NCBI GenBank assembly: GCA_047495785.1
Contig: JBLDXI010000054.1
Location: 620,001 to 684,000, forward strand
Reading direction: 5' to 3'
Source of the DNA: Lepidodermella squamata
Lineage: Eukaryota > Animalia > Gastrotricha
Length of the DNA: 64,000 nucleotides
Below the pieces are notes generated by a model. The model was given only the letters and a program-made list of their open reading frames with translations. It made no database searches and was not told the origin of the DNA. A program made the translations under genes and the position numbers. Below, one piece after another: positions 1 to 64,000 of this stretch (positions within the stretch are counted from its first letter, which is position 1; each line of letters opens with the position of its first letter).

Positions 1-269
1 AGTGAAATCAGTAACTGGTGGGAAACATGCGCATCAGGCCTAAGAATAGCATGTGGTTGCCGATTTTCCGATTCCTTCCTTAATTTGCTGGAAATTTTAA
101 AAATTCGATTTTTTCCTTGGCTGAAAAAAAAATCCGCCGTGAAAAGGTTAAGTTAAAGACGCAGCCTCGCATTATTAGAATTTATATAATTAACTTCCGC
201 AGTGAGATCTCGCGACATTGTTTTTTGGATAAGAATTGGGTATTTTCGTTGCTTTCTTGGAAATGACTT

Positions 270-830
270 GAAAATTTCAGGATGATTGGGGTCGATTTGA
301 TTTATTCAGTAAATCACCGGTCTTTGTAAATCAATCAGTTCAGATCAAATCCCAAAAAATCCATGGTAAATCAATAAAGTCAAATCATCAGGCCAATTTG
401 AATCAATTCAAATCTTTCGCATTGGGTAACATGGGCATCATGGTGGATTTCTGGCGATTTTTTTAAATTGTAAAGCTTTTTTGGCAGAATGAGTCTAAAA
501 GGGGGTGAATAGCTAGGCTTGGCTAGGCTAGGCTAAACTAGGCTAGTGTTTTCAAGGCAAATGATGTTTAGTTACAGGGGGAATTCAGAGAGTTCAGTTA
601 TTATTAAATCAGCAGCAGGGCGCGAAGTACGGGGGAATGAGGCGTATCGCACCACCCAGCTCGGCAACCCAAAGAAGGTAAACCCCCAAAAAAACCACAG
701 GAGGGGGACCATTTGGTCATAAAATTAGGGGCTGAAATACCCCCCAGTTCGGGGATCCTACTTCGCGCACTGATCAGCAGTAAATCAGGTGGGCTAAATT
801 TCAATCAAATCAAATCATCCTGAAATTTTC
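270..830. mobile_element. Putative non-autonomous TIR element/MITE with internal AAATC and CTAGG short repeats
   Basis: Inverted terminal match gaaaatttcaggatgatt (270-287) / aatcatcctgaaattttc (813-830). Internal (AAATC)n and (CTAGG)n at ~512-545. No recognisable transposase ORF; TSD unclear. Confidence 0.45.
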
Positions 831-1128
831 TAAATTAAATCATCCACAAATCAAACTATCAAAAGTGGCTTAAATCAAATCAAATCAAATCAAAGTTTCT
901 TGTTCTTGGTGAAGTATGCGTTTTAAAATAATTATTTTGAAAATTTAGCAGTTGAAAGAGGTTCTATAGCAGCTCAAACTTGGAAGTTTTCGCTTGTACT
1001 AGTACCACGTTTGAAACTGCATGATTAAGGGACATCGGGCGTTCGAATTTTTTGTTTCGAACTATTACTTCAGCCATAAGGGCCGAATTCCGACACCATT
1101 CCGATTCGTCTAATCATCTCAATTTAAG

Positions 1129-3347
1129 ATTCGACAGCTGGATGACCGCGATTCACCGCCTTCAAATAGCATACTATATTTCGAGGATTGGCAGCTGGAA
1201 ATTCTTCGGAAGGAGATCGCGAAGCCGACCCGACTCCATGCGAAGCGAATTTTAGGAATTGCCGAAGCAGTGAAAACTACCCCAAAACGAGTGCGAATGT
1301 GGTTAAACAATCATCGCGACCAACCTCGAAAGGAGAGAAACATGATCAGATTATCACCTACTCAACTCGAGGCATTGAAGACGTCATTCGCTCGTGATAT
1401 GTCACCGAAACCCACGGGCATTATGAGACTTGCCAATTTGACTGGCTTACTACCGAATAAGGTCCGTAATTGGTTCTACGCTCGTCGTTCTAAGCTCTCA
1501 CTCTGTCCTGAAAGAATCACTCAGAAACATCGACAACTCCTGGAGAAAGTGAGTAGATTTGATAGAGTCATCACGCAACCTATGCTTTTCAGGAATATAC
1601 AGTTAACATATCCCCGAGTATATTTCGGAGAGATGAACTGGCCAAGCTGATTGGATGCTCTAGGGAACAGCTATCCACCTGGTTCTATCGACAACGTCGA
1701 GCAGCTGTCGTTCGAGTGAGAAACAAATTGGATTCCGATGAGGTTTGTTTTAGCTATAGCGTCTTAACCGTCTAAGTCCGGCTGGTGTATGTGTAAGTCG
1801 CTTGGTGTTTTGGAAAGTTTCAAAAAAATGCCAAAAATGTGTGTTACTATTGTAACTTTAAAAAATGCTTGCGTTAACACAAGTCTTGAAATATTTTCAC
1901 CAATTTTTTTCATTTTGACCAAAAATGCCATTTTTACATGCCGAAACACAAGTGATTCGATAGATAGCCGAATTTTTCGCTTGTCGAAACACAAGTGATC
2001 AATGAAGGTGATTGACAAAACTTTGATTTATCGATCAGGGTTAGTTGATAAATCAGTGGCACCTTGATAAACCGGCTGGTATTACAGTCACACACCCTAA
2101 CTACGACCTATTAGCCCATGAAAATCTATATCGAAGCGGCGGCAATCGAATTTATCGGAATTGGGCCGACAAAATCACTTGATAACTTCTTGTCAAGTGA
2201 TAAATGGCTGTCACTAGAGTGCGTAAGCACCAGATGTTGCTGACAACATTTTTATAAGCACAGCTGCGCAACTCAATTTAGGGCCTTGAAAACAGTGATT
2301 AAAAGATCGTATGTGTTTTCGCATGTTAATTGGTTTCCAAAACACGTTCGTGTGTTCGAATGGCAATCAGAGCGACAAAAAATTGCCCCTCATCATGTGT
2401 GCACACATAATGGCACATGTGTTTCGACGAGTTTAAGAGTCGAGGGACATTTACCTAATTACTGTGTTGCGTAATCGCACGTTGCGGACGCGCCCGCCTG
2501 GGTGCTGCAAGCTCAGGTAAGGGGCTCAACCGTGGTATAAAAATTTTATGCCGAAAATTAATAAGCAATCCACACCTACGCCGAGAAGTTGCAATTGACG
2601 AAAACCCATAGTCGGACTTAGAGGGTTAACCGATATACCGATGAGAGCACGGGTTCCAGGAACAGACTTTTTAAGACACACATTTTGATTAAATAGCACG
2701 AAAATAGCGGATGTTAGACTCGAAAAACCTGAACCTGACTGTCTCCCAATTGCTTGGGAATGGGCGCCATTGAGGGGGGTTCGGTGGCCAGAAATCCTAG
2801 TCAATGAACAAACTGAAAAGAGGGCTGCGTTAGCCCATTTGCTTGGTAAAACGACTTGAATAGAGAGGTTATTGTACATTCGTAATAATTTTCTTCCAGG
2901 CTGAAAGGTTGCGAAACAATCCTCTCGCAGGGTCCGAAAAAGGCTCAAGGTTTCAACCGTGGCAGATCGACATCTTGAGAAAAGAAGCTATGAAACCGGA
3001 ACGGCTTTATGCAAAACGCTTGCTTGGTATCGCTGAAGCCGTGAAATCGTCGCCAACTCGAGTCAGAAGTTGGATCGCAGTGCACCGACCATCTTATTTT
3101 CAGAGAATTGCTGAGAAAAAAGCGGAGCAAGAGAGGATGGGCAAACGGCCGATTGCTGCATTGGAAGAGACCTTCTATGAAAACACTCACCCAACAGACG
3201 ATGAATTTCAAGGAATTGCCATGAAGGTTGGACCTCGACCCGAAAAGAGTGAAGCATTGGTTCGCCAAACATCGAACTTTGAGAAAAAAATGGCGGATGA
3301 TACTGCAATCGACTCTACCTATCCCGGCCCAGAATGATTATGAATGA
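1129..3347 (+). pseudogene. Octo-homeobox gene copy 1 (exons 3-5 only; 5' exons presumably upstream of the window), with a 1-bp insertion in the last homeobox
   Basis: Exons 1129-1548, 1593-1742 and 2900-3347, GT-AG, phase 0, colinear with copy 2. An extra G near 3227-3231 (aaggttggacctc vs aggttagacctc / aagatggacctc in paralogues) shifts HD8. Sequence at ~160-235 matches intron 2 of copy 3 (~8130-8205). Confidence 0.8.
1768..2625. mobile_element. piggyBac-type non-autonomous element in intron 4 of homeobox copy 1
   Basis: TTAA at 1764-1767 and 2626-2629. TIRs ccgtctaagtccggct / agtcggacttagaggg. Excision restores gtcttaaccgatat, matching the empty site in paralogous introns (ctcttaccgatat ~5891, gtctttaccgatac ~9282). 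Confidence 0.8.
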
Positions 3348-3454
3348 ATCGATGTCAGAATGAATATTAATCATCAATCTGGTTCCTTATAACATGATTC
3401 TACGCGCTGTTTCAATCAGATGATATTTGCAATGTTATGGATTATACAATTTCT

Positions 3455-3850
3455 TTAGATTTCAATATCGTAATCCGTAATTTCCTTGTTGAAATGCCAA
3501 ACGAGAAACACAAAACACCCAAAAAGAGTCTTCGAAACTTGGCAAGTTATGTGCAACCAATTACAAAAGCGTCGCAGCTTTCTAAAGTGAACAGCCACGC
3601 GAACGCGGAATGCTGGCGGCAACAGCCGAAGCAGTGAACTCTACCCCCCAAATGGGTCAACATTTAATTGAGAGGTAAACTCAGACAAGTCAAATGGCGC
3701 GCGAGGGATATTGATACGTTCACAGGGCATCAATGCGAAGTGCTAGACGGAGCGTAATGACCGGCCGAAGGTTGATGATATTGAAATACAGACTGGCGAA
3801 ATCGGCTGCGATGACGGCAAAACGTTCAGCGATGGTTCAATACTCAACCA
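3455..3850 (+). pseudogene. Degenerate remnant of a copy-5-type homeobox gene
   Basis: cttcgaaacttggcaagttatgtgcaa resembles copy 5 exon 1 (cttcgaaacttggcaactcaaagttatgtgcaa), and the upstream context is similar too. Downstream fragments FTGHQCEVL...GEIGCDD..VQRWFN resemble the terminal homeodomain. Multiple indels and stops. Confidence 0.6.
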
Positions 3851-4209
3851 TTCTTTCTTCATTCCAGCAGTAACGATTCTTTTGAGGACAATTTGGAAAT
3901 GTTGATTATCTTCGAGCAGTTTCAAGTTTGACCTTCGCATATTTGTGATCATTTTTCCCAATGCTGCATTGAAGCTCTTTAATGGCAGAAACAGATTAAT
4001 GTCGTCTGGTGGGCAACAAGACGACTTAGAGTAGAAAATAACTGGCGCGAAAATGATCAGGCACGCGATTGACCAAAATGCTAAAAGTTAGTTTTGCGCC
4101 ATTTCTATTATAGGCAAGTCACCGCCCACCCCCTTCCCCCGCGATATAGCCTCTTCCTAAGGTCAATTTAATTTGTTCCTCATAGGTTTTATACTTTAAT
4201 CTCAAAATA

Positions 4210-7042
4210 ATGAGGAAAGATTTCGAAACACATCAGGTCGAGATTTTGTGCGAATATCTAAAGAAGTGGCAGAACCTAAAATTTGGAGGCTCAAAGAACG
4301 GTCCTTCGGCCAGATCGATTGCTAGATCAGCAGCTGCGAGAATCGGCGAAACACCATCTCGCGTCTACGCATGGATTCGACAACGCAGTAATGCTGATGT
4401 CGCGGAACTCAAATCGACGCCACAGAGATACCTTTCAACAGCGCAATACGAAATTTTGAACTGTTCTTATCTGGAGAATGCCTATCCTAAAGCTGAGGAG
4501 GTCGACCGATTATCGCGGGAAATCGGAATCCCAGCATATCGAGTGAGAAACTGGATGTTCTATCGCCGTCAGAAAGATAATTCCACAACACCGAGGTTCA
4601 AGTTATCTGAGGAACATATTGCGCTACTCAACAAGGTACATATTCCTGAAATAATTAATGTCCTTAGGCTATTGGTAAAATTAAATCCAAGGAATTCAAG
4701 GCGAATATCTCTCCAACTCCTGAACGGATTTCGCAGCTCGCTGAATTGATTGGCTGTCCAAGGTCTTACTTAGTTGGTTGGTTCAAGCGAAGACGCTCAG
4801 CGGAGGGAGTTCAACTGGTGAGAGATGCAGCTCTCCAGGAAAAAGTAATTTTTTCAGTCTACTGTCTTAGGCCAGATTTACGGAGTCCAACTACGTTTTT
4901 CTGTCATGGTCGATATGATAGATGATAGCATCTAGCATCAACGGCGCTTGGCAGCACGCGATTTCTTCAATTGATTAATATTTATGATAAAAAATCGCAC
5001 CCGACGATCCCCACTACCGCGACCGAGCCGGCAACAAGTAGTTGGGTTTTGACACTGCACATCGAGACTAAGATGACTTACAGTCTTGAATGCGTCATTG
5101 ATTTTAGTTCCGCATTTGAATATGTAGTACACATTTTTGCATTAAGTAATTACAAGGGGTTTTTCAAGGGGTAATATTCTACGTTTGACAATGAGTAAGT
5201 AATAAGGATCATTGGAAAAGTTGAGATCATGTTTTGCTCAAGATTCGACAACTGGATGACCGCGATTCACCTCCTTCGAATAGTAAACTATATTTTGAAA
5301 ATTGGCAGCTGGAAATTCTTCGAAAGGAGTTGGCTAAGCCGATGCAACTCGATGCGAAACGAATTTTAGGAATAGCCGAAACAGTGAAAACTACCCCAAA
5401 ACGGGTAAGAGGATGGTTAAACAATCATCGCTATAATCCTGGGAAGGAGAGAGACATGATCAGGTTATCTCCCATCCAACTTGAAGCATTGAAGACATCC
5501 TTTGCTCGTGATATGTCACCTAATCCCACGGAAATGAGGAGGCTAGCCGATTTGACTGGTTTACCATGGAAAAAGGTCCGTGAATGGTTCTACTCTCATC
5601 GTGCTAGGATCTCATCCCGTCCCAAAAAAATCAGTCACACTCGAAAACATCGCGAAATCCTGGAGAAAGTGCGTCATTGTCGATTTGATAGATTTGCTTT
5701 AGCGCCTTATGCTTTTCAGGAATATGCATTTAACATATCCCCGAGTCAAGGTCGAAAGGAAGAATTGGCTAAACTGATTGGCTGTCCTAGGCAGCATATA
5801 GCCGCCTGGTTCTATCGGAAACGTCGAGCTGCTGACATTCGCATGAGAGACAACATGGATTCCATGCAGGTTTGTCTTAGAATGAATTTACTCTTACCGA
5901 TATCCAATGCTTCGTCAAACAGAGCCAGGCCTCTTGTTTTTTCAAAGAGCGCTTCCCTGACAATCTGAAAGAATCTGCCAAAATCCCATGGATCCCATTT
6001 TAAGAGCTCGCATAGGACATTTAGGTCAGATTTGACCTATTTTAGGAGAGATTGCATAGGAGATTGAAACCTTAGTAGAGATCTTAGGTCATCTTGGTGA
6101 ACTCTTTTGATCTCTTTTTAACCTTATATAACACCTGGATGCTTCAAATATTGATAATCGTTTCGAAAGATCATGACCGCTCGAAGTCATTTGACGAAAT
6201 GGGGGTCGAAATGACACCCGCACCTACCAGCTCAGGTTGTCTGATAAAGATCTAAAGATTTGAAGATGAACTATCTCAAAGGTAATTTCGTAAATCAAGT
6301 GCGGAGAATTTGAAAATCAATATTAGAAGCTTCCAGGTGTTGCAGTTAGAGATCCAGAGAGTTCAACAATTTGACCTAAGATCCCTCCTAAGGCGCCGGA
6401 GGGGATGAAAGTCGATTTTACTGACCTCTGTTTATTTTTGCTAATGGTTGGTTTTTCCTCGTCGTTCTATTTTCTAAGGCATGGGGAGGACGGGGTGGGC
6501 AGGGTTGCAAATAACCAAATAAAATGGGGGCCTCTTGCGGTATAAACGACTTTCGAAGGGGTCAATGTATTCGTAATCTTCATCCCTAGGTTGAAATGTC
6601 GAGAACCAGTCCTCTCGCTGAATTCGAAAAACGCTCGAGATTTCACCCGTGGCAGATCGATATTTTACAAAAAGAAGCTATGAAACCCGAACGGCTCTAT
6701 GCTAAACGCTTGCTTGGTATCGCTGAAACCGTGAAATCGTCGCCAACACGAGTCAAGGATTGGATCGCGGCTCACCGACCTACTTCTTTGTGGAGGATTA
6801 CTAAGATGAAAGCGATACAGGAGCGAATCGAAGCGGAAAACCGGCCGTTTGCTGCGTTGAAAGAGGCATTCAGGGAAAACCCTCGCCCAACTGACGCTGA
6901 AATTCAGGACATTGCTCTCAGGTTAGACCTCGACCCAAAAAGAGTAAAGCATTGGTTCGCCAAGCATCGAACTGGTGAGAAAAAATGGCGGATGATAATG
7001 CAATCGACACTACCTAACCCGGCCCAGGATGATGCTGAATGA
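4210..7042 (+). CDS. Octo-homeodomain protein, copy 2 (intact, 535 aa, 5 exons)
   Basis: Exons 4210-4635, 4692-4844, 5243-5668, 5720-5869, 6590-7042; all GT-AG, phase 0, continuous ORF. Eight helix-3 Trp motifs: VYAWIRQR, VRNWMFYRR, LVGWFKRRR, VRGWLNNHR, VREWFYSHR, IAAWFYRKR, VKDWIAAHR, VKHWFAKHR. Confidence 0.85.
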
Positions 7043-7382
7043 ACCGATGTCAGGATGAATCGAAATCATCAATGGGACTCAAGTTTGGTCAAATTTGATC
7101 ATCACAATAGTTTACTTCACGTAATCACGTGACATAGTTTGCCTGCTGGGGTGTAATAATTACCGTCAAATCGGGAGTTTGCCGAAACGCTAGCGATCTT
7201 ACATAGTGACAAAAACAATTCGAGCCACTATTTCCTGCAGATTCGACCTAGGCATATCCATATCCTTTTTTCTTAATGCTGCAATGCTGCTCATGAATAA
7301 CAGAAAACAGATGAATGTAGGTTTATCCGTTGATCTATTTTAATTCCAAATAGTTTTTGCGCTAAATCAAAATATCAAATTA

Positions 7383-10300
7383 ATGCCGAAAGTATTCGAA
7401 CGCAATCAGGTCGAGATCTTGTGCGAATACCTTGAGAAGTGGCAGAACCTAAAGCGTGATGGCTCGAAGAAATGCCCGTCGACCAGATCGATTGCCAAAG
7501 TAGCGGCGGACAGAATCGGCGAAACGCCAACCCAAGTCTTCACATGGATTCGAAAATACAAAAACGCTGATATCGCAGAACTCAAATTGAAGCCGCAGAG
7601 ATTGTATTCAACGGCGCAACGCGACATTTTGAACAAGTTTTATTTGATAAACGCTTATCCTACAGTTGAGGAGATCGAACGATTATCGCGGGAAGTTGGA
7701 CTGCCAGCAATTCGAGTGAGAAACTGGATGCGCGGTCGCCGTAAGAAAGACAATTTCACAAAACGTCGGTTCAAGCTATCCGAGGAACAGATTACGCTAC
7801 TCAACAAGGTATTACACTAGAAATCATTTTAATTATCAGGTAAATCGTTGAAAATATGTCATAGGAATTCGAGGCAAATATCTCTCCAACTTTTAAACGG
7901 AAGTCCCAGCTCGCTGAATTGATTCGTTGTCCAAGGTCTTTCATAGTTGGCTGGTTCGCGCGAAAACGCTCCGCGAAGGGGATTAAACTGAAAGACCCAG
8001 CTTTCCATGAAAAGGTAACTTTGAATTCTTGAAAATATATATGTCATAGCTGGGATACAGTTATTTCATTACCAAATCATTGAATTCTGTATCAAGTTAT
8101 TGCAATTAGTTGCTAGTCCCCAAGATTTTGACGCAGCCTCTAATTATTAGAGTTGATTGAATAAAGTAGCGCAGTAAGATCTCCCGACGTTGTTTTTGGA
8201 TTAGCATATCCTCTTTCTCTTTTGAAAACATTCACTTTGCAGGGTCTTCTTTATGAAGAGCAAGCGATCTATTTTCCATAAGCAACTGTACAATCGAATA
8301 GATTGGAACTGTTATTTATGGAGGTCAACGATTCAGCTCTCAATAAAAACTTCAATTTTTTTTAATTCCCGTTTCAATTTTTCCAAGTTAAAAATTTGAA
8401 ATTACGCAGCCTATAAACAATTCATTTTTTGGAAAAGATTGGCTACCTGTCGTCAGTTAGAGATCGATATGGCCAAATGCTCATGCTGGCACGCGAAAAA
8501 AAAACACGCGACCAACTATGCTAGCTGTTTCTTCGGTCGCTCGCGTGCCTGCATCTGCTTTGATACAAGTGAACACTACGTGATTCACTTTGCAGCATTT
8601 TCGGCATTTAAGTATATTGAAGTTGAGATCATGCTTTGTTGAAGATTCGACAGCTTGATAACCGCGGTTCGCCCCCTTCGAAAAGCAAGCTATACTTCGA
8701 AGAATGGCAGCTCGAAATTCTTCGAAAGGAGATCGCGAAGCCGACCCTACTCCATGCGAAGCGAATTTTAGAAATTGCCGAAGCAGTGAAGACTACCCCA
8801 AAACGGGTGAGAACGTGGTTCAACAATCATCACTATCAACCTGTAAAGGAGAGGAACAAGAACAGGTTATCGCCAACTCAACTCGAGGCATTGAAGTCAT
8901 CATTCGCCCGAGATATGTCACCGAAACTCGATGAAATGAGGAGACTTGCCGAGTTGACTGGTTTACCACCGGCAAAAATACGTGATTGGTTCTACTCTCG
9001 TCGTTCTAGGCTCTCACTCTGTCCTGAAAGAATCACTCAGAAACATCGCCAACTCCTGGAGAAAGTGAGTCATTGTAGATTTGATAGAGTCATCTAGCAC
9101 CTATGCTTTTCAGGAATATTCAGTTAACATATGCCCAAGTAAAGGTCGGAAAGATGCACTGGCTAAGCTGATTGGATGTTCTAGGGAATATCTAGCCACC
9201 TGGTTCTACCGAAAACGTCGAGCTGCTGGCATTCGGATAGTAGAAAGATTGGATTCCAAGGAGGTTTGTTTTAGTCATAGCGTCTTTACCGATACATATG
9301 AGCCGCGACAAGTGAAAACCGTATCTTACGCACTTGTGAGAAATTTTTACCAGAGCGCAAAGAAGGCTTGATGGGTTAATTTTGTCAAAATCAACTTTTC
9401 ATGGTTTTCTTATGCAGTTTTTCATGAGGAATCTGCTGGTGAAATCGGATTTTTTCTGCGATGCATAGTTTTGGTGCTATTAGCTAAAAATGCGAGTGTG
9501 TCTAAATTCTAAATTCAAATATTTATTGTTCATTGATATGGGAGATTCATTGTCAAAAACATGAAATTGACGAATTTTTCGTAATTTTGCTGCTAAAATT
9601 GGGGTGCGCGTAAAACTTTTTCCCATTGCATTTTTCGAGCGAGAACACCATATTCATTGGCAACAGCAATTGCAATTGGCAATTGGGAAACTGGGAGTAC
9701 GGTACTCCCAGTTCGATCTGCCGAAAGAATGACAACATTCTCAGCGAAATAGGACAGGTTTCTCGAGATTTTGCGGCAAGGCTCATTCTTGGATTGGAGA
9801 TCATTTTCCTGACCATTCTTAACTGATTTAGATTCGTCAGTGGGCTGACCCAGTTTGTTTAAATGTTTCGTTAGAGCATACGCTTTTCTAAAACTGTTAG
9901 AATGATGTTGTGCAGAAGTACGCGAGAATCGAATAATGAGGCGTTATTAGTTGTTAGCCTCTTCCAGATCGAAAATTCACAAATTCACGAACATTTCGCT
10001 CGCAGGAGGCTAAACGCACTATAGATTTAGCTCAGCTGTCATTCCTTACCGGTTTCGAAAAATGCGCCAATTCTCTCATTATAGCGCGCTTACGCGCGAT
10101 CCTTAGGAAACAGCGATATCTATAACTATGGCAAATCAGGGTAAATCAAGACATCTGCGAGCGAGCGCGAAGCGATCGCGAGCGATATTTTTTTGGACTA
10201 TATGCTGAGGGAATGACCGATCTGTTTGTTTTTACCGATATACAGCGCTCCATTTGTGAATGCTGGGTTCCCGAAGGCAGCTTGTTGTTTTGCTATTGTT

Positions 10301-11158
10301 GATTACATCGTAAGAGAAATTATAAAAATGTCGGGCGCAAGCAAATCGTAACAGATCCCCTTTTTAAAAGGTCGAATTGGAAAATTTGGTTGGCGTATCA
10401 AAAAGCTTGCGCAAAATTAATTGTCTGAAGAGTCTCACCCAGACTCACCCAGCGGTAAACTGTGAAGACTTACTCGCTTTTCGTTGTCAGCAATACTTTT
10501 GACATAACAACCGCCACGTGAGCGGCGCCTTCATTGCAGCCAATTGTCAATGGAAGGTCGCGTAGCGTTCCACGTAGGAACCCCGTTCCTAGTTCCAAAA
10601 GGAGAACGCAGCTGGCAGCTGAAATCGGCTATGCGCGACCTTCCATTGACAATTGGCTGCAATGAAGGCGCCGCTCACGTGGCGGTTGTTATGTCAAAAG
10701 TATTGCTGACAACGAAAAGGTTGTGTTCAATTGTAAGCTGTGATTCTCTTTACTGACATTTTTAGATCAAGGAAATGAACGAAAATGGCCTCGCGGACAA
10801 GAGTCGAGCTTTTGAGCCTTGGCAACTTGAAATTCTCCGAGAGGAAAGAGCTAGGCCCTCAAGATTATATTCTCGTCGCCTGTTGGAAATCGCCGAACGA
10901 ATTAAGACGGCACCCTGTCGAATAAGAACGTGGTTCCAACACGAGCGCAAACGCGTAGCAGATTCTACTATGCGAAAGCGCAATGATTTCACAGGGAGTT
11001 CAGATCTGGGCAATAAAAAACCAGTTCCTGAAGTTCCATCATCTTTCGCTGAAATGATTTCAAGATCTAGCAGAGCGAATCGGATGTAGTGACTGGAAGA
11101 CGAGAATTCGGAATTGGGTCAGTCGTAATCGTGATAAAATTCTATCCCTGGAAAGGTG
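7383..11158 (+). CDS. Octo-homeobox gene copy 3 (exons 1-4 intact; terminal exon of a different type, duplicated and damaged in HD8)
   Basis: Exons 7383-7808, 7865-8014, 8645-9064 and 9114-9263 are in frame. Next phase-0 acceptor tttag|ATC AAG GAA ATG at 10766. HD7 is intact (IRTWFQHER); HD8 is broken by a +1 G near 10995 and an in-frame TGA, so the predicted ORF ends at 11089 with 7 homeodomains. Confidence 0.65.
10477..10719. repeat. Hairpin / MITE-like inverted repeat (~85-90 bp near-perfect arms)
   Basis: cttttcgttgtcagcaatacttttgacataacaaccgccacgtgagcggcgccttcattgcagccaattgtcaatggaaggtcgcg has its reverse complement at ~10634-10719. Confidence 0.85.
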
Positions 11159-11642
11159 ATATAAATAAAAATATAAACGAACAATATAACATAATAAATT
11201 CCCTTCTTTCGCACAGTTTATACAAAGTGACAGAGATGGCGCGCGGTTGCGAAACGACATGCGCTTGCCGGCGGCAGTGCGCTGAGGACGCTAGTGGGCG
11301 AGCTAAAGGAATATTTATCGTATGCAGAAGATTACATGTAATGGGCTAATCAGAACAGAAGGAGTGCAGCAGGAAGAAAAAGAAAAGAAAGGAGAAGAGG
11401 AACCAGGATGATACAAGGCAAGACTTACAAGATGTAGAAAGACGGAAGAGACACGGAAAGATCACACACCGGAAAGATCACACGTAAAGCCATCTGAATA
11501 GAGACAGCTACATTGCGCACTTTTTGTGTGCGCGAGAAATCTGCACACCTGACTGGACAATAATTGTCTAACTGAGAATAGCTGACGCTATTTTTGAGCT
11601 TAAATTTTCAGCTCAGTTAGCAAAAATTAGGAATTTTCAGTA

Positions 11643-12232
11643 AACCCCGTTCCTAGTTGCGAAAGGAGAACGCAGCTAGCAGCTGAAATCGGCTATGCGC
11701 GATCTTCCATTGATAAATGGCTGCACCGAAAGCGCTCACGAGGCGGTTGTTATGTCAAAAGTATTGCTGACAACGAAAAGCTTGTAGTCAAATTTATAGC
11801 GCGATTCTCTTCATTGACATTTATAGATCAAGGAAATGAACAAAATTGGCCACGCGGACAAGGGTCGAGCTTTTGAGCCATGGCAACTTGAAATTCTTCG
11901 AGAGGAAAGATCTAGGCCCTCAAAATTACATTCGCGCCGCCTGTTGGAAATCGCTGAACGAATTAAGACGGCGCCCCATCGAATAAGATTATGGTTCAAA
12001 CACGAGCACGAACGCGAACGGGAACGCGAAGCAAATGCTTTGCGAAAGCACGATGATTTCACAGGAGTTCAGACCTCGGCAATAAAAGACGAATGGCTAA
12101 AGTTCTCTCATCTTTCGCCGAACGGATTTCAAAATCTAGCAGAGCGAATCGGATGTACCTGGTAGTGACTGGAAGAAAATTCGGAATTGGGTCCGCCGTA
12201 ATCGCGACGAAATTCCATCGCTGAAAAAGTGA
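11643..12232 (+). pseudogene. Direct duplicate of ~10571-11158, carrying a second copy of the terminal homeobox exon (acceptor at 11826)
   Basis: High nucleotide similarity, including the right half of the hairpin. ORF 11836-12165 has HD7 (IRLWFKHEH); HD8 is interrupted by a small insertion creating TAG at 12163-12165. Confidence 0.75.
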
Positions 12233-12384
12233 CCTTACATACTTGTTTAAATTCCCTGCATGATAACGGAATGAAAAACCTAGTTTTTTAGTGTCTATTT
12301 AGTAAGGTGTCAATTATAACTAAATAATTATAACGACCAACGACTACATATTCGTGTCTTACCATCATTCTTCTGATGAAGTTT

Positions 12385-12540
12385 CAGTAGCCATGGTCCA
12401 GTCAAAGTATCCCCGACTAAAGATCAAAAGAAGAAATTGGCTCAGCTGATTGGATGCCCGAGCTCTCTTATAATTGTATGGTTGAAAAAGAGACTTCAAG
12501 CTGCGGATTTTAAAGATAGACAACATGGATTTCAATGAGG
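12385..12540 (+). pseudogene. Orphan degenerate exon-4-type homeobox fragment
   Basis: Reads VKVSPTKDQKKKLAQLIGCPSSLIIVWLKKRLQAA and ends ...caacatggatttcaatgag|gtaagc like exon 4 of the paralogues; frameshifted. Confidence 0.6.
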
Positions 12541-12817
12541 TAAGCTTCGGATCAATGATAAAACTGGCAATTTCTAAATTCTGCTATTCTCAAGGTTGGA
12601 ATGCTGAGCAATAGCTGTTTCGCGGAGTTCGGAAAGGCTCCAGGTTTGACCAGTTGCAGCCTGAGATGTTGAGAAAATGCGAGTTGAGAGGCCAAGATTC
12701 TTAATAGCGCCACACGAACGGTTGTTTTTTTGCAAAAATGCTCGTCAATCTTCAATGACCCAGGAAAACATGATTATTCCATTATCTGCTTATAGGTTAT
12801 CATAATATCTCAAATCA

Positions 12818-15337
12818 ATGATGAAAGGATTCGGAACACATCAGGTCGAGATCTTAAGCGATAACCTAGAGATGCGGCAGAATAACGGTCCTCCGACCAA
12901 ATCGATTGCTGAATCAGCAGCTGAAAGAATCGGCGAAACACCATCCCGCGTCCACGCCAGGAATCGAAACCACAAAAACGCTGATGACGAGGAACTAAAA
13001 TTGACGACGCGGAGAAACCTGTCAAAGGCGCAGATTTTTATCTGGAAAATGCCTATCCTACTGCTGGGAATATGGTACGATTATCGCGGGAAATCGGAAT
13101 CCCAGCGATTCGAGTGAAAAACTGGATGTGCCATCGCCGTAAGAAAGACAAATTATCCCCAACACCGAGGCTCAAGTTGTCTGAGGAACATAAAGCGCTT
13201 CTTAATAAGGTATTTATTATTTTACTAGAAATAATTCATATACACCTGTGCTAATTGGTAAAATTGAATCCAAGGAATTCGAGGCGAATATCTCTCCACC
13301 TACTGAAAGGATATCCCAGCTTGCTGATTTGATTGGCTGTCCGAGGTCTTCCATAGCTGCTTGGCTCAAGCGTAAGCGCTTGGCCGAGGGAATCACGCTG
13401 AAACACGCAGCTATCCAGGAAAAGGTACATTTTTGCTCGCTATAAAAACATTGAAACGTCAGTGCTTTATATATTCGCACTTGGATGAGTAGTACGGATT
13501 TTCGTCAATTCGTATTTAGAAAACCATTTTTTAAATAATCCTTCAGTTATCTGACAATAACTAAGCTAAGCTAAGTCTATCTAAGCTAAATTTAGAAAAG
13601 CTTGAGACAACGTCTAAGCGTTATCGTTTAAGATTCGACAGCTGGATGAGCGCGATTCACCCCCTTCGAATAGTTTAATATACTTCGAGGACTGGCAGCT
13701 GGAGATTCTTCGAAAGGAGTTCACGAAGCCCATCCGACTTCAAGCGAAACGAATTTTAGAAATAGCCGAAAGAGTGAAAACTACCCCAAAACGGGTAAGA
13801 AGGTGGTTAAACAATCAACGCTATAAACCTGGGAAGGAGAGAGACATGATCCGGTTATCTGCCACCCAACTTGAAGCATTGAAGACATTCATTCGCTCGT
13901 GAGATGTCACCAAAACTCTCGGAAATAAGGAGACTTGCCGATTTGACTGGTTTACCATGGAAAAAGGTCCGTGCTTGGTTCTACTCACGTCGTGCTAGGA
14001 TCTCTCCCCGGTCCAAGAGGATCAGCCCCATTCAGGTACACCGCGATATCCTGGAGAGGGTGAGCCGTAGTACATTTGATAGATTGAGTCAAATGTGGCC
14101 TTTGCTTTTCAGGAATATTCAGTTACCATATGCCCAAGTAAAGGTCGGAAAGATGAACTGGCTAAGCTGATTGGATGCCCCAGGCAGCCTATAACCGATT
14201 GGTTCCGGCGAAAACGTCAAGCTGCCATCCACACGAGAGACAACGTAGATTCCATGGAGGTTTGTCTGTTTGTTTTGACCGATGTACAGCGTCCATTGAT
14301 GAAAGTAGGGTTTCAGAAGCCAGCTTGCTTTTTGCAAGGGGTTGATTTGTTGTTGATTGCTGACTTTTTCCTTGTCACCTCCCAGACGAAAATCAGTAGA
14401 CCGAGAGCTCAGTAGATCGTACGTTGATCCAAAAGGCAAAATATTGGTCCAAAATTGCTGTTTTTCTGACCTATTGTCCCGCCTCAGCCCCTACTATGTT
14501 ACTTGCAAACGTGAATGAAACGAAGCGATTTTAAGCGCGTTTATAGCAGAATTTTGTTTCGCTTGAAACTCGATAACTATAAAGAATTATAAAATGACCG
14601 GGATACAAAGATTGCTCAGTTTTTCAACCGCTACAAGACAGAAGCGGTACTGTCACGGCCCGTCCAATTCCCCTCGCCGCTCTCGTCACGCGAAAAATGA
14701 CCCCCCCCCCCTCGATTCCGCTACGTGAATGGTCCCTTTTTAAAATCTCGAATTGGAAAATGTTGGTAGCGTATCATGAAAGCTTGCATGAAATAAACTT
14801 TCAGAAGAGTAAAAGTTCCAGGCGTGGTAAACTGAACACACTTATTTAGAAGCGTTCTGTTGCATTCGTTAATCGTAATTCTTCTACCAGATTGAATTTT
14901 CAAGAATCAGTCCTCTCGCTGAGAGCGATAAACGCTCTAGGTTTTGCCCGTGGCAGATTGAGATTTTGCGAAAGGAAGCTATGAAACCCGAACGGCTTAA
15001 TGAAAAACGCTTGCATGCTATTGCCGAGGCATTGAATTCGTCGCCTGCACGAGTCAAACACTGGATCGCTGCGCACCGACCAGCTTCGTTGTCTGGGATC
15101 GCTGAACAGAGAGCGAAACAAGAGAGGATGGGGACCCAGCCGTTAGCTGCATTGAAAGAGGCCTTTAAAGAAAACCCTCGCCCAAGAGCCGCTGAAATTC
15201 AGTACATTGCTCACAAGATGGACCTCGACCCGAGAAGAGTGAGGCGCTGGTTCTCTAGACATCGATTACTGAGAAAAAAATGGCGGATGATAAAGCAATC
15301 GAAAATGCCTATCCCGGCTCAGGATGACACTGAATAA
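12818..15337 (+). pseudogene. Octo-homeobox gene copy 4 (two frameshifts)
   Basis: Exons 12818-13209, 13275-13424, 13633-14059, 14113-14259, 14891-15337. Deletion frameshift near 13035. A +1 T near 13888 (aagacattcattcgct vs aagacgtcattcgct) makes exon 3 427 nt versus 426 in copy 2. Confidence 0.8.
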
Positions 15338-15463
15338 ATCCATCTGTCTATATATCAGTTGGATTCTGCTAGTATTTTCTATCTGTAATAACTTGAACAC
15401 AGGGAAAGATTAAAGCATGTGCATTATTCAAGTTATTATAGATATTACAATCGTAATTTTGTT

Positions 15464-17401
15464 ATGGAAATGGATAGCGAAAACCATGCATCAAAACGTC
15501 GAGGCTTCGAAACTTGGCAACTCAAAGTTATGTGCAAACAACTTGAAGAATGGAAAAGCATCTCAGCTCGCAAAAGCGCACAGCCACGCTGCAGCTTGAA
15601 GAAGCTCAGCGAAATGCTGGCGGCGAAAGTAAGCAGACGGAGGTCACGAGTGTATTACTGGCTCCGTAAAAATGTAGATCATTCTGACGTCCTCTCAAAG
15701 CAAAAAATTCGCTTTTCTAACTGGCGACTGGGAGCATTGAACAGCTCTTTCGAGCGGAATATGCACCCCGATGATGAAGAGGTCGAGCGGCTCTCAGCTT
15801 TGCTTGGCTGGACAGCCAACAGAGTTCGCGCATGGTTCAAAACATTTCGCTGGAAATTGAATCCATCTGAAGCTAGGCAGAAGAGAACGCGATACATTTT
15901 CACCAGCGAGCAATTGGAATGTTTGAAAAAGGTATTCTTGTTCATTAACGCCATAAATTACTGGTACTGACTTTTACATCTCAGGAATTTTCAAAAAATC
16001 CTTTGCCGACTCGTGAGCGGAAACATGAGCTAGCAGAAGAAATCAGCTGCCCCAAGTTACAACTAGAACGTTGGTTTCAAACAATGCGATCAATGATCGC
16101 TTCCAATTTAATCAGAAATAATGCTTTTGTCAAAAAAGTCAGTATCCAAAATCCCAAAACTAGGCCTCATGCTTGAATATATTTTGAAGATCAACGAAAG
16201 GAACATCACTGCGACAAAATCGAGAAAGTTCGAACCTTGGCAAATAGAGATTCTCCGGGAGGAACGAGCGAAGCCTACGAAATTGAATGCCAAGCGCCTT
16301 TCGGAGATGGCTGAGCGTGTTCAGACGACGCCGAAACGAATACGGTATTGGTTCCACAATCATAGAAAACCTGAAGGCTGTGAAAATAATGCAGCGATTC
16401 CTGTCGCAACTGTAAAACATCAAAAGATTCGGGAGCAAAAGGTCGTTGTAACTGATAACAGATTCAAGTGGAAGAGATTTCCTGAATTGACCGAGTCTTT
16501 CAATCGCAACAAACATCCGGGAAAAGATGAAATATTGCGACTCTCATTTTCGCTCGACATTCCGAAGGACAGGGTTTGGTCGTGGTTCAGACGCCGCCGG
16601 AGTTTCAAACCATCGAAAAAAATAGAAAGAAGAAAAACAGCATTCACGGAAGAGAAATTGGCGTTGTTGGAGAAGGTTTTTTTTACAACTGCCGTTTGCT
16701 ATTATTTTTGCTGTTTTTTCCTGCAGGAGTTTTCAGTGAACCCTGTTCCGAATCGCGAAAGAAAAAATCAACTTGCTGCAGATATCGGTTGCAAGCCGAC
16801 TAAAGTCAATGACTGGTTTAAACAAAAGAGATCCACGGATGGTTCTGATTATACGAGAAATCAAATATATCTCAAGAAGGTTTCTTTCATTTTGATGGTG
16901 TAAGAATCTAGGATCTAGGACTTTGAAATTCGAAGTAATTGTTGCTATAGTGATAGGAGTGATAGCTTTTTATTCCGAATTTCGAGACTGAAATTTTTAT
17001 TAATTTTCCAGGTTGAAGAAATGAACAAAAGTGGGAGAAGTGCGATTCAAAAAGGTCGTTCTTTCGTGCCTTGGCAGATCGAAATTTTGAAGGCAGAACG
17101 GGCTAAACCGGGCCGAATGTGCGCGCGACGTTTGTTGGACATCGCTGAGCGCTTGAATTCCTCCCCGCAGCGAGTTCTTTGTTGGTATAGGCACAGAAGC
17201 GTGCGTTCGCCGATTAAACAAGCGTTTCGTTTCACTGATGAACAAAGAAGGGTTCTGAAGGAGGAATTTAGCAAAAAGCAGTATTTCTCCAAGCTGGAAG
17301 TTCAATACATTGCTGGGAAGATTGGCTTCGGTGATTGGAAGATTATTCAGAGATGGTTTAAGGCGTCTCGCTATAGAAAACGTCTCTCGGAGAAAAAATG
17401 A
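15464..17401 (+). CDS. Octo-homeodomain protein, copy 5 (divergent paralogue, intact, 549 aa, 5 exons)
   Basis: Exons 15464-15931, 15985-16137, 16190-16675, 16727-16879, 17012-17401; all phase 0. Carries the most canonical-looking homeodomains, e.g. RRKTAFTEEKLALLEK|EFSVNPVPNRERKNQLAADIGCKPTKVNDWFKQKR. Confidence 0.85.
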
Positions 17402-18043
17402 CTTGAATTCTCTATATTGCCATATTGTTTTTCTTGTTGTGAAATAGCTCTTGAATAAATAAGATTTTCATTTTCTTTCATTTTCCAATACGAGCTCTTC
17501 GTTCCTCGGAAAACGCTCCATCAGGCAAAAAGAGAATGGTAAAGCAGATTCTGAACATATTTGTATAGATAAGGTAGTTACCTCGATAACCGCACGTAAT
17601 CGGACCCGGGAATTATTGATTATTGAGGGAAACCATTGCTCGAAGTACGGAGGGAATCGTACCCCCAGATCTCAAGTTCATGATGGAAATCCAAAAAATA
17701 TCACTGTGGGCCCTTTGATCCTACCAAGGCTTTGCCAATGCGATTACTTTTCGGATCATCAATTTTGGGCCCGAAAATACCTCCTATGGTCCGAGGTTCC
17801 TTCATCGGGAAACAGTTAGCGAGGGATTTGCGTTATTTTGTTCGAAAGAGGTGATGCCACACGACCGCGCCAAGCGATTCCAAAAATAGTTATGCCATTA
17901 AAGAGGGTGTGTTGATAGCGGGGGCTCTGTTATCAAGTGAGCACCGTAATACCAGAACTTGAGATAAAGGCCGAATAGAACATTTTGATAAGAATCGTTT
18001 CGCATGAGACCCACGAAATTCAGTGTAGAGCTGTAGTACACCA

Positions 18044-19294
18044 ATGGCTGCAAAAACCCTTGTCCTGTTCTTGAGTTTAATCAGCCCAATATTGGCTTTA
18101 CCTTCGCCTCAGTCAGATGATTGGTTGGCTGTAGGGGCGGACTATCAAAGGTCTGGTTTCAAGGCAAAGACACTTGGAGCTGTTCAGAAACTCAAACTAG
18201 CATGGTCTTACCAACTACCAGCCGACGGCTTTCCAAGCCCGGCAAGCACCTTTGTCTATAAATCATATGTAATCCGCCTGACTCTGGAGGGATTTGTCTA
18301 CAGCTTCAAGCCTAAATCAGGCCAATTGTTGGACAAGCTTGAAATCGACCGAAATCTACGCAATTCGACCCCTGCATTCACCCATTCGATCATTGAGGAT
18401 GCAAGCGGCATTCTCTACACCTCGGAGGACACCACCCAAAGCATCTACGCCATTAAAATTTCAGACGATGGGAAATTATTTGTGCAATGGTCTCAGAAGG
18501 ACTTGATATGCGTCGATGATCTCATGGTTAGTGCTGAAATCGGGAAACTTTTCGCCGCTGACTCGACATGCAGGAGACAGCTAACAGCTTTCAATCTATA
18601 CACAGGAAATCTGGACCCAAATTTCGGATCAAAGAGTCAGGATGCTTACAAGTTGAGTCTAGCCGGGCCTCAACGGCTTATCGGATCGAATAGTGACAAC
18701 CCTATCAGTATTATCGAGTACTCAGGCGAGGAAGATGGGTCGTCAATGTGGCTCTACCCTAATCCTGATAATTATCTCTACGAAAATGGACCTGTTATCG
18801 TGAATGACATGAGCTTCGCTATGAATAAATCGATATTACAAGCTTTCAGTATCAATGACCAAACAACGTTTTGGAAAAATAAGGCAAGTTGCGATTTCCC
18901 AGCTGTTTCTACTGATGGAATCAACGTTTACTGGCTTTGTACCTTGAATATGTATGTTTTCGATTTGAAAAGTGGGCAGCTGGTGAAAAAGCTGAGCAGC
19001 CCAACGTCAGAAGCATTTTTCTTTCGACCTGTTGTCCTCCATGACGTTATCGCATTGACTACGAAAAACATGCTCCTGTTGTACGATAAAGCAGCGTCTG
19101 ATTCGAAACCATTGGCTAGCTATCAGGCGGATGATTCATCCATTCAGTCAAATATTGTGTATTATGACGGTATGTTCTACATTGTGACTGTGAAGAACAG
19201 GTTGCTAGCTCTCCAGGCATCATCTGGGTCTATGGTTGAAAACTCCTTTCTTGTGCTATTTTCACTAGCTATCTTCTCTAACTTAATGAAATAA
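18044..19294 (+). CDS. Secreted PQQ/BamB-like beta-propeller protein, probably GPI-anchored (416 aa, intronless)
   Basis: N-terminal signal peptide. DWLAVGADYQRSG...LKLAWSYQL resembles the start of PQQ-type propellers. Repeated YSFKPKSGQL, AFNLYTG, YVFDLKSGQLV blade motifs. C-terminal small residues (ASSGS) followed by a hydrophobic tail. Confidence 0.65.
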   Translation: MAAKTLVLFLSLISPILALPSPQSDDWLAVGADYQRSGFKAKTLGAVQKLKLAWSYQLPADGFPSPASTFVYKSYVIRLTLEGFVYSFKPKSGQLLDKLEIDRNLRNSTPAFTHSIIEDASGILYTSEDTTQSIYAIKISDDGKLFVQWSQKDLICVDDLMVSAEIGKLFAADSTCRRQLTAFNLYTGNLDPNFGSKSQDAYKLSLAGPQRLIGSNSDNPISIIEYSGEEDGSSMWLYPNPDNYLYENGPVIVNDMSFAMNKSILQAFSINDQTTFWKNKASCDFPAVSTDGINVYWLCTLNMYVFDLKSGQLVKKLSSPTSEAFFFRPVVLHDVIALTTKNMLLLYDKAASDSKPLASYQADDSSIQSNIVYYDGMFYIVTVKNRLLALQASSGSMVENSFLVLFSLAIFSNLMK

Positions 19295-19399
19295 AATGCT
19301 GTGATTCTTGGACCATTCCGTTAAGCATATGTTATACGCCTATAAGGGATTTAAGCCTTTAGGGGATGAGCACTATATTTCACCAAAATAATGACCGAG

Positions 19400-19574
19400 C
19401 CGTGAGGGTCACTATGGATCACCACCATATATCAATCGATTGCTGTAATCAAGGGCTATCGATTTGGCACCAATGACCCTAATGGCCGCGTGGACCTCGA
19501 TCGGACACCAATCGATGGCCCTACATTACATCAATCGATTGATATATGGTGGTGATCCATAGTGACCCTCACGG
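19400..19574. mobile_element. Short palindromic MITE-like element
   Basis: ~43 bp perfect inverted ends ccgtgagggtcactatggatcaccaccatatatcaatcgattg, with further imperfect pairing inside. Confidence 0.75.
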
Positions 19575-19958
19575 TTTGGCCGGTACGGCTATTGAAAATA
19601 TCGCTTATCCCGCTAAGCCATATATATTTTCAAGGTGTCCACAGCAGTATCTATCGAATGAGCTATGGCTCGTAGTCAAAGAGCGATGTAGGACAGCCGA
19701 GCTGATTGGAATAAGGAAAATCGACATAAAGGTCTTTGACTGAGTTCACCCGGCGAACCGATTGAACTGGTAGGGACGATCCCCACCATCCCTACCCTGA
19801 GCGACAATTTCAGGCCTTTTAACTCATAAAATCAAAAAAACTAAATATGCAAATTAGCGAGAGTTTGTCTCTGGACAGTATTCTGTTGAAAGTATAGTTT
19901 TTTGCGGAGCTGGGCCAGCGGAACCGCGGTGAGAGTTTCGCTGTGAGAAATGGTTTCT

Positions 19959-21358
19959 CATTATGTTTCCGATTTTCCGGGTCAAAGTCCATTGTCAGCC
20001 ATTGCTGTCATCCATCAGCCACAGTCAGCTCGCGTGTTGTCGTCCAGAGAGCTTGGTGACTTGGTGACTTGGTGACTTGGTCGTGTCATTGTAATTTTCA
20101 ATGCAAATTTCGCATGATTTTTCCAGGTGTTTTATTACACTGCAGCACCTATAACCTTTATTTTGCACCTGTATCATCAATAACCATGACATCATCGATC
20201 AGCTTTTCGTTTTGATAATTTTTCAGGTCAAGGTATCTATGCTTTGATGACTTAAGTACAAACAAATTGTTTTGAGAAATTGAATTTAGGGGAAAGGAAA
20301 ACATAAATATTTGGTTTCACTTTTTACTGACTTTTAGCTTGGGGTAAAACCGAATAAGATGGGAAGCAGAATGCATTTGCAGAAGTAATGAATTTTCAAA
20401 TATTTCTGGAATATCGCGATTGATAAGCAGAAATCCAAAACAATTTTCTGCATAAGCCCTGATCATCGCTTTGAGATCATGGCCTGCTTTGCCTGATTTG
20501 CCTGATTTGCCTGCATTTTTAAAGAAGTCACTGCTTTTAACTTGGTTGCTTTCATGGTGCCAGGACTTAGGCTCCGTTATCCGGATTTTATGATTTTTGA
20601 CGCCGGATAACAACCATATACGGGTGTTATCGGTGGACAGCAATGGATATTCGTCCTTCAGGCCACCATTCCGGCCTTCGGCTGCGCCCCTGGCCCACAT
20701 AGAAAGCCTTCTTGCCTTCAGGCCAATATCCATCGTGCTATCCACCAATGATATCCACCTGGATATTGTATACAACAAGCAAATTTGGCTCTCCTAAAAA
20801 TATTCTGTTTGATAATAAGCATACATCTTGGTGTGATGTCTCCTTTTCACCTAAAAGACGGAAATTAGCTTTGATTTGACTCAAATTAACACATGGTAAC
20901 ATTGAGTTGCGCCCGCTTGGCAAATCTTTAATCTCAGTGTTACTCTTGTCATGATTTTGTAGCACCAAACCTGTAAAATGTTTAATTGCATCATTTTGAT
21001 CCACCAGCGTTGGCCATATTTTTAAACAGTGGTTAAAAGTCCCTAAATTACTTGAAAAACTCATTCCGAACTAAAAGCAAGAGGTTAACATAGACGTAAC
21101 CGCAATTCACCCGTTTCTTGATATCAGGTTGCAAGAGACTTCCCGATCATTTTCTGAACACATTATAGGTGCTGCAGTGTAATAAAACACCTGGAAAAAT
21201 CATGCGAAATTTGCATTGAAAATTGCAATGACACGACCAAGTCACCAAGTCACCAAGTCACCAAGCTCTCTGGACGACAACACGCGAGCTGACTGTGGCT
21301 GATGGATGACAGCAATGGCTGACAATGGACTTTGACCCGGAAAATCGGAAACATAATG
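19959..21358. mobile_element. 1.4-kb non-autonomous DNA transposon with ~195-bp terminal inverted repeats
   Basis: 19959-~20153 is the near-perfect reverse complement of ~21163-21358 and includes (cttggtga)x3. CAT...ATG termini. No clear TSD or recognisable transposase. Confidence 0.8.
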
Positions 21359-23277
21359 CTATATTGCGCAGTCACTTGCTCGTCGCCAATAGAACTTTCA
21401 CTTCGGGCAGTTTTTACTTTTATTACTGAAAAACGTGGCTTGCACTGCTTCAAAAAAGACAGTTTAAAACGGAATCCTTTGATGCCAGTTTCATTTTATT
21501 CATCAAAAATGAATCAATTGCAAAAACGAAAAATTGTCAAGTTAATTGTGGATGCTGTTTCACGAGACGCCATGCTCGAATAGCTGCTTTTACTGCGACC
21601 ACTGCGCCACTGCGACAGGCCCGAAGAAACTATGGAAATAAATAACAATTAATAATTGAAATCAATTAAACACGAAAATACCTTCCTGTCAATTTTTCAT
21701 CGATACCGTTACGAATTGTTGACCGACTGGTTAAGACTGGTTTGGCAGCAGAGTCGATTAGCGGGACAAACCTTCAACAATTGCGGGTAAATTAAAGAAA
21801 ATGGAATTAATTTCAAAATTACCTTGAAAATTCGATAAATATCTGACTTGTCCAAATTGCATGATCGACACACCTGGTAGCAAGGCGGCGGGGATTGATG
21901 AAGCTCAAAATGCGAAATTGAGGCCGGACGAAAAATTCTTACTAAATAGGTCATTGATGTTTTGGAATTAAAAACAAAAATAAGATGATTAGAATGAAGC
22001 AAAAAGCCACATTTTTGAAGCATGGCGTGATTACGCAACACCCTGAGGCTTGTGTGCACAACAATCGAGCGCCATAATAACAATGATTTTGCCCTATTTC
22101 AGCTTTTATTTAGAACGACAATTTTCAGTCATTACAAATTTGGCTTTTACGAAATATCTAAATTATCGAATTTTGCTGGCATTCTTATATTCTCGATAGT
22201 TCAGGCTGAAAACGATAAAAATTCGGTTATTTTCAGGATCCAGGTAAATAATTAGGAAAAATTAGGAAAAATCGGGAAAAATCGAGAAATTTTATGATAA
22301 ATAAAAACACTTTGATCCGGAAAGGTAGAAGGCAGTTTTTCGAGCCAGGGAATTTTCCGCGAAACAACTAGAGGTCGAGGCATCGAATTTCGTTCACTTT
22401 CGTTCACTACTTCTCACTTCGCAGTGAAAATAACGGAAAATCGTAAGTTTTTTCAACGGCGACGAAGAAATATGTTCACCTGGCAGTTAACTTCAGGTCT
22501 CGGGTGGCAAAACGCCGAATTTCCCAAGTTTCAGGAAAAAACTGTGCCAATTTCGCGAAGTGACTGGTTTCCAGGTTTAACTTCAAGTTTTTTCCAAAAA
22601 CTTCAGTAAGTTTCGAAAAAAGATGAAAAATGACAGTAAACGGCGTTTTCTGGCAGTTTCCTGCAATTCCCACTGGAACTTCGCAGTATTTCGCAAAAAA
22701 CGTGCACTTGCTGCTCAGGGTAGCAGTACTTCGCACTCTCGAATTCAGGTCTGGTCGACTTACAGGGGTTTCGTATGAGCACAGCATTAACTTATTTTTT
22801 TATTCCTAGCATCAGTGAGCAGCCCGGCCTACTACCACCCGAAATTCTGAAATTCGAAATTCAATTTTGTAAAACCTTCATTTTCTCAGTTTTTTTGAAT
22901 AGGATATTTAAGAGCGCTAGTGCAATTAATAAATAAAATAAAATCACATCAAAAGCTCTGCTATCAAAGGAACACAAGGGCTGATCTCAATTACGATAAG
23001 AAATTTTACCACCTGGTAATAATATATACTGCATAGTATGTTGACACAGACGCACACCTCCATGTTAGAAAAAACGTGATAATATTCATAGTATTCACAA
23101 GTGTGCTCATGTAAATCTCCTGCACGCGTTTGTTATGCCAGATCCTATGTGGCATGAATACACACAGCCCAGTGGAAAGAGCTATATGCTTTATGCTAAA
23201 CTGCTTGCGATATCATGAGTAATACGCCGGTTCTGGACCGTTGAAATTGCATTCACAACTTCCCATCCTGAGTGATT

Positions 23278-24657
23278 ATGGCGTTTCGCGATGAAGTTTG
23301 CAGCGAAATCGAGCCAGCGATATTCAAGTCAAAAGCGAAAACGGCTTCAACTCAAAAGCAAGATACTCCAGCGCCGGTCAAGATACGTAAAGTTGACCTC
23401 ATCCTAATCGGTGATCTTGGCAGTGGCAAGCACGACCTCGCCTCCATGCTGGCCGAAAAGCATGACGAAGCAAAGCAAGCGATTATTCAACGATATCAGC
23501 AACTCAAATCTGGATCTCAACCGTCAAAGAAGCCAAGCAAAACCAGCTTCGACGTCACGATCAAAGTAGTTTCCGGTAAGCGGGATGAAAGCGGCGATAC
23601 CCCGGTTAAGCGATTCCTCCATCGTGCCAGCTCTACCTCTAGTGAAAAGAAATCGAAGGATGTTGAAATTCTGCTGCTATGCATTGCCGTGAATATGCAA
23701 GATTCGATACGCCTCGTCAACTCTTATTGGTTACCTCAATTATGCGAACCTGGCTTGGTCGATGTACCGCTGATTCTTGTTGGGACGAAATCTCATCTCA
23801 GGGAGTCACAGATCTACCAAGACCAAGAACTGGCGTCTAATACGAATAATCGATTAGTCGAGACTGGGAAGGCCCAATCGTTAGCTGAATGGATCGGGGC
23901 ATTGAGCTATCAAGAATTTTCAGCTCAAACAGGGGCTGGATTCGAGGAATTACTTCAGAAAATCGCGATTGCAGCTAACCAAAGGCGGAAGGACCAGAAG
24001 AAGCAAAGATCACGAAGAATTTCGTCTTTGGTCGAAACTGAGAAATTCTCCCATACAACCTTGAAGTTCATCTTAGTCGGAGACGGAGAGTGTGGGAAAA
24101 ATTGCTTGGCGCAAGTATTCAGCCACGGAATTTTTCCAAACGGAGACTACGAACCAACCCCATTCGAACAGTACGAAGCTGTGGTTCAACTGGTTGCTGT
24201 TAGTAACGCACAACGAATCTTGGATGTTCCGGTTCAACTGTGGAAAACGTCCGGTAGGAATCAACGGCACGGCACTATCGACTACCACGATCGATTAAGG
24301 GGGATTTCCTACGCCGAATCTGACGCGGTATTACTCTGCTTCGCCGTAGATCAACTAACGACTGAAAAACGAATAATCGATTACTGGCTGCCTGAAGTCA
24401 ACTTCCGGTGCCCGAATGTGCCGATAATTCTAGTTGGACTTAAAACTGACTTGAGAACGGATCCTTTGACATTAGTCAGACTTAAGCCGTTAGATAAGGA
24501 ATTCGGGCAGAACTTGGCTCGAAAAATTGGTGCAGTGGCGTATGTTGAATGCTCGTCGAAAACAAGCCACGAGGACGTTCGAGAGGTATTTGAAGCTGCT
24601 GTGAAAGCCGTTTTCGAAACGGATCGATACCGGGAAAAACACTGTGCTTTAATGTAA
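23278..24657 (+). CDS. Tandem double Rho-family GTPase-like protein with C-terminal CAAX (intronless)
   Basis: Domain 1: LILIGDLGSGKH...VPLILVGTKSHLR...YQEFSAQT. Domain 2: KFILVGDGECGKN, YEPTPFEQY, LWKTSG, YAESDAVLLCFAVD, WLPEVNFRCPNVPIILVGLKTDLR, YVECSSKT. Ends CALM. Confidence 0.85.
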   Translation: MAFRDEVCSEIEPAIFKSKAKTASTQKQDTPAPVKIRKVDLILIGDLGSGKHDLASMLAEKHDEAKQAIIQRYQQLKSGSQPSKKPSKTSFDVTIKVVSGKRDESGDTPVKRFLHRASSTSSEKKSKDVEILLLCIAVNMQDSIRLVNSYWLPQLCEPGLVDVPLILVGTKSHLRESQIYQDQELASNTNNRLVETGKAQSLAEWIGALSYQEFSAQTGAGFEELLQKIAIAANQRRKDQKKQRSRRISSLVETEKFSHTTLKFILVGDGECGKNCLAQVFSHGIFPNGDYEPTPFEQYEAVVQLVAVSNAQRILDVPVQLWKTSGRNQRHGTIDYHDRLRGISYAESDAVLLCFAVDQLTTEKRIIDYWLPEVNFRCPNVPIILVGLKTDLRTDPLTLVRLKPLDKEFGQNLARKIGAVAYVECSSKTSHEDVREVFEAAVKAVFETDRYREKHCALM

Positions 24658-25492
24658 CACTCATCACCCACGTGAGATTTTTTATCATCGTGATTTTTTT
24701 GTGAATAAAATGATGATTGATGGCTGAGGCTTTGTCTATTTTTTCTGCCGATCGATTTTTCTATTCGGTGATGGTAAATAATTGCCAATCAAGGCGAGAG
24801 ATTAATTAATGGATGTGTTTTCGCACTAAATTTTTTCATTTAAATGCTGCGTGTGGGTATTACGCCAGCTGCACGCCAAAACCAAAGAAGCTAAAATTAT
24901 GAAAATTTGAACATTTCCTATACTCCCTACTTCCTCTTATCCTTACTTTGGGAGATTCCCACTATTTTTGTGCTGAAAAGCTAATCCCTGATTTTAGAGA
25001 ATTTTTGAATTTTAGAAACCTGATAGCGTCTGGATACATTTTTAAAAATATTTGAAAATTTTGCCGGGCAGTGAATTCAATACGGAATGCTTTGTCTAGG
25101 ATTAACTCGGTCATTTTTGCCCGTTCATTCCCCTTTAAAGCAGAACATGCTCAACGGTAAATAGGTATTTTCATGAAAAACAGCGCCGCAATACATTTCA
25201 ATAGCTCATGTTTGACAGCCGTTTACCTTGCGTTTCTCTCAAGAATGCGTAGGCCCGGAAATCGATTAAAAAATTCAGGAACCAGCAATTGCACTGCGCT
25301 GTGGCAAATACTGGAAATGCCGGGGAATAATTTTTATACACCCTATTTAGTTCTCGGTGTCCCCTGGGTGTCTACGTCAAATTTCAGAAAATCACGCGAT
25401 TTGTTGTCTCCCTGACCTGAGTATTTAAGTGGCATTTTCAACGTTGAAATGAACTGTTAAAAATTATTTTGTTGACAATTAGACTAAATGTG

Positions 25493-26647
25493 ATGCTTCT
25501 GGTTTTATGTCTTGCATTACTGCTATCCCCGGCAAGTAGCTTCAAGCTAGTTATTTCCGAGCTCCTAACGACTTGCAGCAATTTGTCGTCGAATTCCTAC
25601 ACACCACATTGCGTTGACGGGGATGTGGCCCTGCGAGATTGTAAACAGACAAAAGTTAAAGCTGGCCTGTTACCGCATCGCTTCTACCGAATCGACGATG
25701 TTGGAGAATCCATGGCCTTCTCCGGGGCTCTGAACTTCAACTGGTACTACCAATGCGATGATTTCCATGGCGCGGGCAATTGCGCGACTTACATCTTAGA
25801 CGAAGGCCAGTCGTTCTGGCGGCCACATATGCATCACAAAAACGCGGTGGATGACTTTGCGATGGTCAGCGGCTTCACATCTCGAATGTACGCGTTTTTC
25901 GACGAAAATCAAACCGACTACAACGTGGGGGTATACTGGCAGCGGGTTGGGGTATTCAACTCGTTTTGCCCAATGGACTTCACATATTTCCCTTTTGACA
26001 CTCAAAATTGTGAGGTCGCGTTTGTCATGCAAGAATCGGCTAAAGCAGCGGTTTTCGTGCCATCCCAGCAAACTAAGGTCGATTCCCTATTCATGGACGC
26101 TTATGGCCTGGGTTGGAATTTTCTCAACATGACAGCTAGGTATAACTATATCGATGTTTTCGGCAATCGAAGCGCGGCTATTTTTGAGTTTACGTTCAGG
26201 CGAAAACCCGAATTTTTCGTCTACAACTTGATAGTTCCGACTTTAGTTTTGTCTTCACTGGAGCTTTTCGCGTTTTTCATGTGCCCTGACATCCCAGATC
26301 GGCCAATGTTTGCGCTAACAATTTTGTTATCGCTGACGTTTTTACAGGGCACGATTCTAAGTCGAATCCCAGCCAAGCCGCAGCGTATTTTTCTGAGCAA
26401 TTACACCGATATGTGTTCGCTGTTCTCTTGCCTGTGTACGATCTATTCGCTTGGCGCGTGTTGCTATGCAATCACGTACGAGAATTGGGCGAAGTCGAAA
26501 TACGCCGTCAAAAGTGCCGTGTTTAGCCGTCTGGCGCTAACTAACTGCCGCGTGATTGATCTGGCGGTATTTTGCATCGCCCTCCTCGCGTTTTTCGGGA
26601 TCAATATCTACGCTTTGATTACTGCGAAAATTGCTGGCTACCTGTGA
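25493..26647 (+). CDS. Divergent Cys-loop (nAChR/5-HT3-like) ligand-gated ion channel subunit, intronless
   Basis: Signal peptide, FWRP, Cys loop CPMDFTYFPFDTQNC, pre-M1 FRRKP, four TM segments, very short M3-M4 loop, no vicinal Cys pair. Confidence 0.85.
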   Translation: MLLVLCLALLLSPASSFKLVISELLTTCSNLSSNSYTPHCVDGDVALRDCKQTKVKAGLLPHRFYRIDDVGESMAFSGALNFNWYYQCDDFHGAGNCATYILDEGQSFWRPHMHHKNAVDDFAMVSGFTSRMYAFFDENQTDYNVGVYWQRVGVFNSFCPMDFTYFPFDTQNCEVAFVMQESAKAAVFVPSQQTKVDSLFMDAYGLGWNFLNMTARYNYIDVFGNRSAAIFEFTFRRKPEFFVYNLIVPTLVLSSLELFAFFMCPDIPDRPMFALTILLSLTFLQGTILSRIPAKPQRIFLSNYTDMCSLFSCLCTIYSLGACCYAITYENWAKSKYAVKSAVFSRLALTNCRVIDLAVFCIALLAFFGINIYALITAKIAGYL

Positions 26648-27193
26648 TTTATTAATGACTGTTATATTAATTTCTTGACTGATTGAATTTCCTAATAAAA
26701 CGTACATATAAACATGAAAACATAAATATTTATTATTGTCCCCCTGCCTCCTTCCAAATCACAAAAATACGCATAGTTATCAGAGTACTACAAGGGTGTC
26801 CAAAATTTGCGCAACCAGTAGTTGTTAATTCGGAAAATTGTTAGGGTAACTTAACTAATTTTTCGAAATCAAGTCCACCTGGGGGAATTTTCCATTCTTT
26901 ATCCACGATTTTACCGAAGAATTTGAAAAGTTACCGAGAAAACCTTAAAGCTACGATGATAACTGGTTCGGGTTTAACCTGAAAAGTCCTATCTGCAGCG
27001 AATGTCCTTATTGTGCAATAACAGTGCATCACCGGTAAAAATGGCCGGCGCCATTCGATCCGCCGGGTTTGATTACCCCTATTTTTGACATCATTGACAT
27101 TTTTTACTGAAAATTTTGGAAATAAAGTTGTTTTTTCGATTTATCTCGAAATAAATTGTTTTGGACGTAGGACTTTTAGCCGCACCAACGACG

Positions 27194-27692
27194 AATTGGT
27201 TCACTGCGAACTGCCAACGATGACCTATGTGATCTTTAATCTTCACATTTGTTTGCCGATGTTACGAAGTTCGAAAGCGAAACTACTCTGAATTTCTATA
27301 AAATATTATTTTTTTGCATTTATTTTCCTACTTCTCATCCACCTACGTACAACAACTATTAGTAAATGAAACTTTACGTTATCCACACCTTGACCAGTAG
27401 ATACTTATATGCTGACTTTTTACGCGCATTATCATGTCGCCCACATTTAATATCATAATGCATCTTAGCCACGAATGGTAGTGAATATCAAGGCCTTTAC
27501 TACTAGTATTGTGTATATTTTCCGCTTTCAGGAGTGTTTATTGAGAAACAGAGTAGAATAGGGATCATAGAAAAGTTGAAATGTGAACATAGGGGACTCT
27601 ACGATTGTGAAATATAATCCAAACTGGCGGTACGGCGCATCGAAGAAAGGGCTCTACAGCAGTTTCAACACAGGGGATCTTCAGAGGGTTAA
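27194..27692. repeat. Older diverged inverted homology with 34226-34731, ending in a piggyBac-like GGG-TTAA terminus
   Basis: The reverse complement aligns with substitutions and small indels. cagagggttaacac (~27680-27693) corresponds to gtgttaaccctctg (~34224-34237). Confidence 0.75.
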
Positions 27693-28130
27693 CACCTTTG
27701 GTAGTTTCAAAGAGATATAATATTATTATGGACCAGAAATGAAACAAAATCAAGATAAGTTTCACGTGACAAGCAGTTACCTTTTCAACTGAACTTTTAT
27801 TAGAAAGGCTTACAATACAATATTGGTACAGCAAGGGAAGTTGAGTTCGATGCATTGTCTAGCAAAGCTCGAATTTTGGCTTCAAACCATGCGAAAATTT
27901 AACAACAACAAAATTTTGAGTTAGGATTGCGCGTTAATGGTTTACAGCGATGGCAAAATCGGCTCCAATAACGTGTAATCCAAACTCAATAGGTGGCAAA
28001 TTATAGTAATTTTAGGCAGACGCTAGCTTGAATACAAAATGTTCAACACGAACCTAACACATGAATTCTTTGTAATACGAGTGTTTATAGACTTCACGAC
28101 GACTTGCATCGCTGAACAACAGGAACTAAA

Positions 28131-28963
28131 TCAATTGCCGCAGGTGTCGACTGTGAAACCAGAAAACAGAGCGCCGCTCGTCGAGTAGGTGACTGTGCCG
28201 GTAGCAGCGGCGCAGCAAGCCGAGAAACTGGCGAAGGCTGTTGTCGCCCAGGAAGGCTAGACCAATGAGAGAATGAACAATCTGACACTAAACTCAAATC
28301 AGTGACTCACAGATCCACTCGCAGCTGCTAGCTGGGTGGTTTGCGTTGTCGTGAGGCAGGCGTTGGGGAAGCGGACGCAGCGACCAACCGAAGAAGCATC
28401 AGCAGCACACACTTTGTACGGGCTGGTATCGGTGGCTCCGAAGCAGTACATCGATGGATTCGGGGCGCTGGAGGCCTTGTAGACATCGTACACGGTGGTC
28501 GTAGCTCCAATACCCGTGCAGCAGGCTGCAAATGTGTTGAAGGCTGTGGTCGTGACACCGGTTGCGGTCTGTAAGGGAAAGGCGAGCAGGTAATTGATTG
28601 GTTAATGGAACAAATCGTCTTTTTATACCACTCCTGGTGGGATCAGGCTGCATGCGGCGCCGGCTGTCGAGCTGCAGTACTTGATCGTTTTGGCTACATC
28701 GGTTCCGGTTCCGGGGGTAGTTACTTGGCACATCGTGAATTGGTTCTGTAAATGTATAAAATCCATGATTGTAGGCTTGTAAAAGAATGCCTCGGGTGTA
28801 TTACGTTGTCGAGGCAAGATTGCGACGAAGTACAGGCCGTAGATGCGCAGGTAGTTCCAGTGGTGCAGGTTGGTGGCGTCGGGCATGGCGTTGATGTCGA
28901 AGAGGGGCACGCGCTCGAAAGCGCTACGAACAAGCTGAGAACAACAAACACGGCGGTCGACAT
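28131..28963 (-). CDS. Secreted Cys/Thr/Ala-rich protein, copy A (219 aa, 4 exons), mirror of copy B
   Basis: Reverse complement of 32549-33381. Confidence 0.85.
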
Positions 28964-30879
28964 TTGAATGTGGAGATGATGGCTAAGAGAAAAGTAGACA
29001 AACTTTTAACTGTTCGAAGAAGTGATTATACGACCGATTACAGGCCACCTTAAATAACTAGCCGGCATCGTGTCTGGTCGCCGAAGTATCGCTTTCGGGT
29101 CGAACTGACTCCTGGACGGTTGCCGCCGCCGACGCAGCTAGATTGTTTTTCTTGCGTCACGCTACGCAAAAAGACAATCAAGCGCCCACACGCCGCTTTT
29201 CGCTCATTATTTTTAACCAAAGTTAATTGAGAGTAGAAAGCCAAAACAGCCACGTCAAAAAGTGCGTAGTACTCAACGTGAGTGGTTTCGCCTAGTTTTA
29301 CGTGGCCAGCAGAAGATAGATTTCCTGAAATTTGTGGCGGAGATTCAACCCTCGCCCGCAGCTAGCTAACCGCTTCCACTTGACTGAAATTGAAAGCGAG
29401 AATGAAATAAAATAAATTTTATTCCCTGAATACAAAATAAAAGCTATGGATATTAAGAGTGATGAAGTCCTCAGCTTTTTATTACAGCAGCCACTACGTT
29501 GGACTTGCAGGCATGGGGCATCAAAATATAGTGATCATCGTACTGCTATCTTTTCAACTTTTATTTATCACCGCTGTTCTCATGGGTAATCTCCATTTTT
29601 CATAGATATACGCGTGATTATACGTGATTTATCATTTCCGGAAGCACGTCTCTCAATGGTTGAGTGTCCATGGTCCGCTGTCTCTTCAAATGTAAACGGT
29701 AGCCAGGGCGCATGTGTAATTGACCGGAACACTTCACTACTTCAGAATACTTACCGATACCGTTTCTCGTCGGATATTCTCAGAGAGCCGACGCATAACC
29801 TCGACCAGCAATCGCCGTGCGGATTGACAATCTTCTAGGTGCCAAACGAGCGTGCCGCATCGTACAGCGTACTGTGCAAACGATGGATACCAGAGAGCGA
29901 TACTCGTGGTATTTCACTACGTATTAGTACGCCTCAATACGTACACACTCTAGCACTCTTTATCAGGTGCTAGACAATGTCAGCCATCGGCAATCAGTAG
30001 CAACGATATTTCAACACCTGAGTGTTTGTGATGAATTGTGATGATGAACTATACTACAATCATGCGATGATAATCGCTCGTGAAAAAGGTTTATGATTAA
30101 TTCCAACTTCTAACGCACAATTTAGGTATAAGAACAAGCAGTTGTCTGGTGATTGCTCATTTTCATAAATTTTCATAATATTTTCATTCTAACTGTGCAA
30201 ATTAAGTCACCGAGTTCCTATCTCTGTTAGTTCCGTTAGCTAAAGTTGCCTCTGCATTCTTTCTCCATTATGCTCTATCCGCTCTTCTGTGTTCCATGTT
30301 TCTTTCTCCACCTCATAACTACACTGAAATTGATATAACTCGCCTTCGTCCTTTTCCGTTTTTCACTTTTGCACCATCGATAGCTTGGCTCAACCCTGCT
30401 AGCAGGTGCCTCTTGTTTCATTGGCCTTTATTTTAGTTATTCTGAGTTGGTGGAAAGAGAGGATGTCAATAAATGTTTTTTTATGATTTATAATTAAGAT
30501 GAAGTCACTGCATGAAGAAGAATACATGATTCAAAGCATGAAGGACCGCAGTGTGTGAATGTATAGGAGTACGCGCGCGAAAAGATTATGTTTACTAGCC
30601 ACTACGTGGCTAACGTAAAACGTTTATCGTAGGTGAAATAAAGTAAAAATGTTGTTGCAACTGATACCTTATTGAGAAATTTATAATCCCAAAATCCAAA
30701 ATTCATTCATCAAAAAAGAAAGCGACCGTAAATTGCTTTTGACTACAGTTTTATTAATCATTGGCGACTTTTCGGTCCTTGCGCGGACCATATTCACGCT
30801 ACAACAAAAGAAAACACAACAAGAATTAATATAGTAAAGAACGAAAGCACAAAAATATATCAGGATGAAAATGGAACCT

Positions 30880-31345
30880 GTCAAAATAGCTTTTACTTCA
30901 TTGATTCGGACTGCACGTTGAGGCTCACTTCGGACTTTGCGGACTGCTTTATGAGTGACTCTCGTGGATCAAGCAGTCTCACCTGTCGCGGCACTTGCGT
31001 AATACTTTGAAGTGTGCATGTATATGTCAAAGCTGTCAGGCAGTGTTTGCCGTTTGAGCTCGAAGCTCGAAGCAAGCTTGTGTTCCTCGGCCCGTTGATG
31101 TAAGTTCCGAGCCGTCATCCAAAACATAGCCAGCGTCTCTCCAATCACATGAAAAACGATAAACGACGCACTTGCGGTTCGGGCTTGATCTCCGTCGCTC
31201 CGAAATTTGCGTTGATCTTTCGGCTTGTGAACATGGCTTGAACAGCCACCTGAAGTATTCCAGAAGGATCATTGAGTCTCAACGTGTCTCTTCGAGCTTT
31301 TTTCCCGCCTTTGTAGGGTAACACGAAACTTACAGATTCGATTAT
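30880..31345 (-). mobile_element. Penelope-like retroelement remnant (GIY-YIG endonuclease end)
   Basis: Frameshifted segments LPYKG...VQAMFTSRKI, KCVVYRFSCDWRDAGYV, MTARNLHQRAEEHK, GKHC, FKVLRKC..DCLIHE and SLNVQSESMK match the typical C-terminal GIY-YIG region of PLEs. Confidence 0.75.
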
Positions 31346-32548
31346 CGTTACACCGGTTTTGATACCATTGGGAAATCAGTGATTAATTAATGATTAATAA
31401 AGTTTTAGTCAAACGCAACTTTTGCTTTCTTTCGATGAATCTATACCTGAATCGGGTGGTTATTTTCTCATCCAAAATTCACCTTAACATGTGGTGAAGT
31501 ACTCACAAGATATTGCAGGTATATAAAATCATACAGCTACAGCCGCGCTTGTGGCCACAAAGGAAGTAATTAACGGCATCCAGTTTGCGCTCTCACAAAG
31601 TTAACTTGACCTTCAACATTATCGGTTCTAGGGTGTTTGTATCAGCTTTGTAAACCAATTGAAAATGCAGCGAGCAAAATAATTGCATCGAAAGCTTTTT
31701 CTCGCTCTCATGATACAAACAGCAAGCAACCATATAAAAAACGAATAGCGTAAATTCCGAAATACAAGCCCAGGCGGCACTCTTTGTCGGCACTTTGATG
31801 TTCTTTGTAGTGCCGCCTGGGCTTGTATTTGAATATTTACGGTAGTCTTTCAGTTTCCTGAACTGTGGCTCGACGAAAGCCTTTGCTAAACCAAACGACA
31901 TGAAGAAGATTTGAAAATTGAGGAGCAAATATTGTCCAATTATTTACGGCGAAATTCGCCTGAAAATAGAGAGATTCAACGTACTTAATAGTGTTTGTGA
32001 AAACATGAAATACATCAATTTTTATGTTGACTTTCAGCTTGATTATTTCTTAAAAATGATGACATTATTGGCACTTTATCTACAAGGATTAAAACTTTAT
32101 TTTATTTCATTCTAGCTTTCAATTTCAGTCAAGTGGAAGCGGTTAGCTAGCTGCGGGCGAGGGTTGAATCTCCGCCACAAATTTCAGGAAATCTATCTTC
32201 TGCTGGCCACGTAAAACTAGGCGAAACCACTCACGTTGAGTACTACGCACTTTTTGACGTGGCTGTTTTGGCTTTCTACTCTCAATTAACTTTGGTTAAA
32301 AATAATGAGCGAAAAGCGGCGTGTGGGCGCTTGATTGTCTTTTTGCGTAGCGTGACGCAAGAAAAACAATCTAGCTGCGTCGGCGGCGGCAACCGTCCAG
32401 GAGTCAGTTCGACCCGAAAGCGATACTTCGGCGACCAGACACGATGCCGGCTAGTTATTTAAGGTGGCCTGTAATCGGTCGTATAATCACTTCTTCGAAC
32501 AGTTAAAAGTTTGTCTACTTTTCTCTTAGCCATCATCTCCACATTCAA

Positions 32549-33381
32549 ATGTCGACCGCCGTGTTTGTTGTTCTCAGCTTGTTCGTAGCGCTTTCGAGCG
32601 CGTGCCCCTCTTCGACATCAACGCCATGCCCGACGCCACCAACCTGCACCACTGGAACTACCTGCGCATCTACGGCCTGTACTTCGTCGCAATCTTGCCT
32701 CGACAACGTAATACACCCGAGGCATTCTTTTACAAGCCTACAATCATGGATTTTATACATTTACAGAACCAATTCACGATGTGCCAAGTAACTACCCCCG
32801 GAACCGGAACCGATGTAGCCAAAACGATCAAGTACTGCAGCTCGACAGCCGGCGCCGCATGCAGCCTGATCCCACCAGGAGTGGTATAAAAAGACGATTT
32901 GTTCCATTAACCAATCAATTACCTGCTCGCCTTTCCCTTACAGACCGCAACCGGTGTCACGACCACAGCCTTCAACACATTTGCAGCCTGCTGCACGGGT
33001 ATTGGAGCTACGACCACCGTGTACGATGTCTACAAGGCCTCCAGCGCCCCGAATCCATCGATGTACTGCTTCGGAGCCACCGATACCAGCCCGTACAAAG
33101 TGTGTGCTGCTGATGCTTCTTCGGTTGGTCGCTGCGTCCGCTTCCCCAACGCCTGCCTCACGACAACGCAAACCACCCAGCTAGCAGCTGCGAGTGGATC
33201 TGTGAGTCACTGATTTGAGTTTAGTGTCAGATTGTTCATTCTCTCATTGGTCTAGCCTTCCTGGGCGACAACAGCCTTCGCCAGTTTCTCGGCTTGCTGC
33301 GCCGCTGCTACCGGCACAGTCACCTACTCGACGAGCGGCGCTCTGTTTTCTGGTTTCACAGTCGACACCTGCGGCAATTGA
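32549..33381 (+). CDS. Secreted Cys/Thr/Ala-rich protein, copy B (219 aa)
   Basis: Exons 32549-32707, 32767-32883, 32944-33201, 33256-33381; phase-0 GT-AG introns. Signal peptide; motifs FTMCQV, FAACC, YCFGATD-PYKVC, GRCVRFPNAC, FSACC, VDTCGN. Confidence 0.85.
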
Positions 33382-35682
33382 TTTAGTTCCTGTTGTTCAG
33401 CGATGCAAGTCGTCGTGAAGTCTATAAACACTCGTATTACAAAGAATTCATGTGTTAGGTTCGTGTTGAACATTTTGTATTCAAGCTAGCGTCTGCCTAA
33501 AATTACTATAATTTGCCACCTATTGAGTTTGGATTACACGTTATTGGAGCCGATTTTGCCATCGCTGTAAACCATTAACGCGCAATCCTAACTCAAAATT
33601 TTGTTGTTGTTAAATTTTCGCATGGTTTGAAGCCAAAATTCGAGCTTTGCTAGACAATGCATCGAACTCAACTTCCCTTGCTGTACCAATATTGTATTGT
33701 AAGCCTTTCTAATAAAAGTTCAGTTGAAAAGGTAACTGCTTGTCACGTGACACTTATCTTGATTTGCTGTTTTGTTGTTTCGTTTCGGGTCCAAAATAAT
33801 ATTATATCATTTTCATAATAGCCGCAAATTCTCGGCGAATGGCGAATGAAACCAAGTTTTGCTGGAATCTTGCCATCTTGCAAGAACCTCCTATTACTCC
33901 GCGTAACACGATGATTGTGTCGAGCAAAAGGTATTATGTAGGCTATGTAAGGTCTAGTTTTATAACAAAAAAAAATCTCAACAAAAAGCCAGCAGCCTGA
34001 AATGAAACATATATTCCCATATTTTTCTACCATTATTGTTGCTGAATTTTATACTGATTTTTGTCTACTTATCTAACATGATGTTTTAAAACCACTAATT
34101 TTGTGGACAGTTTGATCAAACCCTAACTAATCCATTGTCTTTTTTACAGCTGAGCTTTCCAAATTTTTCTAAAATCGGATGAATGGCTCCTAAATAAATA
34201 AATAAATAAACTAACAATCTGCAGTGTTAACCCTCTGCAGATCCCAGGTGTTGAAACTGCTGTAGGGCCCTTTCTTCGATGCGCCATATCGCCAATTTGG
34301 GTTATCATTCACATTCACATCGAGTCCCCTATGTTCAAATTTCAACTTTTCTATGATCCCTGTTCTACTCTGTTTCTCAATAATCACTAATCACTCCTGA
34401 AAGCGGAAAATGTACACAATGCTAGTAGTAAATGCCTTAATATTCACTACCATTCGTGGCTAAGCATCATGATATTAAATGTGGGCGACATGAAAATACG
34501 CGTAAAAAGTGAGCATATAAGTATCTACTGGTCATGGTGTGGATAACGTAAAGTTTCATTTACTAATAGTTGTTGTACGTAGGTGGATGAGAAGTAGGAA
34601 AATAAATGCCAAAGAATATTATTTTATAGAAATTCAGAGTAGTTTCGCTTTCGAACTTCGTAACATCGGCAAACAAATGTGAAGATTAAAGATCACATAG
34701 GTCATCTTTGGCAGTTCGCAGTGAACCAATTAGGTTCCTTGAACCATGCAAATCATGACTGTATACAAGAATCGTGAACCATCAGTGGCAGATTTGCCAC
34801 ACTAGGCCACATTAACACTGGGAAAGCTTCAGAATTTCTACCCTCAAGTATTCTCGATCAACCTCTGCGATCATCAGCTCACATGTTTTGAAACCGTCAA
34901 TTAAAATTATCAGATTAATCTGATCAGGTTATCAGATATCTATGATTAAAATTGAGAGTATTCCTCTTTCGTGATTTCGCGCTATCATAAACATTTATTT
35001 CTCTCGTATAATATTACATTTTCTAATGAATTGTAGTTTCTGGCCGCTCACAGTCAGCTTTCAAAAAAATCCCGGGGGAATGTCGGGTTCCCCCTACTGA
35101 TTTGCATATTTCGCAGTAAAAACAGCACGATTCACCCCCGTGAGGTTAACCAAGGACCAATGCAGAAATATCAATATTCATGATTTGTTGTTTTCAAGCT
35201 TCACTCAAGCTTCGATATCGCCACGAAGTTACTGCGACTTGAAAACCTGCAAAAGCTGTTGAGCCAAATCGGTTGAAATATCTAATGACTGAGAACCATT
35301 CTTTTATTTTAGATTGGAAGTTGGCTTTAAGGTGGAAGAATAGAGCTGCTGGAAATCTTCCGAGGGTTACGTAAAATTCTGCTGCAACAAAAATACTTGC
35401 AGATGATAGATGATAAACCTAGCGCAACTTGCGTAATTGTTTTGCTAGAGTTGAAAAACAATTAAAACTTGGGTCTCCGCAAGATATAATTAGCCTCAAA
35501 AGAGGGGTGAGATGAAAGTTTTTAATTACTTTTTCACAATTGACTGTCATGGTAGGCGTAGGCTAGCGCATAAAACCATACCAAACCCAATGCTCTGGCT
35601 TACAAACGATTCGACCCAGCGATTAATTTATTCTTAAAGGCCAGAGAAGTTTCTCACTTGGAGCTTGGATAATCATAAGGAA

Positions 35683-36521
35683 ATGCTTGCTTATTCGGTT
35701 TTAATCTACTGCCTCAGCCTTCTGGTAGCTGTCTCAAACGCTTGTCCAACTTCTACCACAACAACACCATGCCCATCGCCGCCAACATGCACCACTGGAA
35801 CAAGCTGTGCTGCTACGGCCTGCTCCTCGTCGCAATCTTGCTACAACAATGTAAATAGTCGGCAAATGTTCACATTTCTCAATGATATTTTTGAATATTT
35901 CCTCAGAATCAATTCACAATGTGCCAAGTTACAACCCCTGGAACCCCCGTTGGCAACGTTGGGGTGGCAGTCAAGTTTTGCAGCGAGACAGCCGGTTCGG
36001 CCTGCAGCGTCTTTCCTCCTGGAGTGGTGAGAAAATCGTTATTCCAGCGAGCAAAAATGAATATCTGAATTTTGTAGACTGCAACCGGTGTAACAACCAC
36101 ATCGTTCAACTCATTCTCGGCCTGCTGCTCCGCCCTCGGATCGAACGTGGTCTATGACGTTTACAAGACATCCAGCTCGCCCACGCCAGCGTTGTACTGC
36201 TTTGGGGCAACCGATTCTTCACCGTACAGAGTTTGCGGGGCTGATGCTTCATCCGCAGGTCGTTGCGTTCGCTTCCCCAACGCCTGTCTAACGGCGACAC
36301 ATACTTCATCTCTAGTGGCCGCAAGTGGGAGCGTAAGTTGAAGAGATGTTTACAAGAATTCGTAGCTCTATCTTTGATTTTTGAATTAGCCGACATGGGC
36401 CACAGTAGCTTATGCGAGTTTCTCGGCATGCTGCGCTAACGCTCCATCTGCCGCGGCTGTCACTTACAAGACGGACGGAGCTCTTTTCAATGGCTTCACA
36501 GTTGATACCTGCGGAAACTGA
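35683..36521 (+). CDS. Secreted Cys/Thr/Ala-rich protein, copy C
   Basis: Exons 35683-35850, 35907-36026, 36078-36332, 36390-36521; same intron positions and Cys pattern as copy B. Confidence 0.85.
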
Positions 36522-38018
36522 GGCGGAACCAACCTATGGCGGAGCAGGGGACTGATTGTTGCTTAAAAGTCGGATTTAGTTGGCATTCTAACTAAAATTG
36601 TCTCGCAAGCTTCTCCTGAGCTGCCTTACAACCGTTTTTACGAATCAATCAAGAGTTTGCAAAAGCTAGGAAAAGTCATATGAAATAGGGTTACTGAATC
36701 GCAGATACAAGCTTATTCTGCGTATTTGCGTAGTTACATATAGCATTCAAGGTATCTAATAGTATTGACGGCAACAAAGATTCAACTTTCGTGCATTTGA
36801 TTACAAGAGAAGGGAAATAGATTGAAGATCAAATAAAAAGACCATTAGCCGTAATCAACCGTTCTGACTCTGCAAATGTGAGGTTTTTATGGATTCATAA
36901 TTCATAGCAAATCCTCAACGCTGCATAGCCGAATTCCGACTCGGCTCTACATCTATTGAAACCGCGGATAATAATAATAATCCGTGGACACGCCTGCATA
37001 AGTCCCTTTCATGTAGCTGGTGAAGGCTGTATAAGCTGTAACTGATCCATTTTGGCCAGTGTGAAAAATGCTGAGGAAGGAAGAGATTATCGTCTCTTAT
37101 CCCCCGTTGGACAAGCGAGATTTCATCCAATTTAGAGCTCTCTTCGAGGATCATACATCAAATGGTTTTTGGGTAGCTGATTTTATTCTCTCATCGTTTG
37201 GAGTTGAACTTGGCTTATTCACAGCAGCAGCTTCCAATATATTCATCGGTATTCATTTTCCGCAAATTTTATACAGAGCATAGGCCTACAAGCATGCTGC
37301 TGTCTGAAATTGTAAGAAGCATCCTCGTATGGGGCAATGTTTTGAGCAACTCTCGCGGTAATTCGCGCGGTCTCATTTCTTAGTGAATATTTGACAGAGA
37401 TAGGACCGAAACCGTTGATTGAAGCGTTGATTCGATAGTGAACATTGATAAATTTTCACTCATGTTTCACGCGCGCATTTCTGTGTAATTCACATGAAGC
37501 CATGGGAAAATGGAACCCGTGCATCAGAAATTCATAATTTGTTCCAGACTTTTTGCTTGCGAGCTTTACTTAATTCACATACTATTATAAAAACAGCAAG
37601 GAATGCTTCCACGCATTTCGCTCATTTTAAATAACGACATTTATAGTCTTTCAGAGTTAGTCCGCATTTTATTATCAATTTCTCCATGGTAGTTTTCCGG
37701 AATTTCAAACTGTGAAGTTTCTCCTGTCAAAAGCTAAACTGTTCCAAGTTCTTCATCCTGCCTATCGCTTCTTATCAGTCGCCTTTGAATCGTAGTCTTA
37801 TCTGTTGCCTTAGATTTACTATTTTAATTCTTGGCTATTGTTATTATCATTCGAATTTTTTCGAGCCGGCACACGCAGACTTCGAGAAAAACTTGGGTTA
37901 ATATAACAAGAAGAAAAAAATGCTAATCGTGGTTTGGGCGACCTTTCTGAACCAAACTGTATACGAATACTGCCGCTTTAAAGTTGATGGTTATCTTTCA
38001 CGTCGGTTGAATAAGAAA

Positions 38019-38228
38019 TTGAAGCTGCAATTACCCGTCACCACCACGCAAAAACGGAGTGGGCTGTAACCCTGCCACCGCTGCCTAATGAACATTAAGT
38101 TGACTAAATGATAAATTATTTGAGGAATATGAAGTTGAAGCTGCAATTGCCGTCACCAACACACAATAGCCGAGTGAGCTGCCATCGCTGCCTAATGAAC
38201 ATTAAATTGACTAAATGATCAATATTAC
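38019..38228 (+). repeat. Imperfect tandem duplication (~100-117 bp unit)
   Basis: ttgaagctgcaatt...cgctgcctaatgaacattaa.ttgactaaatgat occurs twice. Confidence 0.7.
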
Positions 38229-38669
38229 CAGGGCAGAGAAGTAATGCTGCCATGCTTGAACAGCTCCAACGCGCATGTGGCACAGGTGAGCACGAATAAG
38301 CCCACGCGGTCGTTAGGCGGTGATTTCATTTCTTGATATCTCTTGTGTGTCGAATGGAAAAAAGTCGCTCAAGCAATTTCTTGAAAAATGGTTGCGTGCG
38401 AAAAGGGCAAGCAAAATAGCATATATAAAGAACCCCTTTTCTCGGATTTGTCCACCACTCTTGTTGTCTTCGAGAAAAGATGGACTGATATCACCTTGAA
38501 TGACAGCCCCACTATCCCCATAAATGAATGATGAATAAAGATATTTCGGCCGTCGGCAAAATTCTAATCCCACCTTCGATTTTGATTCCTAGGCAATTGT
38601 CTGCAACCTTTTTAATTATCCTCATTGACGAGCCAGCATTATTTGTCCATAGCATCCTACCAGCTGAAC

Positions 38670-39557
38670 ATGAAGGCCTTCATTTTTGCGGCTGCTATAA
38701 TTGCGAGATGCTTCGCTTGCCCTCCCAGTTCAACGACGACCACCACTACAACGCCTTGCCCAGCCTCATCAGCATGTCCATCCTGCCCGACGTGTGGAGC
38801 AACCTGTGCGGCTGGAACAACGTGTGCCGCGACTGCGTGCACCGCATCTCAAACTTGTGCAGATATCAGCGTAAAATGCCTGATATTGACAACCTATATC
38901 AACCTATACATTGCCTTTTAGAACCTATTCACAATGTGCCAGATAACCACGGCTGGGGCATCTGGCGCCGATGTTACCAAAACCATCAAATTTTGCACCG
39001 ACGTAGCTTCGACTACTTGCCCTACTACGCCAACGGCAATCGTAAACCATTATAACCCCAATTGAAACTAGATTAACCACCTGCTTGTTTTTCAAGGTTG
39101 CGACTGGTGTCCCAACGACCTCATTCAGCACATTCAAGGCGTGCTGCGATGCTCTCGGCGGTTCAAACATAGTCTACGATACGTACATTCAAGCATCGAC
39201 CCCGCTTTACTATTGTATGGCTGCAACGGACGCCAATCCCTACAAGGTTTGTTCTGCCGGTGAAACTCAATTAGGTCGCTGCGTTCGATTTCCAAATTCC
39301 TGTCTGACATCGGTCCATACGAAACAGGTCGCTGCTGGTCCTGGTGGTGCTCTTGTAAGTTTAACGTATAGGTACCGTTTAAATTGAAACTCACTCTGTA
39401 ACTCAATGATTGATAACGACAGCCACCATGGCCAACATCAGCTTTCGCCACTTTTGCGGCTTGCTGTGCTGCTACGCCCACCGATTCGCCTTTCTCCTAT
39501 AAGACAACGGGCGACACTGTCGCTGCCCGCTTTACCGTCCATACCTGCGGCAACTAA
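38670..39557 (+). CDS. Secreted Cys/Thr/Ala-rich protein, copy D
   Basis: Exons 38670-38870, 38922-39041, 39097-39354, 39423-39557. Extra CPSCPTC segment; ends VHTCGN. Confidence 0.85.
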
Positions 39558-39846
39558 ACAAAAATTCTGCAACAAAGGCGAAGCCATTGAGCCAGCAAAA
39601 GCTGAGAACACGCTAGAAGAACTGTCAAATCGTTATTTCGATAACTTAGTTAAATGTGCCAATCGCGTTTTTGAATCGGTTTCGTGGATGATAAATCGCA
39701 AATATATGCCCCATCAGTATTTACACTAAATAGACTCGGTCTTCAATACTCATCGTCAGCTTGAAAATTATCAGTTTATAAACAACATTCGAATTTTTTT
39801 AGTTATAAAGCAGAATTATTTCCCCATGTTATCCTCTGAGCTCAAC

Positions 39847-40730
39847 ATGAAGGTCTTCCTCTTTGTGTCTGCTATGTTGGCTGGATGCTACGCTTGCCCT
39901 CCAAGTTCAACCACCACAACCACGCCCTCCACTACGACGCCTTGCCCGGCCTCATCAGCATGTCCATCCTGCCCCACGTGTGGAGCAACCTGCGTCGCTG
40001 GAACAACGTGTGCCGCGACTGCGTGCACCGCATCTCAAACTTGTGCAGATAACAGCGTAAAATTCCTAATAATCTACGATGACTGATTTACTTGTATGTT
40101 CCGCCCTATAGAACCAATTCACTATGTGTCAGTTAAGCACGAGCGGGGCAGGTGCTGACGTTAGCAAAACCATCAAATTTTGCACAGATGTAGCTTCCAC
40201 TACTTGCCCTACTACGCCAACGGCGATCGTAAATTGATCTTGTAAATTGAAACGAGACTAATAACGTGCTTTTTTTGAAGGTTGCCACTGGTGTCCCAAC
40301 GACCTCATTCAAGACATTCAAGGCGTGCTGCGATGCTCTCGGCGGTTCAAACATAGTCTATGATACGTACAAGCAAGCGTCGACCCCGCTTTACTATTGC
40401 ATGGCTGCAATTGACGCCAATCCTTACAAAGTGTGTTCTAGCAATCCCACGTCGCCAGGTCGTTGCGTTCGATTTCCGAATTCTTGTGCGACGACGACTT
40501 TTACGCAGCAAATTACTGCTGGTTTTGCCAATGTAAGTTAATTTAGTTAATATAGTTAATTTCCTAACTGTAACTCGCTATATCTACAGCCAATTTGGCC
40601 CACAACAGCTTTCGCCAATTTTGCGGCTTGTTGTGCTGCTGCGCCGACTGAAATCGGAATCTCCTATAAGACAACGGGCACCCCTACGGTTGCAGGCTTT
40701 GCCGTCGATAACTGCGGCAACGACGTTTAA
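39847..40730 (+). CDS. Secreted Cys/Thr/Ala-rich protein, copy E
   Basis: Exons 39847-40056, 40112-40228, 40281-40532, 40590-40730. Close paralogue of copy D. Confidence 0.85.
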
Positions 40731-40913
40731 GAAACTCAACAACTCAAGCTAATAATATCATAGTTCCCAATGCTACATTTGGCTGGTAGATATTTCTTAT
40801 GCTTTGTAGATGAAAATTGTCTTCGTATCGTCCACACTTTATTCAATCCTTAATCCTTAACCGGTTTTATTATCAAAAGATGTTCCTAATAACATAAGCC
40901 ATAAGTATATTCA

Positions 40914-41582
40914 TCAAAGTATCTCACATCGCTTTCGAGCTGGTTTCAATTTGCGTTTCAAAGCCATGGAAACGGCAACCTCAAACACCTTATCGAGGTT
41001 CTGCCGCGTTTTAGCCGAGCACTCGATGAAATAGGGTGCATTGATGCGTTGAGCTGCAGCTTTTGCTAGTTCAATATCGATAAGAAACTTTGACGGAGTG
41101 GCTGATTCCTCTCCCGGCAGCCTGAGATCAACTTTTGTACCAACCAGGATTATGGGCACTCCTGAACAGTAATGCCGCAGCTGAGAAAAAAGTCTGAGAA
41201 AAAACTCCTTGAAGCAAGGTTCATTACCTACCTCGTGGATCCATTTGTCTTCGACATTTTGCAGCGAATCGAGATTATCGACACTGAAGCAAAGCAGTAT
41301 GGCATCGATTTGAGAATTCGCATATTGAATGAACCGGAACTGCTCATAAGTCTCCTGGCCAGCTGTATCCTCGCAAATCAGCGCGACAGGATGCTTCGGA
41401 TACTGTGGCACTGTGATGTCCTTAGACGTCGTTTCATACACCGTTGGCTCGTAGTTGTCGTAGAACTGTTCTCGCATGTAAGCGAGAAGTAGAGACGTCT
41501 TGCCTACAAAGCCATCGCCTGCTGCCAACAGTTTGATGGGAATAGCCTCTCGGGTGGACGTTTCCCGTTTAAGTAGCCTCAT
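40914..41582 (-). CDS. Divergent Rho-family small GTPase
   Basis: GDGFVGKT, YEPTVYE, DTAGQE, VGTKVDLR, ECSAKT, polybasic tail and CEIL CAAX. In-frame 51-nt GT-AG intron at 41181-41231. Confidence 0.9.
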   Translation of the reverse strand: MRLLKRETSTREAIPIKLLAAGDGFVGKTSLLLAYMREQFYDNYEPTVYETTSKDITVPQYPKHPVALICEDTAGQETYEQFRFIQYANSQIDAILLCFSVDNLDSLQNVEDKWIHEVGNEPCFKEFFLRLFSQLRHYCSGVPIILVGTKVDLRLPGEESATPSKFLIDIELAKAAAQRINAPYFIECSAKTRQNLDKVFEVAVSMALKRKLKPARKRCEIL

Positions 41583-42566
41583 CAATCGTTTTTGAAGTGT
41601 TGACGTTTATGATGGCTGTTTCCGGGTCCTGTTCACTCTTATCTAGGAATGCACTGAATGAAACAGACGCTTGGGCTTGAATGCTCCTGTTTTATCGGGT
41701 CTTGAAGCGGATAAGATAACAAAATTACAACTTGGTAGTTCTTGTTCTTGGTTTTCACTTTGAACGACATGATAACAAGTTCCAGATTATTATTATTATT
41801 ATGAAATTAGTATTAGCGAAATGCATTTAGATTGATACGAATTGATTAAATTTCGATATTCAATTCACTAGGGTGATTGCGCGCGTGCTCTAGGAATAGG
41901 TCTAATCTTTCTGATGAGTGGGTAAAACTCAACCTCAAATTATCAAACCTTAAAAAAGGAGACGCGAAACTTCATGATGTCCTCGAGATCAGATATCTTG
42001 GCTAAAATATTCCTAAACATCAGCAGATTGGATTTGAACTAGTGTTCGACTATAAGGGGTCCAATCTTCTGAAGCTCAGCGAGATCTGAGAAAATAATAA
42101 GAAAGCTCCGCTCGTATTCTGGTTTCGGAATCATGAGTAATTTTGGGAAATGTAACTAATAAGTTGCCTATCCCTGGCAGCTCCAGGATCCATGATCGCA
42201 ACCTGACTAAAACGTTAAAATTTTCGAGATTTTAGATTTTTTGAATATGCCATGTTTGTCATTTTCTTACCAAAATGGCCAAGTCTAAAAACAGGGACAT
42301 CACAGGCGAGTCTTCATTTTTCCAAGGTATTTATTGAAAAACATATTCCAGATAACCAGAGTGCCCTGATTTCATATTTGCATACTAACACGACAAATTG
42401 ACAAAGTTTAATCACGATAATTTCAAAACCAGGATCGAAAGATAAACATGTTTCGCATCTCATCATGTCTAATCACATCGAAACTCAAAATCGATAACGT
42501 ACTCGAGTTAAACGTGTTTACATTCAATGTCGTGATCTGGTTTTCGATTTTTATTCGAAATGCCTT

Positions 42567-44948
42567 TCAATGACGCAGCTCAGTCGGCTGAGCGGTGGCG
42601 TAGGAGTTGTTCCGGATTGAAATGAAATACGTGATGGCTGCAGTGTTAGCGGAGAAAACGAGTAAAATCCCCGCGAGTGCGACTTGCTGGTTCAGGGGTG
42701 AACTGAAAACGACAAGAATAAGTAGAGCAGCGAGTAGCATTGTGGCTGAGTTGATGACAACAAGGGCCAGGGCTTTGAAAACCGGGTTAGCTTTCACACC
42801 CCTCCGCTGGCCGAGTTTGAACGTCGATACTCCAGCTATTGCAAAAAGAAGAGCATGAACCCCAACAGCAGTCATAGCCCAAATTATGTAGTTATCCGAA
42901 GAACAAACTATGGCCTCATCGCTGTGAAGAGTATCACTGTCAAAGGAGTAAACTGGATCGGTAAGTTGCTGCAAAGTTCCATTAACAGGGTCAGCTATCA
43001 TCCAAGCCAAAATATAGGCGCAGGTCAGAGTCAGGGCGATGAGAGCCAAAAGAATGAAATGAGTCCTCGTGAAAGGTTTGACGGCCTTCAGTGGCATCCT
43101 TTCGCTTACAGCCACTGACTCAGCTCGGCCTCGCCCTGTGCTTAGCGTTTTGGCGATTGTACTTCGTCTTCGGTCGTTATTCCCGGTTCCGCTGTGGTGA
43201 CTGCTCTTACGTCGAGCGGCATCGTGGCCATCTCCGAAGGTACCAAGCAAGCTTTTCAGTTTGAGGATTCTCGCGTTGGTGAAGACCTCGTAGAATCCGA
43301 AAGCCAGTAGGATGAAAACAGGCCTAGCTCTACAAACCACGTAAGGATTCTCAGAGTTAGACGCTCCATTCGAAACAGCAGCGGCGTCGCAGCATAAACA
43401 AGCCAAAAGACAGAAGATTTCCTCAGAAATCGACCTTGGAGACTTTTTCGCAGCTAGTAGAAAGGCCAGAACTTGTCCAGTCCCCAGAATTGCTGCAATG
43501 ACCAGAATTGCGATGAAAGTCTCAACTGGGACGTTTTGCATGGTGACTACAACCCTCATGCCATCTCTAGGCGGCTTCCCATCGGCCGAGAACCATTTCA
43601 GAGGCGTCAGAGGGGTGAAAACGTGACTTGCGAGCAGGTAAGGATCGTCATTAGGCGAGACCTTGCCCCGGTAGTGGAGCTGCATTCCAGTAGCCCGGGT
43701 CCATCTTACAACGATTTGAGTTTCATACAGATCGACCTCCAACGTTGGCATGTATTTAAACTTCGGAATCCTCAGCCCAGCATATTCAATCTGCGCCATC
43801 GATGCATTGACAACTCGCATGACCGTGAGTGGGTCTTGGACCAGATTGCTCAAGGTCATGTTTCTTTTGTTGAGTTCCCTCTCAGCATTGTCGTAGGAAA
43901 GAAGCGCCTGCAGAGTTGCGTCGTGGCAAACAAGCCGCTTTTGATAGTCAGCCAATCTACTCCCATTTGTTAGCTTCATATAGGCGGTTTCGAATTCAGT
44001 AACGTTGTAGCCACCAGCTGAGATTACTTTCGGATCGTCCGTTTCAGCTTGCCAACCCTCCCAGAACGCGTATTCAAGCTGAGTTTTGACCTGCTCCCTT
44101 GTGCACTCGCCAAAAGGCTTCTCAGGCAAGCTGTCCGGCTCGAAATATGCGGCGAAGAAGAAGATGAAGGCGTACCTAGGCCCTGTCATTCCGTATTGAT
44201 AGGTCAGACATAGAAATCGAGTGATTTGCGGGACATTCGTGATTTCCAGGGCAACAACCCTCGCGTCACTCGCTACCAAAGCTTGAATAGCTCGATCGTC
44301 AACATCGATCACGATATCGAAATGATGAACCGTGATTCCTACCTTGCTAGCCTCTCTTTGAATTGAAGTCGCGAGGTAGATATCGAAGAAGTTACTGGCG
44401 AACGTGAGAACGGCGAAACGAGACCATTTCCCAACATCGCGGATGAATTTGAGTTGGCCGAGGATTAGGACATCGGAACTCGATCGACTCCGGTACAGGT
44501 TGGGATATCGTTTCCGATTTCGGGTGAAAAACGGGGCTGAGCATGTTGTAGTGACTTGAATCATGCCAAGGTGATGGGCGGTTGTAGCCAGGCCGTTACA
44601 TCCCGATGAGAAGAATGGACCAATCGCAACTGGGCCTCGGAAATTCTCCTCCGTTTGGTCTTCAGTTCTACGGTAGAATTCGATGGTACGGCGGGCGGTT
44701 AGTAGCGAACCGGGGCCTTCGTCCTGATAGTCTCCAACGACCTTGTAACCGGGCAGCACGTCATCTCGAGTGTTGAAAGCGTTTATCAAAACTTCTGACC
44801 CAGCTTTACAGCCCTCTCCATTTCGAGGCGCGTCCCCTGTTATCGGGAGGAGGATCAGCATATTCAGTTGCTTCACCTTCCCGGGAGCAAGCTGTTGCGC
44901 CCAAGCGTTTGAAACTGCGAGAAAAATTACGGCAAATTGGATTTTCAT
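42567..44948 (-). CDS. GABA-B-receptor-like class C GPCR (Venus flytrap + TM domain), intronless
   Basis: Signal peptide. INAFNTRDDVLPGY, IGPFFSSGC, RKRYPNLYRS, FLCLTYQYGMTGPRYAF and W..GKPPRD are typical of GABA-B-type receptors. Multiple TM helices including AWMIADP and VCSSDN. Confidence 0.8.
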   Translation of the reverse strand: MKIQFAVIFLAVSNAWAQQLAPGKVKQLNMLILLPITGDAPRNGEGCKAGSEVLINAFNTRDDVLPGYKVVGDYQDEGPGSLLTARRTIEFYRRTEDQTEENFRGPVAIGPFFSSGCNGLATTAHHLGMIQVTTTCSAPFFTRNRKRYPNLYRSRSSSDVLILGQLKFIRDVGKWSRFAVLTFASNFFDIYLATSIQREASKVGITVHHFDIVIDVDDRAIQALVASDARVVALEITNVPQITRFLCLTYQYGMTGPRYAFIFFFAAYFEPDSLPEKPFGECTREQVKTQLEYAFWEGWQAETDDPKVISAGGYNVTEFETAYMKLTNGSRLADYQKRLVCHDATLQALLSYDNAERELNKRNMTLSNLVQDPLTVMRVVNASMAQIEYAGLRIPKFKYMPTLEVDLYETQIVVRWTRATGMQLHYRGKVSPNDDPYLLASHVFTPLTPLKWFSADGKPPRDGMRVVVTMQNVPVETFIAILVIAAILGTGQVLAFLLAAKKSPRSISEEIFCLLACLCCDAAAVSNGASNSENPYVVCRARPVFILLAFGFYEVFTNARILKLKSLLGTFGDGHDAARRKSSHHSGTGNNDRRRSTIAKTLSTGRGRAESVAVSERMPLKAVKPFTRTHFILLALIALTLTCAYILAWMIADPVNGTLQQLTDPVYSFDSDTLHSDEAIVCSSDNYIIWAMTAVGVHALLFAIAGVSTFKLGQRRGVKANPVFKALALVVINSATMLLAALLILVVFSSPLNQQVALAGILLVFSANTAAITYFISIRNNSYATAQPTELRH

Positions 44949-45350
44949 TTTTTAAATGCAATGAAGTTTTCAATACTGATCCCCGCGACTCTCTCGCTAG
45001 CTCATTAATGTTACAAGATGATTAAACCCCCCATCTTATCAAATTTCAGCGTACATTGCCTTGATATCTTGAAAAGCTCATTTTAATTTGTCTGAGTGAT
45101 TGTCTCTGGCTCGCAGTTATCCCAAATCATAAGGAAGATCAGGTTCATTTGGACGAGTCCCAAGGTCAATTTTACCGCCGATTTCTTTGATTTCGCGATT
45201 GAAGTTTTCTCATCAATTCAAGGAGTGAGAGATTGTCAAACATATTGTCTCTATGAACGAAAAAGATCTAGGGCAGAAAGTGAGAAAAAGCGGCGCATTG
45301 AAAACAACGTTCTTTATTACATAGTTCGTATCGTATCGAAGTGTCCTGGT

Positions 45351-48300
45351 TTAGGCAAGATAGTTGTAAATTGCTTCAAAACCACGTTGCATTGCATAGT
45401 CTATAGGCCTCAAGCCTCGCCCGTCCTCCATCTCCTTTGCTTTCGGGTACTTGCTAGCAAAAAGACTCACAACATCAATGTCATAACGATCTCGATTCAC
45501 ACAAATTGATAGAGGCGTTGAACCGTTGTTGTCCACCCTTTTAAGCGCACCAGACCATTTATCGAGTAGAAACACTATGATGTTGTAGTAATCTCCTGTT
45601 ACGACTTCAGCATCAACACCATGGTGAAGCGGGGTGCGGCCCCATCTGTCATAGGTTTTCACGCCATCTGGCCATTTCAGCGCGAGATACTTGACCATTT
45701 CAAACGAACCCATACGAGCAGCTCGAGATATTGGTAAGATTTGGGAATAGCCACGTTGTGGGCCGGATATTGGTGGTAACTGCTGCCGCTTCTCAGCTCG
45801 GCTTCTCATATCAAGGTCAGGGATCTTCGCAGCTTCTCGCCATTCCTTTCGTAGAGTTTCAGCGATTTCCAAGTTCCCAATGCACACTGCGTGGAGAAAT
45901 GGGGTAAAGCCGGATCTATCATACACTTGGACCAATTTCGGTTGCTTTTCCAAGAAGAGTCTGACCATGGGCATCGAACCCTGTCGGACTGCAGCGCAGA
46001 GCGGATTTTCGCCCCTTGAGCATGCTTCTACAATAGCATGCGGGATTTTGTCAATCAGGAATTCAACGACTTCAGATAGATTACGCTCGAATGCTAGAGT
46101 GATTGGTGTTCTTTGCCTTGAGTCACTAATATTGACTGCTTCGGGCCATTTCTCAGCCAGGAAAGATGTGATCTCCATTCTATGGTTATCTTCAGTCCAA
46201 CCTAAGATTGTTTGAATTGTTTCATCGTTTATGAGATTACTGGAGTAGTTTGAAATCGCAGTTTTCACGAAATTCATGAAATCGAAGTTATCAGCTAGAA
46301 TTTCGACCATTTTCGAGTCTTGCGAATCGTAAGAAGTTAGAGAGTCGAAGAAACCAGTCGCCCAAAACATTGTCTCTTCGTTCTGCGTTGACATGAATTG
46401 AGCTAGAGGCCCTATGATCTGGTTCAAAAGCCCGGAGTAACTCTGGCTCTGAGGAGCTCGTAAAGCTCTGGAAAGCTCATGAACAATTGAATCGTACTCA
46501 TTGGGGTGGCTCTCCATGTATTCAGTGATATCCGATTTACCAGCAGTTGCGAAAAAATCGGCATAAATTGAACCAGACATTTTCGCTCCAGCTTTTGAGG
46601 CCTCTATGATAGCTTGTCTTGCCTTGTCTTGGACTTCAACTCCATAAGATAATCTGCTATTTTCGCTTTGATTTGAGGTATTCCTTAGCTGGACTATATC
46701 TGGGAGTCTGTCCATAACGAACCGAAACAAATCGACTCGATCAGCCTCTAGAGAAGCTGCGAGAGCTGTTCGTCCAATCAGATCTTGATATCTGACCGCC
46801 GCGACCCATTTTGAATAGATGAATTCAACGACTTCTTTCGATGCTTGATGTCGTGAAGCTGCGACTGCAAGCTGGGTCCTTCTCAAATTGGCATCGACAT
46901 ACTTCACAGCATCAGGCCACCATTTGTAGATGATTTCAGCCACGGCAAGGCTAGAGCTATGTGCCAGGGCTGATTCTCCGAATTTATTGATGAATTTAGC
47001 TGAATCGGGATATTTGTCCAATATGTAAGAAACAATTTCGAGGTGACCATAACTAGCCGCTGTGAATAGGGGCGTGAAATGTCGTATGTTGTCGTCGATT
47101 TTCAAAGCTTCGGGACATTTTTCTAGGATCAATTTCACGATATCGATTGGTACATCGTATCGAATAGCCATCGAAAGAACGACGCAACCCCTCGCGTCTC
47201 TAGCTAGGGTAGATTTAGGCCAATGGTTGACTAAGATCTTAACAACATCGTAGCTTTGAAATCTAATAGCTTCCATTAGAGGGGTAGATCTAAAATACCA
47301 GAAAAAAATGATGAAAATCGTAGTTAACCTTGTGTTTTGGCTTACCTGTTAATTTTTGATGGTAGATTGATCAGAGTTTGGTCTGCCTGAGCTAGGAATT
47401 TCGAAATATCTTGAAGATTGAGCCTTGCAGCCCAATGTAGTGCTGACATGCCGAATTTATCCGTAATCCTGGACCCTTCCGGCCATTTGCTTTGAAGAAG
47501 TTCTATAACTTCTTTATGGCCTTTCCTCATCGCAGCCAGAGATAGCAAAGTCCTATTATCTTCGTCCACCAATTTAACTGAATCTGGGCACATTTGGTAC
47601 AGAGTTTCGACTAAACCATCATTGCCGAGTTCAGCTGCGAATTTCATAGCAATAAACTCGGTTCTCAGGTCGTCCGACCAGTTGTCTTTGGATAGATCTG
47701 CCAAGGGCTTTGATGATTCACGATTGACGAGCAATTTCCGGAAGAAACCTGGATCGAACAAGGCAATTAGTCTTTCGGCTACTGTTTCAAGTCTCAAATT
47801 GAGTAAATTCGAAACCATAGTTGGGAGTACCAAACAATCCTCGACTGGTCTCTCCATTTCAGTAAGATCGAAGAAGTCCTTCACAAGTCTGAATCGGACA
47901 TCGACCAAAGGAATCTCCGAGCTTAAGTTGAAATGAATTTTAGCTTCTTCAAGAAGCATGTTATGAAACAGTTGATCAGTTGAAAGGGCCCGAGCAGTTG
48001 GGAATTCCAGATTAGGTATTTGCCGATCTAATTCTACGGCTTCTCCAGCTTCAAGTGCTCTGACGATGCGATCCCTGTGATTAGCATTCGACTCGAAAAT
48101 AGCCTGTGAATTTGCTTTTATAGTTGATTCCCAATCAATCACTTCGACCTGCGTGATAAGGCCGAGTTTGATGAAGTACTCGATCTTTTCAAACTTCTCT
48201 TTTCCGACCAGCCTGACGATACAATCGGCTTTGATCGGTTCCGAATGGCCAAGCATTAAGAAAACGAAAAGCAACCGTTTCTCATCGAAATCAAGGATTC

Positions 48301-50727
48301 TGTCAAAAATGTATCGAATAAGCTGTTTGGCATCTAGTTTTGTCTTGATCATGGCTGAATCACCAATAATTTCGAAAAATCGCCTCGTGTAGTTGGTGGC
48401 ATGAGTGAAAAGAGCGGCTAAAAGTCTAGCAACTTGATGCTTTCCATCGCAGAGACGGGCCAAAGCCGAAAAATGATCGCTACTGAGCTTTTCTTTCATC
48501 TTGTAAGTTGTCTTGAAGATTTCCACTATTGAAGCATCAGACAGCCGTTTTATCGCGATTCTATGACCTTGCACATCCAGTTCTTCCCTTGATATCACGC
48601 AGAACGGAGAAGCCTTAAATTGTTCTCGGTAAGTTTCAAATATTGACATTAGTTCGCAGTGATCAAAAACGAAAAGAATCCTATTGTTTCCAATTGATTC
48701 AAGCAAATCGACTACATCTTTGATGGTTCGAAGTTTCAAAGAAGGGCTAAATAGGTTTAACATAGCGCAAAGCTCTTTGCTGAGGTGATCAGCGTCGAGG
48801 GCGTAGGTCGATTTGGCATCGATCCAAATCACGAATTGTATGCGGCAACTTTCGTATAGGAACTTATGGTAATTCCGGCTAGAGAGAACTTGAGATAGGA
48901 CAGTGGATTTTCCGACTCCAGGCTCCCCAAATATGTTCAAAATACCTAAAGGGATTAATGTATTTCACACTCTTTTATTAGATAAGAGTGACTACCTTTT
49001 GAAGCATCTTTACAGGTCGACTTCAGCTTATCAAGGATAAGTAATTCGTCTTCCTCCCGTTTCCAATAGTTGGATAGTGAAGGGACATTCAAAGTCCTGA
49101 TATAACATTTTGTAATATAATTAAAGTTCAATGAGGCATCTTACTGTATCGATGAGTGAGGTTCGACTCCCCTTGCCGATAGTTTGGCGATAATTTGGCT
49201 AGATTGAACAGGCTCTTCATCGTCTGAATCAGGCAAAGGAACGTTTCTCAGGCCCCTGCGCACCACCTCGAGCTTTCTAGGCAGGCCGCCACACATTTTC
49301 GCCAGGGATAAGGCCTTCTTAGCATCTAGGACACCTTTTCCTTCCTCTTGATAGATTAACGTTAGTACGGCGGTCATTTCAGTTATACTGAAGGGCGGTA
49401 GCTCGAACGAGTTGCTTATCAAGTGTTTCAGTTCCTCGCCAATTTGAACCATCGATTTGTAGACGTCGGTTCGAAGTGACACAATGCAAGGCCAGCCATT
49501 GCTGCAGCAAAGCTGTGTGATTGCGTTGAGCAGATGCAAGTGGAAGACATCGTCGAAAACCAGGATGCAATCAGGATTTGCTACCTTACTCCTCGTCTCG
49601 TTGATGGACTTAATATTAGGGTATTTGATGATGATTGAATCGAGGACTAACTTCTCGAGATTCGAAACGCTATCGTTATTGAAATCTTCTCGAAACTCGT
49701 AGCAGTTGATGTAAAATGCGGCTTGGATATGGAGTTCATTCTTCAGATGCTGAACAATATCTGCCTCGTTGAAGAATGTGAGAAGGAATTGAGTTTTGCC
49801 GACCCCGTTTTGCCCATGGAATACCAGGCACCCAGTCTCTGGGCTTCGATATAGTTTCTCCGTCTTCGAAAGGAAGTTTTGGACGATTTCTGGGTCCCGT
49901 CGGTATATATCAGTTTCCCACGCCGGGGCGTTGAACAGCTTGAAAGCGCTGCAATGGGACATAGTTAATTTTTTATTGGTTTTACTATCAACTAAAAAGC
50001 CTAACAGAATCTATACCCTTATCTTAGTCTTTACGAGACCCTAACCCTCACGAATCTCAACTTTGGAGCTGAACCTCTTTCAATTGGCTAAAGTTGGAAA
50101 CTGGACATTTAGGGAGTTCCAGGGATCAGGAATTCAAAACAAAGGAAGGGTAAACATCCCACAGTGGGCTCATTGGTTTCTTCTGCTGGGTCAAGGAAAA
50201 CACCTCAATTCCAGAATCCTATTTCGCACACTGGGGAGTTTCTTAATTCTAAAGCCTAAACCCTAAACATATATGGAAGTGAAAATTAGGTTAGAAAAGC
50301 ATTACTTGTCAACAGTCGTTGGAATTCGCTCAATCAATGTTTCGATAACGTTCTCAGTTGCATCCTGATCGAACCATGAGATCGTCTCCAAATTGCCCAT
50401 CATCAACCAGATCTCACCCCTTCTGTCATTTGCATGTTCCTCGTCTAACAGAACGCAAAGAATCGGCAACTGTCTTCTGTGGGCATGAGCAAGTTCTTCG
50501 AAGCAAGTCTTGCTGTCTCGATATAGGTCGCAAATAAAGACGAGGAACACATCGCACTGGTTGATTCCATGAAAATCCGGTCCACCATGTTCCTTTCTGC
50601 TGAGCCAAATTTGGAAGCTTCGTGACAAAGTATCAGCCAGGTCTCGGATTTCTTCGGATCTGTAGTCTTGGGCATAACTGAAGAAAACCGAGGGCACCTG
50701 CCCATCATGTTCAGCTAAAAACGGCAT
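45351..50727 (-). CDS. TIR - STAND/NB-ARC-like - STAND/NB-ARC-like - ankyrin-repeat protein (~1633 aa, 5 exons)
   Basis: Exons 50727-50306, 49984-49145, 49096-48996, 48945-47346, 47289-45351 join in frame (4902 nt). TIR: VFFSY...CFEELAHA. NTPase 1: GQNGVGKT, ILVFDDV, CGGLP. NTPase 2: GEPGVGKS, LFVFDHCE. Many ankyrin repeats follow. Confidence 0.75.
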
Positions 50728-50970
50728 TTTACACCTTGTGTCGATGTGAAAGTAGCATCATGAAATAGCATTTTTTTCTAGAATGCATTGATCCGCCTCA
50801 ATGGATTGATACACCCATTAAGCGCACGGATAGAATTATGTCCTCAAAATGCATTTTTTTCATTAAAATGAATAGCGTAGTCCATAGAAAACGACTGCAT
50901 ATGCGCCTTCAATGGGTCAATACAAAAAACTCCCAGGTCACAAGTAATAGGCGTGAAGCGGTGCGTTTTA

Positions 50971-53900
50971 TTACGTTTGCTTCGAAATCGATTTATACCG
51001 CTTCAGGTACTCAAGTATTTGCGTATTACCAGCATCTTCTGCAAGTTTGCATGCACGTTTCAGATCTGGAATTTTCACACCTAGTTGCAGCAGTGAATCA
51101 ATGGCCTTGACGTTGTCGCATTTGTTGCTTATCGCCCGTTCGATAGGCGTGTCGCCTAGTTTCCCGCGCAATTCGACGTTCGCACCTATGTCGATGAGCA
51201 GTTCGATGACTTCGGACCAACTTGCGTCTCGGTGGCAGGAATCGACGGCGTAGTGCAGCGGCGTGTCGCCCTTAGCATCTCCAACGTGAATGTTCGCGTT
51301 GTATTCCAGCAGCAAATTGATACCGGCGAGCACCTTCCTTGTTACCACACCTTGAATGAGAAGAGTAATATCAAGAGTTGAGCTAAAAAATAACAAATAG
51401 GGGGAACGATGGCGATGGCCCTTCGTCGTTCCATTGCATTTCAATATGTCCGAGCTCGATTTGAGCTATCCTGATAGCTATCCTCACAAGCTTTTTGACG
51501 AACATAGTTCCACTCATTCCGACCTCATATAAATGTCCCAACCCTAACCCTAGCCCTAGCCCTAACCCTAACTCTAGCATTTGCCATACTGCCAAAATAG
51601 GAGAAAGGGAAGATCGAGGTTCGATTTGAAGGCTTAGACCGACCTTCACTCATCAATAGATGCATAGCGGTTCTCTCCCGATCCTTCGTCACATCGCTCC
51701 TCGTATTCGGACTAACTTTGACCTCTTCCAGCAAATACCTCGCTGTTTCGATTTGATGAGCAAGCAGAGTCTTCTGCAGCAACGTTCTGCCCAAGTTATC
51801 GCGAATATCCATGAAAAAAGACGGCCGCCATTCGATGAAAAACCGAACGATATCAATGTGCCCTGTCATTGCTGCCACATGAATAGCTCTATCACCATTG
51901 TCATCAGCAACACTCGCTAGGGCAGGTGCTTGTTTGACCAGGAATTTCACTATTTCCAACTTGTTGTCATAAGCATTCTCCGCGAGTTTCACGATCTTCT
52001 CACCTTCAATTGCGATATTGCCAGGCCTTGGTTCTCGTATTGCGATTTCGTGGAAGGATCTGAGAAGCTTTTCTTGTTTCTCCTCGGGAAGAGCAGACTG
52101 ATCTAACAAATCCTCCTCCCCAGACCACAGGCAAGCGTGATGAAGAGTTGAGCGATTCATGAACCCACGTTCTAAGATATCACAGCCGAAAATTATCAGT
52201 TTTTGAGCAGTAGTCAAATGGCCAGCTAAAAGGGCTAGGTGAAGTGCTGTATTTCCATTGGAATCTTTCATTCTAGCATCAGCTCCAGATTGGACGAGAG
52301 CCTCGATTACTGGGTCTATTCCGAGTAAAGCGGCTAAGTGAAGTGGGGTTCGGCTGAAGTCACGTTCAGAGCTTTTCGCATTGACATCAGCGCCACTTTT
52401 CACAAACTGTGTGATCGCCTCGGTCCGGTTTGTCATCGTAGCTGTATGAAGAGGGGTTCGGCCCAAAAAACCAGGCACATCAGCAATACTCACACTTTTG
52501 ACCCATGAAGTCAGAAACCGAATCACATCCGCATTATTCGAGAATTTGATCACTTCTTGCAAGAATGAACTGCAGATTTCCGCTTCGATCTCATCGTCGC
52601 TCATCCCATCTTTCTTCGCCATCGAAGATTTTTCATGCTGTAACAAGAGTTTGAACACCTTTTTCGAGTTGAACTTCGCAGCGAGTAGGATTGCAGTGAA
52701 TGAGTCATCATCGCGACCTTGGGACTGGATTTTAGAATTTCCACCGAATTCGAGGAGAAGTTTCGCCATGTCATAATCGTTTCGAACAGCACAATCGTGT
52801 AGAGCTGTTCGACCAGTTCTTGAATTAACCTCATTTACCGGACAATTGTTCTTCAACAGAAATCGCACCATCTTTTCAGAGCTTTTGCTGACGTAGTATT
52901 GAAAAACGTTGAATCCTTTCGCATTTTCATAGCTGAAAACCGATTTTGAGCCGTATTTAATGATCGCTTTTGCGCAGTCGAAGTTTTTCTTGATTAGGCT
53001 GATATGAAGAGGAGTAGCGCCATCGTGCTCATTCTCAGGGCATCGAACGTTGAGCTTTGCCTTACCTCGAGTTATCAGAAGTTTCGCCATTTCTGGATCT
53101 CCATGCTCCAGAGCGACCAACTGAAAAAAAAAATTTCAGGGATTGAAAAATGAGCAAATCGAGGTCTTACCATTATCGGAGTGTGATTTTTGTTGTTCCC
53201 AGTCTCCACCGATGCTGGGCTGTACTTGATAATCGTTTTCGCAACCTCGTAGAAACCTAATCGAACTGCTGAATGCAGGGGAGTGTTTCCCTCAACATTA
53301 TCTTTCACACACGCATTCGCTTTGTAATCTAGCAATAGCTTCACCATACTCAAATTATCAGCCGAAACAGCGAGATGTAACACAGTCTCTCCATCGGGCT
53401 CGAACTTCACATTTGCATCAGCCTTCATTTTCAACAGCGTTTTAGCCATAGCTTGTTTATCTAGTTGAACAGCGAAGTGGAGAGCTGTAAGCCCTCCAGG
53501 GTGATTTTTCACTTTTTTTGACCTTGCATTGATGTCAGCATCCAAATCATTGACCAGCACCTTGGCGACTTCAATCGAATCGAGGACTACCGTTTCTTGA
53601 AGTGGTGTCCTGCCGTTGTGTCGACTCGGCCTATCGACATCATCGTCACATTTCAAGACCAATATTTTCAACGGATTAATCTGGTTGATTTTAATGGATA
53701 GGACGAGTGGTGTATTTCCATCGGTATCTTCCAGAGTCAGGAGTTTGCCATCCTCCCAATTGGCGAGATAGAAAAGAGAGAGCAAATTGTTCTCATGTAC
53801 GGCTTGATGGATAGGCGAGACGTTTGACCGGTCGAAAAGATTTGCTCCAATAGTAGGATCAGCGTCCAATTCATCGAGAAGTAGCTCCATTACTGGAATA

Positions 53901-54746
53901 TCATGAGACGTACCAGGACGCAGCGCCTCGATTTAGATGCCTGATTTTTGTGTTATTTTTTAATAAGGTCCAAAGGTCGTCGTGGCTAAAAAAAACCTCA
54001 TTAGCAGCTATCGTTATTTTTCTTCTGCGACCAGCAAAAAATCTCATTCATGAAAATCACGTTTTTACGCAAAGATCAGTTTTTTGCAGTGGCCTGAAGA
54101 TCTCGATCTTAAAGAAAACGGCGGGGTCGCGAAAAGATCTGTTATTTTGTTTTCAATTATAATTTTTATTTTCGATGGCAAATTAATTTTATATTCAATA
54201 AAAAATTTGCCATCGAAAGTCATTATTATGCACACTTGTGCTAAGCACATCACGTGATTTTTTACGCAAACCCGGATAATGGGAGCTTCGAAGCCGCTGC
54301 GTCCTGGTACGTCTCATGTGGAATATGGCCCTCCCTACAAGCCAAATGGAGCGCGGTGTCTTTGGATTCGTTTTTGACAGGTGAATTCACGATTTCTAGA
54401 CCTTTTTTCCTAGCAAACAGGTCAACTAGGTCCTGAAATAACCAATTCTAAGAAAAAATGTGACTAATTCTCGCCAGTTTACCCGTTTTCCAAGCCGAGC
54501 TGCGAGATGAAATGCGGTTTCGCCCTTGTCATTCGTAATCTCGATGTCAGCGCCCGATGATAAGCAGAATGACGCGAATTCGACCTGGCTTTGCCGGACT
54601 GATTCGTGGAGCAGAGTGGAGTCGTCATGGCCAAAGCCCTTGACGTTGATACCCCATTTACGAACGACATCAATGATTATGCCGACATCGCCACGCCGGC
54701 AAGCATCGACAATGTCGCCCCGCTCTTCTTCGGTCATTACAGTCAT
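50971..54746 (-). CDS. Large ankyrin-repeat protein (~985 aa if the MITE is removed); this allele is interrupted in exon 2
   Basis: Exons 54746-54483, 54432-53171, 53120-51644, 51350-50971. Numerous G-T-P/A-LH ankyrin motifs. The frame is restored exactly by deleting the 417-bp element plus one 8-bp TSD. Confidence 0.8.
51537..51578 (-). repeat. Short interstitial telomere-like repeat (TTAGGG/CTAGGG) in an intron
   Basis: cccaaccctaaccctagccctagccctaaccctaactctag. Confidence 0.6.
53902..54318. mobile_element. 417-bp MITE, 24-bp TIRs, 8-bp TSD (P- or hAT-like)
   Basis: TIRs catgagacgtaccaggacgcagcg / cgctgcgtcctggtacgtctcatg. TSD tggaatat at 53894-53901 and 54319-54326. Confidence 0.92.
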
Positions 54747-55062
54747 TTTGTTTGCACAATGCAAATTGAGTTGATTGGATGAGATTAGGCAGCGATTTTA
54801 CTGCCAGGGTAGCTGAGGTAAGAAAAGCCCTTGAATGCATATCGACACTTGACACAGGAAATCGATAGAGCGTGCTGTAAGTTTGCTATTAACAATTAAT
54901 AGTCTCACTCCTCTTTGTGGGATTATTCGTTCGATATAATTCGATCTATCTATCAACTTCGATTTCTCAAAACGGCTGGTCTTTTAGAGGTTCTTCTAAA
55001 AGGTGACTAGAGCGGATAAATATTTGAAAATCTCGCTGCTAGGTTCGCGAATTTATTCATAT

Positions 55063-56683
55063 TCAATTTGTACTTTTTACTATGATTGCAACATCGACGA
55101 TGAAAATGACTGAGAAAAGTGTAATATAGAACATTATGTCATAAACTCGCAATTTTGTTAAACTTAACGGCTTCCATCGCAATTCAACCCGCGATTTCAT
55201 GAACGCCCAGTTTGAGCCTTCACAGCAAAACAGGGCGTGGATTGTTACAAGAGCTCCAGCAGCTAGTTGCATTTCCAGGAATAAATCAATTAACGGAATT
55301 TGGGCCGATTTTGGTATAGATTCAGTTAGAACTGATTGCAGAACGGCGAATGATAGCAGGACTGTTATGCAAAACCCTGGTCTCTCCGGCCTTTCAGGTG
55401 GCATGAAAACCGACGTTGAAATCGTGACTTGCAAGATGATGCATGGGACGTAGATGCTAGTGACATAGGCCATGTATTTCCTAGCGAAAACGAAAGTAAC
55501 CACCACACGGCTGTATAGCATATGATCGTTCAGGTATGTATGATTGATGTTGGCTATGCTGCTCGATTCGAGCCTCCAAAGTTCACCTTCGGAGGTAAAA
55601 TTTCTATTCACTGACAAGGCCCCAGCCTCTTCAGCTTCTAGCCGGACTGACAGGGAATTTTCATATGATTCAAGTACAATGCCGCAGGTTTGAACATCGA
55701 ATGGGAAGTTGGTGTGGTCCAAATTGCAGAAAAATGTCAGCGGAGTCATTATGTACCAAGCAACACTAGTGTTGCTGTAGAAGTAAACCTTCGACAGCTC
55801 GGCGAGCCTTAAAAACAACATTCAATATATAAGCATACCTACATTTTAAGGATCGATCCTCACGATTCGAAAGGTAACAGATCTGTGGCTGAATTCATTA
55901 CGGGTATCATTGGAAGCCAAACATCGGAAGCTTTTATCTTGATGTGCTCGACATTAACAGTTTTATCCGCTCGCCAGTCAACGCATGGATGGCTCCAATA
56001 GAAATTGAACACTGCCAAAATTGATATTCTGGTGGAAAAATGTTAAATATGAGCAGGGCCCAGTGTGCAAAGTCGGGGTATACCACCCGGCTCCAGAGGT
56101 CCAGGCAAGAAAACCCTGAAAAAACCCTCTGCAGAGCCCCTTTGGTCAGGGAAATTCTCGGGGCAGAATCCTACTTCATTCACTGGTAGGACCGGATCAC
56201 TGGCCGGATCATTAGGCAGATAAGAGAGGTAATGCTTGGGTCCGATAAAAAATTCGAAACCTCAGAAAAAAGACCACAGGGAACCCTCACCCTATCGGTA
56301 ATTTGCCTTAAGGAACTTAATCATGTTCAACTTTCATTGTCATGATCTGGCACTGTGATTGGCAGTCATTGCTGCCCATGCATGAATTACATTTTTACGC
56401 CGAAAACTTACGTTTGATCTTTATCTGAAAGAGATCGCAGGCGCACAGCCACAAATTCAAGTTTCACTTTGATGCCCTGAGTAAATTTAGCGACTGGTCT
56501 AGCTTTAGACAGCAGCGAGCACTTTTCGATCATCGCTCGTGCTACCAGTTCTTCTTCAGGCACAAATTGCGGAACAGTCGTCGAGGAGACATTTAACTGC
56601 ATCGCTGCGGATACCAGCAGGAATGAATTTGGTATCGCAATGAACAGGCTCAAAGAATTGGCGAAGCCTCTCGAAAACAACAT
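55063..56683 (-). CDS. Divergent Cys-loop ligand-gated ion channel subunit (3 exons)
   Basis: Exons 56683-56412, 56028-55864, 55807-55063. ARPV, DVWLP, Cys loop CNLDHTNFPFDVQTC, four TM segments. Confidence 0.85.
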
Positions 56684-57655
56684 ATAACGGATCACTTATC
56701 CAATAAATTTCTAGAATGAGACTTCAAATAAATTGTCTTGAATGAGGTTCATATCGCAGTTTAGCTTTAAGCTCGATGTTTTATCCGAAAAACCATCGAT
56801 TCAGGGTATCTTTGTTTATAGATAAATATTAATAGCTGAATAAAGCCACGGGAATTTCGTTATTTGCAGGAGCACGTTGAATAAATCGAGCTAAAAAGAT
56901 ACACATTATCCTAGTGGTGATGATTTGCTGAACAAACATAAAATCTTGTTATCAAATTTACCCAGCTAAACGATTCAGCAGAGTGCAGAGTACGTTATGG
57001 TACTTTCGCAAAATAACGAGGGGAAACTACAAATGTCGGAGAATTAGTTCAGTAAAGCGAAATTTCAGTGATCCTATCAGCACTAATTTCCGGGCATTCA
57101 ATCGGAATTGTTTTAGCTGGCTAAGATTCCAGAGGTGTCCCGTGAACTAGTGCACCGGGTCCGAAATAGTGAAGGGGCTGCGGAGTCACTAACTGCGTCG
57201 CAAGCCTCTTCTTCGAATAAGGGCAAATCAAGGGGGCTCTCAGGCAGTAAGCTGGAGGATTCGTCTAGTGCTTCCAGGCAGACAAGGGCAAGTAACGCAG
57301 GTCAGGGGCCCATAAGCAACATAAGCAACCACGGACTCCAAATCTTTCGGGTCGCTTTTGCGCCCTTCTTCATACTCGGCTGTATCTGTAAAAAAATTCC
57401 TTGTGCTTTTGTTTGTTCAAGCATGCCATCACTTCTATGATTCTAGAGAGAATCTTAAAAATTTTGGCAGATTTTGGCAGACAAACTAGACATTTTGGCA
57501 GATACTGCAAACAAAATGTGTCTATTCCTATCAATCAGCCTATCAACCCTAGCTCCAGGATCCAATTTCGCGCAACCTGATCGCCATAGAATATTACTGA
57601 GAAAAGTAGCAATCGAATAAAATATTGGAAAACTTATTAGTAGCAAAATTTTTAG

Positions 57656-59016
57656 TCAGTTTATACTCCCAACAATGACTGTAACGTCGACAATGATAAT
57701 GAATGAGAACACAGTGATGTAGAACATTAAGTCGAAAATTCGCAATTTTGACAGATTTAATTGCTTTGATCCGAATCGCGATTTCATGCATTTCCAGCGT
57801 GAGATTTCACAGCACACCAGGGAGTGAATTGTTACAAGTGCCCCAGCGGCGAGTTGCATCACGAGAAATACTTCAATCAACGGAATCTGGGCCGTTTTCG
57901 GGATAGATTCAGTTAGTACTGATTGCAGAACGGCAAATGATAGCAAGACTGTTATGCAAAATCCTGGTCTTTCAACCCTTTCAGGCGGCATGAAAACAGA
58001 AGATGAAATCGTGACTTGCAAGATGATGCATGGGACGTAGATGCTAGTGACGTAGGCCATGTATTTCCTAGCGAAAACGAAAGTAACCACCACACGGCTG
58101 TATTCCGCTTCATCGTCAGGGTATGTGTAATTGTAGGATGAGATATTGCTAGATTCAAGCCTCCACAGTTCAGCGTCAGAGGTGAAATCTGCATTTATTA
58201 TCAAGGATCCACTCTCTGCAGTTTCTAGCCGGACTGACATTGTGTTCGCAAATGATTCAAAGATGAGACCACAGGTTTGAACATCGAATGGGAACTTGGA
58301 GTGGTCCAAATTGCAGAAAAATGTAAACGGGGTCAGTACGTACCAAGCTACTAAGGTGTCGTTATAGAAGTAAACCCTCGTCAGCTCAGCAAGTCTTCGA
58401 CATCAAATTAGATTTACTTGAAAGCATTAGGAGGATTATTTTGAGCCTTACGCTTCAAAGGGTAATAGATCTGTAGCTGAATTGATCACTGGTATCGTTG
58501 GTAACCAAACATCTGAAGCCTTTATCTTGATGTGCGCAACATCAACAGTTTTATCCGACCGCCAGTCAACACATGGATGGCTCCAGTAGATGCTCAACGA
58601 AGCAAGGAGTGATATACTAAAGGAAAATAGTATTTCAAAACTGCTTAGACACCGCTACGTAACTCAGGACGTTGGTCTCTACTACACACCACTCTATCAT
58701 TTTGGTTTTAATTAAGCCTTCTGGTCGAATTTGCAACTTACGTTTGATCTCTATCTGACAGTGATCGAAAGCGCACGGCCATGAAATAGAGTTGCACGTT
58801 GATGCCTTGGGAATATTTTGCGACTGGCCTAGCTTTCGACATCAGCGAGCACTTTTCGATCATCGCACGCGCTACCAACTCTTCTTCTGGCACAAATTGC
58901 GGAACAGTTGTCGGGGAGACGTCAGACTGCATCGCTGCGGATCTCGGGAAGAATGCATTTGATAACAGGATGAACAGGCTGAAAGAAGAGAAGAACCTTC
59001 TCGAAAGCAACATCAT
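57656..59016 (-). CDS. Divergent Cys-loop ligand-gated ion channel subunit, tandem paralogue (3 exons)
   Basis: Exons 59016-58742, 58616-58452, 58394-57656. Cys loop CNLDHSKFPFDVQTC; highly similar to the neighbouring gene. Confidence 0.85.
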
Positions 59017-59841
59017 CAAAAGCTTGTCTGGTTTCTAGATAAGGCTGTGGTACGGACTTTTAAAACCACGTACTGCAGCATTCCGCTGCGGATGTTGGTG
59101 GAATTTCCAAGATATACATAGAATTGATGATAATAGCAGTGTGCAAAGTAGAATCTCGCAGCCAGGGGGAGGGGAGGCTTCCACTCTAAGGTTAGGCGGC
59201 ATCTTGGGTTATTTGATTTTGATTATGCCATAGCATAAATCGAAAACTTGTTTGCTACAAAATTGAGATTTCCACTATCAATCGGAGAAAAACGGCTGAG
59301 GAATGTCAATACCTTGAACCTTGCGCAAATCGATATTGATAAGCCCTTTCATACTCTTGAGAATCTGTCGCGATTTGAAAAAATTCGATGGGTTGCAAAG
59401 GTAAATATCAAGCTTCAAGTCGGAACCCCAAGATCGAGAGAACCCGAGCTGAGAGATGTAGAGCTTTCTTGAGGCAAGAAACAACTCAAACAAGCCGGAC
59501 AGGCTGGAGGCAGATGCTGATTTCCCTTCTTACAATGAGTTGCAATGTCATGAAATATCGATTGATCACGCCTGAACTTTTAAACTTAATTTGTACACCA
59601 TAATCTACAGGATAAAAAAGCGTGAACTTTTGGACTCATTATGTATTTTCAATAAGTTGATTATCTCTGACAACAACTCTGCGACGTTCTAGCTAGGTCT
59701 CATGAACCAAAATTCATATTAATTCCTGCTGAGAAGTAGTAAGATGGAAAAAAGATCTTTCAAAAGATCTTCCTCCGCTAACATTTTTATTATTTTCTTG
59801 ATTTTTCTGTAAGAAATATTGAACATTCAGCAATAACCCAG

Positions 59842-60185
59842 TCACTTCAGGCAATAGCTGACGTAGTCGAGCATAAGCAGGTTTTTAGCCGTCAAATCTG
59901 TAAGAAAAACTGCTATTTAGCTTCTTCATTTCAATAAATCTAAAACTTGCCTAAATCAGAACTTCTTAAGCGTTGGTCGATTTCATCACAATTAACCCCG
60001 TTATCGATGTAGTCTGGCTCTTGCTCTAATTCTTTCTCGTCTAATCCTAAAAATGCAGCTTGTTCCTTCAATAAACGGTTGTGATCAGATATTGAGGGTA
60101 AGGCATCGCCTTGCAGTATTGCATTTCCATCCACGAGCTCGAAGAGTAGGATGTTCATGAATAGAATACAAGCTGTTGAAAACAT
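59842..60185 (-). CDS. Small secreted two-cysteine precursor 1 (GC-AG intron 59898-59950)
   Basis: Signal peptide and acidic region. Spliced end: CDEIDQRLRSSDL|DLTAKNLLMLDYVSYCLK*. Confidence 0.6.
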
Positions 60186-60881
60186 TGTAAAAAAAACTTC
60201 TACAAATGGAAAAGCAATAAAAATGATAGATTTGATTTGAAGAGAATCTGCCTAAGCGCCTGACCGAATGCTAATCATAGAATTAGCGAATTCCACAGAG
60301 GATTATCCCCGGATAAAAAAACGGCTTGACTTCACCCGCACGCGTTTTGCCCTACTCTAAACAATTAGCAATTTTGTACAAAAAAATTAGCTGGCGATCG
60401 ATTGCTGATTCGGGTTTTATGCGCGTTTCAAGTGTCACGTCGCTATGCCCACGCCCGGACACACCCAGCCACTTCAAAGTATTAGTCAGTATAGTTGCTA
60501 ATTGTTGCTTAGTTATCGGATTGTGAGATTATGAGATTTTTCTAGACATTTTGTATGAATGAGTGGGAAATAACGTTCAAGAGATTATTTCTCAACTTCC
60601 AACTTTGAGGCCGTTATACCTGAGGATTGAATACCAGTGACGCAATCTATCGTCGTTTCATCAGAGCAAAAGTAAAGACGGATTTTATTGCGAATTTATT
60701 CCTCGGGTCCAAAATAGAGTCCTGAATCGGGATCAAGCGAAAATGAAAAAAAATGTCTTAGCCTTTATCAATCTGCTTTAATTCAGAATATGATACGGAA
60801 CGAGATGGAAAATCGCGTAGTGCTGATATCCGTTACTAAGGTTGATGCGTGGATAGATAGGAAGAAATTGCGATCCGGCTC

Positions 60882-61882
60882 TTAGATTCGAGCAGCGTGG
60901 CTGCGAGTACCTCGTTTGTCTTTGTTCGCGGCACAGTTGCGGAGATATTCGAGCTGAACGATAATGCGGTCGATATCTAGAAATCAAATAGTTTACCAAT
61001 ACTATCATTCGACCAAGAATATGATGTGCGGATTATAGAGAAATCAATCAGGATGGGTAGCAGGCAGTGCCGGATTTTCCATTAGGCAAACAAGGCCATT
61101 GCCTTAAGGCCCCGTGATTTTCGGGCTCTTGGAGAAAAATCCAAAGGGGGACCCTTTTGATTTGCTTTTGATTTGTGAAAACGCCAGTAATGATACATTT
61201 TTCGGCCTTCGTTAATGCTTTTGGACCAACTTTTTGAAAAAATGGGCTCGCTTTGCTCGAATTAGTTGGTTAAAATCGGCAGTTTTCAGTTTTTAGTAAA
61301 AAAAGCGAACGACATTTGCCTATTGACTCGGTCCAGCGCTAAATCGAGCTACTCAATTGTAACAACCAAATATAGGGGATAGGGGCCCCCGAAGGTGGAG
61401 ATTGCTTAGGGCCCCGACTGGGAAAATCCGGCGCTGATAGCAGGGTAGCGAAACCTGAAAGCTGGCGTCTTTGTTATAACTGGAGGGACGAATTTAAAGT
61501 GCATGGAGGCACGGGAGTATTACCATACCAGCTCTAGAGTTTTAGAGAAGAAAGCCCAAAAAAACCTTTGGTCCGATAATTATCGGCCGAGGTTGATAAA
61601 TCCCTAAGAAATCCTAAGAAAAATAACCCCCTTCATGAAACCCTCATTACCATCTAGGTCGCTTAAGTTGTCTCGCTTCCAGCGTTGATCGTTCCATTTA
61701 TCGCAACTAGGATGTCGAGGCGCGTGTTTGATATGATTAGCAATGATTCTCGAAATTAGCAACTCATCTGCGTCAGTCAGGAATGAATGTCTGGCATCTT
61801 CTTGTTGGATGTTATCAGAAACTTCAACCCCTGCAATGGCGGGCAGCAAAAAAATCAAAGCGACAAACGCAATACTTGCCAT
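60882..61882 (-). CDS. Small secreted two-cysteine precursor 2 (intron 60977-61650)
   Basis: Signal peptide. CDKWNDQRWKRDNLSDLD|DIDRIIVQLEYLRNCAANKDKRGTRSHAARI*. Confidence 0.6.
61065..61436. mobile_element. hAT-type MITE inside an intron
   Basis: TIRs cagtgccggattttcc / ggaaaatccggcgctg. 8-bp TSD gtagcagg / atagcagg (one mismatch). Subterminal ggccc motifs. Confidence 0.8.
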
Positions 61883-62067
61883 GTTTTCTGTTGATGATTT
61901 TTCCAGTTCTGATATGCAGTAAAATCTGATTGAGTTTATTGAGAGATCTCACGACTGGGAATGCAATCAAATGCAAATTATTCCATATAATTTATTCATC
62001 GGAAAATTAACAAGAAATTATCTGACATATTAGGCAAAATGTCTCGCTAACGACGCATAAGACTGCA

Positions 62068-62461
62068 TCAAATACGATTAGCGCAATGCTTGACATATTC
62101 TTGATGATATTGACTCAGCTTTCCGTTCAGCAAGTCTGAAATCAAATTCAATGCAATAACATTTCGTCTCACATTGATCATAATTACCAATGAACAAATC
62201 GCCAATATCGTGACCCTCGTCTCGTTTTCTAGCAATCCAATGATCGCAGCTCTCCATCTCGGCTTCAAATTCTGAAAACACATCAGTCAAGCCATCGACT
62301 AATTTATCGATTTTGTCATGGCTTTCGATATCTGCATCACCTCGAAAAGGACCGGTTAGCGTATCGAGAAATGATTCAAACTCCACGGATCTTCCTACAG
62401 CATTAGCTGATACTTGGATAATGAGTAGTAAGCCGATAGTTACGAGGAACAGTGCCTTCAT
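62068..62461 (-). CDS. Small secreted two-cysteine precursor 3 (intron 62136-62187)
   Basis: Signal peptide MKALFLVTIGLLLIIQVSA. CDHWIARKRDEGHDIGDLFI|DLLNGKLSQYHQEYVKHCANRI*. Confidence 0.65.
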
Positions 62462-62739
62462 TTTTTGCCTCGCTGTGCTCAAAAATGTGACAAATCTATT
62501 ATTAGAAAGGCTCACTTCTAGGGCGCATATCAATTACGAAGTGGATAAACTTCTGCAAGTCAAGGGGTGGGATGGAATAACGAGAAAAAACGCGAATTTA
62601 TCCAGAGATTTTTCACAGTTTTACTACGCAAAAATACAAGAGTTTAATTTAACAGCTTAGTGGGCTATGAATTGTGGGGACAATTCTAGTTTGAAAAAAT
62701 CGAGCCTGATTCATTGACAAAAAAATGTAAAATGTCCAT

Positions 62740-63146
62740 TCATATTTCGAACTGATCCGCCGTTTGTAGCATGCCTTGGAATTCGGGCATGATGCAATTT
62801 TCGATAAATTCCTCCGTTAAACTGTCGTTTTTGTCGGTTATAACGTCTGAAAGAACAAAATTCAATTAAGGCTCATCCAATTTGGTGTTGTAATCAACTT
62901 ACTGCCGAGCATTTTGGGCAGAGATACATCAAGGCCCTCCCGTTGCTTCTGCAGCATCCATTTGTCGCAGATGGTGATTACACTCAAGTGTTTATCGATC
63001 TCGCCATCGACAAAATCTGGACTTGATTGCAATTTATTGTGATGAACAGCCTCACGACTGAGAACAATAGGAACTGCGTCGTTTTCAAGATAGAAAAAAT
63101 TCAAAAGAAACGCGCTAAGCGAAATTCCGACTAGAAAAACGCCCAT
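62740..63146 (-). CDS. Small secreted two-cysteine precursor 4 (intron 62847-62902)
   Basis: Hydrophobic N-terminus. CDKWMLQKQREGLDVSLPKMLG|NVITDKNDSLTEEFIENCIMPEFQGMLQTADQFEI*. Confidence 0.65.
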
Positions 63147-64000
63147 GTTTCAAATATATCAGAACTGTTTAATTGCTTGCCTCGCCGAATATGAATGTCT
63201 GTATTTTTCAATCAGGAGCGCTTTTTATGCTCGCCACATCGGATGCGGTTGATAATTGAGCAAATACAACGCGCAGATAGTGAGTTCGTTTCGAACGCCC
63301 ACTCCGGATATCATGAGAACATCTTTTTAATTGGTTTTCCAGACTGGCTATAATTAGGGCATAAATTTGAAAGCGCCTGCTGTGCATTGAGTCAACAATA
63401 GCAGGTTTTCAGGGAAAGTTTTTCACGTCATGCCTATCGATTTTTCATAATTTTACATAATTTTAGTAGAGTTACAGAGTCAAAACGAGGGTTTTGATAG
63501 TTTGAATTGGTTCTTTTTTGAATTGTGTGTCAGATAGAGAAAACATTATCTCAATTCATGCTGTCTGGCAGTTAAACATTACATTAAAGCAAACAAGTAA
63601 AAAATAACTAAATGGAATGTGGAAACTGAGTGTGCGACTTTTTCATCAGACATTTGGCCGATAAAAGAAGACATATGTCTGATGAAATAAGTTTTTCTCG
63701 AACTTGATCGCTCGTGTTTTTTCCGGAGAAATAACTCTATATATATCATTTTACTCATTATCTCAGAAATCAGAACATATTTTATCAGAAATAGTTTGGC
63801 ATGAGTCCATCACTGCGTTCCGCCTGAAGAATAACAGGCAGTGGTGCAAATCCCCACGAGCAATCTTGCTAATTCATAACTAACACCAATGGTTTCGTTT
63901 TCATTGCCTGAAAGGTTGAAATCCATGGATTTCAGCGCAGAATATACGCCTGTAAGCATGCAAGCGAAATTATTCATGTTTCATTTCGTTTCAGTTATCA

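What the first reader, a model, noticed from the sequence alone, without database searches (positions are those of the whole stretch)
1129..17401. Tandem array of octo-homeobox genes: proteins made almost entirely of 8 homeodomains
Seen: the many short homeobox-like ORFs splice into at least five head-to-tail genes with one shared 5-exon plan. The two intact copies encode 535 and 549 aa with 8 homeodomains, short linkers and no other domain. Known: most homeoproteins have one HD; multi-HD types (DUX 2, ZFHX 4, ZHX ~5, some nematode ceh genes, amphioxus Mux) are rare and often carry other domains or are lineage-specific. Inference: this is a lineage-specific, rapidly evolving multi-homeobox cluster. 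By analogy with DUX-type arrays it might act in germline or early embryo, but the sequence does not show that.
Basis: partly seen in the sequence, partly recalled or inferred. Interest (0 to 1): 0.92.

Follow-up and report, generated by a model that had tools for sequence, protein, structure and literature searches.

The report
Tandem genes encoding eight-homeodomain proteins
An animal genome carries a head-to-tail cluster of fast-evolving genes whose proteins are little more than eight DNA-binding homeodomains in a row; this is an unusual but not unprecedented kind of transcription-factor-like protein, its splicing is inferred and not seen in RNA, and its function is unknown.

Summary
On the + strand, 1129-17401 carries five head-to-tail copies of one 5-exon gene plus exon debris. 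Two copies are intact: G1 (4210-7042, 535 aa) and G4 (15464-17401, 549 aa). They share only 36% identity but have the same four phase-0 introns. G2 has lost its last exon. G3 has frameshifts. G0 has one frameshift and runs off the window start. Each intact protein has eight homeodomains (HDs). Seven are significant against an HD profile built only from other organisms' proteins. HD1 is atypical, with a 9-residue loop insert, and is supported by profile-profile comparison and a fold model. No other domain is present. dN/dS of 0.3-0.5 shows constrained but fast evolution. Asn51 survives only in HD4, and position 47 is the most variable site. No RNA data were reachable, so splicing rests on comparative evidence. 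No orthologue was found (best hit 27% identity). The kind is known, though: C. elegans CEH-100 has 12 HDs, and public data hold unnamed proteins with 8-17 HDs. One metagenome contig carries its own tandem array of intronless 8-HD genes. Unchecked scan notes report further 7-HD arrays in this genome. I rate it a new variant of a known kind, of moderate interest.

The parts
1129..1548 (+). G0 exon Xa (HD4, HD5, start of HD6). The frame is open. The Z exons of this copy lie before the window start.
1593..1742 (+). G0 exon Xb (rest of HD6), open frame
2900..3345 (+). G0 exon Y (HD7, HD8) with a one-base frameshift near 3222 inside HD8
3925..4007 (+). About 75-nt element upstream of G1, conserved with 7240-7322 upstream of G2. 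Candidate promoter or 5' UTR element.
4210..4635 (+). G1 exon 1 (Za): ATG, HD1 (atypical, loop insert), HD2, first 18 codons of HD3
4692..4844 (+). G1 exon 2 (Zb): rest of HD3
5243..5668 (+). G1 exon 3 (Xa): HD4 (the only HD that keeps Asn51), HD5, start of HD6. There is no in-frame ATG before HD4.
5720..5869 (+). G1 exon 4 (Xb): rest of HD6
6590..7042 (+). G1 exon 5 (Y): HD7, HD8, stop codon. The whole gene encodes 535 aa.
7240..7322 (+). Conserved upstream element of G2, the counterpart of 3925-4007
7383..7808 (+). G2 exon Za, open frame
7865..8014 (+). G2 exon Zb, open frame
8645..9064 (+). G2 exon Xa, open frame
9114..9263 (+). G2 exon Xb, open frame with an intact donor. No regular Y exon follows.
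10576..11158 (+). Debris unit W. The Xb-like exon (10576-10722) has an in-frame stop and a perfect 86-nt inverted duplication. The Y-like exon (from 10765) has a frameshift in its second HD. It resembles the G4 subfamily and might serve as the last exon of G2.
11631..12165 (+). Debris unit W', 83% identical to W. The Xb-like exon (11631-11780) has lost its GT donor. The Y-like exon (11827-12165) has a premature stop in its second HD.
12390..12537 (+). Solo Xb-like exon remnant with a frameshift
12818..13209 (+). G3 exon Za, broken by deletions and a frameshift. Trp48 of HD1 is lost.
13275..13424 (+). G3 exon Zb, open frame
13633..14059 (+). G3 exon Xa, with a one-base insertion that shifts the frame in HD5
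14113..14259 (+). G3 exon Xb, open frame
14891..15337 (+). G3 exon Y, open frame with stop codon
15464..15931 (+). G4 exon 1 (Za'): ATG, HD1, HD2, start of HD3
15985..16137 (+). G4 exon 2 (Zb')
16190..16675 (+). G4 exon 3 (Xa')
16727..16879 (+). G4 exon 4 (Xb')
17012..17401 (+). G4 exon 5 (Y') with stop codon. The whole gene encodes 549 aa, and its introns are only 51-132 nt.

Best explanation
This is a birth-and-death tandem family of one gene type. Each gene has five exons joined by four phase-0 introns and encodes a very basic protein (pI about 10) of roughly 540 aa. The protein is made almost wholly of eight tightly packed homeodomains. The eight domains come from an internal triplication of a three-domain cassette (types A-B-C, A-B-C, A-B), in which the C-type domain is always split by a roughly 50-nt intron between HD codons 18 and 19. 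Shown: the exon plan, the eight HD homologues, the intact and broken copies, and purifying but relaxed selection. Inferred: the proteins are nuclear nucleic-acid-binding regulators in which several HDs read a long composite site. Because Asn51 is replaced in seven of eight domains and the base-contacting position 47 varies most between copies, recognition is probably non-canonical and differs from paralogue to paralogue. When and where the genes act is unknown.
For: Gene plan. Exon blocks are 70-85% identical between the four closer copies, while introns and spacers do not align. GT..AG sites sit at homologous positions in every copy that carries the exon, including G4 at 36% protein identity. 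All exon lengths in G1 and G4 are multiples of three. The X exons never have an in-frame ATG before HD4, and G1 has an in-frame stop just upstream of the acceptor. The Z exons share an ATG in a conserved context, and G1 and G2 share an upstream element. The Y exons end in a stop codon in all copies. G4's introns are 51-132 nt, which leaves no room for separate promoters. HD3 and HD6 become full-length, significant homeodomains (33-50 bits) only after splicing.

Eight HDs. Evidence comes from Pfam, a foreign-protein HD profile, hhalign for HD1 and HD7, and an AlphaFold2 model of exon 1 with pLDDT 85 and two three-helix bundles, in which HD2 matches solved homeodomains at Z about 10. The cassette homology is HD1~4~7, HD2~5~8 and HD3~6.

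Selection and binding. dN/dS is 0.30-0.56 over whole pairs among G0-G3. Core residues 15, 16, 48 and 53 are nearly fixed, and position 47 differs in 79% of comparisons. All HDs carry a net positive charge, and the proteins have pI 10.1-10.5.
Against: No transcript evidence could be obtained. The only run that holds the locus behaves like genomic DNA. HD1 is only marginal by HMM scoring. Asn51, the residue that normally contacts adenine (textbook knowledge), is kept only in HD4, so classic TAAT-type binding is doubtful for most domains. ZHX homeodomains show that HDs in multi-HD proteins can serve protein-protein contacts instead (PMC2893186). The excess variability at specificity positions 47/50/51/54 is not significant (0.49 against 0.33, permutation fraction 0.07). 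The Y exons of G1 and G4 have an in-frame ATG near their start. All exons are symmetric, so shorter isoforms with fewer HDs are possible.
Confidence: 0.62

Rival explanations
1. The Z, X and Y blocks are separate small genes, or alternative transcripts, encoding 2-3 homeodomains each, not one 8-HD protein.
For: No RNA confirms the junctions. The Y exons of G1, G4, W and W' carry an in-frame ATG close to their 5' end. All exons are in phase, so skipping any of them keeps the frame.
Against: The X exons have no start codon in any of five copies, and G1 has an upstream in-frame stop. The Y-exon ATG is absent in G0 and G3. Acceptor and donor signals are conserved at every block edge, even in G4. 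G4's blocks are only 52 and 132 nt apart. The Z and X blocks each end in an open frame at a donor site, not at a stop codon.
Confidence: 0.15
2. The spliced 8-HD proteins are real but do not read DNA. Their degenerate homeodomains act as protein-protein or RNA-binding modules, that is, a scaffold or co-repressor like some ZHX domains.
For: Asn51 is replaced in 7 of 8 domains. HD1 has a 9-residue loop insert and Ser53 in G1. ZHX2 HD2 has a disrupted DNA site and dimerises (PMC2893186).
Against: Trp48, residue 49 (Phe, or Leu/Ile/Met) and Arg53 are kept in seven of eight domains. Every domain is net positive and the whole protein has pI above 10. HD4 keeps Asn51 and Arg53 in G0, G1, G3 and G4; G2 keeps Asn51 but has His53.
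Confidence: 0.2
3. The array is decaying, non-functional duplicated DNA, and the open frames are leftovers.
For: Three of five copies are damaged and exon debris lies between G2 and G3.
Against: G1 and G4 keep 535-549 codons open with all eight splice sites, although synonymous sites between them are saturated and they share only 36% identity. dN/dS is well below 1. Fold-critical residues are conserved.
Confidence: 0.03

Closest known systems
C. elegans CEH-100 / CEH-99 and other divergent multi-HD ceh genes (Hench et al. 2015, PMC4448998; Buerglin and Affolter 2016, PMC4901127)
   Same: These are orphan, fast-evolving homeobox genes without orthologues. Their proteins are made of many tightly packed, divergent HDs (CEH-100 has 12). 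They lie in duplication-rich regions. No other domain type is reported for them in the passages read.
   Different: No orthology was detected. Nematode multi-HD proteins hit at about 27% identity or less and without register. The family here has a fixed 8-HD plan built from a tripled A-B-C cassette, sits in head-to-tail arrays, and has a characteristic intron in the C-type HD.
Unnamed 8-HD genes on ENA metagenome contig ERZ26273096:ctg154794 (locus L001; P0010, with its colinear relative P0006 from another contig)
   Same: It is a head-to-tail array of four genes. Three are intact at 506-517 aa with 8 HDs each and no other domain, and one is broken. The size and architecture are almost the same as G1 and G4.
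   Different: Those genes have no introns, and the contig has 37% GC. HD-by-HD comparison shows no positional correspondence with G1 or G4, by single sequences or by profiles. The origin is therefore independent or very ancient. The organism is unknown.
DUX family (double homeobox, tandem arrays in mammals)
   Same: The genes are tandemly repeated and fast evolving. DUX4 HD1 is the best solved-structure sequence match to HD5 (E 1e-9).
   Different: DUX proteins have two PRD-type HDs with Asn51 and a C-terminal activation region. The proteins here have eight HDs, seven of them without Asn51.
ZHX / HOMEZ and ZFHX (ZF class)
   Same: These proteins have several (3-5) divergent HDs. ZHX2, ZHX3 and ZFHX3 HDs are among the nearest solved sequences.
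   Different: Those proteins carry C2H2 zinc fingers and long linkers. No zinc finger or other domain is present here.
Amphioxus Muxa / Muxb (orphan multi-homeobox genes, listed in PMC6118893)
   Same: They are orphan, lineage-specific multi-homeobox genes.

Membership tests
Homeodomain superfamily (PF00046) | Sequence match to the homeodomain profile above the curated cut-off | tested here: met
   In G1, HD2, HD4, HD5 and HD8 score 25-44 bits against a cut-off of 22.9. HD3, HD6 and HD7 score 16-17.5 bits when scanned as unspliced pieces. On the spliced proteins, 7 of 8 domains are significant against a profile built from foreign proteins.
Homeodomain superfamily (PF00046) | Three-helix fold with Trp48, Phe49 and Arg53 | tested here: met
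   The AlphaFold2 model of exon 1 (pLDDT 85) has two three-helix bundles, and HD2 superposes on solved HDs at Z about 10 and rmsd 0.4-2 A. All eight domains of G1 have Trp48, and seven have Arg53.
Homeodomain superfamily (PF00046) | Asn51 in the recognition helix | tested here: not met
   Only HD4 keeps Asn51. The other domains have Gln, Tyr, Arg, Ser, Arg, Ala and Lys at that position in G1. This bears on canonical DNA reading, not on fold membership.
DUX (double homeobox) | Exactly two PRD-like homeodomains | tested here: not met
   Eight domains are present.
ZHX/HOMEZ and ZFHX (ZF class) | C2H2 zinc fingers together with the homeodomains | tested here: not met
   Pfam scans of all exons returned no zinc-finger family.
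HOCHOB double homeodomain (PF17943) | Match to the HOCHOB profile above its cut-off | tested here: not met
   The only hit is 15 bits against a cut-off of 26.3, E 0.042, on G4 exon 3.
CEH-100/CEH-99 type nematode multi-HD genes | Orthology, or domain-by-domain correspondence | tested here: inconclusive
   Nematode multi-HD proteins appear among the hits only at 24-27% identity (P0007, P0009, P0025). CEH-100 itself was not fetched or aligned.
Amphioxus Mux | Sequence relationship to Muxa or Muxb | not tested
No named Mux protein appeared among the cluster names looked up.

The most novel reading that the evidence does not exclude
This animal may have built a large, rapidly diversifying family of 'polydactyl' homeodomain proteins. 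That would mean dozens of 7-8-HD genes in several tandem arrays that read long DNA targets module by module, with specificity residues (positions 47, 50, 54) turning over between copies. It would be an independent, homeodomain-based counterpart of KRAB zinc-finger arrays, perhaps aimed at mobile elements or at lineage-specific early development.
Probability: 0.12. Interest if true: 0.85.

Novelty: new variant of a known kind. Interest (0 to 1): 0.55.

Why it matters
Multi-homeobox proteins are treated as rare oddities (PMC6118893), and CEH-100 with 12 HDs is cited as the extreme case (PMC4901127). Here a fixed eight-domain plan is kept across deep paralogue divergence, has expanded in tandem, and has lost the canonical Asn51 in most domains. 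If these proteins bind DNA, they offer a natural test of how chains of homeodomains read long sites and how specificity evolves in such chains. A second 8-HD tandem array was found in an unknown eukaryote, along with database proteins carrying up to 17 HDs. Poly-homeodomain proteins may therefore be a recurrent, overlooked class and not one-off curiosities.

Tried and rejected
1. RNA evidence. The single run search, asked with kind 'any', returned only one holder, of unknown type. Its contigs cover introns and spacers evenly, so it behaves like genomic DNA.

2. The joint 4817->5226 (GT..AG, one contig, 'between: not known') was considered as a splice. I rejected it because it would shift the frame into an early stop, it differs from the conserved junction 4844^5243, and it comes from a DNA-like run. 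It is probably a paralogue or a chimeric contig.

3. Orthology with the metagenome 8-HD family. No diagonal appears in the 8x8 domain matrices, by pairwise score or by profile.

4. Identifying the organism. A 793-aa receptor gave one 33% hit from a metagenome. A Rho GTPase gave hits of 43% or less, scattered over eukaryotes. Rfam found nothing in the window, and scan notes gave no taxon. Cys-loop receptor ORFs in the window point to an animal (reading the sequence).

5. The ESM Atlas returned only generic homeodomain clusters at scores of 0.81 or lower.

6. A test for excess change at specificity positions was suggestive but not significant.
Full report
**What is there.** All homeobox-like reading frames in the window lie on the + strand between about 1120 and 17400. 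Self-comparison of the DNA shows three kinds of conserved block:
- Z: 4179-4853, 7366-8022, 12789-13434
- X: 1123-1770, 5218-5880, 8620-9291, 13626-14267
- Y: 2845-3378, 6539-7073, 14870-15343

They are repeated in the order Z-X-Y at 70-85% identity, while the DNA between blocks does not align. A further, much more diverged Z-X-Y set lies at 15464-17401. Pfam finds the Homeodomain family in nearly every block.

**Gene models.** Multiple alignment of the blocks shows GT..AG signals at homologous positions in every copy that carries the exon, including the diverged one.
- Splicing G1 at 4210-4635, 4692-4844, 5243-5668, 5720-5869 and 6590-7042 gives an open frame of 535 aa.
- Splicing G4 at 15464-15931, 15985-16137, 16190-16675, 16727-16879 and 17012-17401 gives 549 aa.

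All four introns are phase 0, and every exon length in the two intact genes is a multiple of three. G1 and G4 are only 36% identical yet share the whole plan.

Several points argue that Z-X-Y is one gene and not three:
- The X exons have no in-frame start codon in any of five copies. In G1 an in-frame stop lies just before the acceptor.
- The Z exons start with an ATG in a conserved context (TCAAAnnAATG). G1 and G2 also share a roughly 75-nt upstream element.
- The Y exons end in a stop codon in all copies.
- In G4 the blocks are only 52 and 132 nt apart.
- The third and sixth homeodomains are each split by a roughly 50-nt intron between HD codons 18 and 19. They become complete, significant domains only after splicing.

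**State of the copies.**
- G1 and G4 are intact.
- G2 (7383-9263) has four open exons encoding six HDs, but no regular last exon. Downstream lie two 83%-identical debris units, each a broken Xb-like plus Y-like exon pair of the G4 subfamily (10576-11158 and 11631-12165), and a solo Xb-like remnant (12390-12537). The first Y-like exon has a good acceptor in phase and could end a 7-HD version of G2, but that is a guess.
- G3 (12818-15337) has deletions and a frameshift in exon 1, has lost Trp48 of HD1, and has a one-base insertion in exon 3.
- G0 (1129-3345) has open X exons and a one-base frameshift in exon Y. Its Z exons lie before the window start.

'At least five head-to-tail genes, two intact' is therefore correct.

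**Are there eight homeodomains?**
- Pfam, on domain-sized pieces of G1, passes its own cut-off for HD2, HD4, HD5 and HD8. It gives sub-threshold hits for HD3, HD6 (scanned as halves) and HD7, and nothing for HD1.
- I built a homeodomain profile from 756 domain instances in the 160 foreign proteins returned by the searches, so it is independent of this window. On the spliced proteins it finds eight envelopes in G1, seven of them significant (domain E 2e-5 to 1e-18) and HD1 marginal. In G4 it finds seven significant domains, and HD1 is split into two weak pieces by a loop insert.
- Profile-profile comparison matches HD1 to that profile at 95% probability (E 2e-8), with a 9-residue insert between helices 1 and 2. 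HD7 matches at 97.5%.
- An AlphaFold2 model of exon 1, made from an alignment of the ten cassette copies, has mean pLDDT 85 and two three-helix bundles. HD2 superposes on solved homeodomains at Z about 10.
- Apart from Homeodomain and Homeobox_KN, only single marginal helix-turn-helix hits (HTH_3, MerR_1) pass a curated cut-off, and they lie on the same HD stretches.
- The roughly 50-residue HD cores alone cover 75% of each protein.

**Internal structure.** The Z, X and Y cassettes align with each other: HD1~HD4~HD7, HD2~HD5~HD8 and HD3~HD6. The protein is thus a tripled A-B-C cassette whose last copy lacks C. This agrees with another scan note on this stretch.

**Selection and likely chemistry.**
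- Among the four closer copies, dN/dS is 0.30-0.56 over whole pairs. That is constrained but fast evolution. Between G1 and G4, synonymous sites are saturated.
- Core positions 15, 16, 48 and 53 are almost fixed.
- Position 47, which in solved homeodomain-DNA complexes faces the major groove (textbook knowledge), differs in 79% of paralogue comparisons and is the most variable site.
- The set 47/50/51/54 is more variable than the rest of helix 3 (0.49 against 0.33), but not significantly so (permutation fraction 0.07).
- Asn51 is kept only in HD4.
- Every domain is net positive, and the proteins have pI 10.1 and 10.5.

I infer a nucleic-acid-binding, probably DNA-binding, regulator with non-canonical recognition that differs between paralogues. 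A scaffold role is the main rival, since some ZHX homeodomains dimerise with a disrupted DNA site (PMC2893186).

**What could not be shown.** The only public run holding the locus is of unknown type, and its contigs cover introns and spacers, as genomic DNA would. One contig joint (4817->5226, GT..AG) is not the predicted junction and would break the frame. I treat it as a paralogue or chimera and leave it unexplained.

**Comparison with what is known.**
- An exhaustive HMMER search of 1.84 billion representative proteins with exons 3-4 of G1 found no orthologue. The best hit is 27% identical, and this genome's own proteins are not in the library.
- The top hits are nonetheless nearly all multi-HD proteins. 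By my profile, 22 of the 160 have 8-17 HDs. They include stick-insect (Timema, 9 HDs), Caenorhabditis nigoni (8-10) and Heterodera (8) proteins, and unnamed metagenome proteins with 13, 15 and 17 HDs.
- One metagenome contig (L001) carries its own head-to-tail array of four intronless genes. Three are intact with 8 HDs in 506-517 aa, about 51% identical to each other. Domain-by-domain matrices show no positional correspondence with G1 or G4, so that family is independent or too old to tell.
- The literature lists multi-homeobox genes as rare: Hdx, Compass, Zfhx, Zhx/Homez, Mux, Dux (PMC6118893). It names C. elegans CEH-100, with 12 tightly packed HDs and no orthologues, as the extreme (PMC4448998, PMC4901127). 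About 25 fast-evolving unclassified nematode homeobox genes, many of them multi-HD, are also noted (PMC6956190).
- The nearest solved sequences to HD5 are DUX4, ZHX and ZFHX domains.

**Verdict.** The interpretation as a lineage-specific, fast-evolving multi-homeobox cluster is right, but its rarity was overstated. It is a new variant of a known kind, the orphan poly-homeodomain genes of CEH-100 type. It is distinguished by a fixed tripled-cassette 8-HD plan, tandem expansion and near-complete loss of Asn51. Unchecked scan notes report further arrays of 7-HD genes elsewhere in this genome. If they hold, the family is large, and a KRAB-zinc-finger-like role becomes worth testing. The organism is coded and could not be identified. 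Cys-loop receptor ORFs in the window indicate an animal.

Noticed in passing
L001:10001-18479 (ENA ERZ26273096:ctg154794): A metagenome contig from an unknown eukaryote (GC 37%) carries its own head-to-tail array of four intronless genes. Three are intact with 8 homeodomains each (506-517 aa, about 51% identical) and one is broken into three frames. It shows no position-wise orthology to the window's genes.
   Followed up: yes
P0001 (1666 aa, ENA), P0150 (1433 aa, Logan), P0008 (1300 aa, JGI): These unnamed metagenome proteins have 17, 15 and 13 homeodomains by my profile. That is more than the 12 of CEH-100, which the literature cites as the record. P0008 also ends in C2H2-like motifs.
   Followed up: partly
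window 10477-10719: A perfect inverted duplication (86-nt arms, 100% complementary, 71 nt apart) overwrites the 5' part of the Xb-like exon of debris unit W. A partial inverted copy lies at 11698-11781. It is either a recent rearrangement or an assembly artefact.
   Followed up: partly
window 6070-6393 (intron 4 of G1): This is a foldback or MITE-like element, with inverted arms 6070-6115/6348-6393 and 6130-6155/6316-6341. The laid contigs show a depth peak (1129 in bin 6200-6399) and opposite-strand joints here, so it is repeated in the genome.
   Followed up: partly
window 4171-4174, 7350-7353, 12792-12795, 15438-15441: A conserved ATAG sits 25-35 nt upstream of the start codon of each Z exon. 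The spacers to the previous gene are very short (340 nt between G1 and G2, 126 nt between G3 and G4). It could be an acceptor for a 5'-UTR intron or for trans-splicing of a polycistronic transcript. This was not testable here.
   Followed up: no
window 4817 -> 5226: One contig of run X1 joins these two places (GT..AG ends, 'between: not known'). It is not the conserved splice junction and would shift the frame. It is probably a paralogue or a chimeric contig, and it remains unexplained.
   Followed up: partly
window 19395-19579: A 70-nt inverted repeat (91% complementary, 45-nt spacer) lies just downstream of the single-exon secreted-protein ORF 18044-19294.
   Followed up: no
window 18044-19294, 25469-26647, 42567-44948: These long single-exon ORFs (a 416-aa signal-peptide protein, a Cys-loop channel, a 793-aa class-C-like receptor) have almost no close relatives in the protein collection (best hit 33% identity). 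The genome seems to come from a poorly sampled animal lineage.
   Followed up: partly

Follow-up and report, generated by a model that had tools for sequence, protein, structure and literature searches.

The 64-kb window (the whole stretch of DNA analysed) carries on its minus strand five exons (Table 1) that join into 4902 nt, corresponding to 1633 codons and a stop codon with zero internal stops. This sequence reading bears out the preliminary description, in which four ORFs and a 101-nt exon were proposed to splice into one frame of about 1633 aa. The four introns (321, 48, 50 and 56 nt) each have GT..AG ends, including those on either side of exon 3, where the frame is preserved. The predicted product comprises, in order, a TIR domain, an NB-ARC-type NTPase module with intact catalytic motifs (module 1), an acidic linker, a second NTPase module (module 2) and approximately 17 ankyrin repeats interrupted by an insert of about 150 aa. 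When the window was searched for paralogues with tblastn, the one resemblance obtained was that of the ankyrin part to the gene upstream. The window also contains Cys-loop channel genes, a class C GPCR and a homeobox array, which place the gene in an animal genomic context.

Table 1. Features of the minus-strand gene, in window coordinates
Feature	Position	Strand	Remarks
Exon 1	50306..50727	-	ATG at 50727; whole TIR domain, aa 14-126 (50350-50688)
Glu78 codon, candidate catalytic glutamate	50494..50496	-	Read directly; L6 TIR alignment
Putative intron 1	49985..50305	-	321 nt, GTAATG...GATAG, multiple of 3; from gene model
Exon 2	49145..49984	-	Module 1: nucleotide-binding and helical domain, without winged helix
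Module 1 Walker A, GQNGVGKT	49792-49815	-	aa 198-205
Module 1 Walker B, ILVFDDV	49546-49566	-	aa 281-287
Module 1 CIVSLR, sensor-1 Arg strand	49471-49488	-	
Module 1 CGGLP (GxP/GLPL)	49279-49293	-	aa 372-376
Acidic linker after module 1	from 49233	-	
Exon 3	48996..49096	-	101 nt, 34 aa before P-loop strand of module 2; predicted from sequence
Exon 4	47346..48945	-	Module 2, helical/winged-helix-like region and first ankyrin repeats
Module 2 Walker A, GEPGVGKS	48905-48928	-	aa 461-468
Module 2 Walker B, LFVFDHCE	48653-48676	-	aa 545-552
Module 2 FCVISRE	48584-48604	-	
Module 2 LCDGKH, degenerate GxP	48437-48454	-	
Module 2 LFHNMLL, possible MHD equivalent	47951-47971	-	aa 780-786; likeness by eye only
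Intron 4	47290..47345	-	56 nt; sole junction seen in RNA-like run
Exon 5	45351..47289	-	Ankyrin array up to stop TAA at 45351-45353
Non-ankyrin helical insert	46218-46667	-	About 150 aa; breaks ankyrin array in exon 5
Poly(A) signal AATAAA	45313..45318	-	33 nt past stop

The gene is intact and, because 23 of the 33 coding differences listed for the window relative to a second haplotype (DNA run X2) are synonymous (23-29% expected; p < 2e-6), under purifying selection. The sole indel within an exon between the haplotypes is 3 nt long and in frame, and the short exon 3 holds three differences, one synonymous and two conservative. Splicing of intron 4 was seen in one contig of a further run (X1, taken as RNA by guess), which joins 47289 to 47346 with 29 nt on its shorter side and skips 56 nt with CT..AC ends on the plus strand. 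Low-depth X1 contigs also lie over exons 1, 2 (3' part), 4 and 5, while the junctions of introns 1, 2 and 3 are predicted from sequence. An alternative in which the locus is a pseudogene or reflects an error of assembly or annotation would fit with three predicted junctions out of four and with such low, patchy RNA-like cover, but not with an open frame of 4.9 kb, the strong excess of synonymous differences, the in-frame indel and the spliced contig in X1. We therefore regard this explanation as highly improbable and close to refuted.

The putative fusion of the TIR exon to the NTPase part depends on intron 1, which is six times as long as the other introns. A hidden exon within this intron was ruled out by several stops in each of the three frames, and loose ends of X2 at 50196-50234, inside the same interval, point to a structural variant there. 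Because the TIR and module 1 ORFs share a genomic frame, an in-frame GT..AG pair is easily obtained here by chance, and seven different pairs are possible. In addition, the region 49402-50356, including the 50306/49984 junction, is free of RNA-like cover in X1, and the TIR exon may therefore belong to a separate transcript. The locus would then consist of two adjacent genes, one encoding a 141-aa TIR-only protein (50727-50302, with its own TAA) and the other an NTPase-NTPase-ankyrin protein that starts at its own ATG (49962) after an A-rich stretch. The 340-nt gap between them would be similar to the 244 nt that separate the stop of the upstream gene from the TIR ATG. However, AATAAA is absent for 325 nt past the TIR ORF, unlike at both flanking gene ends (the upstream gene has AATAAA at its stop), and the TAA that closes the TIR ORF lies within a GTAA donor, an arrangement repeated where two other large internal exons, 2 and 4, end. 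We consider two separate genes rather unlikely.

Exon 1 matches Pfam TIR_2 (PF13676) with an E-value of 7.7e-10 (39.8 bits, cutoff 28) across profile positions 1-116 of 122. Within this match, C75-F-E-E78-L79 aligns with high posterior to C-L-M-E-L of the flax L6 TIR, where the overall alignment has an E-value of 0.066, and weak, sub-threshold matches to Thoeris ThsB-type TIRs were obtained with PADLOC and NCBIfam. Judged by profile and alignment, the TIR domain is real and features a glutamate in the predicted catalytic position, in agreement with the earlier claim that the Glu of a C-x-x-E-L motif is retained. An NADase output of the TIR and an immune role of the protein are putative. The domain might instead be a homotypic adaptor of the TLR/MyD88 type that keeps the glutamate for structural reasons, given that the case for an enzyme consists of this glutamate and a general TIR_2 match. 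The families matched by the domain (TIR_2 and, weakly, the Thoeris ThsB-type and plant L6 TIRs) are nevertheless enzyme-type TIRs and the glutamate occupies the aligned position, so an adaptor appears possible but on the unlikely side.

The two NTPase modules differ in how closely they match described families. Module 1 features GQNGVGKT, ILVFDDV, CIVSLR and CGGLP in this order, and its match to Pfam NB-ARC (24.0 bits, cutoff 23.5, E = 2.8e-5; ORF aa 35-174 to profile positions 10-147 of 248) is marginal, with a NACHT score below the Pfam cutoff. Its neighbours in a language-model feature atlas belong to NB-ARC/NACHT/nSTAND clusters (0.93-0.95), and an exhaustive HMMER search of 1.84 billion representatives gave 0 matches at E ≤ 0.001. 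Only about 85 aa separate CGGLP from the next Walker A (aa 461), of which approximately 30 form the acidic linker and 34 the lead-in to module 2, and there is therefore no space for a winged helix. On the basis of this spacing, the winged helix with its MHD His that would follow the helical domain is absent from module 1.

Module 2 is far more divergent. Its Walker B (F-D-H-C-E) has one Asp, with His replacing the second acid and a Glu at +3 (E552), which we take to resemble NACHT-type Walker B extensions. It scores below every Pfam cutoff (AAA_16, 22.6 versus 32.6; NB-ARC, 15.2 versus 23.5; NACHT, 12.8 versus 26.7), and PADLOC and NCBIfam gave generic AAA matches below threshold only. A word-indexed search with ORF aa 1-425 against candidates of 293-931 aa found none at E ≤ 0.01, and a metagenome contig scan gave 223 pattern matches, none of which was confirmed. 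Atlas neighbours of module 2 are dominated by NB-ARC/NACHT/nSTAND clusters, and those of the region behind it (ORF aa 185-425) include WHD_MalT clusters. A STAND fold is thus suggested for module 2 by its colinear motifs and language-model neighbours. The preliminary description had placed both NTPases in the STAND class, which stands for module 1, if marginally, and is left without a Pfam match for module 2. Similarly, among the profiles that it named, TIR_2, Ank (as Ank_2) and the marginal NB-ARC of module 1 were recovered, whereas NACHT in both modules and NB-ARC in module 2 were not. Its account of the motifs was accurate, as both modules have Walker A and B and only the first retains GxP (CGGLP versus CDGKH).

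Judging from these motifs, two P-loop NTPase modules lie between the TIR and the ankyrin array. Both have Walker A, Walker B, the S/T-R strand and the CxG motif in the same order, but the colinear BLASTP alignment between them has an E-value of 29 and a module duplication cannot be claimed on this basis. The earlier wording of a duplicated switch was therefore overstated, as module 1 also has no winged helix. A joint profile of the two sequences matched Cdc6 best among solved structures (E = 0.0035), while CED-4 scored E = 0.66. It also aligned over approximately 190 residues with 9h2l_A, an NB-ARC chain, so that each of the four motifs met its counterpart (E = 0.067), which is suggestive of the AAA+/STAND neighbourhood but not decisive. 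Single-sequence AlphaFold2 models were unusable (mean pLDDT of 39.3 for module 1 and 41.2 for module 2). The match to Cdc6 is one reason to consider that the polypeptide has a single working STAND switch, the other module being a generic or decayed P-loop without a two-engine mechanism and module 2 an ORC/Cdc6-like or AAA_16-type ATPase scaffold. The loss of GxP and of the second Walker B acid from module 2 would agree with this, as would the scores of AAA_16 and AAA_22, which exceed that of NB-ARC although all are below cutoff. Against it, module 2 keeps the motif order as far as the C-x-G position, S-R strand included, the language-model neighbours are mostly NB-ARC/NACHT/nSTAND, with WHD_MalT for the region that follows, and E552 is presumably NACHT-like. 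We judge a single switch of this kind to be unlikely.

The C-terminal part of the protein is an ankyrin array. Pfam Ank_2 matches exon 5 in six stretches (E = 1.3e-37) and exon 4 at ORF aa 434-520 (E = 9e-11), placing the start of the array at about 47668. The recurrent KWP[DE]A turn motif reported earlier was confirmed; it recurs approximately 17 times in variable form (KWPEG, HWPKS, KCPEA, KYPDS, KWWPDA, KWVAA, RLPDI, KWPEA, KIPHA, KQPKL, KEWREA, KWPDG, KWSGA and KYPKA, among others). The insert of about 150 aa matched no family in a family scan, and a Pfam scan of the C-terminus detected ankyrin repeats only, with no LRR and no C-JID.

We therefore favour, with moderate confidence, a single gene (50727-45351) that encodes a 1633-aa cytosolic switch protein, one of a family of NLR-like receptors that is specific to the lineage of this small invertebrate and has expanded there. 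Judged from its domains, the layout is most likely that of a plant disease-resistance protein, with a TIR head, two nucleotide-binding modules and a long ankyrin tail. In the proposed mechanism, which is modelled on plant TIR-NLRs and Apaf-1, module 2 would be a very divergent STAND-type unit of nucleotide-binding, helical and winged-helix domains (Walker B D-H-x-E, GxP lost) that the ankyrin array keeps closed and nucleotide-bound. Binding of a ligand to the array would release module 2, and the released protein would then oligomerise via one or both NTPase tiers. The TIR heads, now clustered, could either cleave NAD+ at sites built around Glu78 or recruit a partner. Module 1 would most likely act as a second ATP-binding layer or as a regulator ahead of the true switch. 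A bolder proposal is that of an animal-built, two-tier STAND receptor, in which module 1, as an intact NB-ARC-type ATPase that lacks a winged helix, is a second nucleotide-driven ring or engine before the degenerate regulatory switch module 2, like the stacked rings of type II AAA+ proteins. The receptor as a whole would drive an NAD+-cleaving TIR in a bilaterian, would have arisen separately from plant TNLs and would have no relatives that can be detected beyond its lineage. We regard this as speculative and improbable.

If the TIR is both fused and active, a family of plant-style TIR/STAND/repeat receptors would have been built and enlarged independently in a bilaterian animal. This would be informative about how frequently TIR signalling by NAD+ cleavage has become coupled to NLR-type switches. 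So far, a second nucleotide-binding tier is known in no more than a few NLRs of plants, and a module without a winged helix would offer a natural test of what such a tier adds to a STAND switch. This locus contributes to these questions one copy that is intact and evolves under purifying selection, and for which an RNA-like run shows one of the splice junctions.

Among the closest parallels are two groups of plant proteins, the TIR-NLRs (TNLs; RPP1 and ROQ1 are examples) and the TIR-NB-ARC-TPR proteins (TNPs). Like the gastrotrich protein, they begin with a TIR that has the C-x-x-E-L Glu, continue with an NTPase of NB-ARC type (Walker A, hhhhDD, S/T-R strand, GLPL) and end in a repeat sensor. 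The sensor of these proteins is an LRR with C-JID or a TPR array, whereas the gastrotrich protein has an ankyrin tail, two NTPase modules and an animal host, and sequence similarity goes no further than Pfam-level domain matches. The tail differs from the LRR and C-JID that follow TIR-NB-ARC in TNLs, and also from the C-terminal LRRs of animal NLRs, whose NACHT domain scores below cutoff in both modules. SARM1 is an animal cytosolic protein in which a TIR_2-type domain cleaves NAD+, using the glutamate that occupies the corresponding place in the motif. Its architecture is ARM-SAM-TIR, with the TIR at the C-terminus, and an octameric ring of SAM domains, not an NTPase, controls the protein.

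The preliminary description had called this an unusual animal receptor. The animal context, TIR, ankyrin repeats and two P-loops uphold this, but precedents in amphioxus, coral and wheat make the layout less unheard-of. In amphioxus, a TIR-NB-ARC protein is reported among expanded Apaf-1/CED-4 homologues (PMC2246300) and likewise joins an animal TIR to NB-ARC. Compared by description, it is reported as one protein with one NB-ARC, and the paper describes neither an ankyrin tail nor a tandem module. From coral, NACHT/NB-ARC proteins that carry ankyrin repeats are reported (PMC4083563), and these resemble fungal NLRs (PMC4986451) and the gastrotrich protein in placing a presumed ankyrin sensor after a STAND NTPase and in forming lineage-specific, fast-evolving expansions. 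Their N-termini are mostly HET, HeLo, PNP_UDP or death-fold domains, tandem NTPases are not described (PMC4986451, PMC4083563), and sequence searches with the NTPase modules detected no relation to them. Two NB-ARC modules in a row are reported for functional wheat NLRs, WTN1 and Sr62-NLR (bioRxiv 10.1101/2024.08.30.610185, 10.1101/2024.08.30.610287). These are CC-NB-NB-LRR helpers that form calcium channels, whereas the gastrotrich protein starts with a TIR, ends in ankyrin repeats and has no winged helix in its first module.

Four long ORFs of 141, 273, 532 and 641 aa lie on the minus strand at 50727-45351 and, together with a 101-nt exon, form a single frame of 4902 nt (1633 codons plus stop) that features no internal stop codon. 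All four introns (321, 48, 50 and 56 nt) are bounded by GT..AG, and an AATAAA motif is found 33 nt past the stop. This reconstruction is identical to the splice model of the preliminary description, including the 101-nt exon.

Predicted features of the gene and of the surrounding window (exons are joined at canonical splice sites at the ORF ends)
Feature	Position	Strand	Details
Exon 1 (TIR)	50727-50306	-	
Exon 2 (module 1)	49984-49145	-	
Exon 3	49096-48996	-	
Exon 4 (module 2, first ankyrin repeats)	48945-47346	-	
Exon 5 (ankyrin array)	47289-45351	-	
Module 1 (first P-loop NTPase module)	aa about 183-395	-	Pfam NB-ARC 24.0 bits (cutoff 23.5), E 2.8e-5
Module 2 (second P-loop NTPase module)	aa about 426-880	-	GEPGVGKS, LFVFDHCE, FCVISRE; L-C-D-G-K-H at the expected GxP
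Ankyrin-only gene, directly upstream	50971-53890	-	ORFs of 271, 531 and 157 aa; canonical repeats, Ank_2 up to 6e-55
Class C GPCR-like protein	42567-44948	-	Uninterrupted 793-aa ORF; ANF_receptor E 3e-15, weak 7tm_3
Cys-loop ligand-gated ion-channel gene 1, exons	25469-26647	+	Neur_chan_LBD, Neur_chan_memb
Cys-loop ligand-gated ion-channel gene 2, exons	55063-55821	-	Neur_chan_LBD, Neur_chan_memb
Cys-loop ligand-gated ion-channel gene 3, exons	57656-58309	-	Neur_chan_LBD, Neur_chan_memb
Ras/Roc-family GTPase ORF	23272-24657	+	
Ras/Roc-family GTPase ORF	40914-41585	-	

The window has a GC content of 43%, and its other genes (Cys-loop channels, class C GPCR and Ras-family GTPases) are animal-like in their predicted products; the published Lepidodermella squamata assembly comprises 122 Mb in 157 contigs with 43% GC (PMC11660948). 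The class C GPCR-like ORF appears to be intronless in a genome that is otherwise rich in short introns, and the plus-strand GTPase ORF carries an N-terminal extension of ~260 aa with no family match. A dinucleotide-type simple repeat is present near 51450-51560, between two ORFs of the upstream ankyrin gene.

The gene region is contained in two public sequencing runs, X1 and X2. Contigs from X2, a DNA run, represent two haplotypes at about equal depth, one identical to the window and one divergent. Among the longest contigs listed, the difference between the divergent haplotype and the window climbs along the gene (window 45200-50900), from about 0.1% in the TIR and upstream region and 1% in module 1 to 6.6% in the stretch that follows module 2 and 9.7% for a portion of the ankyrin tail. 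Receptor genes whose sensors vary typically show such a gradient; a paralogue could also be present among the contigs. Of 39 differences listed, six fall in introns of the model and 33 in exons, where 23 are synonymous (random expectation 23%-29%; p < 2e-6), and the only exonic indel between haplotypes is 3 nt long (47527). This synonymous excess and the in-frame indel indicate that purifying selection acts on the frame in exons 2 to 5. The gene is real and selectively maintained.

X1 is a low-depth run from 2015 whose RNA nature is only guessed. Exon 1, the 3' portion of exon 2, and exons 4 and 5 are represented by short X1 contigs, and 49402-50356 is a cover-free stretch. The sole junction among the contigs listed links 47289 to 47346, omitting exactly the 56-nt intron 4. 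Most X1 contigs at 45500-47800 contain joints between opposite strands ~100 nt apart. These fold-back chimeras are probably an amplification or library artefact, and X1 is therefore worth less as evidence of transcript structure. The continuation of an X1 loose end at 48805 would encode M-F-N-L-F-S-P-S-L-T, near to M-L-N-L-F-S-P-S-L-K of the gene (aa 516-525), which hints at a transcribed paralogue or allele in the X1 sample.

Exon 1 matches Pfam TIR_2 across the whole domain (E 7.7e-10) and Thoeris ThsB-type models weakly, while its best solved-structure match, also weak, is the flax L6 TIR. Alignment of D-S-K-T-C-F-E-E-L-A with D-S-K-W-C-L-M-E-L-A of L6 places Glu78 at the position of the glutamate that is catalytic in plant TIRs and in SARM1. 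The earlier claim that the TIR glutamate is kept is thus borne out, and Glu78 is a candidate catalytic residue for NAD+ cleavage.

The TIR and module 1 ORFs are 340 nt apart on the same strand, and the TIR ORF ends with a TAA inside a GTAA donor, just as exons 2 and 4 end. Furthermore, no AATAAA occurs for 325 nt past the TIR ORF, whereas at 50967-50973 one such signal (50967-50972) overlaps the stop codon of the upstream ankyrin gene and another follows the stop of the present gene by 33 nt. These features argue against the alternative that the TIR ORF and the NTPase-ankyrin ORFs are two genes, for which it can be said that intron 1 is six times the length of the other introns, that the module 1 ORF has its own ATG, and that seven in-frame GT..AG pairs are possible (for example 50314/50010) because the two ORFs have a common genomic frame. 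On balance, it is likely that the TIR exon is fused to module 1 in one gene. Within intron 1, X2 contigs break at 50196-50234, where their loose ends are unrelated and the depth dips, suggesting that the haplotypes differ by an insertion or deletion there. The intron also contains telomere-like segments (GGGTTTAGGC and GGGTTAGGG).

Module 1 is marginally assignable to NB-ARC by its Pfam score, and features GQNGVGKT, ILVFDDV, CIVSLR and CGGLP in the correct order. Only ~85 residues separate CGGLP from the next Walker A motif, and these are taken up by an acidic linker (P-D-S-D-D-E-E-P) together with the 34-aa product of exon 3, the lead-in to module 2. A winged-helix domain therefore does not fit, and module 1 is a nucleotide-binding domain plus helical domain, less than a full switch. 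A search of 1.84 billion representative proteins gave no relative of module 1 at E <= 0.001.

Module 2 scored above no Pfam cutoff, its sub-threshold matches all being to P-loop families (AAA_16 22.6 versus 32.6, AAA_22 20.4 versus 27, NB-ARC 15.2 versus 23.5). A joint profile of both modules had Cdc6 as its top match (E 0.0035) and gave an alignment of ~190 residues to the NB-ARC chain 9h2l_A in which the four motifs are all in register (E 0.067). Protein-language-model neighbours of both modules belong to NB-ARC/NACHT/nSTAND clusters (0.93-0.95), WHD_MalT clusters are among the neighbours of the region that follows module 2, and L-F-H-N-M-L-L (aa 780-786) resembles an altered MHD motif by eye. 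Single-sequence AlphaFold models of the two modules (pLDDT 39 and 41) were too low in confidence to serve as fold evidence. Judged from these sequence comparisons, module 2 is probably STAND-type. Its relatives were absent from a word-indexed search within its length range and from metagenome contigs. As previously described, Walker A and B motifs are present in both modules, and GxP only in the first. BLASTP aligned the modules colinearly from Walker A through the CxG motif at E = 29, and their origin by duplication is unproven; no paralogues of the TIR or either module were found within the 64-kb window.

The ankyrin tail matches Ank_2 in exon 5 (E 1.3e-37) and at the end of exon 4 (E 9e-11). 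It comprises ~17 repeats of ~35 aa with the recurrent K-W-P-[DE]-A-like turn noted earlier, and is split by a helical insert of ~150 aa (aa about 1196-1345) that has no family match.

Collectively, the preliminary description holds as an observation (gene model, motifs, TIR glutamate and ankyrin turn). Its interpretation as a TIR receptor with tandem STAND NTPases stands firmly for the TIR and ankyrin regions, marginally for module 1 as NB-ARC, and only as probable for module 2; the TIR fusion, module duplication and NADase output are unproven. We found no literature description of a TIR, two NTPase modules and ankyrin repeats in one animal protein, and neither "TIR" nor "ankyrin" appears in the text of the L. 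squamata genome paper (PMC11660948). The TIR-NB-ARC combination is on record in amphioxus (PMC2246300), NACHT/NB-ARC domains with ankyrin repeats are on record in coral (PMC4083563) and common in fungi (PMC4986451), and wheat has functional NLRs with two NB-ARC domains (10.1101/2024.08.30.610185, 10.1101/2024.08.30.610287).

The catalytic motifs of module 1 are intact, although it lacks a winged helix, and it may serve either as a second tier of nucleotide binding or as a regulator of module 2, in which the Walker B and GxP motifs are both altered. By analogy with Apaf-1 and plant TIR-NLRs, the ankyrin array would keep the switch closed, ligand binding would lead to nucleotide exchange and oligomerisation, and the clustered TIRs would then cleave NAD+ via Glu78 or recruit partners.
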